From Magallana gigas (Eukaryota), in NCBI RefSeq assembly GCF_963853765.1, contig NC_088855.1, forward strand, positions 13,082,001-13,146,000: DNA of 64,000 nt. The letters run 5' to 3'. Positions 1 through 64,000 of this stretch are shown here, piece after piece. Numbering within the stretch: position 1 is the stretch's first letter; each line of letters begins with the position of its first letter. The position numbers were made by a program, and so were the translations under genes. The notes under the pieces are model-generated. The model was not told the origin of the DNA. It worked only from the letters and a program-made list of their open reading frames with translations, and did no database searches.

Positions 1-1594
1 GAACAAAGTGTAAAGTTAAATAATTACAAATGTATCTGTCATTGCTAGGAGTTTTTTTTAATATGAATATTGAATTTATAAAGATGACCAAGTCGTTTTT
101 CATCACACTTACATCACATTAAAAGTAATGAATGGATATCGAATCACCTGAAGAAATTTGTCAGATCAACTTTATATTTAGAAATAATTTGATGAAAAAA
201 AATAGAACAATATTTTATCATTTCGACATTTCTTTAAATTTTCAAAGTAAAAATATGCATTCTTTAATTTCTCTGTTTCATCTGCATTATTTGCAAATAT
301 TTTAAAAGAGCAAATAGATGTTATCTAAGAATATTATCAAGTTTTTCAATGAAAAAACAAATAAAGTAGGCATAGGCAAATATATCCTATCCCACAGCGT
401 CTAAAAAAAATAACAACAGAGTTAATGGGCAAGCAAGTTGTAGTCATACTCTTATTTGATAAAATGGCTCAAATAACATGAAACAAAGAAATAACGTTTT
501 TCTAAATAACTTAACAATTTCTGCTATACGTAATGATCATGTAAAAAGCAAACGTTATAATAAATTATATTCTAAATTCACATAATAAAATTATTTTAAA
601 ATTAAAGTTTGATTCATTTCCATGTTTTCTATAGAACTATATCAAATTAAAATATCAATTAAAAAATTGAAATAAAAGTAAAATCAATACAAGTTTTATT
701 ACTATTTATAAACATTTGTTTAATTTCCTCGAAGAGAGCTGACTTAAACAAATGACAATAAAAAGACCAAAAAATCCAGGAAATGCATCAGGATGTCATA
801 TCTTTAAATACATTTTTGTAGTATTGCTTATGTAAAAAGGTTTTGGAATGTTACAAAATTCAATTCGGAAGATAGCAAATTTAAGACTTCGCAACGGCAC
901 AATTATCTGACATGTGATAACATAAGTGAATCAAAGTACTATAGTACTGACGGGAGTTGATTTATTTATTATTATTCATTCCAAAATCAATGATATGTAA
1001 TTTTGCATGGCAAGTAGTTCATTGCTGTATTTCAATAATCACGCAATTTTTGATTCTTTTATGAATTCTCGTGCTTTTCCGACAAGAATTCCAAGCAAAA
1101 GACAAAAACCGAATATAAATCATGTTGTGTAAAAATAATAGATATAATTAACGCCATAAAACTCAACGTTGTATCAGTAATCGAAAAACTTCTAGAAAAT
1201 TGTATCAAAGCAATTTTTTTTTTATCAATTCTTATTTATAATACATATAGGAATACATATGACTGCAAAAAATATCTAAATCGTTCGTATCATTTGAAAT
1301 CTGACTATTTTCAAGGTACTCATAAATACGTTTCCTTCAAAAATAATGCTTCTGAATACTACATCAAATTTATTGTTTATCTTCAAGATAGAACCAAGTT
1401 TTTTCAGCGGTGATGTTTAAGCTTACATGTAGGTCCAAACACTGTTTTAACTTTCCTTTTCCCAGAATAACTGCATAGGAATATTGATTAATATCAACTT
1501 CCAAAAATGAGATAAATAACCTCTTTTGCAGTACTAAAGAGTTTAAAAGAAAACAAGCGTTTCATTAAAAATTAATGAATTTGTACATAGTGAA

Positions 1595-4500
1595 TTAGAA
1601 GGAGTTATTGTAGCGGGTATTTTCGTATGCATCTGGATCGTTTCTTCTGTTGACAAACAGACTCTCATAACTATGACCAGACCTCATGCTGTGCATTGGA
1701 CACTCCACATATGATGATAAAGTTTGAGGTGTATCTTCTTTCGTTTTCTTTGTTCTGCGAAGTTTGATTATGACGGAAACACTGACGACAACGAGTACAA
1801 CTGAGATGCAGATCCCGATCACATACTCTGTTTGATGTTTCTCCATGATCGTTTTATTTGTTATGTTAACATTTTCATCTAAATCTCCCGGCACCGTGAA
1901 CAATTCTGTGAATAAAATACCCACATATTTAGAGAGATCTTGATATAAGACATTTTACATAGATATATGCTTAAACAGTTGTATTTTGATATTTTATGCA
2001 ATGTGCACAAAGAACAGAACAATCTAATAAGAATTCACAAATGCTTCTTACTGGTATATATATTAAAAATGTCAGTATAATCTTTTTTGATTAAAGGCAG
2101 AATAAAAAATCTAATAAAAAAGTAAAACACTATAAGAAAATCACTTTTTTGATAACTAGCTCACTTTTAAGGCATACTGTTTCAATTCTCTGAATTTAGT
2201 GACTAAAATAATTTACTTTGCTTAGAGTTTAGATCTGACTAAAAGAAATTCTAACAACAATTACAATATTTGTTTAATATGATAAGTGAGGGTGGTTCAT
2301 TATATTGTATCCTTTCTTTATCTGGCAATAAAGAGAAAAAAACTCAAAGAAAAAATTTAATTCCTTTTTCTGCCCCTAGAACTTATTTAGTCAAGGATAT
2401 TATTGTGAATAAGCTTATTTCCTTTTATTTGAATTAGGTCATTAACACAACACCCCCAATTGCAACAACTAAAAAGCATTTGTTTCATCTATATGACCCT
2501 ATGTTCATTGTGAATTTGATTTACATGTAGTATTACATTTATTAATTATCATTTCAACATAAAATACATTTAAAATATTCATAAACAACATTGTGTAGAA
2601 TATGACAAAAACATACTGTACCTTGCTGTCCTGTACATCCTGTAATATGATTGCATAACTCCTCAGTACAGTTACAGCGGTACTTGCACTGCTCACCGTA
2701 ATAAGGATATATACAAGGTGTTGAACAATTGCTACCACAAAAACCATCAGGACAGCCTGAAAAAAAGTTTTCAAAGAAATTTGGTAATATATGTCTTTGC
2801 ACAAATTGTAGATTAAAACTTTAATAATTCTTCTCTCAATTATATCAGTTTTAAGGCAGTACTAGTATACGTATTGTTATAAAATAGCACTATTGATATT
2901 GATACTTCGTACATCCTTCGATGTGATCGCAAAATTCTTTAGGGCAGTTACACCTTTGCTGACATCGTTCACCATAGTTTGGATATCTGCAGGATGTAAC
3001 ACATTTTCTCCCGTAGAATCCAACAGGACAGCCTCAAATGAAGCACATAAATTTATATCAGTTATCATTTGACATGAAAGATTTAGAATATATTTTTATT
3101 TTAAAATATTAACTATGTTTAACGTCGATAATTATCAATTAAAAAACGAGATTTTGTTTCTTTTAGACGCTGATTTACGTTAATGAAAAGCATTCGCCTA
3201 TTTTTGTGGACGCAACCAATTATATAATATTATTTCCAAGTATCTATATCCGAAGGTATGCGCCGACTGGTTACTTATTTGAACTTCATTGACACTAAAT
3301 GCTTCAATTATCAAAATTAACTAAATCTAAAGACGTGTTAACTAGTCGCATATTTGTTAAACACAGCAACCTTTTGAAGACAATGGGACTTTTAAGATAC
3401 AAGTTAATCATTGTTCATCAATTCCTGAATGGGGTGAAAACAAAAGTGTATCAATATGTGTAATGGTAGTTTAAGGTAGTAAAGCTATACTGTAAACGCG
3501 AAAAACATTTTGAAGATTTTAAATTTAAACATTTCGTCCGTTAAAGTCTACTTGTTTACTTGTACAGTTTGAATGATTGACAAAAATCAAATGTTGGAAG
3601 TCAAGCTACAAGCGAGTAACAGAGGTAAGATAGCATTGATATGTATACGAAGCTCGAGTCTGATTTTTTTTCCAAATAAGAACAGAAAATGTCCTTTCTT
3701 TGATAAATCGACTCGTGTCAAACAAGATTAACCGATTCAATGTAAAAAAAAAATATCAACAAAAAGCAACACTTGATCGAATTCATACCAATATCACACA
3801 TATAAACAATAACAAGACTCGAGCTTTGTTCACATAAAAGTCGAATTAAAACCATCCTCTCTCCTTACACGATGCAACGACATTGTAAGCAAATCTTCCA
3901 AACCTGCTGACTGACTTTTATAAAAACTGTTGCTAAACCACAATCAAGCACCTGACTGTTTACGGATTTTTCCGTTACCCCAATTACGACAAAGAACACA
4001 CGAAAGGTCAGCAGAAGATGCTCCCTCCTCCATGGCGCCTGACCCTATCTCTAATGTCATTTAACAATCGTCAGAGTCTGAAAGTCATCTTCACTCGACC
4101 TTTACATTTGCATAAATTTAAATTATCCAAACCAATCACATACATTCTTTAATTTGTTTGAAGAGAAGTTAAAACTCTTAAGGTGGAATAACACACCTGG
4201 AAAAAGTCACTCAAATTAACATGATATTATTTGATAATGAAAGATATAATGATAAATAAACTGAACATATGTCAGATAAGCGAAAAATTTGCAGTTTGGG
4301 GATAAAAAATGAATATCTTAAATAATTATTTCAGTAAGTAACAACAAAAGACCCTGCGGGGCTCGAACTCACGATGTACAGATCACAAAATACTGTGGTT
4401 TCATCAATATTCGTTGAATACCAATTTTCATGGATTTCGTTGTTTAGTTGATCCACGAAATTAAATGTTCATTGAAGAGCGATTTTTATTAACATTTTGT

Positions 4501-5415
4501 ATTGTTAGGGTCATCGGCCACGAATTTACGTATCCTTGAAACTGTGATTTTCACTTTATCCACGAAAATTGATGCCCTTGAAAATTAATGAAACCACAGT
4601 AGACCCTTTATCCACTCGGCTATGGAGTAAGTTACATGTTAAAGTCGATAGAATACTTTTAATATAACGAAATGTCATTTCGATCAGCGGTCAGCCATTT
4701 TGTGATGATGTGTTATTCCACCTTAAATACTGGACGTCATAGAAAACAAGCATATTTTTTAAAATCTCTTTTCGATTGTCAGTTCTAATAGATTGTTGAA
4801 AGCAGTATAAATCCTTTGCTTAACCTTAATGCTTAAGAGCATGTGGGGATGACCTCCTATCGATACCTCTTCAACCCTGCCGAGTGAAATGAGAAGGAGG
4901 ATGGCTTTAATCAGACTGTTTACCTAACAAAGAATTTCAAACTCTCTATAGTAACTCAATTTGTGATTTTAAAACTTTTATGATTTATTACAAATATTCA
5001 TCTATACTATTCCAGCTACATATAGATTCTTAAAATGGAAAGTTTTGAGCTCATATCGTGTCGTTTAGGTTCCTTTAAGTCGATGTTATATTGTAAAAAA
5101 ATGTTATTATGTAGGCATAGTATGTAAAGTCATACAGCATATACCTTTGTGCTTTGATAAATGCATATCTATTTTATTATTGTAACCTGACATACATCAC
5201 ATACAGTGTATGTTAACATGAATCTATTCTAAGGTTCTTGCAAATCAATTTTGCAGATAATAAAAAAATACAACCTTGTTGATGGTTTATACATCCTTCG
5301 ATGTAGTCGCAAATGAAGCCATCGGAGCAGTTACAAAATTGCTGACATAGTACACCATAATTTGGATATATGCAATGCTTTGTACAATTTACACCGTGAA
5401 ATCCAGCTGGACAGT
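1595..5415 (-). CDS. Gene A (5' end not found): type-I membrane protein with at least 3 EGF-like repeats, MEGF10/Draper/SCARF-like, Tyr-rich tail
   Basis: Exons with AG acceptors: 5275-5415 (DCPAGFHGVNCTKHCIYPNYGVLCQQFCNCSDGFICDYIEGC), ~2906-3032 (GCPVGFYGRKCVTSCRYPNYGERCQQRCNCPKEFCDHIEGC; donor uncertain), 2622-2756 (GCPDGFCGSNCSTPCIYPYYGEQCKYRCNCTEELCNHITGC) and terminal exon 1595-1905 with a TM helix (YVIGICISVVLVVVSVSVII-KLRR) and tail ending DAYENTRYNNSF*. No signal-peptide exon identified. Confidence 0.8.
4182..4722. mobile_element. Non-autonomous Kolobok-type DNA transposon (TTAA TSD, 14-bp TIR)
   Basis: TTAA|GGTGGAATAACACA ... TGTGTTATTCCACC|TTAA; TSDs at 4178-4181 and 4723-4726. RR..YY termini with TTAA TSD match the Kolobok pattern. 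No ORF. Confidence 0.75.
4393..4599. mobile_element. MITE with TA TSD nested in the 4182-4722 element
   Basis: TA|CTGTGGTTTCAT ... ATGAAACCACAG|TA; 207 bp, non-coding. Confidence 0.8.
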
Positions 5416-7474
5416 CTAAAATGAAACATAGAAATAAACTATTGTTATTATTTGATCTAACCGTTTTGATTGTAAATTTTCTTTTACTATGTTATACAGG
5501 TGTTTACTTTAATAAAATACATTACAGTTAATATTGCCTTTTAATCATTCCTAGATTCTCATTTAAATGGATACGAGGAATGTAGCTTTGTTAAGGCTGT
5601 CCAAAGCTAAAAATAATATATCGTAAAACTGTACAGTTTTAATTAATGAGAACATACTCTAACCAGACAAATTTCTGTAAATCTTTATTACATAAATTAA
5701 TGCGACATCCAACACTAGACTTCATGCCTTTTTGTCATCTGTTATGTACTTCTTAATCACGTTACGTTCCTATCGTAACACGGCAAATGTTTACAAAAAT
5801 TGCACCTGCGCTTGATATATGACATTTAATCTGAAATATCTTAATGAAAACTCTTTCAAAAGTAATGTATTTTGAAGTTCTTAATGAGAATTAATATCAA
5901 TATTCCGTTTATATTTTTAAATTTCCAAAATAATTCGCGCCACTTTCAAAATAAGACACATTTTCACTTTTTAAGCTCGATTTTTACATAACTGGGTAAA
6001 TTGGTATGTTCCCCCAGCATGAGTCACATCGGTACTTATTTGCTTTTCCAATTTCAAAATATACTAAGATTGTATTGATCGTTCATTGGCGCCAAGCGTT
6101 TTTTACATGCATTAAACTATCTCTCTATTAGTTTACACGTAGCATGGAGAGTCTCCAAACAAGTAGTTAATAGTCAAGAATCGTGAATTCGATAGGGAAG
6201 CCTTTAAATACCCGCGAAATAATTGCATAATATTTTATCTAACATCTTAATTTACCAAGGGAAATTGATAATCGTAAATGCAATTATCGGGATATTTTCC
6301 TGTCGTTGCAATATGACAAACTTTAGTATCTAGTATCTATACATATATTATGCTAATGCTGGTCACTTATTCTAACCACATTGTTACTAAGTTCTTAGAA
6401 GCATTAAACAAACAAAAGTCAAATGCTAGAACATCCGCATATTTGTAAGAAAAATTGATTTATTGTAAGGTCAACAATAGTAACAACAACAGTCTTTAAT
6501 GTGGTCGCAAAACGATCAAATCAAATTGTTAAATTAATCTGTGCTGGCCTTGTACTATCACAACAAAGAGAACCATAGGATTAGTCCCAATAAACACATC
6601 TTATTGAAAAGTTCAAACAAAAAGATATGACATTCTTATTAAATATGAAGCATTTCTTTTGTGCAAAAATGTAAATAGTAAATTCAAAATGCGATGATTG
6701 TGACATCTCTTAAAAATGAAGGATTAAACATCTTATATTTATTTTTAATTGTAATAAGGTCAAAATGAGTGGCATAATTTGAACACTGCTTTCAATTTTA
6801 TTGCTAATTGGAAACATTTTGTACAGGGGTGAGTTGAATACTTTCAAAAGTAATCTTTTAAACTACAATTACTTTGGATTCAAAAAAGTAATACCCCGGT
6901 AGTTACAAGCTGATAACATCAATTTTCAGAAAAAATGTTAAAAATCGATAATTTTCCATCCTGTAATAATGATTACTGGTGATTACTATCGATTACATTA
7001 AATGTCGGTTGGGGTTTTTTCTCGTGTTTTGTTTGTTTATTTTTTATGTTTGTTAAGAAAGAAACAATGTTCTTTGACAGGGGTACTAATTTAATATCAA
7101 GTTATCAATTTTTACAACCTTTTTTCATTTTACTTTATCTAGGTCTAGATCTAGGTTTTATATGAATCTTAGGTCTTATAAGTACTATATATATTTAATG
7201 TGTTTGAGATACTAGTACAAAAAAACACATTTTGTTTTGAACGTATTAAAATTAATTTTAACAGAGAGATATAAAAAATGATAAATCCATGGTGTTATTT
7301 TTACAGTTTCATTTAAAGTTACTATCTATATTTATAGTTCTTTTATGAGACTACATACTTATTGTATTTATTTTAATTATTTTGTACTATGTAACACCAA
7401 TTAACATGTAGAATTTGAAAACGTATAATTATGTATTAACATCGTTATATTTAACGTAACTAAAATACATCATA

Positions 7475-7609
7475 TCTTGATGTTGAAACATCCTGTGACA
7501 TGGTTACATAACTCCTCAGTAGAGTTACACATGTGATTCCATTGCTCACCATAAGTTGGGTATTGACTTTGTGTTGAACAATTGCTTCCACAAAAACCAT
7601 CAGGACAGC
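7475..7609 (-). pseudogene. Degenerate EGF-like pseudo-exon, duplicate of exon 2622-2756
   Basis: Reads GCPDGFCGSNCSTQSQYPTYGEQWNHMCNSTEELCNHVTGCFNIKI*. Three conserved Cys are replaced (S, W, S), the expected GT donor reads AT, and a stop follows. Confidence 0.7.
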
Positions 7610-8099
7610 CTAAACCTGATTTTGAATTGTAGCTTAAACAAACACGTCACACATAAACTGTCAACAAAACAAAAATTTTACAAAGTTAAAATGCTATATA
7701 TAAAAGCATACGCAAGTGCGGAAAATTGACGCAAATTGTCGTTCAAAAATTTACATCTGGCGTGCAATTTATCATTTTGTCAATAATACTTTTATTTTTT
7801 ATCATACTGCCAAACCTCATTACAGCAAGGTTTTTGTTGGGTATAAAATGAATTAACACCCATGTAATGATGAAATATTTCTTGTATTGAAAATGACCAA
7901 ATTTATTGAAAAAAAAAACTGAGAAAAAATCAGATTTATCGAGTCAAGTACACAAACCATGGACAATATAGTAGAATAAAAATATGAACCGATTTTCAAA
8001 TTTTACTTCAGATATAATGTTAAACATTGAGCCATTTTGAACAATTGGATAATTTCAAATTCATATCACATAATGAATATTGCAGTTATCAAGAAGATC

Positions 8100-8953
8100 T
8101 TAAGCAAATATCTATGAACCTACATCAAACTTTGAGTCCTTGGTGGGGGTGGGGGATGGGGGCAAAAAATGTCCAGGTGCTAAGCAATTGAGAATCCAAA
8201 ATATGTCAAGATGCTTGCATTTTAGAGAAACCATGTATTTTTATATTTAAGTTCACAAGCATATGAATTATTTTTTAAATCTAAATTTGACCCCTTCCAA
8301 CATTGCGGCCCCAGCCTACCCCGGGGATCATGATACATGTACGTATAAATTTGAATCAACACTATATGAGAATTATTCCACGCGAGTACAGCTTTTCTGG
8401 CCAATTTGTTGCAGAGAAGACAATTTTTAAATATTTTTTTCTATACATTTCTATAAAAAAATATCATAATGACCCTAACTTTCCCCTGGGATCATGATTT
8501 AAACTTTGAATTTACCCTACCCGAGAATGTTTTGAGAAAAAGATTTTGAAAGGTTGTTTGCTATAGTTTCCTAAGTAAAATTCAACCACCCCCTCATTCT
8601 AGCCACATCCTACCCGCAGATATCATGTTTTGTTGTTTTTTTTTACAAATTTAAATTTACATTACCAGAGAATGCACATAAATATTAGCATTTCTGGCCA
8701 ATTGAGTATTGAGAAGAAGATTTTTGAAATTTTTTTTGTTCACTAACTCATTATTAACTCCCCTTGAAAAATCGCGTGGTTACGTATTTTCACAATTTTG
8801 AATTCCCTTTGCCTAAGGGTATTTTGTGCTAAGTTTGGTTGAATTTGGCCCAGTGGTTCTTGAGAAGATGTTGAAAATTTTAAACTTCTACTGACTGACG
8901 GACGACAGGCAAAATCAGACAAGCTAACTTTCACTCTCAGATCAGGTGAGCAA
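8100..8953 (+). mobile_element. Non-autonomous Helentron/pearl-like (HINE) element, partial
   Basis: Degenerate internal repeats (ggggatcatgat...ttgaat...tttctggcc...gaagaagatttt), a short GACG/GACT microsatellite near 8890-8910 and a 3' end (...ctcagatcaggtgagc) similar to that at 18440-18476. The left boundary is approximate. Confidence 0.55.
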
Positions 8954-10918
8954 ATACTTAATAAAATGACAAGAAATAAAACTCCAAGTTTTTTTTTAAA
9001 ATACGCAAGTGATCTATTTTATGCCCTTTCTTAAATCTATAGAATTTCATCGTGTTTTTTTTCAAATATATACAACAAACTAAGTAACAGACAACAAAAT
9101 TGCACCTCAAAACTTTTAAAACAAATTACATCAAGATACAAAACAGCTATGATATGCATTTTTAAAGATAAGAGACCTAAAAGTGAACAAGAAAATAGTA
9201 CATTGCTAAATAAACTACGACAACAAGACGAGTTCATAAGTCCACTTGAATGTCAATTGACTTTCTGGTACAGTCGACAAATAGCAAAGTTATATATATT
9301 AAAGAGGGTAGGATATTTAAAATGATGTGCTATGTAACATAAATGTATAAATACAAGATCAATTACGACCAAAATAAAGTAAATGATACAATTTTGACGT
9401 CATAATTGACATGGAGAATCGTTTTACCCCGTACTTTATGGTTTTAAAGGAATTATGCAGAAAATAAACAATTTCTTGACGCTCTATATTAAATCATGAA
9501 ATGAGTAATTCCGATACCTATATTCAATTTGGCCTCAATTTAAAGAGGAGGTTAAGAACTTGTTTGTTGCCGTTTCTGAAGAGACTGTAGGTATTTAAGA
9601 TATATTTCATTAGCCAAAAATGAACATGTACAAACATAAATATGACAAAAAACCCCTTTAAGGGGTAAATAATAAATTTCATTTCAGTTGTGTCCATGAA
9701 AGGTCTACATAAACATGACTGGAGTTGACGAAAGTGGGAAAAATTTAGCATACAGCAGGCTTTCACCGCGGAAAACTGGCTATAAAAGGGGTTAATACCA
9801 CTTGCCTGTATTTTGCAAGTATATTTTGTTTATTAAATGTATTTAGATTATATCTTCTCAAAAGGTTTTTGAAATAACCGCATAACCACACAACACGACA
9901 TTACGGCTAAAAATAAATGAAATAATTATACTGAAACTTTTAAATGCATACATTAATTATCAAAATAGAACTTAATAAAAATGATTTCATGATAAATTAC
10001 CTTGACTGAAAACTTCAAATGCTGTAATTATAAATGTAGTTAATATTATATCCATTTTATCTAATCAAACGAAAAGTGAATGGAAAGTACATTGCGGAAC
10101 TATGATATATATGCATATTTTCCTATTTATCTGATTGCTATTTGAAACAAGTGACGTCAGGCAAGAGGTTTTGAAGGAAGGAAATAATAAATATATGGTA
10201 CTGTTTATTTATCTGTTAATATCAATGCATATGATATTTGACAGATTTTACATATCTATGATACCCTTATATATTATTTTAAATATAAGACATATAGAAG
10301 ATAAATTTGTCAAGTCGGTGAATAAAGCATGTTTTGTCGATTGTTCAATAATTTCATTGATTGCATTATTTTGTCTATATAACTAAGAGAAACTTTAACA
10401 AACAATGTGTAGGATAACTATGCTAGTACCAGGGTATCGTATTCATGTTTGAACCCGTTTACGGCGCATTACTGAAAACTATGCATATACCACATTGCCA
10501 AGAATATGTTATTATGTAATCGCTCTATTCATATGCATATATCCCCTTACAGATAATTGCCTTGAGCATTAACAAATTATAGGAAGATAAAAACCGGTCT
10601 TCCGTTTCCATCGGAAGATCTTATTGTTTTGGCTTTGGTTTTTTCCTCATTATAATTATTTTTTCCCTTTTTTTACTTACTTTTGTGCACGCAAGTTTTC
10701 GGAAATGGCTCGTCCGATTTTCATGAAACTCTCAGATCTGATAGATGTTGATCTGAACCTGATTGGAAATTTTTTATATTGATGACGTCATTTCTGTTTC
10801 TGAGATATTGACGATTTAGTGATTTTTAAAGGGTCTGATTGTACATTTAACTCCTCTTAAACGGTAAAAGATATTGAGTTCACATTTTCAGGGATGATAG
10901 ACGATATATTGTAAATAT

Positions 10919-12606
10919 GGGACCCAGAGGGGTCTAAAGTCTTTTATTTTGTAGATCTTTGCTGAGGGGTATTTTGTAATAGGTTATAGAAGCGGAAATG
11001 TTTATCTAATAGTTATGTACCCATACAATATAACGACTTTCTCGTGTGTGGCGTATTTCGCGGTTTTAAGGGGCCAGAAGTTCAAAACTTTAATCATATA
11101 TATCTAGTAAAGGAAACATATTTTGATAAGCATTTAAGAAAAAAAAGATGCTCAAAATGATGTACTAAACAATTTTTAACCCTAAAATTTCATTAAAGGG
11201 TCCCGATAAGGAGATAAGGTGGCGGCCCCTAAAATCTTCTTTCTTGGATATCTTAAAAACGATTACAAATTTGTAAACACTTGTTGTAAAAAATGTGTGT
11301 AGTTCAAAGTCACCTTTCATTTAATACCAAGAAAAAGTGGCTGGCCCATAAATTTAGAGACCCAGAGTGGTCTAAAGTATTTTATTTGTAGCTCATTACT
11401 GAGGGGTATTTTGTAATAGGTTATAGAAGCAGAAATGTTTATCTAATAGTTATGTACCCATATAATTTAAAGACTTTCTCATGTGTGACGTATTTAGAGG
11501 TTTTTAGGGGGCAGAAAATATAAAATTTTAAACATCTTTATCTAGTAAAGGAAAACTATTTTGACAAGCAGTATAGAAGAAAAAATGCTCTAAATGATGT
11601 ACTCAACAATATTTATCCCTCAAAATTTCATTGAACGGCCCCAATAAGGAGATAAGGGGTTGGCGGCTAAAATCGTCTTTCTTGGATATCTCAAAAACGA
11701 AAACAAATTTTTAAACACTTGTTGAACAAAATGTGTGTAGTTTTAGGTCACCTTTCATTTTATACCAAGAAATAGGGAATGGTCCCTAAAATTAAGGACC
11801 CAGAGGGATCTAAAGTTTTTTATTTGAAGCTCTTTACTGAGGGGTATTTATTAATAGGTTATAGAAGCAGAAATGTTTATCTTATAGTTATGTACCCATA
11901 CAATATAATGACTTTCTCATATGTAACATTTTAGGGTTTTTAGGGGCTTTTACGCCCCTTCTAGTTTTTAGGGGTTCAAAACTTTGATCATCTATATGTA
12001 GTAAAAAATAATTTGATAAGCAGTATAGAATAAAAGATGCTCAAATGATGTACTCAACAATATTCAACCCACAAAAATTTATTAAACGGCCCCGATAAGG
12101 AGATACGTGTAAGAGTCGGCCCCTAAAATCTTTTTTTTCGCATATCTCAAAAACGATTACGAATTCGTAAACACTTATTGAACAAAATTTGTGTAGTTTT
12201 AATTGGTCGTCAGCTTTTTTCTCTCCGCCTTCTTTTCTCTCATAAATAAATATATGTACATGTACATGCTAAATATTATGTTCATGCTGGTGTTTGTGTA
12301 TATTATAATCACATATTGGAAAATCCTTAAATTTAGAGCTGTCAATTTATAAGTTGGTGTGCATGTTATATTTTTTATTTGCTTTTCTTCTTTTGTTTCT
12401 TTTGTTTGTGTTTATATGCATATTATTTCACTCAATGTGTTCTGTCCTTTCTCACCCCCACTAAAAACATAAAAAACAAACTTTCACACCATTGTGAACT
12501 ATTATATATCTATTCTTGCATGTATATTGTTTGTAAAAAAATGTTGAGATTCCAAAAGAAATGTATTATGTAAGAAAGCTGTGAAAGTCATGAATAAAAA
12601 ACATAA

Positions 12607-12645
<39 letters not shown>

Positions 12646-12710
12646 TAATTGGCCTTTAATTTAATATGAAGATTAAGGAACTAGCCCCTAAAATGAGGGG
12701 TCAAGAGTAG
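10919..12710. repeat. Tandem array of ~3 copies of a 438-bp unit
   Basis: GACCCAGAG..TCTAAAGT..CTGAGGGGTATTT recurs at 10921, 11359 and 11797 (spacing 438, 438). The third copy is interrupted by the 12207-12640 insertion. Confidence 0.85.
12207..12640 (+). mobile_element. 5'-truncated poly(A) retroposed insertion (LINE 3' end or retrocopy) with 12-bp TSD
   Basis: TSD AGTTTTAATTGG at 12195-12206 and 12641-12652; AATAAA signals and a ~30-nt poly(A) at the 3' end. Confidence 0.85.
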
Positions 12711-14435
12711 TTTTTTTCAATCAAAGCTGTTACACCTAAAACATAATACTCTCTGATATTTAGAATAAAGACACTCCTTTCCTATAATTTTAAGGGGGAT
12801 GTCTACGCCAAATAAGTGTCGGAGATTTTTGTTGCATGCATTTGTAACTAATAATAGGCACAGTATTTGTTGCATGCATTGGTAACTAATAATAGGCACA
12901 GTATTTAACAATACTCTATTTTTAAGAGAATTTTCAAAATATCAGTCTGCTTCCAGATAACCCCTTATATGTCAAATTTTTAAACATTTCTGTTTTAAAA
13001 CTCTAATGAAAGTGAAATGTTATAAAGTTTGAAAATGAAAAACAAAATAATCATGAATGAAGTTTGTATGATTTTTTTTTTTTTGGAATCCACATAAATA
13101 TGAAACTAAAATATTTAAAAATTCTTTTAAGGCAAACTGCTGGATGAAATCCCACAATAATCTGAAAATAGAAACAATATTCGTTGGTTAATTAGATGGA
13201 AAAAAGAAATTGAATGAAATTGAAAAATTAAAAGAAATACTGAATTAATTAAAAAAAACTTGGTTTAAAAGATCCTATTTAAGAGTTGTCTTTCTTGATT
13301 TTACTTGGTCTCAAATATCTTGGGACCAATTTTCTAATTTAAAAAATTCACGAAGAAAAATTTAAAAAAGGTAAAAGTATATGCTAAAATGTAGGAATAA
13401 GGTTAGTAGTGCTTATTATAATGTTTGAATCTGAAAAATTATATTTTTGATGAATGCATTATATTTATATTTAAATCATTAAAACAAAATGTTAGTAGTT
13501 ACATTAATTTTTATATACAATACAAATTATAAACAACCATATGCATATTTTATACATACATTAGATGTCCATAGTGATACACATGTACGTGTGGTGATTA
13601 AAAACATGCTCTTTTTCAAGATTCTATCGTTCCCTCATTTGGCTTGCAAATCCGGCTTCCACTGCTATTGCTAGCCTACCTAGCTATATCTATTTTAATT
13701 AAAATACATGAGTTAAGTTTCAAACTTTCAATGCAAGTCTTATACTTCAAATGCTTTTAAATTTGGGAAGTTGGAATCAATTAATACAAGAGATTGTACT
13801 ACGGAACTTAAGTTTTATATTAATCATGCATATAGGTTTCATGTGAAAATTATCTGCTCAACTTTATCGATAATCCCTCACATATTTATGATCTTCTTTT
13901 GCAGATGACATGACAAATATGTATTGTCATTAGCAGGGAAACAGTATTTTATTTCGATTTCACGTTTTTTCTACATAACAGCTGATAATCAATGTTAGTT
14001 GAAAGCTTTAATCACGAAGGGAATTGACATATTTTTTAAACGTTTTGGTGATTTCATTCTTATCTCATCTCCCTCGTTAGAAGAGTTCAATTGAACAGTG
14101 TATAGCTATTTTGTACCACGACATAATGCTATCAATCCGGAACAAAATGGCGTTTCAAACGGATGGCAGACATATTGTGACGATGTAGCCGTCCACCTTA
14201 AGTTATGTTTAGCTGGGTTTTTTATCTAGCAAAATCAAGATTACAAGTGTATCTCGGCTTCTAAAATCGGACGGAAGACCTCCTCGTTGCTAGCAACGAG
14301 ATCGTGTCTAGTATTATTTACAATTTGCTATATGTTATAGAGTGTTTTTACCTTAGGAATATGGATATTTTTTTTGAAAATCGAATTAGATAGGTAGTTT
14401 TACAACAGAAAGTGACCTTTTCTACATGCTTTTAA

Positions 14436-14665
14436 AGCGGCATAGTCACAATTTTTGTCAAAAAATATTTTTTAACTTAGATAATTACAACACTTCAGTT
14501 AGGCATTTGAGTATTTGAGTATCATTTGTTCAGTAATAAGATAGTTACAGGGCTTCTATTTCTCTGCTATGTAAACAAAGTATTTGTTTACATTTTGAAT
14601 TTTGAAGTGAAAATTCCAATTTTAAACCTAAAAGGAATATGTTAAACGTTAGGAACTGTATATAA
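14436..14665. mobile_element. Partial non-autonomous TTAA element (same family as 47867)
   Basis: TTAA|AGCGGCATAGTCAC start; internal blocks (ctatgtaaacaaag, ttttaaacctaaa, ttaaacgttaggaactg) shared with 47867-48310. Confidence 0.6.
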
Positions 14666-16177
14666 TATTTCATTGGAAGTATATATTGCGATGCAAACTC
14701 CCACTAACTTAGTTCTGCCAAAGCTTTTCAACAACCTCACTCTCATTTTTGCTTTCTCGGGCTGGTTTATCGAAAATGAAAGTGATTTATACAATTGTTT
14801 CTCCTCATATAAAATTCAGTTATAGCTTCCGGCACTCATATCACAGGTATTGAAATACCAAAGGTGTAATCAGTTACTCTGGTTGAGGCATTTAACAGGT
14901 TATCGGCAAAATGCCTTAATACTACATATATGAGTATCCCTTAAAAATCAATTAAAACAAACATTGAGTAAATAAATATTTGAAAATCTTAAAAAAATAT
15001 ATGATTTTACGTCAGAAATTTTGAGCAGGCCAACATTTGGAGCCAGGCCAAATTTGAGGCCAAAAGCGAGCCCAGGCAAATTTTATTCATGGCCAGACCA
15101 GGTTAGGCTTTACATTATACCATGTGTTCTCTATAATCTACATTCTCTGAAAAACGAAAGAAATATTAAATGATGATGCTACAGGAAGATAGCAAATATA
15201 AATGACCTCCATATGTAAGTCTTCATACTTCCGGTTGTTACGTATACTTCCCGTGTTTCATTGTACAGGGTGCATGGAATTTAGATATTAAAATGTTTAT
15301 GTTATTTTCTAAACAAAACCAATAAAGTTTTAGAACAAGATTAGTCTTGTCGATCCTACCTAAAACATATATATACTAGTATGTCGATCGAAACATTTTT
15401 GTGCCTTTTACTTTTACCGATTTTAATGGGTGTAAAAAGCTGCCGAAAGCCTTTTATTGTTGGAGGCAAAACATTCTATTTTACATTGTATATGTTTATT
15501 GTCACTTGTGACCAGGGATAGACAATTAAAAGTTTTATGATACTTGGTGACCTGCAAATATGGCTGCCAATAAATTTAAAAGTAGTAAAAGGAGATGAAA
15601 ATCATTTTACTACACAAATTATATTTTTAGCAACAACCATTCTTTCCTCATAAATTTCTTTTTCACAATTGCAAAAGCCAAAATAAACAAATCGATATTT
15701 TTTGTTCTCTTGAATATACATGCATGATAATTTTCATAATCTGTTTTATATATTTATTTCAATGTCATAATTACAAAAATTAAATACACATATAAAATGA
15801 AATCGATATAAATTACGCAGTAAACAAAATACTCATATCACAATGTTTAAAATAATGTAAAGTTTGAATTATATTCCTGAACAAACATGCCATTGAGAAA
15901 TGTACAGGTCGGTTGTAGTTGTCATTATCTAAATTCAAGTCGAATACTTTACTTTATTTTAGCCGAGTCTCTGGAATATTTTGATAAAAAGTACACTTAA
16001 AATATGCAGTGTTTTTTAAACTTGTTTAACATGTACGTTATTTTTCAAAGCTTTAAAACAAAAATTACAAAAAAGTATATTAGCGCTTCAGTAATCATGT
16101 TATTAAAGATTCTACAAAACATTATTATTATTATTCACAAACAATTATTATCATTACAAATATACATTTGAATAAAA

Positions 16178-18181
16178 AACAAGAGGCCCATGGGGCCACC
16201 TCGTTCACCTGAGCAACAATGGCTTTATATGGGTGTTTAAAGGATATTGTGCCATATGGCCCCTTGGTAGAAAAAAAAAGAATACCATAAAATAAATTGT
16301 ATCCAAATTTTACACTTATTTTCCTATACTTAATCTTTGACATTGTACCCTTATGAAACACCATTTTACCAAAAATAAGATCCTATGCAAGAAATAAAGC
16401 TAAATTTTTGGTAGGGGTACAATCTTAACTTTCAATTCCCTTTACATGTATTTTAGTTCTGCCCCCTCACTTTTTAAAACAATCAAATTATATATGAGAA
16501 CATGCATATAGGTACATATTCATCTTCAACTACATTGTACTAGCTAGTTATTGTATTTTATTAGAAAAAATTCCTATATATGAAAGAGGAAAATTGTACC
16601 CAAAGGTGCTCAAATTAATCCTCCGCATTATAAACGATTGTTGTTTACCAGGCGTGAAATCGTGCTACGTTTTATAACCTTACTCACTTGGTCGATAAAT
16701 ACGCTCGAATGAAAAATGTTGGCACGTGATATGTTAAAGAGCTATTACATATATACCGGTAATCAATGCATAGGCGTTGGAACTGGGTGGAGGGCCCCAC
16801 TTTGTTTTTGCAAAGTTAGATATAGCCGTACTCAAAATCTTTTTTTTTGCTTGTCAAGATTTCTGATAAGGTCTAGCCCCCCCCCCCCCTCCCAATGAGC
16901 CTCAGACTGCAATGTTTTGACAGGCATATCGCTCTATTTTACTAAGGCCCACCCTTTATTCAAAATCAACGTTAACAAATCAATATGATTTTCCGCTGTA
17001 ATTTTTTCTTAAGAATAGCAATAATACATGTATCCCTGTAACAGTAATGTTTTTAACTGTTTTGAAGAGGTCGTTTTTATTTAATTGTGTCTGAAAAAAC
17101 AACAAAGCTGGTGTAGATTCATCGTATAAGGAGGGGGCCCAAAAAAGTTGTTGCTGCATATCATTCTTTTCTGTACAAGTATTTAACGTTTGGTGAGACA
17201 TTTCTAGTGATAAATCTAAATTTCAGCATCTATATATAACAAACAATCTCCGTTTAGACTGAAAATGCAGAGCATCTTAACAAAACACGTTGCATTATAA
17301 TCAACCATAATGTAGAGATCGTACCGAATTACCAAAAGAATGTATAGTATTTATATAAGGAATCATTCTGAGGTGATAATTTTGGTTGGAGCGTTATCAA
17401 ATCCAATAAAGCCCGGAGGGCTTTATGATAGATTTGATCACACCCCTACCGAAATTATCACCTCATAATATTCAAGAATGATTCCTTATTATTTATATTT
17501 ATATAATGTTTTGCCATCGTACGATTAAACATTTAGATATAAATAAGCAAACCCCGCTGGCGCCTCAATTTGGCGTCATTTGTATTATGGGTTATATAGT
17601 TCAAAATCGATACGTAGTGTTATCACAGGCAAAGACACTGGGTAATGTAAATATAATATAATATGTTCTTAGTGCATCAGATTTTGCTCATTTTGCGCAG
17701 GTAAACAATTAACTGTCTGGTTTACTGAAGTCTATATTTGATTCGATACGTAAAAATTCCAAAATACAGGCGATATTTCCCCTCAAGTTAAAAAGTATGA
17801 ACGAAATTCAAAACAACGTAAAACCACGGTTACGAGTGGAAATGTCATTTAACCTCAATTCACTTCACAAAATCGGCACAAATATGTTAAGCATGTTTCA
17901 AGTATCCCTTCGCACGTAAACAGTTGCACAACAAGCAAATACATCTTTGTAAGTTTGACCTATTTGTCATGTGTCAACATTCAAACATGGCTGCTTTATA
18001 CAAAGAACTTTCGTTTTCGATATGGAATACCGAACCCGAAGTTATAAACTGATTGACCGCGATTATCTCTATTTTTAATTTCGTAAATTATTCTAATTTG
18101 AAACAGAATTCGCCGATAATTTTTGCAATTTATATTTTCCTTTCCATAAGAATTATCTATACAAAATTACGTTGAATTTGA

Positions 18182-18213
<32 letters not shown>

Positions 18214-18304
18214 ATGCACCCACCTTTTTCTACAGTTTCGAGGTTTTCTCCGTTTTAAATAAAGATCGGTCTTTTACTTCTGCAATTTATAATCACCTTT
18301 CTAT

Positions 18305-18348
<44 letters not shown>

Positions 18349-18476
18349 TAAAAAAAGAAGTTCAATGTGAAAAGTGTACAGACAGACAGACAGACGGACA
18401 GACGAACAGACAGACGGACGGCAGACAAAATGTGATCAGAATAGCTCACTTGAGCTTTCAGCTCAGATGAGCTAAT
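16178..18476 (+). mobile_element. Helentron/pearl-like element ends with intervening insertions
   Basis: 5' end AACAAGAGGCCCATGGGGCCACCTCGTTCACCTGAGC (also at 63062), ACAG/ACGG microsatellite at ~18378-18425 and 3' hairpin AGCTCACTTGAGCTTTCAGCTCAGATGAGCT. That both ends belong to one copy is an inference. Confidence 0.5.
17355..17489. repeat. Long imperfect palindrome, probable non-autonomous (Crypton-like) element
   Basis: ATAAGGAATCATTCT..GAGGTGATAATTT..ATAAAGCCC-GGA-GGGCTTTAT..AAATTATCACCTC..AGAATGATTCCTTAT. The Crypton assignment is from family recall only. Confidence 0.55.
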
Positions 18477-20646
18477 AAAAAACGAAATTTGAATATGTGT
18501 CATACATATTAATTTTTCTTAATTAAGTTTATTTGTGTTTATTTTCTTAGTATTCAATATCTAAAAAATGTAAAGATACCTAGTTTTGAACACAAATAAC
18601 CAAACGTTTCATGCGTTGCCTTTGTTGCATGCATTGGATAACCTTAGATCATAGCTGCTTTGAAGTGCCTTAATAGCAATCAACAGTAAACATAAACGGA
18701 ACGCTATTGCACTTTCTTATGACCCTGTCACTAAATACCTAATTTTATGATTTTGACCTATGTACCTGTCTTGATTAACTATTTACTGATAATTCAGAAA
18801 ATTTTGCTTTCCATTCCTATCAAACTAGAACCAGTGCAGCTATATGTCTATAATTTTACAGCTTCGAAATCATCTTTTATACTTGTAACGAATCAAAAGT
18901 CACTTTGTATAGCATTAGATATTCATCAAAATGGCACATAAATTACGATTTTCTAGGTTGTCCGGGTAGTGGTGGTGGTGGTGCTCTCCATTTTTTTCCC
19001 AACCTTTAAAAATATAGAGACAGCTAAATGTAAAAATGTAAACATGTCTAGAATATTGCATATATTTAATTAGATTGAACACTACAATTAAAAGAGACAA
19101 TCTTGCATTTAAGTCAATGAATGCATAAGTCATAAATAAATTGGAATAAATTTGAACAATATTTTTTGTTTAAGATTTAGAATTTAAATATCTTTAATCG
19201 AGAGCAAGAGAGTGCCAAATACTGCGATGTCAATATATTATAAATGATTTGATATTCGATTTAAGCATACATGTATAACTAAGGTTTCTTTTATAATACC
19301 CAGGCGATTTCGTTTGTAAATACAAATTATACAAATTATATAGTCAAAGATTCCTGTGAATACACATACCTTAATATTCCCTTGCCCTGAATCTCATAGT
19401 TATGCGAATTGTGTGACAATTATGAAACTTGGAAAACTAATTAAAACTTTGAATTATTTCCTTTTTTCTGTTAAACATAAATAGTTGTGAGTGCAGATCA
19501 ATGAAAAGTCAAAAATCGGAATAGGAGGGGCAAATACAGAAATATTGCAATAACCCAATGAAATCAACCAATACTCTCAGCTAAATTTGTAACTAGTAAA
19601 TTATCAAAATATGTATTCAACGGTTATTCAATGAGTTCTTCTGAAATGGAAAAAATAATAAATCCGGTTAGCTACTAAGATGGAGAATGCATAAAATCAA
19701 ATGGAAATAATTCATTAAATATCTTAATTATCTTATAAAGACACTTTATGATGACTTCAATTTTATGCATTTTTTTTTCAACTTATGTAGCAATTTTCTT
19801 TCATCACCTACATATGGAGTTTTTGTCTCTAAGTTAATTAGATACTCTAGGGCACGCTCTATGTATGAACAGTTTTAAAGGCGAGGCAAGCTTCTGACAA
19901 ACAAGTTGATAAAACAGGACTGTCAACAGTCTCGATTTCAGTCATCTTTTTGTAAGTTCTATGATCGATACATATGATCTATGATCGACTTTGTCAGCAA
20001 AAACAATATTCAACTAGGTCGCATACTGACTGACGTTTTTAATATTTATTATTAGACCAAAGTTAATCACCTAATTGCCTACGGTTTATTCCGTTTTTCA
20101 TATTTTGACAAATAGCACACAAATAGAAATTTAAATTTTAATTTAGACGTTTTATCTTAAATAACTTACGGAGCATTTTGGGGTACATGTATGTCAATTT
20201 TTGTAACGTGAGGGTAAGGGGGACGTCTTGGTGCTTCTCTCTTCTTTCTAGATTCTAAAAATAAAGAGAAATTCTACAGTTGTGCGTCATATCATAGTGC
20301 AATTCAAGTTGCATTTAAAGTTATACGTACATGTATTTCACAACACCTATTTGTAAATCATTAAATTCTTATGCAACTAAAACCAGATTTGATATTATCA
20401 ATCTAGAGTTTGAATAAGTCGACATTTGTGCTCTGCTAATTAATGTTGATCAAAATGTTATAAAACGTTATAACTATGAAACTGCTTATTCCTCTAATAA
20501 CGTAAATGTACAAGTTATCAATTTCTATATTTTGTGACAATTTCTGAAATGGTAAAGAAGACTGAAAAACAATTTTATATTCACTATCTTTCATTGAGTC
20601 TGTACATATAGCTATTTCTTCTTATCGAAATGTTTGTTTTATTTAC

Positions 20647-23600
20647 CTGAAAGCGTGATATCCTCATCGAATGGATTGCATCCAGAATTTTGATTGTGAA
20701 TTAAAACTTTTATACAGAAGATATTGACAGTTGTTTAGATACATGTATCATGCCAACGCTAATCTTTTTAAACTAGTATCTCTTTCGTCGTTAAATAGCT
20801 AAACATTCAACAACTCATATAATCCTTTGACCGTTTGAGTTAGTTTTGCATGATTTGTAATCATTCTATACCAAGCATCTATCGTGATACATAATTTTAA
20901 GTAAATTAGCAAGAGAGACACGTTGAACGAAAGCAGTCAAGCTTATCCCTTCCCCGTTCAATACTAAACAACAATTCCCTAAGTTTTCTTTCAAATAAAA
21001 ATACGATACGCATTCCTCTCTGTTACATTAATATTGTATAAATATTCATTAGCATTTAAATTTATTTAGACTCTTTGAAACTTATGTAACGTATATTATC
21101 GAAATATGGTTGGTGTAAAATCGAAATTCTTTGAAACAAGTTAACATATTTACCTATATATTTCGCACTAATAAATCGTACAAAAAGGAATTTGACTACA
21201 TTTACATCAACTCTTATGAAAAAAAAATCGTTTAGTTTGTGCATTATCTTTATTTATTTTACACCTCATTTTCTTTAACTTTTGATGGAAATTAAAATTC
21301 CTTGTGGAGGCAAAACATGGATCCCATCTTATCGTTTACTCGTTAAAATAAAAGAGTGCATGGCTACTTTACTTGTCGCTTTTCAATATAGATCAAGCAT
21401 ATTGTAATACAAATTAGAGCAATATCTTTTCATAATTCTAATCTTAAATATCAATTTTGATTTTGCATGTTAAATCAGAATCGTTTGTTTGCGTTTTTTT
21501 TATCGTTATCGTTCGTGTATCGTGAAAATGTAGTAAGTTAGTGGTCGTCCGTGTATCCTGCGTAAACATTCGTGTATCATGCATGATCGTTTGTGTATCA
21601 GAATCGTGTGTGTCGTTTGTCACCAATAACGTTACTACCACTGTGTCAACATAATACACAATTTCATTATCTGCCTATTGTCTAATTGCCAAAATATTCT
21701 GTTAATCAAAATAAAATTGTGTTAACCTGAAGGTGGGGTGTCTTCCTCGAATGGATTGTTTCCAGAAATTGGTTTTAAATTAGTTGAATCATTAGGAGCA
21801 GGGTCTTTTTCGGACGTTGCTGAAAAACATTTATATACATAATTTTTTATATTTATTGCACCTAAAAAACAACGAAATCAAAATAATGTGAAAAATAAAC
21901 AAATATTTTGAATATAATTTTGGTATTCTAATTAATGAAAAAAAAATTCACATCAACTCAGGTAAAAACTATAAATTTATTCGATTTCAAACAATAAAAA
22001 TTAATCAACTATCCCTCAAATTCATATCATATTTTTTTAACCTGAAGGCGTGGAGTCTTCATCAAATGGATTGATTGCAGATATCGGTTTTGAAGCACAA
22101 CTATCAGGAGCAGGATTGTCATTTGACAAATCTGAAACACAAATATAATAATTTATATATATTTTATTGCAATTGGAAAATGAAATATCTTTATCATATC
22201 ATTTTTGTGTTTTCTAATTTGTGAAAAAGAATAATTAACCCGTAAATAAGTTAAAATACATAATTTCAATATCCGATAGTGATCTTTTAATCCTTAAACT
22301 ATCAAATCAAAACTAAATGTTAACCTGAAACCGTGGTGTCTTCATCAAATGGATTGTTTTCAGACATTGGTTTAGAAGAACTATCATTACCAGGAGCAGG
22401 ATTGTCGGTTGATAATGTTGAAACAGGAGCATCACCTAATGCAGGAACGTCTTTTGGTGTTGATTTTGCAGCAGCTTGGTATTGTGCAATGGGTTTGGGA
22501 ACATCTGTCCCATTTTGAGATAGTTGATCAGAAGAACTAGCACTATTATCCAGTGCTTTTGAACCAGAAGTATTTTTCATACTTGTTGGTATTGCTTTTG
22601 TGTCATCTATAACAACTTTTTTCGTATCCTCCTTAGTACTTTCAAACGGAGACACACTGATCGACGATGTGTGCGATGCTGAAAATAGATCAGCAGCAGC
22701 TTTGTCATTCGATACTTGTTGTGAATCAGGAGCCTCAAGTGATGTGGATTCGGATGCAATGTTCTCATTCGATACTGGTTTTAAACTACGGCCATTATTT
22801 GATTTGGGTGGATCTAAACAAATGATATAAAAAAGTTAAACTTAACACATCATTTAATTTTTAAGTTATCTAAACAGGTCTTAGCGTGATATTTTCAATC
22901 ACTCGAATTAAAAATAAAAAATGACGCAAACGCAGAAGTCAACACAAAACTCTACAATTTAAAACTATCAATAAAAGCTAAGGAAAATACGATATGCCTT
23001 TCGGAATCGTAATAATTTTTTTTTAAATTTTCTTTTTCTCTCCATTGCCAATAAGATATTTGTTTTAAAAACACCAAGCCTGTATAAACGTGTATGACTA
23101 ACAACCGAGATTTCTTTCCGGACCCATTTTAATGGATAAAACAAATTAAAAGTCCTTTGTAATGATTGAGTTTTGGATTAATGGATCCGTATTTTTATAA
23201 ATTTTCTATCGTTTGATCAATCAATCGATCCCTACAAAAATTGTGAACCTTACAATGCTTACAATGACAAAATGGTAAGGAAAAAGATAACAATAAAACT
23301 TTATCCTTGTAATACATTTTGCCAAATTGTGTTCCTTAGAAAGGGTCTTTGAATTTTTTCGTTTCAGATATCATGTCATCAAGGTTTGTTTCATACAAAC
23401 GTAAGTTTTCATAAATCTATTTAGTGCACGTGACAAAGTAATGACTCCAAATAAAAATTATGATTATACAGTGATGTATGTCACAATGTTTAAATTATGC
23501 GAAATATTATTAGAATGTTTAGCAACACTTAAATGTCGTTTGGTTGTGATATTCGAAGTGCAAAAAACCCCCAAAATAGTCAATAAAACTGATTCCTAGA

Positions 23601-26600
23601 AAACGTTAAAAACAGTAGAAAATTTACGCACTACCCCTTCTATTTAAACCAATTACTATAAATATTAAATATTAGCACTTATTTTCTACCATAGAAAATA
23701 GGTACCTTTATTTCACCAGAAAATATTTGAATTACTGTATGCAAAACAAAAAATGAAGTCGGTTTGAAGCCCCCCTTTCAACCTTTTGAGATCGGGTTCG
23801 TCCTTTCAAATCATCACTCTGAGATTCAACATCTAGAAAAAGGTGGGCAGTGTATTTTCCAAAAAATTAAGCTCGTTTTCTGCATCTGTCAAAATCCCAC
23901 CTTCCCTTCCCTGACAGTCATATTCTTCCTTTTTCTACTGTTGTGTTCTTTATGTATTTCAGGTCATTAATGGGAACGAAGATGTTCAATTTTGTGAATT
24001 TTAAAAAGTTCATTATTCGTCGTGGCATATACCCGTGTATCGTTTGTGCGCACCAAATCAACTGATGCCTATGTATTGTTGTGCTGACTTGTTGAAAAAC
24101 ATTGTGACAATTAATTTGTGCATGTGAAGTTGAGTTGCTGAACTGTTGAACCTGTGAATTGTGTAAAATTGTACTTGTTTTATTATATCATTTTTATTAA
24201 ACAATAATTCAACATAAATTGTATAAAATAAGTTTAAGTACTTTAATATATGACCATCCGCGGTAAACCCGGGGTGGTCAATTTCAAACTATAATATTGA
24301 TGACATGTTGATTGTTGATGAATATTTGTTGTGACTTTTGTTTGAGTGGGTTTTCCCAGAGTTGTCAATGTCATCCCACATTTCATTTATGTCATGGCCA
24401 ATACTCGCCAAATAAATCTTTAAAAATAATATTTTTGGTAACTTTTCTCTGTGTTAATAAAACAATATAATTAATAGTTGTAGAAAGTATCCATTGACTA
24501 TTTTGGGACAATTAAATAAGATCACTCAAATGCTTAGCAAAATCGTACAAATTAAACGTGATGTAAAAGTGAAAATTAAGTTAACCGAAAACAAAATATA
24601 TGCAAATGATATTTTTCAAAATTACTTTATTTTTTAATTTGATTTAAAATACGTAAAATGGCAGTATTGGTATAATCGTCCAAGTGTTTTAAAAAAGCAT
24701 AATCTTATATAACAACTTACTTTCTTTGAATTTCTTTTCATTTGCGTCTTGACCAGGAATTGAAATCTCCGTAGGCTCATTCTCGGGCTTTGAAGGTTTC
24801 GAGGTATTCTTCGCATCTGACTTTATTTGTTGCAAAGAAACGTCAGCTGGCTTTGGTTTTGATAGGCTGTGGTCATCTGACTTTGCTTTCATAATACCTT
24901 CAGTATCTGAGTTGGAAGTTGAATTAAGAAAAGTATTCGACTTTTGTGTGGAAGCAGTCTCATTATCTGGCTTTGGTTTTGAAGAAGCGTCATCCACTGG
25001 CTCTTGTTTTGAAGCAGTAATAATATCTGAAGTTTGTCCTGAAGTACGAACATTGTCGGAAATGCTTGTAATAATATCTTTATCTGAGTTCAGTTTTTCC
25101 AGATCATCATTAACTCTTGGTGTTGAAGATAGAACTTCAGAAGACGGGGAATGAGTAACATTATTAGATATGGTTGCTGAAGCAAGAGCAATACCTATTA
25201 CCGGCATTGCATTGGACGAAGAGTTTGACACGACAGCGAAATCTGAAAAAATATTTGTCTTTTAATTAATTGCACCTTGCTTGAATTTTCAAAATATATC
25301 TGTAGTTAACTGTCACTGTAATAAGATGTCTTATTGAAATCAGAAATAAAACAAACTTTATCGTCAAGTTCCGAACAAACGTCAAATTCAGACACTGCCA
25401 CAAAACTATGGTTTCTTAAATATTGTTTTAACGATAACATACATTTTATATAAACTTTGAAACAGATTCATGAGCAGGTTGCCACATAATAATGACAACT
25501 TTGAGGCAAGCGGACACATGGCATGTACTTTGAATTTATGTAAACATACCTTCAAAAATGACAATATTGATACATGTATAAGACAACATTTCCACATGAA
25601 ATAAGGAATTTAATCATATATTCCTTTTTTCAACTTAAAAAAAAATATATTTGTCTGTTATTACCAAATGCGTACTTCTACATGTAATATTGTTTCATAA
25701 ATTTGAAAGCCTTGTTTATTTGAATATATATTAATGATAAGTTTATTTTTTGATAAAAAGAATGAAAAATTATTATGCATAGAAATTTAACAATTGTGTT
25801 ATCTATTTCATTTACACATCATATTCCAAATAAAGAAAAAAAACTTAATTGTAAGGAAAATCATGTACAAATATCTTATCACAATTTTATATGCTTTATC
25901 AACATGATACACAATTTCATTGTTTGCCTTTTGTCTAAAATCTCCAGAATATCATGTAAATCAAAATGAACTTTTGTTTACCTGAAGGTGGGATATTTTC
26001 CTCGAATGGATTGTTTCTAGAAGTTGATTCCAAACTAGTGGAATCTTTACGAGCAGGGTCTTTATCCGACGTTGCTGAAACACGTTTATCTAAAAAAATA
26101 TATATATATATATATATTGCACTTAAGGTCAGACGACACGTTCCTCAATTTTATATAACTTTTTCAAGGAATTTGTTGATGGTTATACACTGGTTACCTT
26201 CTTGATCTGGAGCAGTTTCTTTTGAAAGCAAAGGTTCTTTAACTAAAAACAAAATCAAGTAATGAAGTTAATTAAAGATTCCGTAGGCCTTTATTATCCA
26301 TAAATTCTCAACAATGAATTATCAAACACAGTATCAATTCATTCACCATAAAAACGTACGTATCATTCCATAAAATAAGGTCCCCATGAACAATTAAGCA
26401 ATTGACAATCAACGAAAACTAATCCATAAAATTGAGTACACTACGTATTTTTGGCAAACCTTCATTTTCTTCATCTACATGTACATCTTCATTTGTATTT
26501 TTTTCCATTTCTGCTTTATCATTAGGACCAGTTTCCACATCACAAGTCAGCACTATAAAGTAGTATTCATATACACATACTGGTAACAAATACTTGCAAT

Positions 26601-29600
26601 GATATCGAATTAAACGAATTAATTGATAGGTGTGATCGTATTTAACTCACATGCATCCTCAAAATTCTCGGTCGCATAATTTTTTTTAAGTTAATTAAGC
26701 TTTACTGTTAAAGCATTTGAAAAAAAAACTTTCATGCATAAAGCTTTGATATAGTAGTATAGTTAGATTCTTTGGCCTAATTTCCGTGGATTTCGTGGGC
26801 CATTATTATCCACAAATTCTCGCCGTCAACGAATTATTAAACACAGTATCAATAATAAAAATGTACATATCATTCCATAAAAAAGGTCCCAATGAACGAT
26901 TAAGCAATTGACAATCAACAAAACTAATCCATAAAATTGAGTACAATATGTATTTTTTTACAAACATTGCTCTTCATGTCGTGCATTTTCATTTTCTGTT
27001 CCATCATCGGGACCAGTTTCCACATCACAAGTCAGCACTGTAAAGTAGTATTCATATACACATACTGGTAACAAATACTTGCAATTTCATGACCATTGGA
27101 TTGATGAGTAACAGTACTGCTTCGTTTCGGAAGAATCTGATACAACTCAATTAACTTTATACAAGAAGTAGTATTTAATGTTTGAATATAATGAATACCT
27201 TTACGAAATCTTTCGAGAATGGGAGAGTCCCTCTTATAAAACAAAATGAAGAACACAATTACACCAGCCAGAGCCAAAGCAAGTATCACAAGGAAAGCCG
27301 TTTTGATGTAATCATCGGTGTCATTTCTGAAAAAAAGCATGTTATTCTTTATACATAATGAACAAAATTAAGAAATTAAGTAAACTCTAATCCTATACAA
27401 AATATGCATGCTATTATACCTTGTTCTATTTTGAAGAAAGTTTTGGCGAGTCTAATCAAATACTGTAAATTCCTTTTATTACGCGAGTACTTAATTCCGC
27501 GATCCCGCTGGTCTGTATCAAATCGCGAGAATAAAAAATCGCGAACGTTCAAATTTTCTCCTTTTTTCTTATAGTTTTCAACTCTCAGAAAATAATGGCG
27601 AGATTTTAAAATCCGCGAGGGATGCCTCTCGCGATTTTACGCAGATATTTATTCCTCGCGTTTAATTAGGAATTTACAGTATAGCTATTAAAAAAAGATC
27701 ATATTAAAATATTTTAATAAGATATTTAATAAGGAAAAAAGTTAGGAGTTTATTTGTCTTTAATTAAGAAATATTTCTTTATTTGCACATAATAATGGCG
27801 TGAGAATAACGAATGATTGTCTTACAAATGAATACCTAGTACGAGCAAAAAAAACTGTGCGCATCAGAATGTACATTCATAAAATACATTTTTGTAAAAG
27901 ATTCTAATTTTGTTTGTAGCAACAATCTTTAGATTAAGAATAAAATGCTTAAAATAGAGAAATCAATACCATTTAGGTTCTGAGACATAGGTATTGGCAA
28001 CAGATAACTCAAGGCAATTGATGTTTTTGTTTGATTCTTAAATACACATGTACATCTACTTTACTTGTAAAAGTGATATCAAAGTAACAATGTGATATTA
28101 TCTGCCGAAGATTACAGGACTAAAATGTATTTGCCGGCATTATGTAATACTGATTCTGATAGGAATTTATAAATTCCTAAAATCTAACCCAGATATTTTT
28201 CAGGTTTTTTTTTAATTCAAACTGTTTAAATTTGAATTTCATGAAATGATATTTATTGAACTTGAGTAAGAGTATTACAATTAAGTTTCACTTATGTTTT
28301 TATCAACATTCTTTCAAAAAATGTACATACCTCAAGTCCTTCTTGGTCACTATTGGTGCTGTTTCCGATTGGGATGATGGTGATGGTGATGGTGATGTAC
28401 AAACCGGACAAGCAGTTTGTGTCGGTTTTTGATATTTTAGTTTGTAACATCTTTGATCTAAAAGAACAAAAATGATTAGTAACTAGTAATTAGTAAAGAG
28501 TATTAGATTTTTATTTTTGACGGAGAGACCCTGCCAAGAGGTAATAAAACTAGGAGTAACAAATTTTACACTTGAAAACAATACGTTTTGTTTCTTCCCG
28601 CTGTGCTGTTTGTTTGCTTCATTGAAGTTAAGGGTTAAATAAGAAAATTCTGCTTCCAATATGCTTCTATTATTAGATCAATGAACTTCACCCTGGCACT
28701 GGAAATTCTTGGAAACCCTTATCATTATATTCTCCCTCACTACGTTCGTCCGAATATAAAACATTAAAGTGCTAAATGAATAAAAATAACAGATATTACA
28801 TAGATACGCTGCTCGCTAGCGTTATTTTATTTACACAAAAACACATATTAAACAACCACCTGTCAACCCAAAATCAACATTTTCCATATCATCTGCCATT
28901 TTAACTTAAATCGCAACTAGCGAGCGACCTTAGAGTGCCAAGCCACCTCATGGTCCTACTATTTATATTACCTTATCACATGACCCGAAACCCATTCGAG
29001 TACGTATGAAAACCCATCACGCACATTATTTTAATAATCATTCACACAGTCTGAGTCGAGATGTGAGAAAATTATAGTTTAAGCACGATCGGATTGCAGT
29101 ATATTCTCCTAATAAAAGCCAGAGTTCCGCCAACATCATTTATAACCTTTCCCATAGACTTAATTGATTTCTTAACTTTAGTGAATGCTCTTTAGGCCAA
29201 AAAAATATTTGTGTTCCGGTTTCCCGACCTACCATATTTTAATGCGCCGACCTTATGACACTTTTTATTCCAAATGCAAATTACCAACCGCAATTGGTTT
29301 AAACAATAGAGTCTAAAAAACGCTTGTAACAATTCAATAGAAAACACCACAATCATATCAAAGCGTTTTAAAGATTTTTTTGTGCAGTTTGACAGCACGA
29401 ATGAAAGTAATCCTGGGGTTCTTTAGCTATATTGTTATAGATGAGATTGAACAAAGAGCAAATGAATGTAAAATATATCCGAACTCTTTTGAAAATGACT
29501 GAATATTACTAGTATATATTTACATTCAATTAATATTAATTTTTCTATTCTATTTCTTAAGACAACCGATCTTAATTAATATCTCTCTAGAAACTGACAG

Positions 29601-31777
29601 GGCTGAAAACTACGCGTCAAGTTCAATAAGTCATTTGATCGATCAAGACTTTCAGCAGCATACAACAAATCCCGGACTGCACGAAATGACGCCAGATTCG
29701 CTATTTCTCCTATCTTAGGTTAGGTTGTACATAAATAGTATTTTAGTTTCTTTTACATTCTCTTTATGATAAATTCAATAATGAAGTATATAAATGTATA
29801 CGTACATGCATAAACATCAAAATGTATTACTTTGATGATCTGCACTGGCTATTTAGGTGGCAACCAATGCAGAATGAACTTACATATGTCTCGTTATTGG
29901 ATTATGTATTTTTTTCAATGTTCGCTACCTTTATTCCATCGTTAATCACTAAAGAAAGCTTTTCAATGTTGAGGTATATTTACATTTATATGCGTCGGTG
30001 GATGGGTATCTAGTTGGACATTTCTCCCTTCCATCAAATTTCAGGCATTCAAATCCATTCTCATAATTTTCCTCAACTCGCTTTTTGTCACTGCTGTATC
30101 TAGCACAATATCCTGAAACAAAAATTAAAAGATACATTATATATTGCAACTGTAACCTTGTAATTTACGATGAGAAACAAAAAATATTTAATAGTGGAAA
30201 AAATACAAAAATTATACTAATGTAGGTATACCAATATGCCTAAAAAACATCAGGATTTCACGTAGTTAATAAATTGACTTGAAAATTGATATAAATAGAC
30301 AATTGACCTCTTACATACATACCCCCCCCCCCTCCAAAAGGATGCCATTATTTAAAAGCTAACTGATCAAGTTTTTTCAAGTTCGTTAAGATGAAAGCTT
30401 TAAATAACTCTTTGTTATCCAAGTTTCCGGCAACATAAAGACCTGTGCTGTCAATATACAACCGAGCCCAGGCATAAGCCGAGGCTGTTTTATTTCATAC
30501 AACATTTCGAGACCGAGGAGACTATCATGCAACAGTCACGATAACTTGTGCTTTATTTCTACGCAACTCAAAGCTTTTATATTTCCTCTTATTTTTTTAA
30601 AGAGAGATGAACTAGGTCATTTTGAGTGCTGTTCCGTCTAACCCCAAAAGTTTCATAATAAAGATATATGTACACAGGCTACCGGTCAGATAGATATGCA
30701 GACGACCTACATATAATATTTTCTTTAAAACTGAATACACCTCTCTTATGAATAAAAGTTTTGGATCAAATTTCTTTCAATGAAAACAGTTATTAATACT
30801 ATTTTATTTCATATAAGAATAAGCAAATCTGTTAGGGAGGTCCTTGACAAATCCGCATTAAGATCTTTGAAATAAGCATCGTTTTGACTGGAGCTACTTT
30901 CATTATCGTTGCTAGAAAAATTGGAATTTCTTATCAGATAATCTGTTGGTGAAGGTATATTGATGAATAATGTCTGCGGCATCTCACTGATTATGTGACG
31001 TAAAGCATTCCAACAAGAATAATTTCTGCTTTTTTCAGCTCTTGCATGTACATGTAGTTTGAATTCACCCCTTGGAACATTAATGATGTTTTAAAGAGTA
31101 CTCTTATTACGTTACGATCTTTAGTTTACATCTACTACCTACCAGCAATCTACATTTCGAGTTTAATTACCTGAAGCCTGTAACTCGAAGTCTAATATAT
31201 AAATAGTGCCCGTTTGGGAGGGTAACAGTTGAAATTGACACCCCGAGAAAACCATTGTCAACCGACGCGAAGCAAATTAAGAAAGATTTACTGCTTTTAT
31301 ATAGGAATAACGTGAATTCTACAGCGAACTGTACGCGCATAATTTTCGCGCATATGTATGTAACAATTTGTAATGTTACCCGTTGCCAAGTGCGTTGGTA
31401 ACGCTGAGGGTAATAGAACGGATTATGAACTGCGTCTTCACCAATCAGATTGCAGTATTTAACATGAAAGTATAACAACATTGTTTATCTAACCCTTTAA
31501 ATACTAATAACTCACTAGATGCACAAAAAAAAGAAAGAAAAAAACCACGCACGCTCTCCAAAATAATTTTTCCCAAATATACAATGATAATGAAACCCGA
31601 AACTGTCCCTTGCTACCAAAGGAAGGGTTTGACCGAATTATAACACAGAAAAAATGAAATATCTTACAATGCCTCCTACTTTTTAGATTAAAATGATGTA
31701 GAGGCCACGATCTTGTTCAAAAACATTAATAAACTTTTTAACATGTATCACATAACATGTGGTTGATTATCATCCCA

Positions 31778-31841
<64 letters not shown>

Positions 31842-32245
31842 ACCTTGCAAATAGAAAATTGGTGCACAAATCTCCAGTGTCATGGTTTGCCGTTGATTTT
31901 CCAAGCAATGATATTGAAAGTTTTCTGGTTCTGTGCATTTTTGTAAACCTGCCAAGCTGTCGCAGTTTTTTCGCCTTGCAGCAATATTCCATTCTGTTTT
32001 GTTTTTTGGACAAGATTCAACGTACGAAATGGTTGGTATCGACTCATTGCAACCGTACAACCCTTCGCAAATCTGCGTTTAAAAAAGCTCTAAAAATTAT
32101 ATATTCTTAAAATGTCAAGTCAGTAATTCATGTTCTGTAAATTAATTTGAACAAATAGGCACTTTGTAGAAGTTTATTTTATCTTACTGTACATTACCTG
32201 TATGTAAACAGCAAAACTTAATATGAAATAGATGAAGGTATCCAT
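20647..32245 (-). CDS. Gene B (3' end not found): type-I membrane protein, uncharacterised bivalve Cys-rich ectodomain, long acidic Ser/Thr tail with repeated NPF motifs
   Basis: Phase-consistent exons: 32198-32245 (signal-like MDTFIYFILSFAVYIQ), 31844-32072 (..SCPKNKTEWNIAARRKNC..YHC..EICAP..), 29984-30112, 28331-28457, 27199-27326 (TM), then phase 1-1 exons 26966-27037, 26460-26552, 26198-26242, 25982-26074, 24721-25242, 22325-22813, 22042-22131, 21727-21819 and ~20647-20709 (weak acceptor). Stop exon not identified. Confidence 0.75.
26290..27090. repeat. ~510-bp intron+exon tandem duplication inside gene B
   Basis: 26290-26600 and 26801-27090 share intron text (aaacacagtatcaat..tcattccataaaa..ttaagcaattgacaatcaac) and exon start LTCDVETGP. 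Confidence 0.8.
27463..27679. mobile_element. MITE with TA TSD in a gene B intron
   Basis: TA|CTGTAAATTCCT ... AGGAATTTACAG|TA; internal TCGCGA-rich sequence. Confidence 0.8.
31194..31478. mobile_element. Palindromic (Crypton-like) element family, half-palindrome copy
   Basis: Reverse-orientation match to 58012-58349 (tataaatagtgcc.gtttgggagggtaacagttgaaattgacacccc..; aacggattat.aactgcgtc..ccaatcag). Confidence 0.65.
31781..31840. repeat. (GA)n microsatellite, ~30 units
   Basis: Pure GA run immediately next to the splice donor of gene B exon 2. Confidence 0.95.
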
Positions 32246-33004
32246 ATTTCCTGGATCAATCTTGTAAACAACGAATATTTGGTAAAAAACACACTGTGAA
32301 CAAAATACATGTAGAAGGCATTATATATTTTATTGTAGAATAACTATCAGCTCGAAAAATAAGCTGAAACCTAATAATTTGTAATAAAAAAAATAAGAAT
32401 AATAATAATAAAATTCAAACAATGAAAAAAGCTGATTTCAGAGGATCGTTTGAAGTCGCTTAACTTAACTATTTCTATCTTTAAAATGGCATACATTTAT
32501 AAAACACATTAAAAAATATCATGTTTTGTGATATCTCGAAAGATTCCATAAATAATGGTTTTTTTTTAATTTAATCAACGATATCTTAAATTTAATGAGT
32601 GCAAACAATTACATAACAGTCCTAACTTAAAGTGGTAATGAGTTGTTGTAATTCTGTGTTCATCGATTAAAAAACAAACACGTGATCAAAGAACAGATTA
32701 ACAGGAACTACCAGAAATAGGTCGTTAGCAATCCTTCCGCAATGAGTTATACATAATTCAAAATGGATTTGGAGTATGTATGTGTATTTATTTTTGCCAC
32801 GAGATTCATATACGGTAAATACTTTGACATTTAGATTCTCTTTTTATTATTTTTTTTCATTAAATGGATATATATTTTATGCCGTAGCCAAAATCTACAA
32901 TAGAGGTTTTTTTCAACGTCAGGTAAATCAAAATGCTTAAACTGATACAATGTACAATGTAAATATCATTATGACAGGCATGACTCTCTTTTTAGTGTTA
33001 ACAG

Positions 33005-33369
33005 AATGTCAAGTTGGTTATCATGGTTTAAATTGTTCAGAACCCTGCAGACATCCTAACTATGGAATTTTATGTCAACATATCTGCAATTGCACAGATG
33101 AATTGTGTAACCACAGCACAGGGTGTTTTCAGCAGGTTGAGGGTAAAACAATCGTTTCATTGTCTGAACATCTAATTTCTCTTGTTTAAATATGCATATG
33201 TAAATTAAATTTATTTCAGATATATGTATATGTTATTATTTTTAAATGCATTTAATTAGCCTAAGGACGTAAATCCAATAGTACGCTTTTCCTTATCAAC
33301 TGAGTCACGTTATATACTGCATTAGTTATAAGTATAATTATGGACTTTGCTTATCTGTTCCGTTAAAGG

Positions 33370-33445
<76 letters not shown>

Positions 33446-34207
33446 ATAAGTTTTATATTTTTGTTTTAGAATGTATAGATGGATACTACGGGAAGAACTG
33501 TGTTTCTCCGTGTAGATACCCGAACTATGGACAAAGATGTCAATTTAAATGCAACTGTAACATTACAAATTGTAATCACAAAACAGGATGCAAAAGAGGT
33601 AAATCTATTGTACCAAAGTCTGGCGATAAGTTATTGATGATGAATTGGAATTAAAAAAGTGTTTTAATGATATCGAACTAAACGAATTGATTGATAGACG
33701 TGATCGTATTACCTCACATGCATCCTCAAAATTTTCGGTCGCATCATCAATTTTACCATAAATCACTATTCTTCAAATTCTATGTTTAGTTAGACAGTTC
33801 AAAAGAATAGCGAAGGTGTGTAAAGGCAATAGCGTAATTAAATGTTTCAAAATGTTAATACTATATTTCATGTTTCGATAAAATATCTTATTTATATTAC
33901 ATCCTCAGATAACACTACGAAAAGAGTTGATTCAACAGACCTCTTTCAAAAGCACCTTGTAATTTTTATTATTGGCGGATCAGTATTGTTATTATTTATA
34001 GTGATAGTATCATGTGCAGTGTGTATTAAACTGATTAGAAAATGCAGAGCAAAAAAGAGGGAATGGGAAGGTAACTTTGATTCTGAATTTAGTTCCTTTT
34101 CGTATCACGACGATGCTAACACTAGGGATCCATCTGTCAGGTATTGTGATAACATGGAAGTCCGGAACAACAACAAGTTTGAAATATACGAAAATACAGT
34201 TTTTTAA
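33005..34207 (+). CDS. Gene C (5' end uncertain): type-I membrane protein with 2 EGF-like repeats, paralogue of gene A
   Basis: Phase 1-1 exons 33005-33142 (ECQVGYHGLNCSEPCRHPNYGILCQHICNCTDELCNHSTGC) and 33470-33598 (ECIDGYYGKNCVSPCRYPNYGQRCQFKCNCNITNCNHKTGC); terminal exon 33909-34207 with TM (LVIFIIGGSVLLLFIVIVSCAVCI-KLIRK) and tail ending EIYENTVF*. Confidence 0.8.
33376..33441. repeat. (TA)n microsatellite
   Basis: Pure AT run in a gene C intron. Confidence 0.95.
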
Positions 34208-37200
34208 GGAAAATGTTATGTTTCTATATTCACCAATATATGGACGTGTCGTGTCTAACGGTGCAATCGTGTGAAGAGACTTCCTCTTTATTTAAAATTA
34301 TACGGAAGAAGACTGTCTGTTACTATATATAAAAAATATTTTACATACTATTATGGAAATGTGTTTATTTTTCCTTACAAGCATGGTATGGCGTTTAATA
34401 TCATTCAAATTTAGAAAATTCAGGAGGGAACATTGTTATAATAATAACCGAATTAACTTGTGGTCAAATACATGTACATTAAAGCCTTCCTCGTTTCTCT
34501 AAATGGGAATGCACTTGAAAAGAAGATTTTAAGTGTTAATTATCGATTTGAGAAATAAAAATAACGTTTTGATCTTCCTAGTTCCTTAAAAATTGACTGA
34601 GTTTAATTTTGGCTATTTAAACATGCATTTGTTAATCAATGATAATAGCTAGCCAAACACTTGTGCTACTATTGAATTAGATTGATTTATCCTTTATACT
34701 GATAGATGTATACTTATAAAAATGTATTTGCAGTTTTCTTATAATTCGAATATAGTTGGGTAACTTTAAAATTAATTATTCATATAGACAGTGTTCGAAA
34801 GTTTTGATTTTTTTGCAAGAATAAATCACTTGGTTAGTTTTGATTTTATGTTTAAGGTGTTTTTTTTTGGAAAGGGGGGCGAGGTCGTAAAATTATTAAA
34901 TTATGTCATGACCTTGCAAATTTCATAAGCATTATCCTAATATTTTATTTACATGTGTTCATTATTTTTTGTTTGATAGCAGGTGTATTTTCCATGAATT
35001 TCAAGTAGAAATTGTATTGATTTTTAAAGTATTTAATTGGGTTCCATTTTTCACATCTTAACACTTTAAGGATTCATTTCCTGAACTGATTTTGGCGTAT
35101 TGTTTGTACATTTTTAATTTTTTGAACTTATAGAAAATGCATTGTTTTTTCCGATTCTGAAAAATGATTATGATTCCATTACGTGGTAATAAAACCATTA
35201 CTTGAAAAAAAAGCAAGGAACTTTTGTCTTCCTTATTTATATAGTATTATATCATTCTATTGCAAGGTTGCCTGAGGTTTAATTATAGTAAAATGTTTTG
35301 ATTCCTCTGTGATTTTCTCATAACTATGTTCTAGATGCACAAAATGTTTATGACATTTTGATATGGCAAAGAGACATATTAATCAGAGAGTTTAACTTAT
35401 ATATATATTTGATGATACAGTGTAGCTATATACATTATTTCTTTTGATTTTTTTTTTCACTGGCTACTTATTGAACAGATAAATGTAGTAGCATGGATCG
35501 TGTAACTTAATTCACAATAATTTAGGAAAAGCACGGATGCCAACAATAGTCCTTGGCTCCTGGTAGATAGTGAATATTCATTAAAAAATTTATCTGAAAA
35601 TTATTTGTGGACACCAAACCTATGCAAGCACTTTCCATCATTAATTACCACATAGCTATAATAAATAGCTAGATGTTTACAAATACAGGGCTAAGTGAAA
35701 TCTTCATCAATATGCTTTTAATTTGATATCAAATCAATTTAAAAAAATTCGAAATGTTCCATACACAAGATGTCCTTCTAAACACAGAAAACGTACTGAC
35801 TGAACTAACTTTGGTAGGTGCATTAATTGTGTGGCTCTCTGTTGTAACTTTATACTGGGTAAAGCATATCTACATGTATATCCAACTGATTTAAACTAAT
35901 TTCTAGTGTATTCTATTTCTACACATGTTCTGAAAAAATGAAGGTTTGGGCAGTAGCCTAAGGCATTTCTGCAATTGCTGTTATAAGTTACCCGTGATCT
36001 CCATGAATATCTTTAAAGTGTTTTTTGTCATATCGCAATTCAAACAATCCAAATTATTTGTAATTGTCAGAAAAAAACGAATAAGCTCCCCTTTCTGTGT
36101 ATGGCAGTTAGATTTGACATTTGTATTCAGTTTTCCAGTATAAACTAATTGTTGCTTTACTTTACATAACAGTTTATACTAGATATACCTTTATTTCCTG
36201 TATGCACGTACTGATTTCATGTACATACTACTAAGTTTCATTTTGTGTAAATTATCATAATTCATAATAATTATGAGTTTTCTTATACTTGTTTTTTATA
36301 TCGTTACTTTAACAACAATGCTTTTTTGATGAAATATATATCATACGTAAATTATTAATTACATTAATTATATACCATTGAAAATATGGCACTAAAAATT
36401 TCTGCCTTACCTGGACTAATCATGGACCCCGAAACACCTGGAATTTACCCAGGTAAACTACTCTACTTTCGTTTTAGCAAATGTTTTTTTAAAGTAAAAG
36501 ATATCGATTACGTGCACCCATGCGAATGTTATTGTCATTTAAATTTTAAATCACGTGGCTTTATTTGACCCTTTCAGTTTCGCAGTAACAATCGTGCCTC
36601 GTGTTAATAGTCTATTTCAGAGAATCTAGGTACTTGTAGTCAAATATAAATTCTAGAGGTTTATTGATTTTAAACTTTATTTTCATTAATTGGTGCGTAA
36701 AACGTGTCCTAGGAATAAATGTGACAATACAAATATAGTTTTTTTTCTGCTGTTGCGACAATTTACATGCGTAGTAGACATCCCCCTAAGAATTAATTTT
36801 CTATCCGCGCCTGACCTAGTAATAACACTAATAGTGAAACAGACTGTACTATTTTATGCAGAATGTTCCTTGAAAATGGCTCGATATACTAAGTTTTTAT
36901 GCAAAACATTCACCCATTATTTTTTTAAAAACATGGTACTGCACACCACAAGCATCAAACATGGCTATGAATTTATTAAGCAGCCCAATGTTTATATTAT
37001 CAACCACTCTACACGTGGTTGAACACGAACGGTAACTCTGTTTCGAGTATCATCGTTTAATTTAAAAAACCGCAAGATAATGAAATAAGACATACATCTT
37101 AAAATATACCTTAAAAGATGTTGATGTTTTAACATAAATCAAAGTAGGATATGATATGAAAATCGACCAGTACTTACGTATTTTGAGAAAATTATCCGAA

Positions 37201-39069
37201 CACTTATACTTCCGCTCGAAATTTCACAGGAACTGAATAAATCTCGGTGAAGTCTCGTGAACTTTCATTCGACAACCTCTGGATTTATTACATACTTAGA
37301 AACGATAAAGAAAACATTCCGAACACATTCGCAGGGGTGACGTGGTCAGTGTTTCTTTTTTAATTTCTAGTAGACAAGTAATTTATCTAAATTCTAAGAT
37401 TTCTCTGAGAAAGTATATCATAATATAAATCCCATGACAATATGAAGCCTTTTTTATTCCTATAAATATCATCTCACGTACGTCTGGGACAGTTGCACCG
37501 ATATGAAATATCAACGTATACAGGTAATATTTTTCCTAAGACAATATATAACAATAAGTTACTCTCAATGTTACCACGGATATACATTTTTCTAACAGAT
37601 AACTAAACACATAAAATGTTTATAACAAAAATGCACCGATTCGGAATTGATTTGAACAACAGGAACGCATTGTTGCATGTCGAGAAAAATACCTGTTTAC
37701 CGGAGGTCAAATTCTTTCTGCTCTGTTCATTTATGCTACAAGTTCAATAGGGCCAAAAAAGCATTACATCGTATACCTCCCACCCCTCCTAAAAAAACTT
37801 AAAATATATACATCCATTTTTATGTATGTGATCTTAAGTATCTTTATACTTTTCAATAGAACTTTATTTATCTAAACGGCTGGTTTATGCAACATTTTTT
37901 TAAACTGTGCCAGTTTTGTTCTCCGTTTTTTTATTTTGTGTAGAAATTCTACACTGAGTAACCAGTAACAGGTATGTTGAGCCATTCATTTAAATCCCAG
38001 CTACATAAGTTTTTTTTTAATTTCTGCAGATTTACCTGCAGGTTAGACTGCCCAAGTTAAAAATAAACTTATGGCGGCTGTGTGTCTTATTTTTTTCTTG
38101 AAGTTCCGCTTTCAAAACAGATCAAGAGTCAATTGGAAACACAAAATTACGGGTCAATAAGCATCAAGGGTGGTAGTCTGCGGAGGATGATGGTGTATTT
38201 TTATTAACTTGACCGGAAATCTAACTCCGTAAGTCTTTGGAGGTTTGTTTAAAATGATATTTTTTTCCTCGTGGCGTTATCTAAGAAACTATTGGAATAA
38301 CAACTGTGAGATCTTTAAATATGTTTGTCAATCTATATATAAACCAATCGTCTTTCTTGTATAATAAAAAATTCGGGTTGTATCGATTTTTATCATGGTT
38401 TTTTTTTTCAAATCGAAAGTACAATACCAGGGCGACTATGCGAAATTCTTAGATTTGTTATGATTTAATTGCCAGTTTTGAGTACAAGGTAAGATATACA
38501 TTATATAAAAAATCTTAATAGTTTGTATCGGTTTGTTTTTAAGAAAAATGTGCATAGGTATATTGTCCGCAGGTAACATAGATTTTCGTGACTTTCGTTA
38601 ATAAATAGTAGTCAAGTTATTCGTTCAATTGATTGAAGAGAATATATTTACATCTTCCTGTGTCTTTGAATGTGATACATTACGAGTCGATTTTGTAATA
38701 TATAGTCCAATACAATACGTCAATGGCTATTTCAATATTTCATTGCACAATTGAAGTAAAAAAAATTCAGGTAATTTTTAGCTTGAAATATCAACGTTAT
38801 ATGTATCGTCCTTTTGAAGACTTTTTATTAAAATTAAAATGAATCTCACTTTGATTCATGAATGCCAGACTCATATTTCTGACCGTTAAAAGTCTAACAA
38901 ATTCCTACATTTGACTAATTGTCCATACGTTTTATTCGTACAGTTCATGGAATCATAGTTTATAGACACAGTTTATATCATTATATTAACCTTTTAACAA
39001 TGGATTATTTTGAGTTGACAATAAATCAGCTTTATAAAAAAAACATTTTGACAATTATATATAATAAAA

Positions 39070-40536
39070 GGCATACTCTAAAACCTGGCCTGGCCTGGCT
39101 TGGCCCTATTGGCCTGGCCTCACTTTTGGCCTCAAACCTGCCTTGGCCCCAAGTTTTGGCCTGGCCTCAAATTTGGCCTCTTCAAAAAATTTTGGCCTCA
39201 AATTTATTTTTATATTTTCTTTACTTATTTGATGATTTTTATTGATTTTTTATTGATTTATTTTCAATCCATAAACATCTTACTTGGTGGCTTTAGTGTC
39301 TTATTGTGATAGTCTTTTAAAATATTAGGTACAATTGAAAATATAGTACTAACAATGTATATTTATGACCAAAGATATGTCGAGTTATCCATTCTACATT
39401 ATTTTTATTCAGCGGCGATCAGCCTTTTTGAAATTCTTAAGAACTTATTTTTTTCTTAAGAACGTGCTTTTTGCCCTGCCATTGTATAAGCATGGCATAT
39501 TTTTGCAATGTATTTAGATCAAACTGCTCTCAGGATTGGACACTATCTATGTAACTTATCTTTAACCAACGACTTGTTTGAGAAAAAAAATATTGGAAGT
39601 GGCCAATATTTGTTCTAACCAACACCAAAGGTCACAAAATGTTTTCCTTTGTTCAAATTCTGATAATGACAATTCCCCACTGTTTCCTAAATATACAAGC
39701 AACACATGCATGAAACTCTACTCTAACTAGGAGGTGATGATTAATGACCATTGCTGAGTCAAGGTATCGGAGGATGCAATGTTGTTCACAAATGCCATTA
39801 ATTAAATTAAACCGTGTGAAATGTTAAATGACAGGATAGGCGATGAATCTGACCCCAATGTAGCAGATTAGCGACAGAAAAGATTAATATTGAATTTCTG
39901 CTGGGGAGGGAAATTTGGGCTTGATCGGTGTTGACAGGTAATGTAAACAAACTGTAAATTTTAAAGTGCATTACACAGTGACAACAATTTAATGCTATGA
40001 ACCAGTTTACACATGTTTTGGATATCAATGAGGTTTGTCTCTTAAAATGATGTTTAACATTTAAATGGGACGGGGAGGGGTGGCGACTCTTAGTTTTAAA
40101 GTAAATAGCTTTGGTATTGGCATAATCTATTCCTTAACAAAAGTAAGAGCAGTGTTGTACATGCATGTCTTAGGAATTTTCTGTGTGTTTAGACACGGAT
40201 TAAATTAATCAAACTTGAAAAATCGGTCACTTATCGTATATATTTTTTTTTATATGATTATTCTTTTAACATAAAAAAACACTGAATTTTCAATTTCTAA
40301 AAGAAATAAAAAAAAATCCATCAAAATCCAAGAAAATGGAAAAAAGAAATTTTTTTAAATTTGAGGCCAAAAATTTTGAAGATGCCAAATTAGGGACCAG
40401 GCCAAAATTTGAGGCCAGGCCAACATTTGGGGCCAGGCCAATTTTGAGGCCAAAAGTGAGTCAAGGCCAACTTTGAGGCCAGGCCAGGCCAGGCCAGGCC
40501 AATGGGGCCAGGCCAGGCAAGGTTTTAGAGTATGCC
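39070..40536. mobile_element. Foldback/Mutator-like non-autonomous element with long modular TIRs
   Basis: Terminal 16 bp GGCATACTCTAAAACC are a perfect inverted repeat. TIRs of ~135-170 bp are built from TGGCC/GGCCA pentamers. Flanks ATAATAAAA / ATCATAAAC resemble a decayed 9-bp TSD. Confidence 0.75.
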
Positions 40537-42029
40537 ATCATAAACATGCACTCTCTACAATTAGTGATAACCCCATGCTATGCAATTGTTTGTATTGCCT
40601 ATAAGGACAACAACTACCCCTGTTTCTAAATACATGTCATGTAGTATGGCTATCGATGTAAAACATTTCTTTTCACACTTAACCAGTCTACAATTCATTA
40701 CTGTCAATGAAATTCAACTGTATATATACTATAAATTCTACATAAAGTTCAACTGTATAAAAACTATTTATACATTAAATTTCACATTAAATTGAACTGT
40801 ATAAATTCAGTGAATTTTACATGAAATTCAACTGTATATGTACTATAACTTTAATCGTCACTTAAGTATTGAAAGTTAATGAGATGTTAAGCAGTGCACA
40901 AGCGTATTGCATATGACGAAAATAATGTGAGAAAAAGAGATTATCGTGTCGACTTGAAAAAACCCCCCATTTATTTAGTGCCTTATAGGGTACTCTATTT
41001 TACAGATGTCGCTTCCTACAGTTTTCAAAATAGAGCATGTTTGTTTCGCTAACCTATGGAACATATAACAGAAATGCGATGATGATATTACTTGGTTTTA
41101 GATTTTTACATGCTTTGGTCTCTTTTGAGTCACACATGTATTTTGCATGATATTGCACATAGGACACTGTTGTTGTACACATAGCTCCTAAAGTTATAAC
41201 ATGGAAAAGTATTAGCTGTCATCTTTTGACAAACTGTTGTATAAAGGGTATCCGTTTTGTTCGAATAACTTTTCCTAAAGTTTTCAATATAAGCATTCAA
41301 TTTTACACATAAGCATAAGAAATCGTTTGTGTAAATACATCTTGTATGCAAGATGTGTATATTTTATTTTGTTTTGTGAAATTATGACTAAGTACTTTCG
41401 CCTGAATATTGCACAGAGGGAGGCTACATTACCTGTCTAGATAAGCCCCAATACAGTTTTCAAGATAGGAAATTATTTGCAATTTATTTATACAAATATG
41501 CACCACAGAAAATTAGCATCATACTTTCAAATTTGTTTTTGTCCACAAAAAAGAAAACGCGGTTTGTTGTATTATTGACAGTTTTCTCTTGTTAACTTTA
41601 TAATATATTAGCTAGATATTTGCCATAGGCTTTGTAACATCTCTGGTTATCTGTACGAAATATTTTATTTCATTATTTTATAACGTTTATACCAAATCCT
41701 ACCTTAAAAAAGAATAATACCTTAATCGAATCAATAATTACTATATGGTAGAATAAGTATAGATGATAAACTTTTTAAAACCCTTCCATCCACTTTTTTA
41801 ATGCTGCATAAAATTTATATAGCTATAATGTTATGTCTGTGGAAATTTGGTCTTCTTCGAAGTGAATACAGTTTAAGCAAATCACTGACTGTTCAAGTGT
41901 AAATTAGGAATGGTAATTACTATTCTGATACATGTAGATCCATTTTGTGATTGATAATCACATGGTCTGCATCATAATTAGTCTCTGACTTTTATGTCTT
42001 TGTAGGAAATGAAGGAACGAAACATACAT

Positions 42030-45000
42030 ATGGAAACCGTTCTACAAATAATAGTTTATATCACATTCATAATTATCCAGGTAAAATACTTTTTCATGTG
42101 TGTGATTTTTAACAAATAAATTTTCTCCTACAATTTGTACGTGTATATTTTTTTTCATTAAAAAAAAAAAGAAGGGAGAAAACGTACGTAAAGAATGATT
42201 TTCATTTTAGATAGCAGATTGTTCGTTCATCTGTCCACTCTCAACACCAACTATAGAATACGTCACTTCCTGTCCACACAATAAAACAGAATGGGAAAAA
42301 GCAGTTCAACGGAAAAACTGTGAAAGTATGGCGCATCATCAAAACTGTACGGAGCCTAAGAACTTTCAATATCATTGTCTCATAAATCATTTGCGAAACG
42401 CAACATTAGAAGTTTGTGCACCAATTTACTATTTGCAAGGTAAAATTTTATTTTTTCTCAACCATATTTTGTTATTGTAAAGTCACAACTCTCAATAATG
42501 GCGTTCAAACTCTTTACTCAATATGATCACGTGACAAGATGCTTACATCACAGATAACCATTTGATACAGACTGTCGCTTATGTCAATAAACAAATTATA
42601 ATGCAATAACATAACAGTTTTGATTTTGGTAAAACGTGAATGTGTTTATAAAATGTATGTATACATATTCTTCTGTTCTTACTTTTGAAAATGTACGCAA
42701 AAAGAAAGAACAAACCCGTATGAAAAAATAGAATTGTTGTAGATTGCAATTATAACCAAAAAAAGGCATTTTTTAGATTTTAGAAACAAAAGTTAATATA
42801 GAGTTTTAAAGTTTCTACGCGACTTAAGGAAACGACAAAAACAAAACTTCTTCAAATTTACACATTCTATTTCACAATGTTTTTAGGCTACTGTGCGTAT
42901 TATAACACAAATAATAAAGAAATTATGGAGAATTATGACCAAGGATTCGAGTGTTTGAAGTTTCCTGCCGGCGAACGATGTCCACCAAGATACCCATCAT
43001 CTGAAGCATATAAATGTAAATTTTCCTAAATAGATATTTGAGGCATAAAGATGTAATGTTTTCTAATATGTCCTCTTAAGATTATCAGCTTCATGATGCC
43101 TATGATTTGGACTGAGTCTAATGATTTCTAAGTGAATACACATGCAATGTTAGTTATTAGCTCGGATGAAGCATATAAAAGTAAATATTTTTTTCTGCTT
43201 GAAATTATAAATGGATATAATATTTTAGGCATTTAATGTAATAATAAATGTCTTTATATTTCTCCAATATTCTTACCGATGCATTTGCCTCACTTTTATC
43301 ATATTGTATTGTAATTTGAATAGACATACGTTGTTATGTTCCCAAAAACCAACCAAAACCAACAACAACATTACCTATAGCGTCTTCGGCAAATAAAGCT
43401 CCTGAATTAAGGTAAAACAATAATACACCGCGTTATGTATATATCATTATAAAGGATGTGCTTTATTCATAATAAGAATTGACATTAAACTACATTCTTT
43501 TTCAGCTCAGAGGTGGTTTACATTATATTCATTACCATATTATCAGTGGGATTGGTTGCCGTTTCTTCACTCTTTTTATGGTGGGAGAGAAAGTCAATAA
43601 TTAGCTTATGTGAAAAAGGTAGATTTTGAAATTATATTATGTGCTTAATATACTAAGTTTTAATAAAACTGTTGACAAACCATTATTCAAGAATACAGGT
43701 TAACTTTTTGTAATCTTTTTTTCTAGGATGTAAACCCAAGGACTTAAGCAATCTAGAGAATAACACTCCAGAGGAAACAGGTTTATTTTGTAGTTTATTT
43801 GAACTCAAATGTGTTTTTTCTTTTGATGCACCATTGTACTTTTACTTTTAAGAATATGTTTTTTATTTTAAACATGGTCAGCCAATTGACCAAGATGCTA
43901 CATTTCAAACAATAAAAGAATAAAGTATAAGAACACAGCGTTGATAGGCAAAATGAAAAACAAAAAACATATCTTAACGTAGATAAGTCATGTACAAGTA
44001 AATAAATATTTTAAAGTATAAAATCATGCATGATTTGTACATGTCAGTTGGCATCACGTACGTTTGTAAACTTGTATGAAACATACATACTTAATTTAAA
44101 TTATGCATGTATTTGACAAAACATTTTCACATTTTTTTCTATATGCTATGGTGGCATAATTATGCCAAACTTATCAGATTGTCAAATCTTTAACTGTCTT
44201 GTTATATATATGATTATTAGTTATTGTGTTTAAAAAATTAAAACTTCAACTGGTACATACCCAATATCTGACATCTAGATATCACTATATTTTTCTGACG
44301 AGCGGACAACGGTTGGTTTTAAAAGCGTAAAAAATGATTTTCTTGCTAGTATAATAATCTTCTGACAAGTCAAAATTACGATCTTTCAACTATCATAGTT
44401 GCTAATTATATATATAGTGGCAGAGCTTGCCACCATAAAATGCATTATTCTAGTATACTTCCAAAGTTGTTTGTCAGTTATCAAAAGTAAAAATCTTCTA
44501 TACTTTAACTATAAAGTATTAGAAGAAAAAGTGTATAATGTGTAATGCATAGTGGTGTGAGCTTTGATAGTGGATTAGGAATATAGTTCCAATTTTAAGG
44601 ACAGCCAATTTGAAAAATTGAATCAGCTTGGTTAAATGCTATGTTGTGGTTCTGTTAAAAGGGTTTTTGTTTCAGTTTTAAAGTTTATATTTTTCACTGA
44701 ACGTATAACTGAAAAGGATATTACTGTAACATTTTCTGTCCCACAGATTTTTTTTGCAAGAATTTAATGTTTTTTTTTAAATTTAGAATATTTAATATCA
44801 AAATTTTCACCAACTAAGCGTTATTTAATATCAATAACAGTAAAAGAAGGGTTCATTAATCATTTCGTATTGATATACCTAGTAATTAATCATTTCGTAT
44901 TGATATACCTAGTAAATTTCTTTTGTGATATTGTGTTATTTTGACATGTATTTATGTTGAAATGTAATTTTATTTTAAGGGTTTCTTCCACCCGAAAGCA

Positions 45001-46091
45001 ATGAAAACAACGCGGACTTAAAGGACAAAGATAAGGATGCTAACAGTTCGTTTCATCAATTCGTACTCATTTTTTAATGAAAATAATAGTTATGAATTGT
45101 ATTTAGATAAATAATACAAGGAAGGCGCTTCAGAGTCTTCTATCGAAGTAATAGTTTTATGAAAAAACAAACTCTTATTAATATCACCGATAGATGGTTT
45201 TCCAGGGGTTACATCCCGTTTACTCTCTTTGTTATCCAATAAATTTTTTATTTACTTTTAAAAATGGTAGTGCTTTACTAGTACATAGCAAGCACTGTGT
45301 GTATGTGCGTTTTTTTTATTTTCTTGCGTTTAACTGTCCAACGCCTGGGTAAGAAATAAAATATCTTTTTTTTCGTTTTTACAGATTGTGTATCACACAA
45401 TAAAAATGTCAATGTGAAATTATTTTTAAAATCTCACAGAGTTGTGAATTTTTTTATTTATCATTGATTATAATTGTGGATGAAACAGTTGTCATAAATT
45501 AGATACAATAATTACATATTTGTGACATAAGATAAAAAAAATTTGAATACAAACTCTTTGAAAGGCAATGTAATGATATTCTAAATATATTTTCCATTTG
45601 GTGATATACATAGACTCCTCGGTTGCATGTAACAGCGAAGAAATCAAACTAGAGGTGACAGATACCAATGAAAGGTCAACCAGTAAGTTGTATCTGATTT
45701 GTTAAAAACTGGGTTACTGCTACTTTAAAATAATAACGTAACACAAAACAATTTGTATTATCTAATGTAATGAAATCATTTCTTGATGTACTTAGGGCCG
45801 TAGGGATATCCGAGATATCACACCTTGGGTACTTCTAAAATGTTCTGCATTTTATATGTACTCATGTACTACTTTTGAAAAAGTTTAAATAGTAAGATAT
45901 TTGTACCTGTATTTATCATTTTTATAGTTATAATAAGTTTAATTTAGAGACCGTTGATATCAAAATCCTGCATTAATATGTCATTTATTCATGTTTGTTC
46001 TTTTTAACTATCAGAAAAACCGCCACGACCTGAGCGTCCGCCTAGTTTCGTTAAGACTTCTCAACCCTCTAAATACAAATACTGGAAATAA
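42030..46091 (+). CDS. Gene D: type-I membrane protein with the same Cys-rich ectodomain as gene B
   Basis: Exons 42030-42080 (METVLQIIVYITFIIIQ; in-frame upstream ATG at 42009), 42211-42439 (..SCPHNKTEWEKAVQRKNC..YHC..EVCAP..), 42887-43015, 43324-43411, 43506-43618 (TM), 43727-43780, 44980-45045, 45614-45682, 46015-46091 (KPPRPERPPSFVKTSQPSKYKYWK*). Exons 2 and 3 are 229 and 129 bp, identical in length to gene B. Confidence 0.8.
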
Positions 46092-47866
46092 AAAAAATCT
46101 GAGTAAGTACTTTTAAGGCATTTTTTTTCAAATTTGGGAAGAATTATCTTTTTGGACAAAATGTGGAGGCATTAATAAAAGTAATTGATATAATATTTTT
46201 AAGAAAACAAAAACCTTTTGATAGAACACAAAAGGCAAATAGCACCAGCGTTGGCCGTAAGGGGGAGGGGGTGCGGGGGCGTTGCTGTTCCTTTTACATT
46301 TTCCCAAAGCAAACATATCTCTCAAATTACACATTGATCAATGAAATGTTAAGAAATCCTTGTTAGGGCATACCGGTATAACAAAGGTAGCGAAATAAAC
46401 ATTGGAAAAGAAGTTTAAGGTAATACGCACCTTACGGAATAAGATTTCTTGTTAAGATTTCGGATATGTCTAAACCCCCTTTTCCAAATTTAAACTGATA
46501 CTACATGCTTGCTGAACCATGTTTAATGTTTTAAGACAAACAAACCAGCATTTCTTGACTGATGTTATCATACATAATATATAGATTATTATATGGCATT
46601 TTTTATCGAATCCTTTATTGGACTGAGGTCAATGTATATCAGTTCGTCGAGAGCCTTTGGGTTCGAGAGCTAAATGTAATACACAGAGATGGGGGTATAG
46701 AATAGCTCCAATAAAATGAACTTTTCTGTTGTTTTTATATCTAATATATTCACTTGGTCAGGTCAATGTACCTGAGAATTGGATGCCTTTTTGGGTCATC
46801 GCCATATTTAATGACGGTAATCTCAGTAACGGACAGTCGCTTAATATCAGTGGCTAAGTTTCGTTCGCTATCGGAAGTAAGATAATTGTCTTGCCTAGAT
46901 GACCAAGCGGTTAGTGCGCTGGCTGTTTGCTTTTGGGAGATTGGGTTCAGAAGGTTATTAATAAGTACAAATTAAATTTTTTTTTATATTTCAGATGGTT
47001 TGAAAAAAAGATAACGACCTAAATGGCATGATCAAGCCATATTTAAAGGCTATCGACAATTTAATTGATATTTGGACAATGCTACTAAAATAACAACAGC
47101 ATGTTTAAGTGACAGAAAGGTGTAAAACGTGATTTGCATAATTATAAGTATTAATACCCATTTCTGCCTTGCAACGCCATTTTTAAAACTGTTTTTATTA
47201 GTGATGAATGATTCAATTATCATTTGTGTGAAGATGAATTGTAATTGCTGTATTTAATTAAAGTGTCACGACAAAAAAAATAAACTTTATGAATGTGTTA
47301 TTTTTTCAGGTGTGTGTGTACTTATCATTTACTTTTGATCAAATTGTGGTATGTTAGATGTTAACATAAGGCAGATAATTCAACAGAGCCGTAGTATGTA
47401 ATGAGATTTTGTGATCACCTGTATCGGGTTTTCTGCTGCCAAGACATTCGGAGTTTATATGTAAACTCTTCTTTCTATTTTCAATCTTTGCTATGAATTT
47501 AAAAATAAGTTCAGACTTGTCAGAAGAATATTTGTTAAAGGTTTGACAAATTCAACTAAAGTTGCAAGATACTGAATGCAGAATTCTTTTCGCCCCGTTT
47601 ATTTTTGCCTTTCTTCACTTGTAATCGGTTTCGCCCCGTCTTGAATTCGCCTAGACAATGTTGTGCTCAAAACCAGATTATTTGAGATATTGGACTTCGC
47701 CTAGATTGAAATCAGGTTGCTGACTACAGTGGCGAAAGGAATCAACCCCCCCCCCCAAAAAAATGGAGCAAATGCATATCATATACGTAGTAGTGAATCA
47801 GCTCTGATACATGTGTTTTGGACTAGGCACCATGCGTTTATTCTCCAATACCTCTGTTTTAATTAA

Positions 47867-48310
47867 AGAGGCATGGTCACGAGTTTGGTCATAAATTATT
47901 TTTCCGATTTTATTTACAATGCTTTAGAAAGGCATTTCTAGAAGGCAACCGAAATATGAGTGTCATTTGTTGAGTTATAAGCGAGTTACAGAGCTTGAGA
48001 TTCTTCGCTATGTAAACAAAGCGATTGTTTATATTTTAAACGTTGAAGTAAAAATTTCAGTTTTAAACCTTAAACGAATGTATTTAACGTTAGGAACTGT
48101 TTATCTATGTTTAAAACAAATAAAAAGATAACAAAATAGATAAGCTTGAAATTTTTTTTACTGGTATATTGAACCTATGTAAACATAAACAGTGCACGAG
48201 CCTTGTTTATATGACAAAGGAATTGTGAGCCATGTATCTTGCTTATCTTAAAACGCTACATGTGACTCTTAAATTTTATTTCATCATTAGAAAAGCATTT
48301 TTAAAGCTTT
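47867..48310. mobile_element. Non-autonomous TTAA (Kolobok-type) element, right end not seen
   Basis: TTAA|AGAGGCATGGTCAC start; homologous to 14436-14665. Confidence 0.6.
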
Positions 48311-48454
48311 GTATTAAGACTAGATTGTAAAATAACGATAAAATAACAAAAAAACTGTATAAAGCATCACCTCACACGTCTAAATATTATTATTCATTGC
48401 TAAAAAAATAACCAAAAAAAAATTAATAATTTTAAAAAAGCGCCAAACAGTAAT

Positions 48455-50300
48455 ATGTATCTTGTCGAGGGGGGTAGCCTACACAGGGGTTGTGTATTTA
48501 GAACAAAAACACGGTCTATTTAACATCAATCAACATTTAAATATAAATATGAAGGATATCGAAAAGAATGGAACACGAGACTAAATCTTTAAAAAAGGAT
48601 TTATATAAATGTTAATATTTAAATAGTTAAAGGAATGAACACGCTGAATGTTTGAATGTTCTCAAACAACTTGCTTATGGTGTTGGTTTTTATAGAATGG
48701 AATTTTACAGAAAACTTGCGAAATTCCAGTCAAAGAATTAGACTCAATACGAAGTTAAACAGAAGAAAAGTTTTATTCTCGATAATTTTTAAAAGATAGT
48801 GCTTCATCTCAAACGGGAGACCCCCTTGAGCTTAAAATCAAATGTAGATGGCTTCTCAACAAAGTCCGAGAACTCTAAGACTAAAAAGAAATAGAAATAA
48901 TAATAAATATATATAGAAATAAACGAGTTTTGTACATCCGAAAAAGATCTAAAGCTTCTGTATAACAAATTATATTTCTTCTTTAGAATCTGAATAAAAA
49001 TCTTTGATTTTAGATGTATGATATAAACAACATCACAGCGGTTTTTTTTTATCTCGTCCCCTATATCAGCCCTCGTTTAGTATCGGCCCGCGCTCTTCGG
49101 GCTTAAACCGATACCAACGGCTCGGGCTGACACCAGGGCGGAGGTCAAAACAACAAGTCGATATTCTATATATATCATATACCAAGTGGTGTATCAGCCC
49201 TGGTACATGTATACGTGTTTTGGATTAGGTGAGACAGCAACCAAAAACTCGGTCAGATCTGTTTCGCCCTCGAGGCTGGTATTTTTCGGTCTCAGCCCAT
49301 CGTCAAGGGGTTTATTGCCCTCAAATTTAAACTCCCAAATATCTCTGCTTTGAATAAAATTAGTTTGTGAAAACAAGATTGAATAACAATGTTGAAAAAT
49401 GAAAAATAACAATTCCAAACTAGCATCAAAAACCGATATGCGTCTAAGTAGGTTGCGGCAACCTACACTATGGTTGTGTATTTAGAAAAAAAATAGCACA
49501 CTCTTTAAATATCAATCAACATTCAAATAATGGAGGATGCAGAAAAGGGTAGAACGAGACCAAATTATAGAAAACCAGAGTTTAGATTGTAAAAAACTAA
49601 GTGGCTAAAGTAATGGACGCGCTAATAAACGTTAGCTTATCAAACAACATGCTATAACAGTACACAGGCAACTATGACCCACGTGAAAATCACGTGGAAT
49701 TCATGTGAATGTATTTCACGTGAAATTCATGTGAATGTATTTCACGTAAAATTTTTGTGGAAAATGCGTGAAACTTTTATCTGAAATACACGTGAAACAC
49801 ATTCACGTGAATTTTACATGAACAAATTCACGTGAAATTCAATTAACGCGAAATTAAGTTGAAGTTCTTGTGACAATAAATGTGAAATTCACGTGGAGCC
49901 CATTTGACGTGAGGCACAATTGGCTGTGTATGGATTTTTATGAATGGAATCTGAAAGGAAACTCACAATATCTCGATGGAAAACATTTGACTCATTATGA
50001 AGTTGCATTAGATGGAAGGTCCTCTCTCGATAATTTCGAATTCTAGAAGATATTAGTGCTTTCTCTCAGACGGCAGACTCCCTTCTTCTGTATTTCAAAG
50101 GACAATGGTTTGGCACCAAAGAGTCAGGCAACCCTTACCTTTCTAAACACATATAAAAAGGAATAAAACGAACGTGTATTGTAAATCCGAAAAAAATCTA
50201 TACTTTAGCTTCTTCATAATAAACTATCTTCCTTATATAAAAAGATTTGAATTAAAGTCTTTGATTTTAGATAATAATATAATATAAACAACATCACACT
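48455..50300. repeat. Two diverged direct copies of a ~600-bp repeat (48455-49040 and 49445-50300)
   Basis: Shared blocks in the same order: cctacac..gttgtgtatttagaa, atcaatcaacatt, tctcgataatt, atccgaaaaa..atct, tctttgattttagat..tataaacaacatcaca. The second copy contains the 49663 MITE. Confidence 0.6.
49663..49928. mobile_element. MITE with TA TSD packed with CACGTG palindromes
   Basis: TA|CACAGGCAACT ... AATTGGCTGTG|TA imperfect TIR; CACGTG at 49680, 49691, 49717, 49789, 49804, 49829, 49890. Confidence 0.7.
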
Positions 50301-51183
50301 AGTAATATTGTTTTGATCTCGTCGCTGGTATTGTATGGTATATGCAGCCAGGATATCTGCAAGGTTATGCACAGTTGTAACCGAAAAATCTAACCTAACA
50401 CTCTACAAATCGAAAAACAAAACAATACAAAATAAGAACTGTTCATTTAACATAGACAATGCCACAACATGTTACATTTCATAATTTTCGGTAAAATGTA
50501 TATAAAATATTCCAAATTCATCATAACAAGGATTCCTTAACCCGAGTTGTACACGGAACTAAAGCAATATTATAACTTTCCTTTGTACATGTAATGCTTT
50601 CCTAACTGATAATTTTCACGTTAGTGAATTATTTTGTTTTAAATGAATAAATGTTCTATACTAAAAACTGGATAGATGAATAATATTGATTCGCGAACCT
50701 TCTAACTGTTAACTTAACTTTAAATCAATATTTGATTTGAGTTTATGGTTTTTGAAAACAAGAATGTTACAAAAGTTGGTTGTGTTCAATATAATACCTT
50801 GTTTACAATGTACTGTACATGTACATGCATATCTGGTTATTTTTGCGTTGATTTATATTTTTCGCAAACAATTGTTCAAAGTAAGAAATAAAAATGTAAA
50901 AAGAAATAATTTCTTTTACTGAATGCTGTTTAAACTTATTAAATCTTGAAAGATACTTGCTTTAGTAAATGAAAAAAATATGGATTTTCTTTTCTTTATG
51001 GCATTTTCTCAAAAAGTGTTCTGACCAGTAAATTTCCTCAGAAATAAGTGATTGGCGTTATAAAGAATGAATGAATTAAAGGTATTTGTGATTGAAGGGA
51101 ACTAGGGATACATGTACTCTAGTTACAGAGTTCCGAAGACACACAATCCCTAGCTACATGTACATGTACAATGCATTGCATAA

Positions 51184-51512
51184 AACCAAAGCCCAATCAC
51201 GGGTCGCACCAACAAGATATTTGGCAACACTTCTTGCCGCACAGATAACTGCATCTATCTCATCAGTTGCACAGTCTGCTCTAAGCAATACGTTGGTGAA
51301 ACAGGTGACCTCCGCGGAAGGATCAATAACCACCGCTCTGCCATAAAGACCAAAAAAGTCAAGGAGCCCGTCGGGGAACATTTTGATAGAAGTAGCCACA
51401 AATGGGAAGGCATGACAGTATTGACTATTGACCATAATCCTCACTCAGGACAGACGCGGAGAGGAAAAGCAAGGAAAAGTTCTGGATGCACAGACTCAAA
51501 TCATTCTTTTTT
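51184..51512 (+). pseudogene. Penelope-like element GIY-YIG endonuclease fragment
   Basis: Frame from 51241 reads TDNCIYLISCTVCSKQYVGETGDLRGRINNHRSAIKTKKVKEPVGEHF..IDHNP; after a frameshift it reads TDAERKSKEKFWMHRLK. It was missed by the ORF track, which shows only the alternative frames. Confidence 0.8.
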
Positions 51513-51779
51513 AAACTAGCTACGCTGTATATAAAAATAAGGGTAAGAACCAATCAAACAATTTTACCTTATGAAATTTATGTGAAATCGTAGGGAAACA
51601 TTTTCTATGCAGCTAGATCATCAGCAAATAATGAATACGAGTTTGTCGCGTGATCGAATCCCATAAAACGCGAATGGCTTATGAAAGATTTGATCACATA
51701 CACACCCTGAATTAAATCAAAATGATACCTTATTTCTTAAATAACTTTTAACTTTGACAAATTGCAAATGTAATGATCA

Positions 51780-53180
51780 GTGACGCTTTGTTACTATGTT
51801 GACCCGCATTATAAATAGTAGCTGCTTTTCTCGCTTCATAACGTCAGAAGCAAATGTGCTGCCCATCACCTCAGATGGATCAGAAGTGGTCTGTTGAGTA
51901 GCAAATATGGTACTTTCTTGGCGCTGAGCATTGAGAACAAGCCGCTGTCATACTCTTGATTGCTTTGTCTATATCCATAGCAAAGAAGAAGCCTTTCATA
52001 TCAGTCTTCATTTGATTCGTACTGGGATGAGAGAGTTGTAAATGATGTAAGGAGTCCGTGAAGTACTGATTTTAAGATTACATCTTTATTACAACCATGA
52101 GCTCATTTGCTTGCACAGATGGCTCATTTCGCTTGATAACAAGCATTCTTTCAGTTGCTATGGTTGCCTTGTAGAGCCATCCATAATGTGTTACACAGAA
52201 GCAGTGCGCGAACATGATTGGTTAGAAGGCAAGCTAAAGATAGCTGCACCAACAACGTGACGAACTGAAACCTGGTATCCGATAACAGTTGATAAGAAGG
52301 TATATACGCGTGGGCTCGCCAAGATCTAGAATTCTTCACGGCATAGTTTATCACAAACCATCACACATGGTTTACTGTCTGAGAGCGCAACAGTGTCTCA
52401 GTGATTGGACTATGTATGGGATGTAGTGTTTGACTGCGTTTCCTATTGACAGAGCCTCTATTTCACAAGGCAAGAGGGCACTTTCGCAGTTTGCATTGAA
52501 AAATTCAGAAGGTAGTAGTTTGTTGTCCTCTCTTGAAACGTATAAGTGGCTCCAATTTCAGGATAATGCAAAGCACCATCTGTTACTATCCAGAGAGTGA
52601 CTTTTGGATGGGATATATGAATGGTTTTAGTGTCCTGTAGAGCTTGTTGGGGACATCGGAACGCTCGAACTAGATCATGAGACCTTTGAGTCTATATCAC
52701 CTATACCTTCCTCAAGGCCAGCAATGATGAACAGCCAGGTACTTGTATTACTCAAGATAACACTTTGTAGGCACCTACATGTAGGAAGCAACACATTGCT
52801 TTCATGTTTGTTGGCAATTCACAAGAAGCTAAAGTAGCTCTGCGGTGAGAGCTAGCACTGGGTGTTCCGTGTTGCCAAACACATCCACGAATTGGTCTTA
52901 CGTGGTGCAATCACAGTTTGAGGCCGACGACTTGAGGTTGCATCTATTATGAGCGACTAGAACTCATGCAAAATAACAACCAATTGTTCTGGTTGCTCCG
53001 CAATAAAGATCATCTAGCAGTTTAACAACTATGCTTTCTTCAAATAAGTCGCCCAACACTCTGCATGTGAGGTCTTCCAAAGCTGTCTCAGACCCAGGCA
53101 TTCCCTTGACTGAACGTGTATATACTATTACGCCTATAAATGGTGTGACAATACCACAATGCTTCATGGAATCCCTAGCA
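51780..53180 (-). mobile_element. Decayed Gypsy LTR-retrotransposon pol fragment (RT, RNase H, integrase start)
   Basis: RT motif ..[45 protein letters not shown]; RNase H-like LWIVTDG and LPCEIEAL; integrase Zn-binding region LSHPSTNQMK..DIDKAI..ACSQC. Many stops and frameshifts; no LTRs seen. Confidence 0.8.
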
Positions 53181-54494
53181 AGAAGGATTTAGTAGAATAC
53201 CTTCATGAGATCTGTCACAGATTTCTAATCGACTTTTTAATCGAAAAAATTCACAGGATCGAAAACAGATTTCTTATTTACAGAGATTCATGATGGGAAA
53301 TGTTGACATCTTTTCTCCATTCGGAAGTACACTCAGAAGACCTCGAACGATTTTTCAACGTTACCATCCGGGTCTGTTGCATTGCAAAACCCCGTAGACG
53401 TCTTTATTTTAGCCGTGTATTGAAACCTGATAAGCGAAAGAGGACGTTCTAAAGAAGAGATCTTGTAAAATTTGCATACTCCTGAATGAAGATCGCTTGA
53501 ACCCTGAGGAATATAAAAATATCAGCAAAATGTGAATCGCGGATATTTTCAGACAGAGTTTAGTAGTAAATGCATTTACTGTTAATTTTGAGAAAATCAT
53601 ATATTTTCTGAATATTAAGATAACCTCATATTAAAAATCTTTAAACTTACATAAAGTATATCTTTTTTAGCATGATTAACAGATTTATCAAGTAAATAAC
53701 AATAGATAAGATTTACCGTTTTTCGTTTCGTTCCGCTTTCCGTTCAAGTTTTCTGTTCCGCGTTTTAGCAACCCGTATTTTCATACCAATAAATAAACTT
53801 CATTCTCATTGGCTGATAGATTTCAGGTAGTTCAGTGGGACAGATCGATATACATGTATATTGATTTTCTTCTATTGTTTAGTAAGTGTATAAAAGGACA
53901 GTCTTGTCCCATTTTTCAATGAGTTGTCCGGCAGAACACTCCAGCAGATATAGTCTAGTCAATCTGTCAAAATTTCAGCAAAACTTCAAGAAAATTGCTA
54001 CAAAGCTAATTACCGCTGAAATCAAAGGTGTTTTAGTGATATTGGTTAACTAGTACTTAGAACTATTCCTAAAGTAAAGTCTATTTCTAAATTCGTTCAA
54101 AACTTCTTTGTATTTTCTAAACCAGTTTTTAGTTGATAAAATATCATTTTTTAATTATTTTTTTTTTTATTTGATAAAATAAATCAGAATAAGAATATTT
54201 TTTGACAGAGTTTATATTCCTAGTGTATTAATATTTTTGGAGTATTTTTCCACTTTTTGAGACTTAGGCATATTTATTAATATTCCTGAAAAATATTTAT
54301 TTCCAACCTTTCCCCTGAATTTTTTAAACTTATATTTCTGGCTAATATTCAGATTTTCTGATTTTTGTTTATTTACAAATTATTCATATGTTGAGAATAT
54401 TATTCAAATACTTCAAATTTTGAGTTTTTCATTTACAACTCATATTATCGCCATAGCTGTTTTCTCATATTGTCATTGTTTATCTTTTCACGTT

Positions 54495-55745
54495 TCATTT
54501 TGTAAGATAAACCATTAATTTTCAATCAGTCTTCTGTTGTCACTCTCTACCAAAGCATATCCAGATATTCGAACTGTAGCCTGTAAGGAAGTCATTGTTC
54601 TAGCACATAGCTAGTGGACAATCTGTGACACGGCCATATGAACAGCAGATTGTGTAATGGTTTGCAGGAGCGTGCACTCCCTTCCTTACGACAAATGTAT
54701 TACGACCACATGTTGGACCTATTAAATGAATGGTCCGATATTCTTAATTATGATATTATTTTGAAGGTTTTATCGGAAAAAAAATTTAAAAAAGAAGAAA
54801 TTTTTAAAATTTTGATTATAGTCCAATTGATTACACCTTGAATTTTGAATTGAAGTCAACGGGCAACGCTTGTTTTATTAATATATTATAAAAAAAATAC
54901 TTAAATTTCGTAAAACTCTCTTAGTTAATACATGCATAAACTTTCTCTTGATTAAAATATTAATAAAATGAATCATTTACTGCAGATATTTTGACAAAAT
55001 TAAAATGCTTTTTTCATTAAGGGTGGATAACTCTTTAGAAAAATTTAAGGTTCAAAATGACCGGCTTCTCATTTGTTGTCAGTCATGCGAATTTGATTCC
55101 ATTCAATTCCATTGCTATCTAACAATACATATTTTTAAACTAGTTTAAAAGTTTAAATTAGTTTAAAAAATGATTCAAAATTGTTCAATATTCCTTCATT
55201 ACACATTGAATACCTTAATGATATTTTATGCTATGTGATTTAAACAAAAAAGCCCCCATACACAGAAGAGTTCCACACATTTCGAAGTAAAATAATAAGA
55301 AGCGAAAGTTTACCACAAATCTCCGAAGAGAATTTTTTTTTTCAAATAAAAACATTGAAAAGAGTTAAAATAATGCTCTGTGCTATGGTATGGTATGCTA
55401 TGGTATGATATGATGAATGAGATTCTACGAGACTGTATGCTATGGTATGAGATTCCAATGCTATGCTATGCTATGATATTTCAATGCTATACTATGACAT
55501 TTCAATTCTATGCTATGCTATGGTGTAAGTTGTATAAGATATGCTTGAACTGACTGTACGGGGTAAATACTGTGTCGTTTTATAAGCAAGTGAATATTTC
55601 ATAGCCTGAACAGTTTTCCGGGTAAGAATGTCACCTGGATCAACTGTGACTAGTGATGAGTACGGAATAGATGGTTTGACAAAGGTTCTTGAAGTGTTCT
55701 AGTTACCAGCATGTCATGTCACGGGTTCAGGGTCTGTATAAGGAA
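54495..55745 (-). pseudogene. Possible decayed exons of a Cys-rich host gene
   Basis: After AG acceptors: ~54495-54720 GPTCGRNTFVVRKGVHAPANHYTICCSYGRVTDCPLAMC*NNDFLTGYSSN and ~55610-55745 DPEPVT*HAGN*NTSRTFVKPSIPYSSLVTVDPGD. Both look protein-like but contain stops; family not recognised. Confidence 0.3.
55380..55525. repeat. Degenerate (ATGCT/ATGGT)n pentanucleotide microsatellite
   Basis: tgctatggtatggtatgctatggtatgatatg...atgctatgctatgctatg. Confidence 0.8.
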
Positions 55746-55989
55746 CATAATTCAATTGTAAACTTAACGAACTTGACAGAAATGTTCGTCACATGTTGTA
55801 TCTCTGCCATTCAGTCAATTGAAATATGACTGAATGGTCACTGAATGGTGATTGAATTGCATAACTATGCCATTCAGTCACCTTTCCAGACCATTCAGTT
55901 ACCATTCAGTTGACTGTGCGTGCTTGCGTAGACTGACTAGGTTGCACTTTATGTTTTTTTATGCGGATCTTGGTTTCCACACTATGTAA

Positions 55990-56959
55990 TATCGGAAGCA
56001 CAACAAAGGAGCCGCGGGATGGTTTGGTTTCACAGCATGTAGACAGTCATGATCAAGTATATATTTCGAAACATCTACTTCGAAAAAGTCCCCAAGCCAA
56101 ACGCTTGTAGAGGCTACAGTACAGTGCACATGAGCTTTAGAGTCGCATTGACCAGTGAGTTCTGGGAGATAAGATCCATAAGTGTATATGGTGTAATCAC
56201 CAAACAGCTCCTGATGATTTTATGGTCGGACCGAAGTATCTTTTGACTCCATTAAAGGAATTCCCATAACGACATAAATATCAACTTTTTTTTATTACAA
56301 TAGAGTCTCTGAAAAAATGTAAGGTAGTCTCTCCTACAACTTCAAATGTTAGCAACTATCTGCTTGGTAGGCGGACCGGTTTGTGGAGGAGATCTTTCCA
56401 TTCAGGCTGGTGATGGTTGATGCTTTGATCGTATTGCCAATAGCTAGAGTCAAAAGTTCAGCGTACGTGGGTGTGCTGGTGGAAGACGTTCAAATACGGC
56501 AACTCTGATGGACACAAGGTTGCTAACACAAATAACGGTTGGCTCGAAGGTATGCGTCTCTTTCGTGTCCTCAATATCCGAGTCTGTGTCCGAAATATCC
56601 TGGATCTGTCTAGCTTTCGCTAAGCATTTGCGATCACTCTCAGGTAGAAAACGGCACTGTCGTGCCGTCCGTCGTTTTTTGATTCGGGGACCTGGTCGTC
56701 GTAATACTTGAATCTCGGTTAAGGTTAGTTTTCGACTTCTTCGTCAATTTTGCGCCATGTGATAGGTTCAGTGCAAAACTTAGGTCAAGGGATAACAAGT
56801 GAACAAAGTTCTGTTTCCAGTTTTGAAGGAATTAACTGTCTCTGTTTTAGAAATATACCACTGTTTTGTTGCCCAATGTGTATTAGCCATGTTCTCGAGA
56901 AGACGGATTAAAATAGCTCCTGCGACTACACCAAGCTTAATGGAACCACACCTAACGCG
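55990..56959 (-). mobile_element. Decayed piggyBac-like transposon 5' portion
   Basis: Broken minus-strand frames give an acidic N-terminus (ISDTDSDIED), then VMGIPLMESKD.., FSK*MFRNIY and ..CLHAV, reminiscent of piggyBac MGI..SIKDYW / MSRNRF..LH motifs. A TTAA lies at 56960-56963. Confidence 0.4.
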
Positions 56960-57055
56960 TTAAAAACTATGTCTAGTGAAGTTTATTCAACTCACAAAAA
57001 GTAAACACCAACTGAATACAGGTATGGTGCCTGAATAATGATGCACAGAATGTCA

Positions 57056-57152
57056 AACCCGATCGTAAATAGGTTTACTCTAAGACATGTGTTGGCGCTG
57101 CAAAAAACCCGATCGTAAATAGGTTTACTCTAAGGCATGTGTTGGTGCTGCA
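57056..57152. repeat. ~51-bp tandem duplication
   Basis: aaacccgatcgtaaataggtttactctaag.catgtgttgg.gctgcaa occurs twice. Confidence 0.85.
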
Positions 57153-57259
57153 ATTAATTTTATGTTGTAAAAAAATAAATGAATAAACTTTTGTATTACA
57201 AAATATACCAAGCTGATACGATTTTTTCTTAATTCCTAAATTATGTGTTTTCATTATAA

Positions 57260-57854
57260 TTACATCCCCCGCAAACGAAGTTTTGGGGGGTATATAGGAA
57301 TCACCTTGTCCGTCTGTCCGTCCGTCTGTGCAATCGTGTCCGGTCCATATCTTTCTTTTGGAGAAACATTGGAAGTTCTTACTTCACACAAAGATTGCTT
57401 ATGACCTAAGGGTGTGTCATGACCTTGACCCAAGGTCATTCGGGCAAGGTCAAGGTCACTGGCAGAAAAAATACAAAAATCGTGTCCGGTCCATATCTTT
57501 CTTATGGAGAATTATTGGAATTTCTTACTTCACACAAAGATTGCTTATGACGTAAGGATGTGTCATGACCTTGATCCAAGGTCATTTGGGCAAGGTCAAG
57601 GTCGTTTGGAAAAATAGTGCAAAATTGGTGTCCGGTCATTATCTTTCTTATGGAGAAGCATTGAATGTTCTTACTTCACAGAAATATTGCTTATGACCAA
57701 CAGTTTTAAAAAAAATAGAGCAGTTGTTATTTATAGAAAATGGATGGTGAAATAGATTCATCCAATATTTTCTATAATTGGAAAAATACACGCATTATGA
57801 ATTTTATCTTAGCGGGGAGTATCAATTGTGAGCTTGCTCACAGTACCTCTAGTT
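57260..57854 (+). mobile_element. pearl/Helentron-like element with 146-bp core repeats
   Basis: 5' hairpin ATCCCCCGC..GGGGGGTAT, (TCCG/TCTG) microsatellite, ~2.5 repeats starting at 57335, 57481 and 57627, subterminal GCGGGGAGTAT, 3' hairpin TGTGAGCTTGCTCACA, then CTCTAGTT. Confidence 0.8.
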
Positions 57855-58011
57855 TTAGGTGTGTTTTAATGTAAATCTGTTAGAAAAAGTAGTGACCCAG
57901 AGTATGCATGTGTTACTTTAAGCTTTTTTGACCCAGGCTAATGTTATGCAGGAAAAAAAACGGCGGATAATGCAAAAAGTGTTATATAAGGGAAACATTT
58001 GCAATTATTAT

Positions 58012-58349
58012 ACTTTCATGTTAAATACTGAAACCTGATTGGTTTGGACGCAGTTGATAATCCGTTCTATTTCCCGCAGCGTTAGCAACACACTTAGCAA
58101 CGGGTAACACAACGAATTGTTACATGCGCGTAAATTATGCGCGTACGGTTCGTCGTGGATTCGCGTCATTTCTATATAAAAGCAGTAAAAAAATCTCTAA
58201 AATTAATACATTCAGTATAATAAATAAAAAGTGCCTGTTTGAGAGAATAACATTTGAAATTGACACCCCTTGAAAACCATTGTCAACCTCCGCTTCGCGT
58301 CGGTTGACAATGGTTTCCTCGGGGTGTCAATTTCAACTGTTACCCTCCC
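58012..58349. mobile_element. Palindromic (Crypton-like) non-autonomous element
   Basis: ~130-bp hairpin at 58220-58348 (GTGCCTGTTTG..TTGAAATTGACACCCC..ACCATTGTCAACC / GGTTGACAATGGT..GGGGTGTCAATTTCAA..CAAACAGGCAC); second copy at 31194. Confidence 0.65.
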
Positions 58350-58499
58350 AAACAGGCACTATTTATATAGTGTAAGTACTAATATTTTTACCTAAACAAA
58401 ATACAAGACCTTGCATAATTATACAAAGTACCATGATTTCTTATGTAGATTACATAACCTTTTGATCCCACTATGAATCGACTCACTGAACCAATTATT

Positions 58500-59077
58500 C
58501 TTGTTTTATGATATAAAACATCTTGCTTATCAGAAGCATTTGACAGGACATAAATGTCATATCATTTTATAAAAAAATGGGATCAGAGGAGAAATACTTC
58601 AATGGATTGAAAACTATCTTACTGATATCAAAACGTTGCCATAAGGGGCTACTTTCCGGAATTGGAGGCATTAATGCTGGAGTTACTCAGAAACATGTAC
58701 TAGGGCCCTTCCTCTTTTTTATCTACATTAATGATAAAGTCAAAATCATAGGCAACTAAATTTAACTGCAAATGATATATTATTATTTGTACATGTACTT
58801 TTGTAGTTGCTGATGAGGATTAGAATGAAGTAAGTTATGAACAACTGAGTTTAAATAATCAAACAAATGGTCTGATCAGTGGTTATTAGTTTTTACCCTA
58901 AACAAAACTATAAATGTTAACTATTCTAGAAAACAAAAAAAAAACATTTTCAAGTCACACACTAAATGAAATATTGCCAAAAAATTATTATCACTTTGGA
59001 CTTAAATTAGGGGTGGTTAAATCATATATCAAATATTTATGTTAAACCATGCCAAAACTTCAGAATGCCACGCATTC
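58500..59077 (+). mobile_element. Decayed CR1/L2-type LINE RT, left part (split by the Kolobok element)
   Basis: Broken frames read LSEAFDR, GIRGEILQWIENYLTD and GINAGVTQKHVLGPFLFFIYIND. Confidence 0.8.
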
Positions 59078-59342
59078 TTAAAGGCCGGGGTCGACCTAGA
59101 TTTTCTGCCACCTGGTAGACAATTAAGCCTATAAGGGCAAAAAGGCGGGGCTATCTCCATCACTGTCAGTGATGCTGATAAGAGTAAACATTGCATGCGG
59201 CTGAGTCAGCTTTGTTTATACACTGGGGAAAACCCGATCTAAACACAGTGCAAGAAGACTCAATTAGAGTATTTCATATTGCAATTTATTCTGTATATAC
59301 ACAAAGGAAATATTATTCTAGCAGCCTGTAGACTGTAAACTG

Positions 59343-61016
59343 TTACCTATTATGAATTCTATTTCTTTTTCTAAAAGCAGATTTTACATATCTTTTCCAA
59401 ATATTTTCCCGAAAAATGAATGTGCATTTTTTGTAGTTTTTCTTTCCTTTAACACTTCGTGGCATTCTGTGATTTGGTTTCCAAATTGAAGTAAATTCTC
59501 TTTCAACATTTTCATTCCAGTGACAGACTGCTAAGTTTGTTCTAGCATTATACTGGGCATTTGAAAATGATATTCTTTTATCTTGGTAAACATTTACAAC
59601 ATTATTAAAACTTTCTACGTAAAATGTATCCTTACAAAGTCTGTAATCATGAGGATGCTTAAATATAACAGAATTTTTTATGACACCTAACAACAATTTC
59701 TCAGCTCTTGGATCTGTTATAACTTTTCTAGAAATTTCATAATTAGGGTCTTTTTTGCACCTTGATGATCCATGACAAGCTTGATGATTATTTTTGTAAT
59801 GTTCAACAATGTTGAGAAGAAGAGATTTCAATTTTTCCGGGTCTTCATCACAGTTTCTGATGGCCCAATGGAAATGTGTGGATATTGGTTCAACCTTGTC
59901 GTCTAATTGGGATGACCAGGTTTTTCCATCTAAATAAGCTGGTCCAGACGAAATTTTTTTCAGAGCTGCTTTCATGGACTTTACAGCATGCCATGTGTCA
60001 TTTTGGCTCTCTGAGTCGCACTCCTCACGAATAAATTTGTTAATTGACAAATTTCTGTCATGAGCATGGACTCCGATGTTGACCTCTTGATCTTTAAGAT
60101 GTTGGTAGATTTTAACTGTTCCCAGCTTTTCATGTCTCTGTGATATAACATCATCGGATTTGGTCACATGCTGACATGACAGTACTTTGTGAGACTTTTC
60201 TCCAATTGCCACAACACTTGTGTCTTTGGCATTTTTTCTCCATCCATGCCTGGCATCAGACATAATGTTGATGGTTCCAAGTTCTTCATTTTCATAGGCA
60301 GCCACTTCCTCTAGTGTTGCTGTATGTGTTGAATCATCATATTCCCTTTGTATATGATCTTTCATTTCATTGAAAAATTTTTGTCTACTTTGTTTGGAAA
60401 TCTTTCCAATTCCAGCTCCTTCAGTAAATCGAACATAATGTGATGGCAGCATACCACTACATGTGAATCCATGTTTAACTCTGTTGTTAACTAAGTATTC
60501 CTGATTTGGTAAATATGGAGAGGATGACCAAAGAAAACTGTGGTCATTTTGCTCATCACAGAAAAAATGTGTGGTAACAACGTGGCCTTTCTGGTGTATT
60601 TTTTTCACTTTCAGGTGTTTTTTACAGCGACTTCCATGGTGCTCAGCCACCTCTACAAGTCGTTTTATAGACTCCTCGGCACAAAGAAAAATTCTTTGAT
60701 TTACATCTTTTTTCTGTACCTTTATATACGTACTTGGTACACTCGGTTTTTCCTTTTCGGCAAGCTCATTTTCAGACTCCTTTGCCTTGTTAGACCACAG
60801 TTGAAACAGAGTTTCAATAACCTGTAAATTTCCGACAGGTTTGTTAAGTTTTGAACTTAGTTCACTCCTGATTCTTTGAAAACTTTCAAGCACACTTTGT
60901 TTTTGTCCATCATCTCCTGCAAACTCAATTCTAAAATTGGGATTTCTTTTTCTCTTTTTAACTGGACTTGCCATAATTACAGGATTGTTAAAATGGTACA
61001 TAGGCTTTTGTTTCAT
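59343..61016 (-). CDS. DDD/E transposase (Kolobok family)
   Basis: 557-aa intact ORF inside the TIRs; candidate catalytic motifs IMSDARHG, HAHDRN, QNDTWH, YVESFNN; C-terminal R..LAV.HWNEN; basic KKRKR (NLS-like); His/Cys cluster HYKNNHQACHGSSRC. Confidence 0.85.
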   Translation of the reverse strand: MKQKPMYHFNNPVIMASPVKKRKRNPNFRIEFAGDDGQKQSVLESFQRIRSELSSKLNKPVGNLQVIETLFQLWSNKAKESENELAEKEKPSVPSTYIKVQKKDVNQRIFLCAEESIKRLVEVAEHHGSRCKKHLKVKKIHQKGHVVTTHFFCDEQNDHSFLWSSSPYLPNQEYLVNNRVKHGFTCSGMLPSHYVRFTEGAGIGKISKQSRQKFFNEMKDHIQREYDDSTHTATLEEVAAYENEELGTINIMSDARHGWRKNAKDTSVVAIGEKSHKVLSCQHVTKSDDVISQRHEKLGTVKIYQHLKDQEVNIGVHAHDRNLSINKFIREECDSESQNDTWHAVKSMKAALKKISSGPAYLDGKTWSSQLDDKVEPISTHFHWAIRNCDEDPEKLKSLLLNIVEHYKNNHQACHGSSRCKKDPNYEISRKVITDPRAEKLLLGVIKNSVIFKHPHDYRLCKDTFYVESFNNVVNVYQDKRISFSNAQYNARTNLAVCHWNENVEREFTSIWKPNHRMPRSVKGKKNYKKCTFIFRENIWKRYVKSAFRKRNRIHNR

Positions 61017-61575
61017 GACTGGAGTATGCTATTTCTGAAGGGGGTTATGGGTGTTCATAAAATTATTAATTTGAAATAATCATTTGAATAAGAGAAATTT
61101 GTAAAAAGTGTTATAAATATGAAAGACAAGTGAAATCCTATTATTTCTGTATTGTGTTGCATCGCATATGAGTAAAAATTTAACGGTATCAATTATGATC
61201 ATTCTTACTTCATCAGATAATTTGACACCCCTGAAACAATAATGGTTAAAACCTGAAACTTGATCCTAGTACCATTTAGCAGAACCCCGCCAAAACTCCT
61301 GATCTATGATCATCTATAGCTAGGTGACATAATCAGGCTTTTAGAGGATGATCAGAGGCTCCTTAGGGATAATACAAATATAACTGTATATGATATCTAA
61401 GTAGATATGGGTTTCAAATTTGTAAAAAAAAATATAAGATATATTATAAGAACACTTTCAATTCGAGACAAAAAAACATATAAGAACTTTTAAAATTTGA
61501 TTTTGATAACAATCAATCATATTTGAATGCCCCTTTCTATGCCCACATTCATCCTGTGTTGGGATTTGGGCCAGT

Positions 61576-62133
61576 GTGAAAATGGAGGGAAATCAGCAAA
61601 TGTCGGAAGAAATGTCTGTGTTAGCAATAGAAGTATCAGAAACGCAAAGAGAAACCATTCGTCAGCTGTTTGCGCATAATGACTGGGAATTTAATGAAGT
61701 TCCTATTGAGGAAAACAGAAGTAATTGCCAGGCATTACAGGACACTGAAGAAAGTGACCCACATTTTGAGGAGTATGTGATAAATCAGGATCAGGAGGCT
61801 GAAAAATGTCAACATTGTTTGTGTAGTCCCTGTATCACTCTCGAGACCAACAGACAACTTTGGTGGTTAGTTGAATGTGAACAGCCAAACAGGAGCAATT
61901 CACACCGCCGAAAAGACAAATACAAACGTTTTTGGACAATGTTGTTGCACAGGAATGTATGGAGAGATCCGAGGTATTTAGATCGGAAAAGGAGAGCTCT
62001 GCAGAGAGACCCGCGTCATAGACATTACATCTACCACAGACGGGATATAATGCCAAAATGTGTTGTAGACTTAGTGAGAACTTGGTTACCAAATTTAAAT
62101 GACCAGCCATATCTGGGACATATGTGGGAGTGA
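61576..62133 (+). CDS. Small accessory protein, putative His-Me-finger (homing-type) nuclease as in KolobokP
   Basis: 185-aa intact ORF (first ATG at 61582) with CQHCLCSPC, N..RRK..YKRFW, HRRDIMPKCV..VR.WLPN and YLGHMWE motifs; divergent from the transposase and inside the same TIRs. The nuclease identity rests on recall of the KolobokP family, not a search. Confidence 0.7.
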   Translation: MKMEGNQQMSEEMSVLAIEVSETQRETIRQLFAHNDWEFNEVPIEENRSNCQALQDTEESDPHFEEYVINQDQEAEKCQHCLCSPCITLETNRQLWWLVECEQPNRSNSHRRKDKYKRFWTMLLHRNVWRDPRYLDRKRRALQRDPRHRHYIYHRRDIMPKCVVDLVRTWLPNLNDQPYLGHMWE

Positions 62134-62597
62134 TAACAGTTTTGATGTTTTAATAAATTTCATGAACTTTAGTAGTGTTTTGTGAAAGATTTTCAATCAA
62201 AGGGTATGTAAAATTAATAATATATATTAGATTAACAGTGAGATGAGTCATTCTGTTTAGCTCTTACTGAGCACATGGCTTCAGCCACTTCCTGTGTAAA
62301 CAAACACAAGCTAACTCCACCTACAATGTCAATCACTATTCTGGATTTCAAAATTTTGAGCTGCTTCAGAACTTTATGAGCTTAATACTCTTTTAATAAA
62401 TTTTAGTTAGACACAATTTTTACAGCCATTGTAGAGTGTCATGGTGGCAATTTCCACACCAAAAAGTAGAATTTATTACTCCCATATAATGCATATATTT
62501 TCAAATTAACCTCTCTGATATGAAAGCTGCAGAAAAAATTGAATTTCCCATTCATTTTGTGATTGGCTGCTATTTATACCCGGTCCCCGGCCTTTAA

Positions 62598-62880
62598 ACA
62601 TAATATAAATAGGAATTTATTAATTAAAATATTCTTATTCGTACTGTATTATAGTATGGTGATGTACTTTGGAACTACTGTACTGATGAACAAAGTTATG
62701 TATTAGAAAGTATACAGATTAAAGATGCACAAAAAATCCCTGGTCTTAGACAAAGCTCAACAAACCAATTTCTACACCAGGAGCTAGACTGGGAGCACTT
62801 CATAAACGTAAAGATAACTATTCATAAAGATAATTGTTTGAACTATTAAACAATTCATTCCCTGAATACCTATATATTGA
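62598..62880 (+). mobile_element. Decayed CR1/L2-type LINE, right part
   Basis: Continues the RT C-terminal region: ..YGDVL.., EQSYVLESIQIKDAQKIPGLRQ.., LHQELDWE, NN..PEYL. Confidence 0.7.
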
Positions 62881-63061
62881 AGAGGACTATGAATAGGGTT
62901 TTATAACGGTTGGACGCATCTGACGTCCTGATAAAGAGAAATCCGACTGTGATTTAAATTACAACTGTGTAAAAGAAACAGGGGAATGGAAAAGTAAATA
63001 GAAATCAGTGGACACTAGTGAGATAGAAACAAAGAATATGGAAAAACAGTAATGTATAAAA

Positions 63062-63420
63062 AACAAGAGCCCCATGGGCCACATCGCTCACCTGAGCAAA
63101 CATTGATAACTATTTTGACTTAAAACATTTGAAATAATAGAGAAATTTAATTTTTAGCATAGTTAAGTACTATAATTTTCTTATGTAAGATTAAATATTT
63201 TTTATAGAGGGGTGGGGATGAAAATAAATTGTGTCATTTAAATTAAAATGCATTACTGGTATGTTAATTCCAGCAGTTTTTTTTTTTGCACACATTTGAA
63301 GAGTAATGGTTCTTTAAAGATAAAATGTTCATGCAGCTGCTAAAATGTATATTAGTTTGAAATTTAGCACTTATTGTGGGCCGACTTTATCACCTGTAGT
63401 CATAATTTGAACAAGTTAAA
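63062..63420 (+). mobile_element. 5' part of a Helentron/pearl-like element
   Basis: AACAAGAGCCCATGGGCCACATCGCTCACCTGAGC, matching 16178. The right boundary is approximate. Confidence 0.5.
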
Positions 63421-64000
63421 TGTAAACATGTAGTTTCTCAGTGTCTTATAGTTATGCATATTGTACATTAAATTAAATGAATATAATGATGAGAAAATAC
63501 AATAAATCATACTTTAAAACCAGAGATATACATGAATATATAATTATGTTAGTCATATATATACACAAAGTTTAAATAAATTAATTTAGAAGTTTCACTG
63601 TTTTTTTCATAACCTTTCTCCGAAAAAGCGAAAATAGAAAGGTTATGAACAGTATTGATTTACAAGACAAATTAAATGAAAATTATTTGTCAATAGAATT
63701 TAATACAAAAACTAGTAACATGATTATTCTTGTGTCATTTACTTAACTGTAATGAAACAGAAAATGATAAGATAAAGAATGATTTGAAAATACGAGTTTT
63801 ATGATAATTTTGTCATTTGAGCAATTGTAAAAAATAATTTAATGCACTTTATACTTTAAAATGAGCATTATCAAAAACAATAAACTTTATGACACTTTTA
63901 TGACAAGTTCAATATAACCATACAAGATGAAGACATCTTTTCTGTTCTATATGATACAAATAATGTTTCGATCATATATATTTGCATATAAATGCATGCA

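What the first reader, a model, noticed from the sequence alone, without database searches (positions are those of the whole stretch)
20647..26074. Receptor tail built from exon cassettes that each end in an NPF-acidic motif
Seen: downstream of the gene B TM helix, five phase 1-1 exons end in near-identical motifs: NNPFEENIPPSG (25982-26074), NNPFDEDTTVSG (22325-22813), INPFDEDSTPSG (22042-22131), NNPFEEDTPPSG (21727-21819) and CNPFDEDITLSG (~20647-20709). The motif is conserved while the rest of each exon has diverged. Known: NPF binds EH domains, and NPF followed by acidic residues is the preferred ligand of the C-terminal EH domain of EHD proteins (e.g. MICAL-L1, rabenosyn-5), which are usually cytosolic adaptors. 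Inferred: a membrane receptor that recruits EHD recycling machinery directly and multivalently, with valency tunable by skipping symmetric exons.
Basis: partly seen in the sequence, partly recalled or inferred. Interest (0 to 1): 0.7.

Follow-up and report, generated by a model that had tools for sequence, protein, structure and literature searches.

The report
Oyster membrane protein with NPF-repeat tail
An oyster gene for a single-pass membrane protein carries four to five duplicated small exons that each end in the same NPF-plus-acidic peptide, the known docking signal for EH-domain trafficking proteins; the exons are real and spliced, but binding remains untested.

Summary
Five minus-strand cassettes each end in NPF-[DE]-E-[DN]-x3-S-G followed by a GT donor. 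The matching DNA pattern occurs five times in the 564-Mb genome, all in this gene.

RNA contigs from three studies show canonical in-frame splicing: Ea' - Ea - 45-nt exon - NPF1 - 522-nt exon - NPF2 - NPF3 - NPF4 - terminal exon. Two boundaries need correcting. NPF1 starts at 26089, not 26074, and NPF5 starts at 20706. NPF5 is skipped in two assemblies and included in one.

Exon phases and paralogue comparison give a type I protein: signal peptide, mollusc-specific Cys-rich ectodomain, stalk, one TM helix and a roughly 560-residue acidic, disordered tail. This 5' half has no RNA support here.

The motif's 18 nt are 86% identical between copies, against 57-60% for the rest. Related oysters keep up to three cassettes; others have lost NPF.

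The genome encodes one EHD whose EH domain closely matches human EHD1's. EH or EHD docking is therefore the best reading, but it is inferred. Tunable valency is supported only for the weak fifth exon.

Verdict: a new variant of a known kind, of moderate interest.

The parts
32198..32245 (-). Predicted first coding exon: ATG plus a 16-residue hydrophobic signal peptide, phase-0 GT donor
   Evidence: Sequence reading.
31844..32072 (-). Ectodomain exon 1 (76 codons, 7 Cys), member of a large mollusc-specific family
   Evidence: 58% identical to the paralogue at window 42223-42465 (+). At least 131 matches in the genome. No Pfam hit. The Atlas names it only 'hypothetical protein, Mollusca'.
29984..30112 (-). 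Ectodomain exon 2 (phase 1-1, 4 Cys)
   Evidence: 51% identical to the paralogue exon at 42850-43026. Boundaries read.
28331..28457 (-). Ectodomain exon 3 / Ser-Pro stalk (phase 1 to 2), needed to link exon 2 to the TM exon
   Evidence: Top-scoring of only two candidates in a search constrained by phase and open frame; the other is a 10-nt fragment. It begins YQRC-, like the equivalent exons of two paralogues. Direct splicing of exon 2 to the TM exon would create TAA.
27199..27326 (-). Transmembrane exon: NDT sequon, 22-residue helix, then YKRDSPILERFRK (positive inside)
   Evidence: Only TM-like segment on this strand in the 30000-26900 stretch scanned. Unique in the genome. A loose end in X5 joined to exon Ea aligns to 27201-27230 at 83%.
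26966..27037 (-). Exon Ea' (72 nt, phase 1-1), the shortened copy made by a ~505-bp tandem duplication; optional
   Evidence: Loose ends of X5 and X9 at 26552 map exactly to 26966-26995. Duplication shown (D5, D10, D12-17). X5 also has contigs that skip it.
26460..26552 (-). Exon Ea (93 nt, phase 1-1), acidic
   Evidence: Piece 26460-26552 and joint 26242/26460 in X1, X5 and X9.
26198..26242 (-). 45-nt exon (phase 1-1), KEPLLSKETAPDQE
   Evidence: Joint 26242/26460 in three runs. AG and GT read. It accounts for 45 of the 51 unplaced letters of X9 record 18.
25982..26089 (-). NPF cassette 1 (108 nt, phase 1-1), ends NNPFEENIPPS|G
   Evidence: Joint 25242/25982 in X1, X5 and X9. The piece reaches 26083, where the tool masks a repeat. 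Acceptor at 26091-26090.
24721..25242 (-). 522-nt exon without NPF (phase 1-1), with SKPKP-type remnants of repeats
   Evidence: Joints 25242/25982 and 22813/24721 in X1, X5 and X9. Sequence read.
22325..22813 (-). 489-nt exon whose 3' end is NPF cassette 2, ends NNPFDEDTTVS|G
   Evidence: Joints in three runs. Unique in the genome. 22 related clusters in other oysters. AF2 mean pLDDT 53, no secondary structure.
22042..22131 (-). NPF cassette 3 (90 nt, phase 1-1), ends INPFDEDSTPS|G
   Evidence: Joints 22131/22325 and 21819/22042 in X5 and X9. X1 shows the same junction with allelic differences.
21727..21819 (-). NPF cassette 4 (93 nt, phase 1-1), ends NNPFEEDTPPS|G; closest copy of cassette 1 (81% over 173 nt including intron flanks)
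   Evidence: Joint 21819/22042. Loose ends of X1 and X9 at 21727 map exactly to 20225-20254. Repeat family D1.
20647..20706 (-). NPF cassette 5 (60 nt, phase 1-1), weak acceptor, ends CNPFDEDITLS|G; alternative or species-dependent exon
   Evidence: Included in an X5 contig (pieces 20695-20647, then a diverged terminal exon). Skipped in X1 and X9.
20169..20254 (-). Terminal coding exon: basic cluster, YPHV (YxxPhi-type), stop TAA 20171-20169
   Evidence: Acceptor at 20254 fixed by the exact mapping of RNA loose ends. Reading. Motif scan.

Best explanation
This is an expressed, oyster-lineage gene for a type I single-pass membrane protein. It has a short signal peptide, a ~160-residue Cys-rich ectodomain of an unnamed, greatly expanded mollusc family, a Ser/Pro stalk and one TM helix. 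The cytosolic tail is about 560 residues long, acidic and intrinsically disordered.

The tail was built by tandem duplication of symmetric (phase 1-1) exons. Four constitutive cassettes and one weak fifth cassette each end in the short linear motif NPF-[DE]-E-[DN].

The most likely mechanism is that each motif is a docking site for an EH domain. The acidic residues at +1 to +3 favour the basic, C-terminal EH domain of the oyster's single EHD/RME-1 orthologue. EHD proteins work as oligomers, so four or five sites on one flexible tail would bind by avidity. That would couple the protein, or the membrane it sits in, to EHD-dependent endosomal recycling or tubule fission.

Shown: the motifs, their selective conservation, the splicing of the tail exons, the uniqueness of the cassette in the genome, and the presence of a conserved EHD EH domain.

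Inferred: the 5' half of the gene model, the cytosolic topology, and all binding.
For: - Motifs and splice sites.
- Uniqueness: 5 of 5 genome-wide pattern hits lie in this gene, control 0.
- Splicing: canonical in-frame junctions in RNA contigs of three studies.
- Selective conservation: motif bases 0.86 identical against 0.56-0.60 elsewhere, with the differences mostly at third codon positions.
- Conservation across species: orthologous loci of other oysters, alignable through the introns at 70-86%, keep NPF in 12 of 21 clusters at cassette 2, and two contigs keep three consecutive NPF cassettes.
- Disorder: 81% disorder-promoting residues, net charge -38, AF2 pLDDT 53 with no secondary structure.
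- Topology: signal peptide, Cys-rich exons homologous to paralogues, stalk exon in the required phases, KR-rich flank after the helix.
- Partner: one EHD gene, EH domain E=2e-46 to human EHD1 EH (PDB 2KFF/2KSP) with the GKIWK stretch intact.
- Literature: EHD EH domains prefer NPF followed by acidic residues, as in MICAL-L1 NPFEEEEED, Rabenosyn-5 and Rab11-FIP2 (PMC13282721 section 8.2). [quoted passage not shown]
Against: - No binding evidence of any kind; the in-silico complex test gave no verdict.
- Eight of 21 related clusters have lost NPF at cassette 2, often together with E to K (DKD). One related contig has lost it in three consecutive cassettes. The motifs are therefore dispensable in some lineages.
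- The signal-ectodomain-TM part has no RNA support here. The only TM-to-tail junction seen is a diverged contig end, 83% identical to the window's TM exon.
- EH domains of Eps15/intersectin type also bind NPF, so EHD selectivity is a preference rather than a rule.
- The purine-rich acidic codons could also serve as splicing enhancers.
- The raw-read polyA run sampled (about 1% read) showed almost no expression.
Confidence: 0.5

Rival explanations
1. The NPF motifs are read by the N-terminal-type EH domains of Eps15, intersectin or REPS at the plasma membrane. They then act as a multivalent internalisation signal that enters clathrin pits directly, not as an EHD recycling signal.
For: The genome has at least four further EH-domain exon hits besides EHD. 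NPF is the core ligand of all class I EH domains (PMC3570524). The terminal exon also carries a YxxPhi-type YPHV that would fit an endocytic cargo.
Against: The invariant acidic +1 to +3 context is the feature reported to favour EHD over Eps15 EH2 (PMC13282721 section 8.2). In the nematode screen none of the interactors found for any EH protein had an acidic consensus around NPF (PMC3570524 discussion).
Confidence: 0.2
2. The conserved block is kept for a reason other than EH binding. It could be another motif reader, such as acidic-cluster/CK2-type sorting (D/E plus Ser/Thr) or a mollusc-specific partner. It could also be an exonic splicing enhancer that small exons with weak GTTAA donors need.
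For: GAKGARGAC is purine-rich and lies 13 nt from the donor. The donors are non-consensus (GTTAAC/GTTAAA). A second conserved block ([DN]PAP ... SKP[IM]S) upstream of each NPF has no known reader.
Against: The AAT-CCA-TTY part is not purine-rich, yet it is the most conserved. Differences between copies are mostly at third positions (TTC/TTT, GAA/GAG) or conservative D/E swaps, as expected for selection on the peptide. Lineages that lost F or P kept the exon and its splice sites.
Confidence: 0.15
3. The motifs have no function. The cassettes resemble each other only because they are recent duplicates, perhaps homogenised by gene conversion, in a fast-evolving lineage-specific gene that is decaying in several oysters.
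For: Cassettes 1 and 4 share 81% identity including intron flanks. NPF is lost in 8 of 21 related clusters, and one relative has lost three in a row. The closest relative's contig lacks recognisable downstream cassettes.
Against: An 18-nt island of 86% identity inside exons and introns that are only 56-60% identical is not what neutral decay or tract-wise conversion produces. NPF-acidic is kept in positionally orthologous cassettes of species whose introns have diverged to 70-80%. The gene is spliced and expressed.
Confidence: 0.1

Closest known systems
Cytosolic multi-NPF partners of EHD proteins (MICAL-L1, Rabenosyn-5, Rab11-FIP2, EHBP1, syndapins; C. elegans AMPH-1)
   Same: [quoted passage not shown] This is the documented ligand type of the C-terminal EH domain of EHD/RME-1 (PMC13282721 section 8.2; PMC3570524).
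   Different: Those are peripheral adaptors recruited by Rabs, lipids or BAR domains. Here the motifs sit on the tail of an integral type I membrane protein with an ectodomain. There is no sequence homology, and each motif is carried by its own duplicated exon.
SCAMPs (secretory carrier membrane proteins)
   Same: Integral membrane proteins that display NPF repeats to the cytosol and bind EH-domain proteins in an NPF-dependent way (SCAMP1 with gamma-synergin, cited in PMC3570524).
   Different: SCAMPs have four TM helices and N-terminal NPF repeats, are conserved across eukaryotes, and their NPFs are not followed by an acidic run. The oyster protein has one TM helix, C-terminal motifs and no Pfam match.
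Yeast NPFX(1,2)D endocytic signals read by Sla1p SHD1 (PMC2199253)
   Same: An NPF-based signal placed directly on the cytoplasmic tail of membrane cargo. Four of the five oyster motifs formally fit NPFxxD.
   Different: The reader domain SHD1 was not found in the oyster genome. Cassette 1 (NPFEEN) does not fit. That system is fungal.
Paralogous mollusc Cys-rich single-pass proteins (for example window 42223-43500 on the + strand, and clusters on contigs C9, C1 and C8)
   Same: Same exon plan: signal, two Cys-rich exons, a stalk exon in phase 1 to 2, and a TM exon with a phase-2 acceptor. Identity is 37-58% in ectodomain exon 1 among hits better than E=1e-10.
   Different: No other copy in the genome carries the NPF cassette or the large tail exons.

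Membership tests
EH-domain ligand, EHD-selective subclass (NPF followed by acidic residues) | Asn-Pro-Phe tripeptide | tested here: met
   Five NPF in one reading frame and strand. About 0.08 expected from tail composition.
EH-domain ligand, EHD-selective subclass (NPF followed by acidic residues) | Acidic residues at positions +1 to +3 after NPF | tested here: met
   DED in three cassettes, EED in one, EEN in one. The criterion is from PMC13282721 section 8.2.
EH-domain ligand, EHD-selective subclass (NPF followed by acidic residues) | Motif lies in an accessible, disordered, cytosolic segment | tested here: inconclusive
   Disorder is supported: composition and AF2 pLDDT 53. The cytosolic side is inferred from the signal peptide, ectodomain exons and positive-inside flank. 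No experimental topology, and no RNA for the 5' exons.
EH-domain ligand, EHD-selective subclass (NPF followed by acidic residues) | A cognate EHD with a basic EH domain exists in the same organism | tested here: met
   One EHD locus (G000 C6:22294698-22295384). Its EH domain matches human EHD1 EH (2KFF/2KSP) at E=2e-46, with GKIWK conserved.
EH-domain ligand, EHD-selective subclass (NPF followed by acidic residues) | NPF-dependent physical binding to the EH domain | not testable with these tools
   Needs pull-down, ITC or NMR with NPF-to-APA controls. The one complex prediction returned no verdict.
SCAMP family | Four TM helices, SCAMP domain, N-terminal NPF repeats | tested here: not met
   No Pfam SCAMP hit on any exon tested. 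One TM-like segment in the stretch scanned. The motifs are C-terminal to it.
Yeast-type NPFX(1,2)D / Sla1 SHD1 signal | Presence of an SHD1 reader domain in the organism | tested here: not met
   PF03983 gave no match in the genome. Caveat: the search is exon by exon.
Unnamed mollusc Cys-rich single-pass family | Homologous ectodomain exons and shared exon-phase plan | tested here: met
   At least 131 genomic matches, best paralogue 58%. Shared stalk-exon start YQRC/YIRC and phase-2 TM acceptor.

The most novel reading that the evidence does not exclude
A cargo-type membrane protein that engages oligomeric EHD directly and multivalently through its own tail, bypassing the usual Rab-effector adaptors. 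Its number of working NPF sites changes quickly between oyster lineages: four to five here, three in one relative, none in another. It changes partly through an optional exon. That would amount to a natural valency series for EH-NPF avidity.
Probability: 0.2. Interest if true: 0.6.

Novelty: new variant of a known kind. Interest (0 to 1): 0.4.

Why it matters
EHD/RME-1 proteins are normally brought to membranes by cytosolic NPF adaptors. It is unclear whether a membrane protein can recruit them by itself, or how many weak EH-NPF contacts that would take.

This gene offers a compact, natural test case. It has identical motifs on separate symmetric exons. One of them is optional. Sister lineages have lost the motifs.

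The locus also shows how exon duplication writes short linear motifs into a disordered tail within a hugely expanded, unstudied mollusc receptor family.

If binding fails, it is simply a fast-evolving lineage-specific tail of limited general interest.

Tried and rejected
- **Complex prediction** of the oyster EHD EH domain (L024, residues 118-219) with cassette 4. It returned 'no answer' (score 0.33, mark 0.34). It is reported here only and is not used as evidence either way.
- **Exhaustive profile search** with the NPF2 exon. It found only three clusters, all single-exon ORFs from genomic contigs. No annotated full-length protein came out, so no independent gene model was obtained.
- **Word-index protein search**. 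It gave 22 Logan fragments but no spliced product.
- **Joined spliced protein.** All searches were exon by exon and by reference.
- **Pfam** on ten exon translations gave nothing meaningful.
- **ESM Atlas** on ectodomain exon 1 gave only 'hypothetical protein, Mollusca'.
- **Direct splicing of ectodomain exon 2 to the TM exon** was considered and rejected. It creates TAA in this gene and in two paralogues. A stalk exon in phase 1 to 2 resolves it.
- **An N-terminally anchored protein** starting at the ATG 14 nt upstream of the TM acceptor was considered. It cannot be excluded without 5' RNA data, but it would give the same tail topology.
- **Sla1/SHD1-type reading** was rejected because no SHD1 domain was found.
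- **Raw-read run X22** gave almost no coverage, so exon inclusion could not be quantified.
- **Two scripts** printed too much or timed out. Their useful lines were re-derived.


Full report
**Setting.** The RNA runs that hold the region are labelled oyster. The assembly is 564 Mb in 29 contigs, and the window is C3:13082001-13146000. The gene lies on the minus strand.

**Observation.** Six-frame translation finds 15 NPF tripeptides in the window. Five of them share one strand and lie within 5.4 kb, and only these five are followed by [DE]-E-[DN]-x3-S-G. Each is followed by TCAG|GT, and each exon is preceded by a pyrimidine tract and AG. The degenerate DNA pattern for N-P-F-[DE]-E-[DN]-x3-S-G plus the donor occurs exactly five times in the whole genome, all here, with none in the reversed control. 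From the tail's residue frequencies, about 0.08 NPF would be expected.

I aligned the five cassettes with their flanks. The 18 motif bases are 86% identical on average. The rest of the exon is 60% identical and the intron flanks 56-57%. Differences inside the motif are mostly TTC/TTT, GAA/GAG and D/E swaps.

**Splicing.** I laid contigs of three RNA runs from three studies, plus one raw-read run, on 20601-26600. Canonical GT..AG joints were found for:
- Ea (26460) to a 45-nt exon (26242);
- NPF1 (25982) to the 522-nt exon (25242);
- that exon (24721) to NPF2 (22813);
- NPF2 (22325) to NPF3 (22131);
- NPF3 (22042) to NPF4 (21819).

One 1161-nt contig (X9) runs Ea' - Ea - 45-nt exon - NPF1 - big exon - NPF2. 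Another runs NPF2 - NPF3 - NPF4 and beyond.

The loose ends were informative. In X1 and X9 the sequence after NPF4 maps exactly to 20225-20254. So NPF4 is spliced to a terminal exon (20254-20169, stop TAA) and NPF5 is skipped. In X5, which carries a different organism label, NPF4 is followed by 20695-20647 (NPF5) and then by a diverged version of the terminal exon. Upstream of Ea, X5 and X9 contigs continue exactly into 26966-26995. This is exon Ea', the shortened copy from a ~505-bp tandem duplication. Two other X5 contigs continue into a sequence that aligns over its full 30 nt to 27201-27230, the 3' end of the TM exon, at 83%. No better match exists elsewhere in the genome.

The contig piece runs without mismatch to 26083, where the tool masks an AT repeat. 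The 51 unplaced letters equal the 45-nt exon plus 6 nt.

Every tail exon from Ea' to NPF5 is a multiple of 3 nt and phase 1-1.

The raw-read run was almost empty here, so inclusion levels could not be measured. Contigs drop rare isoforms.

**Gene model upstream.** This part is inferred and has no RNA evidence here. The exon at 27326-27199 holds the only TM-like segment on this strand in the 30000-26900 stretch scanned. It has an NDT sequon before the helix and YKRDSPILERFRK after it. Further upstream lie a 16-residue signal-peptide exon with ATG and a GT donor and two Cys-rich exons. These two are 51-59% identical to a paralogue on the + strand of the window and to many other loci.

Splicing ectodomain exon 2 (phase 1, last base T) directly to the TM exon (first bases AA) would create TAA, both here and in paralogues. 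I therefore searched the intervening intron for open exons in phase 1 to 2 with good splice sites. Only two candidates emerged. One is a 10-nt fragment. The other is 28457-28331, which encodes YQRCY... followed by a Ser/Pro-rich stalk. The equivalent exons of two paralogues begin YQRC and YIRCY and use the same phases.

The protein is thus a type I membrane protein with about 160 extracellular residues and a tail of about 560 residues. The ectodomain family has no Pfam model. The ESM Atlas knows it only as 'hypothetical protein, Mollusca'.

The TM exon, the NPF2 exon and the cassette pattern are each unique in the genome. The tail is therefore an innovation of this one family member.

All searches were exon by exon and by reference.

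**Nature of the tail.** Across the ten tail exons (542 in-frame residues), 81% are disorder-promoting residues. Ser is 15.5%, net charge is -38, and there are only about ten Phe, five of them in NPF. AlphaFold2 with a 22-sequence alignment gives mean pLDDT 53, pTM 0.09 and no secondary structure for the NPF2 exon. Besides NPF, each cassette keeps [DN]PAP and SKP[IM]S upstream. The terminal exon has a basic cluster and a YxxPhi-type YPHV.

**Relatives.** The exhaustive and word-index protein searches with the NPF2 exon found only single-exon ORFs from genomic contigs of other oysters, 63-82% identical over the aligned part. Their contigs align with the window through the introns at 70-86%, so they are orthologous loci.

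At cassette 2 the counts are:
- 12 of 21 clusters keep NPF-D-E-[DN];
- one has DPF;
- eight have lost it (NRF, NTF, NKF, NPV, IPL, NPL), five of them together with DED to DKD.

Two contigs (L035, L036) keep three consecutive cassettes. These read NNPFDED or NDPFDED, then NNPFGED or NNPFDED, then YNPFEED. One contig (L031) has lost all three (NKF, YPF, NSV) and seems to lack the NPF1 exon. Another lineage (L032-34) has the end of an NPF1-type cassette.

The array therefore predates the split of these oysters. It is maintained in some lineages and decays in others.

**Mechanism.** NPF is the core ligand of EH domains. The C-terminal EH domain of EHD proteins has a strongly basic surface and prefers NPF followed by acidic residues, as in MICAL-L1 NPFEEEEED, Rabenosyn-5 and Rab11-FIP2 (PMC13282721 section 8.2). 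The nematode EH-network paper states the same preference for RME-1. [quoted passage not shown]

The oyster genome has one EHD locus. Its last exon encodes the helical-domain end and a complete EH domain. That domain matches the human EHD1 EH domain at E=2e-46, with the LGKIWKLAD stretch intact. The human domain was solved alone and with NPF peptides (PDB 2KFF, 2KFG, 2KFH, 2KSP).

All five oyster motifs have acidic +1 and +2, and four also have D at +3. The best-supported reading is that the tail is a multivalent EH ligand tuned to EHD. I give this about 0.5.

The main rival is binding to Eps15/intersectin-type EH domains as an internalisation signal (0.2). Non-EH explanations follow (0.15), and then no function (0.1). 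A fungal Sla1-type reading is unlikely because no SHD1 domain was found.

**Tunable valency.** Symmetric phases make skipping possible for every tail exon. The data show variation only for Ea', which has no NPF, and for NPF5. NPF5 has a weak acceptor and its inclusion was seen only under another organism label. NPF1-4 were included in every contig.

**Comparison and novelty.** Functionally, the closest known systems are the cytosolic multi-NPF-acidic EHD partners. Among membrane proteins, the closest are the SCAMPs and the yeast NPFxD cargoes. The oyster protein is homologous to none of them, and the membership features of SCAMP and Sla1-type signals were tested and not met. I did not find a described single-pass membrane protein with an exon-encoded array of NPF-acidic motifs in two literature searches, though these are not exhaustive.

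I rate it a new variant of a known kind (NPF arrays as EH ligands). Interest is moderate at 0.4: the anatomy is clean and testable, but the function is untested and the gene is lineage-restricted.

Noticed in passing
window 26277-26600 and 26789-27085: A ~505-bp tandem duplication (87-95% identity) made two copies of an acidic exon. The upstream copy (Ea') has an internal deletion but is still spliced in as a 72-nt phase 1-1 exon.
   Followed up: yes
window ~26122-26184 (intron between the 45-nt exon and NPF1): End fragment of a young, high-copy interspersed repeat: 806 first-look candidates in the genome, 40 scored at 94-100% identity. It explains RNA word-depths of 400-950 and the many loose ends at 26177/26184. 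The element was not identified.
   Followed up: partly
window 42223-43500 (+); G000 contigs C9, C1, C8: The Cys-rich ectodomain belongs to a greatly expanded, unnamed mollusc family with at least 131 exon matches, many in tandem clusters on C9. The shared plan is signal, two Cys exons, a stalk exon (phase 1 to 2) and a TM exon.
   Followed up: partly
window 22325-22813 against alignment A1: The window's NPF2 exon lacks a ~17-19-residue segment (consensus PAESPQSL-FDKSSLSK) that all 21 related clusters carry. This is a lineage-specific in-frame deletion.
   Followed up: no
window 22320-22325, 22037-22042, 21722-21727, 20639-20647: Reading through the donors of NPF2-4 gives GGT TAA, and NPF5 gives GGT AAA TAA. 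Intron retention after any of these cassettes would end the protein just after the motif's S-G. Low-depth unspliced contigs exist around NPF5.
   Followed up: no
window 31780-31842: A (CT)n microsatellite of about 60 bp starts 2-3 nt after the donor of ectodomain exon 1.
   Followed up: no
window 32941-34204 (+) and 1598-5491 (-): Exons for EGF-like Cys repeats followed by TM exons, resembling MEGF-type receptors, flank the gene on both sides.
   Followed up: no
window 25150-25215: The 522-nt exon begins with a mildly hydrophobic stretch (MPVIGIALASATI). It is too short for a TM helix, and its role is unknown.
   Followed up: no
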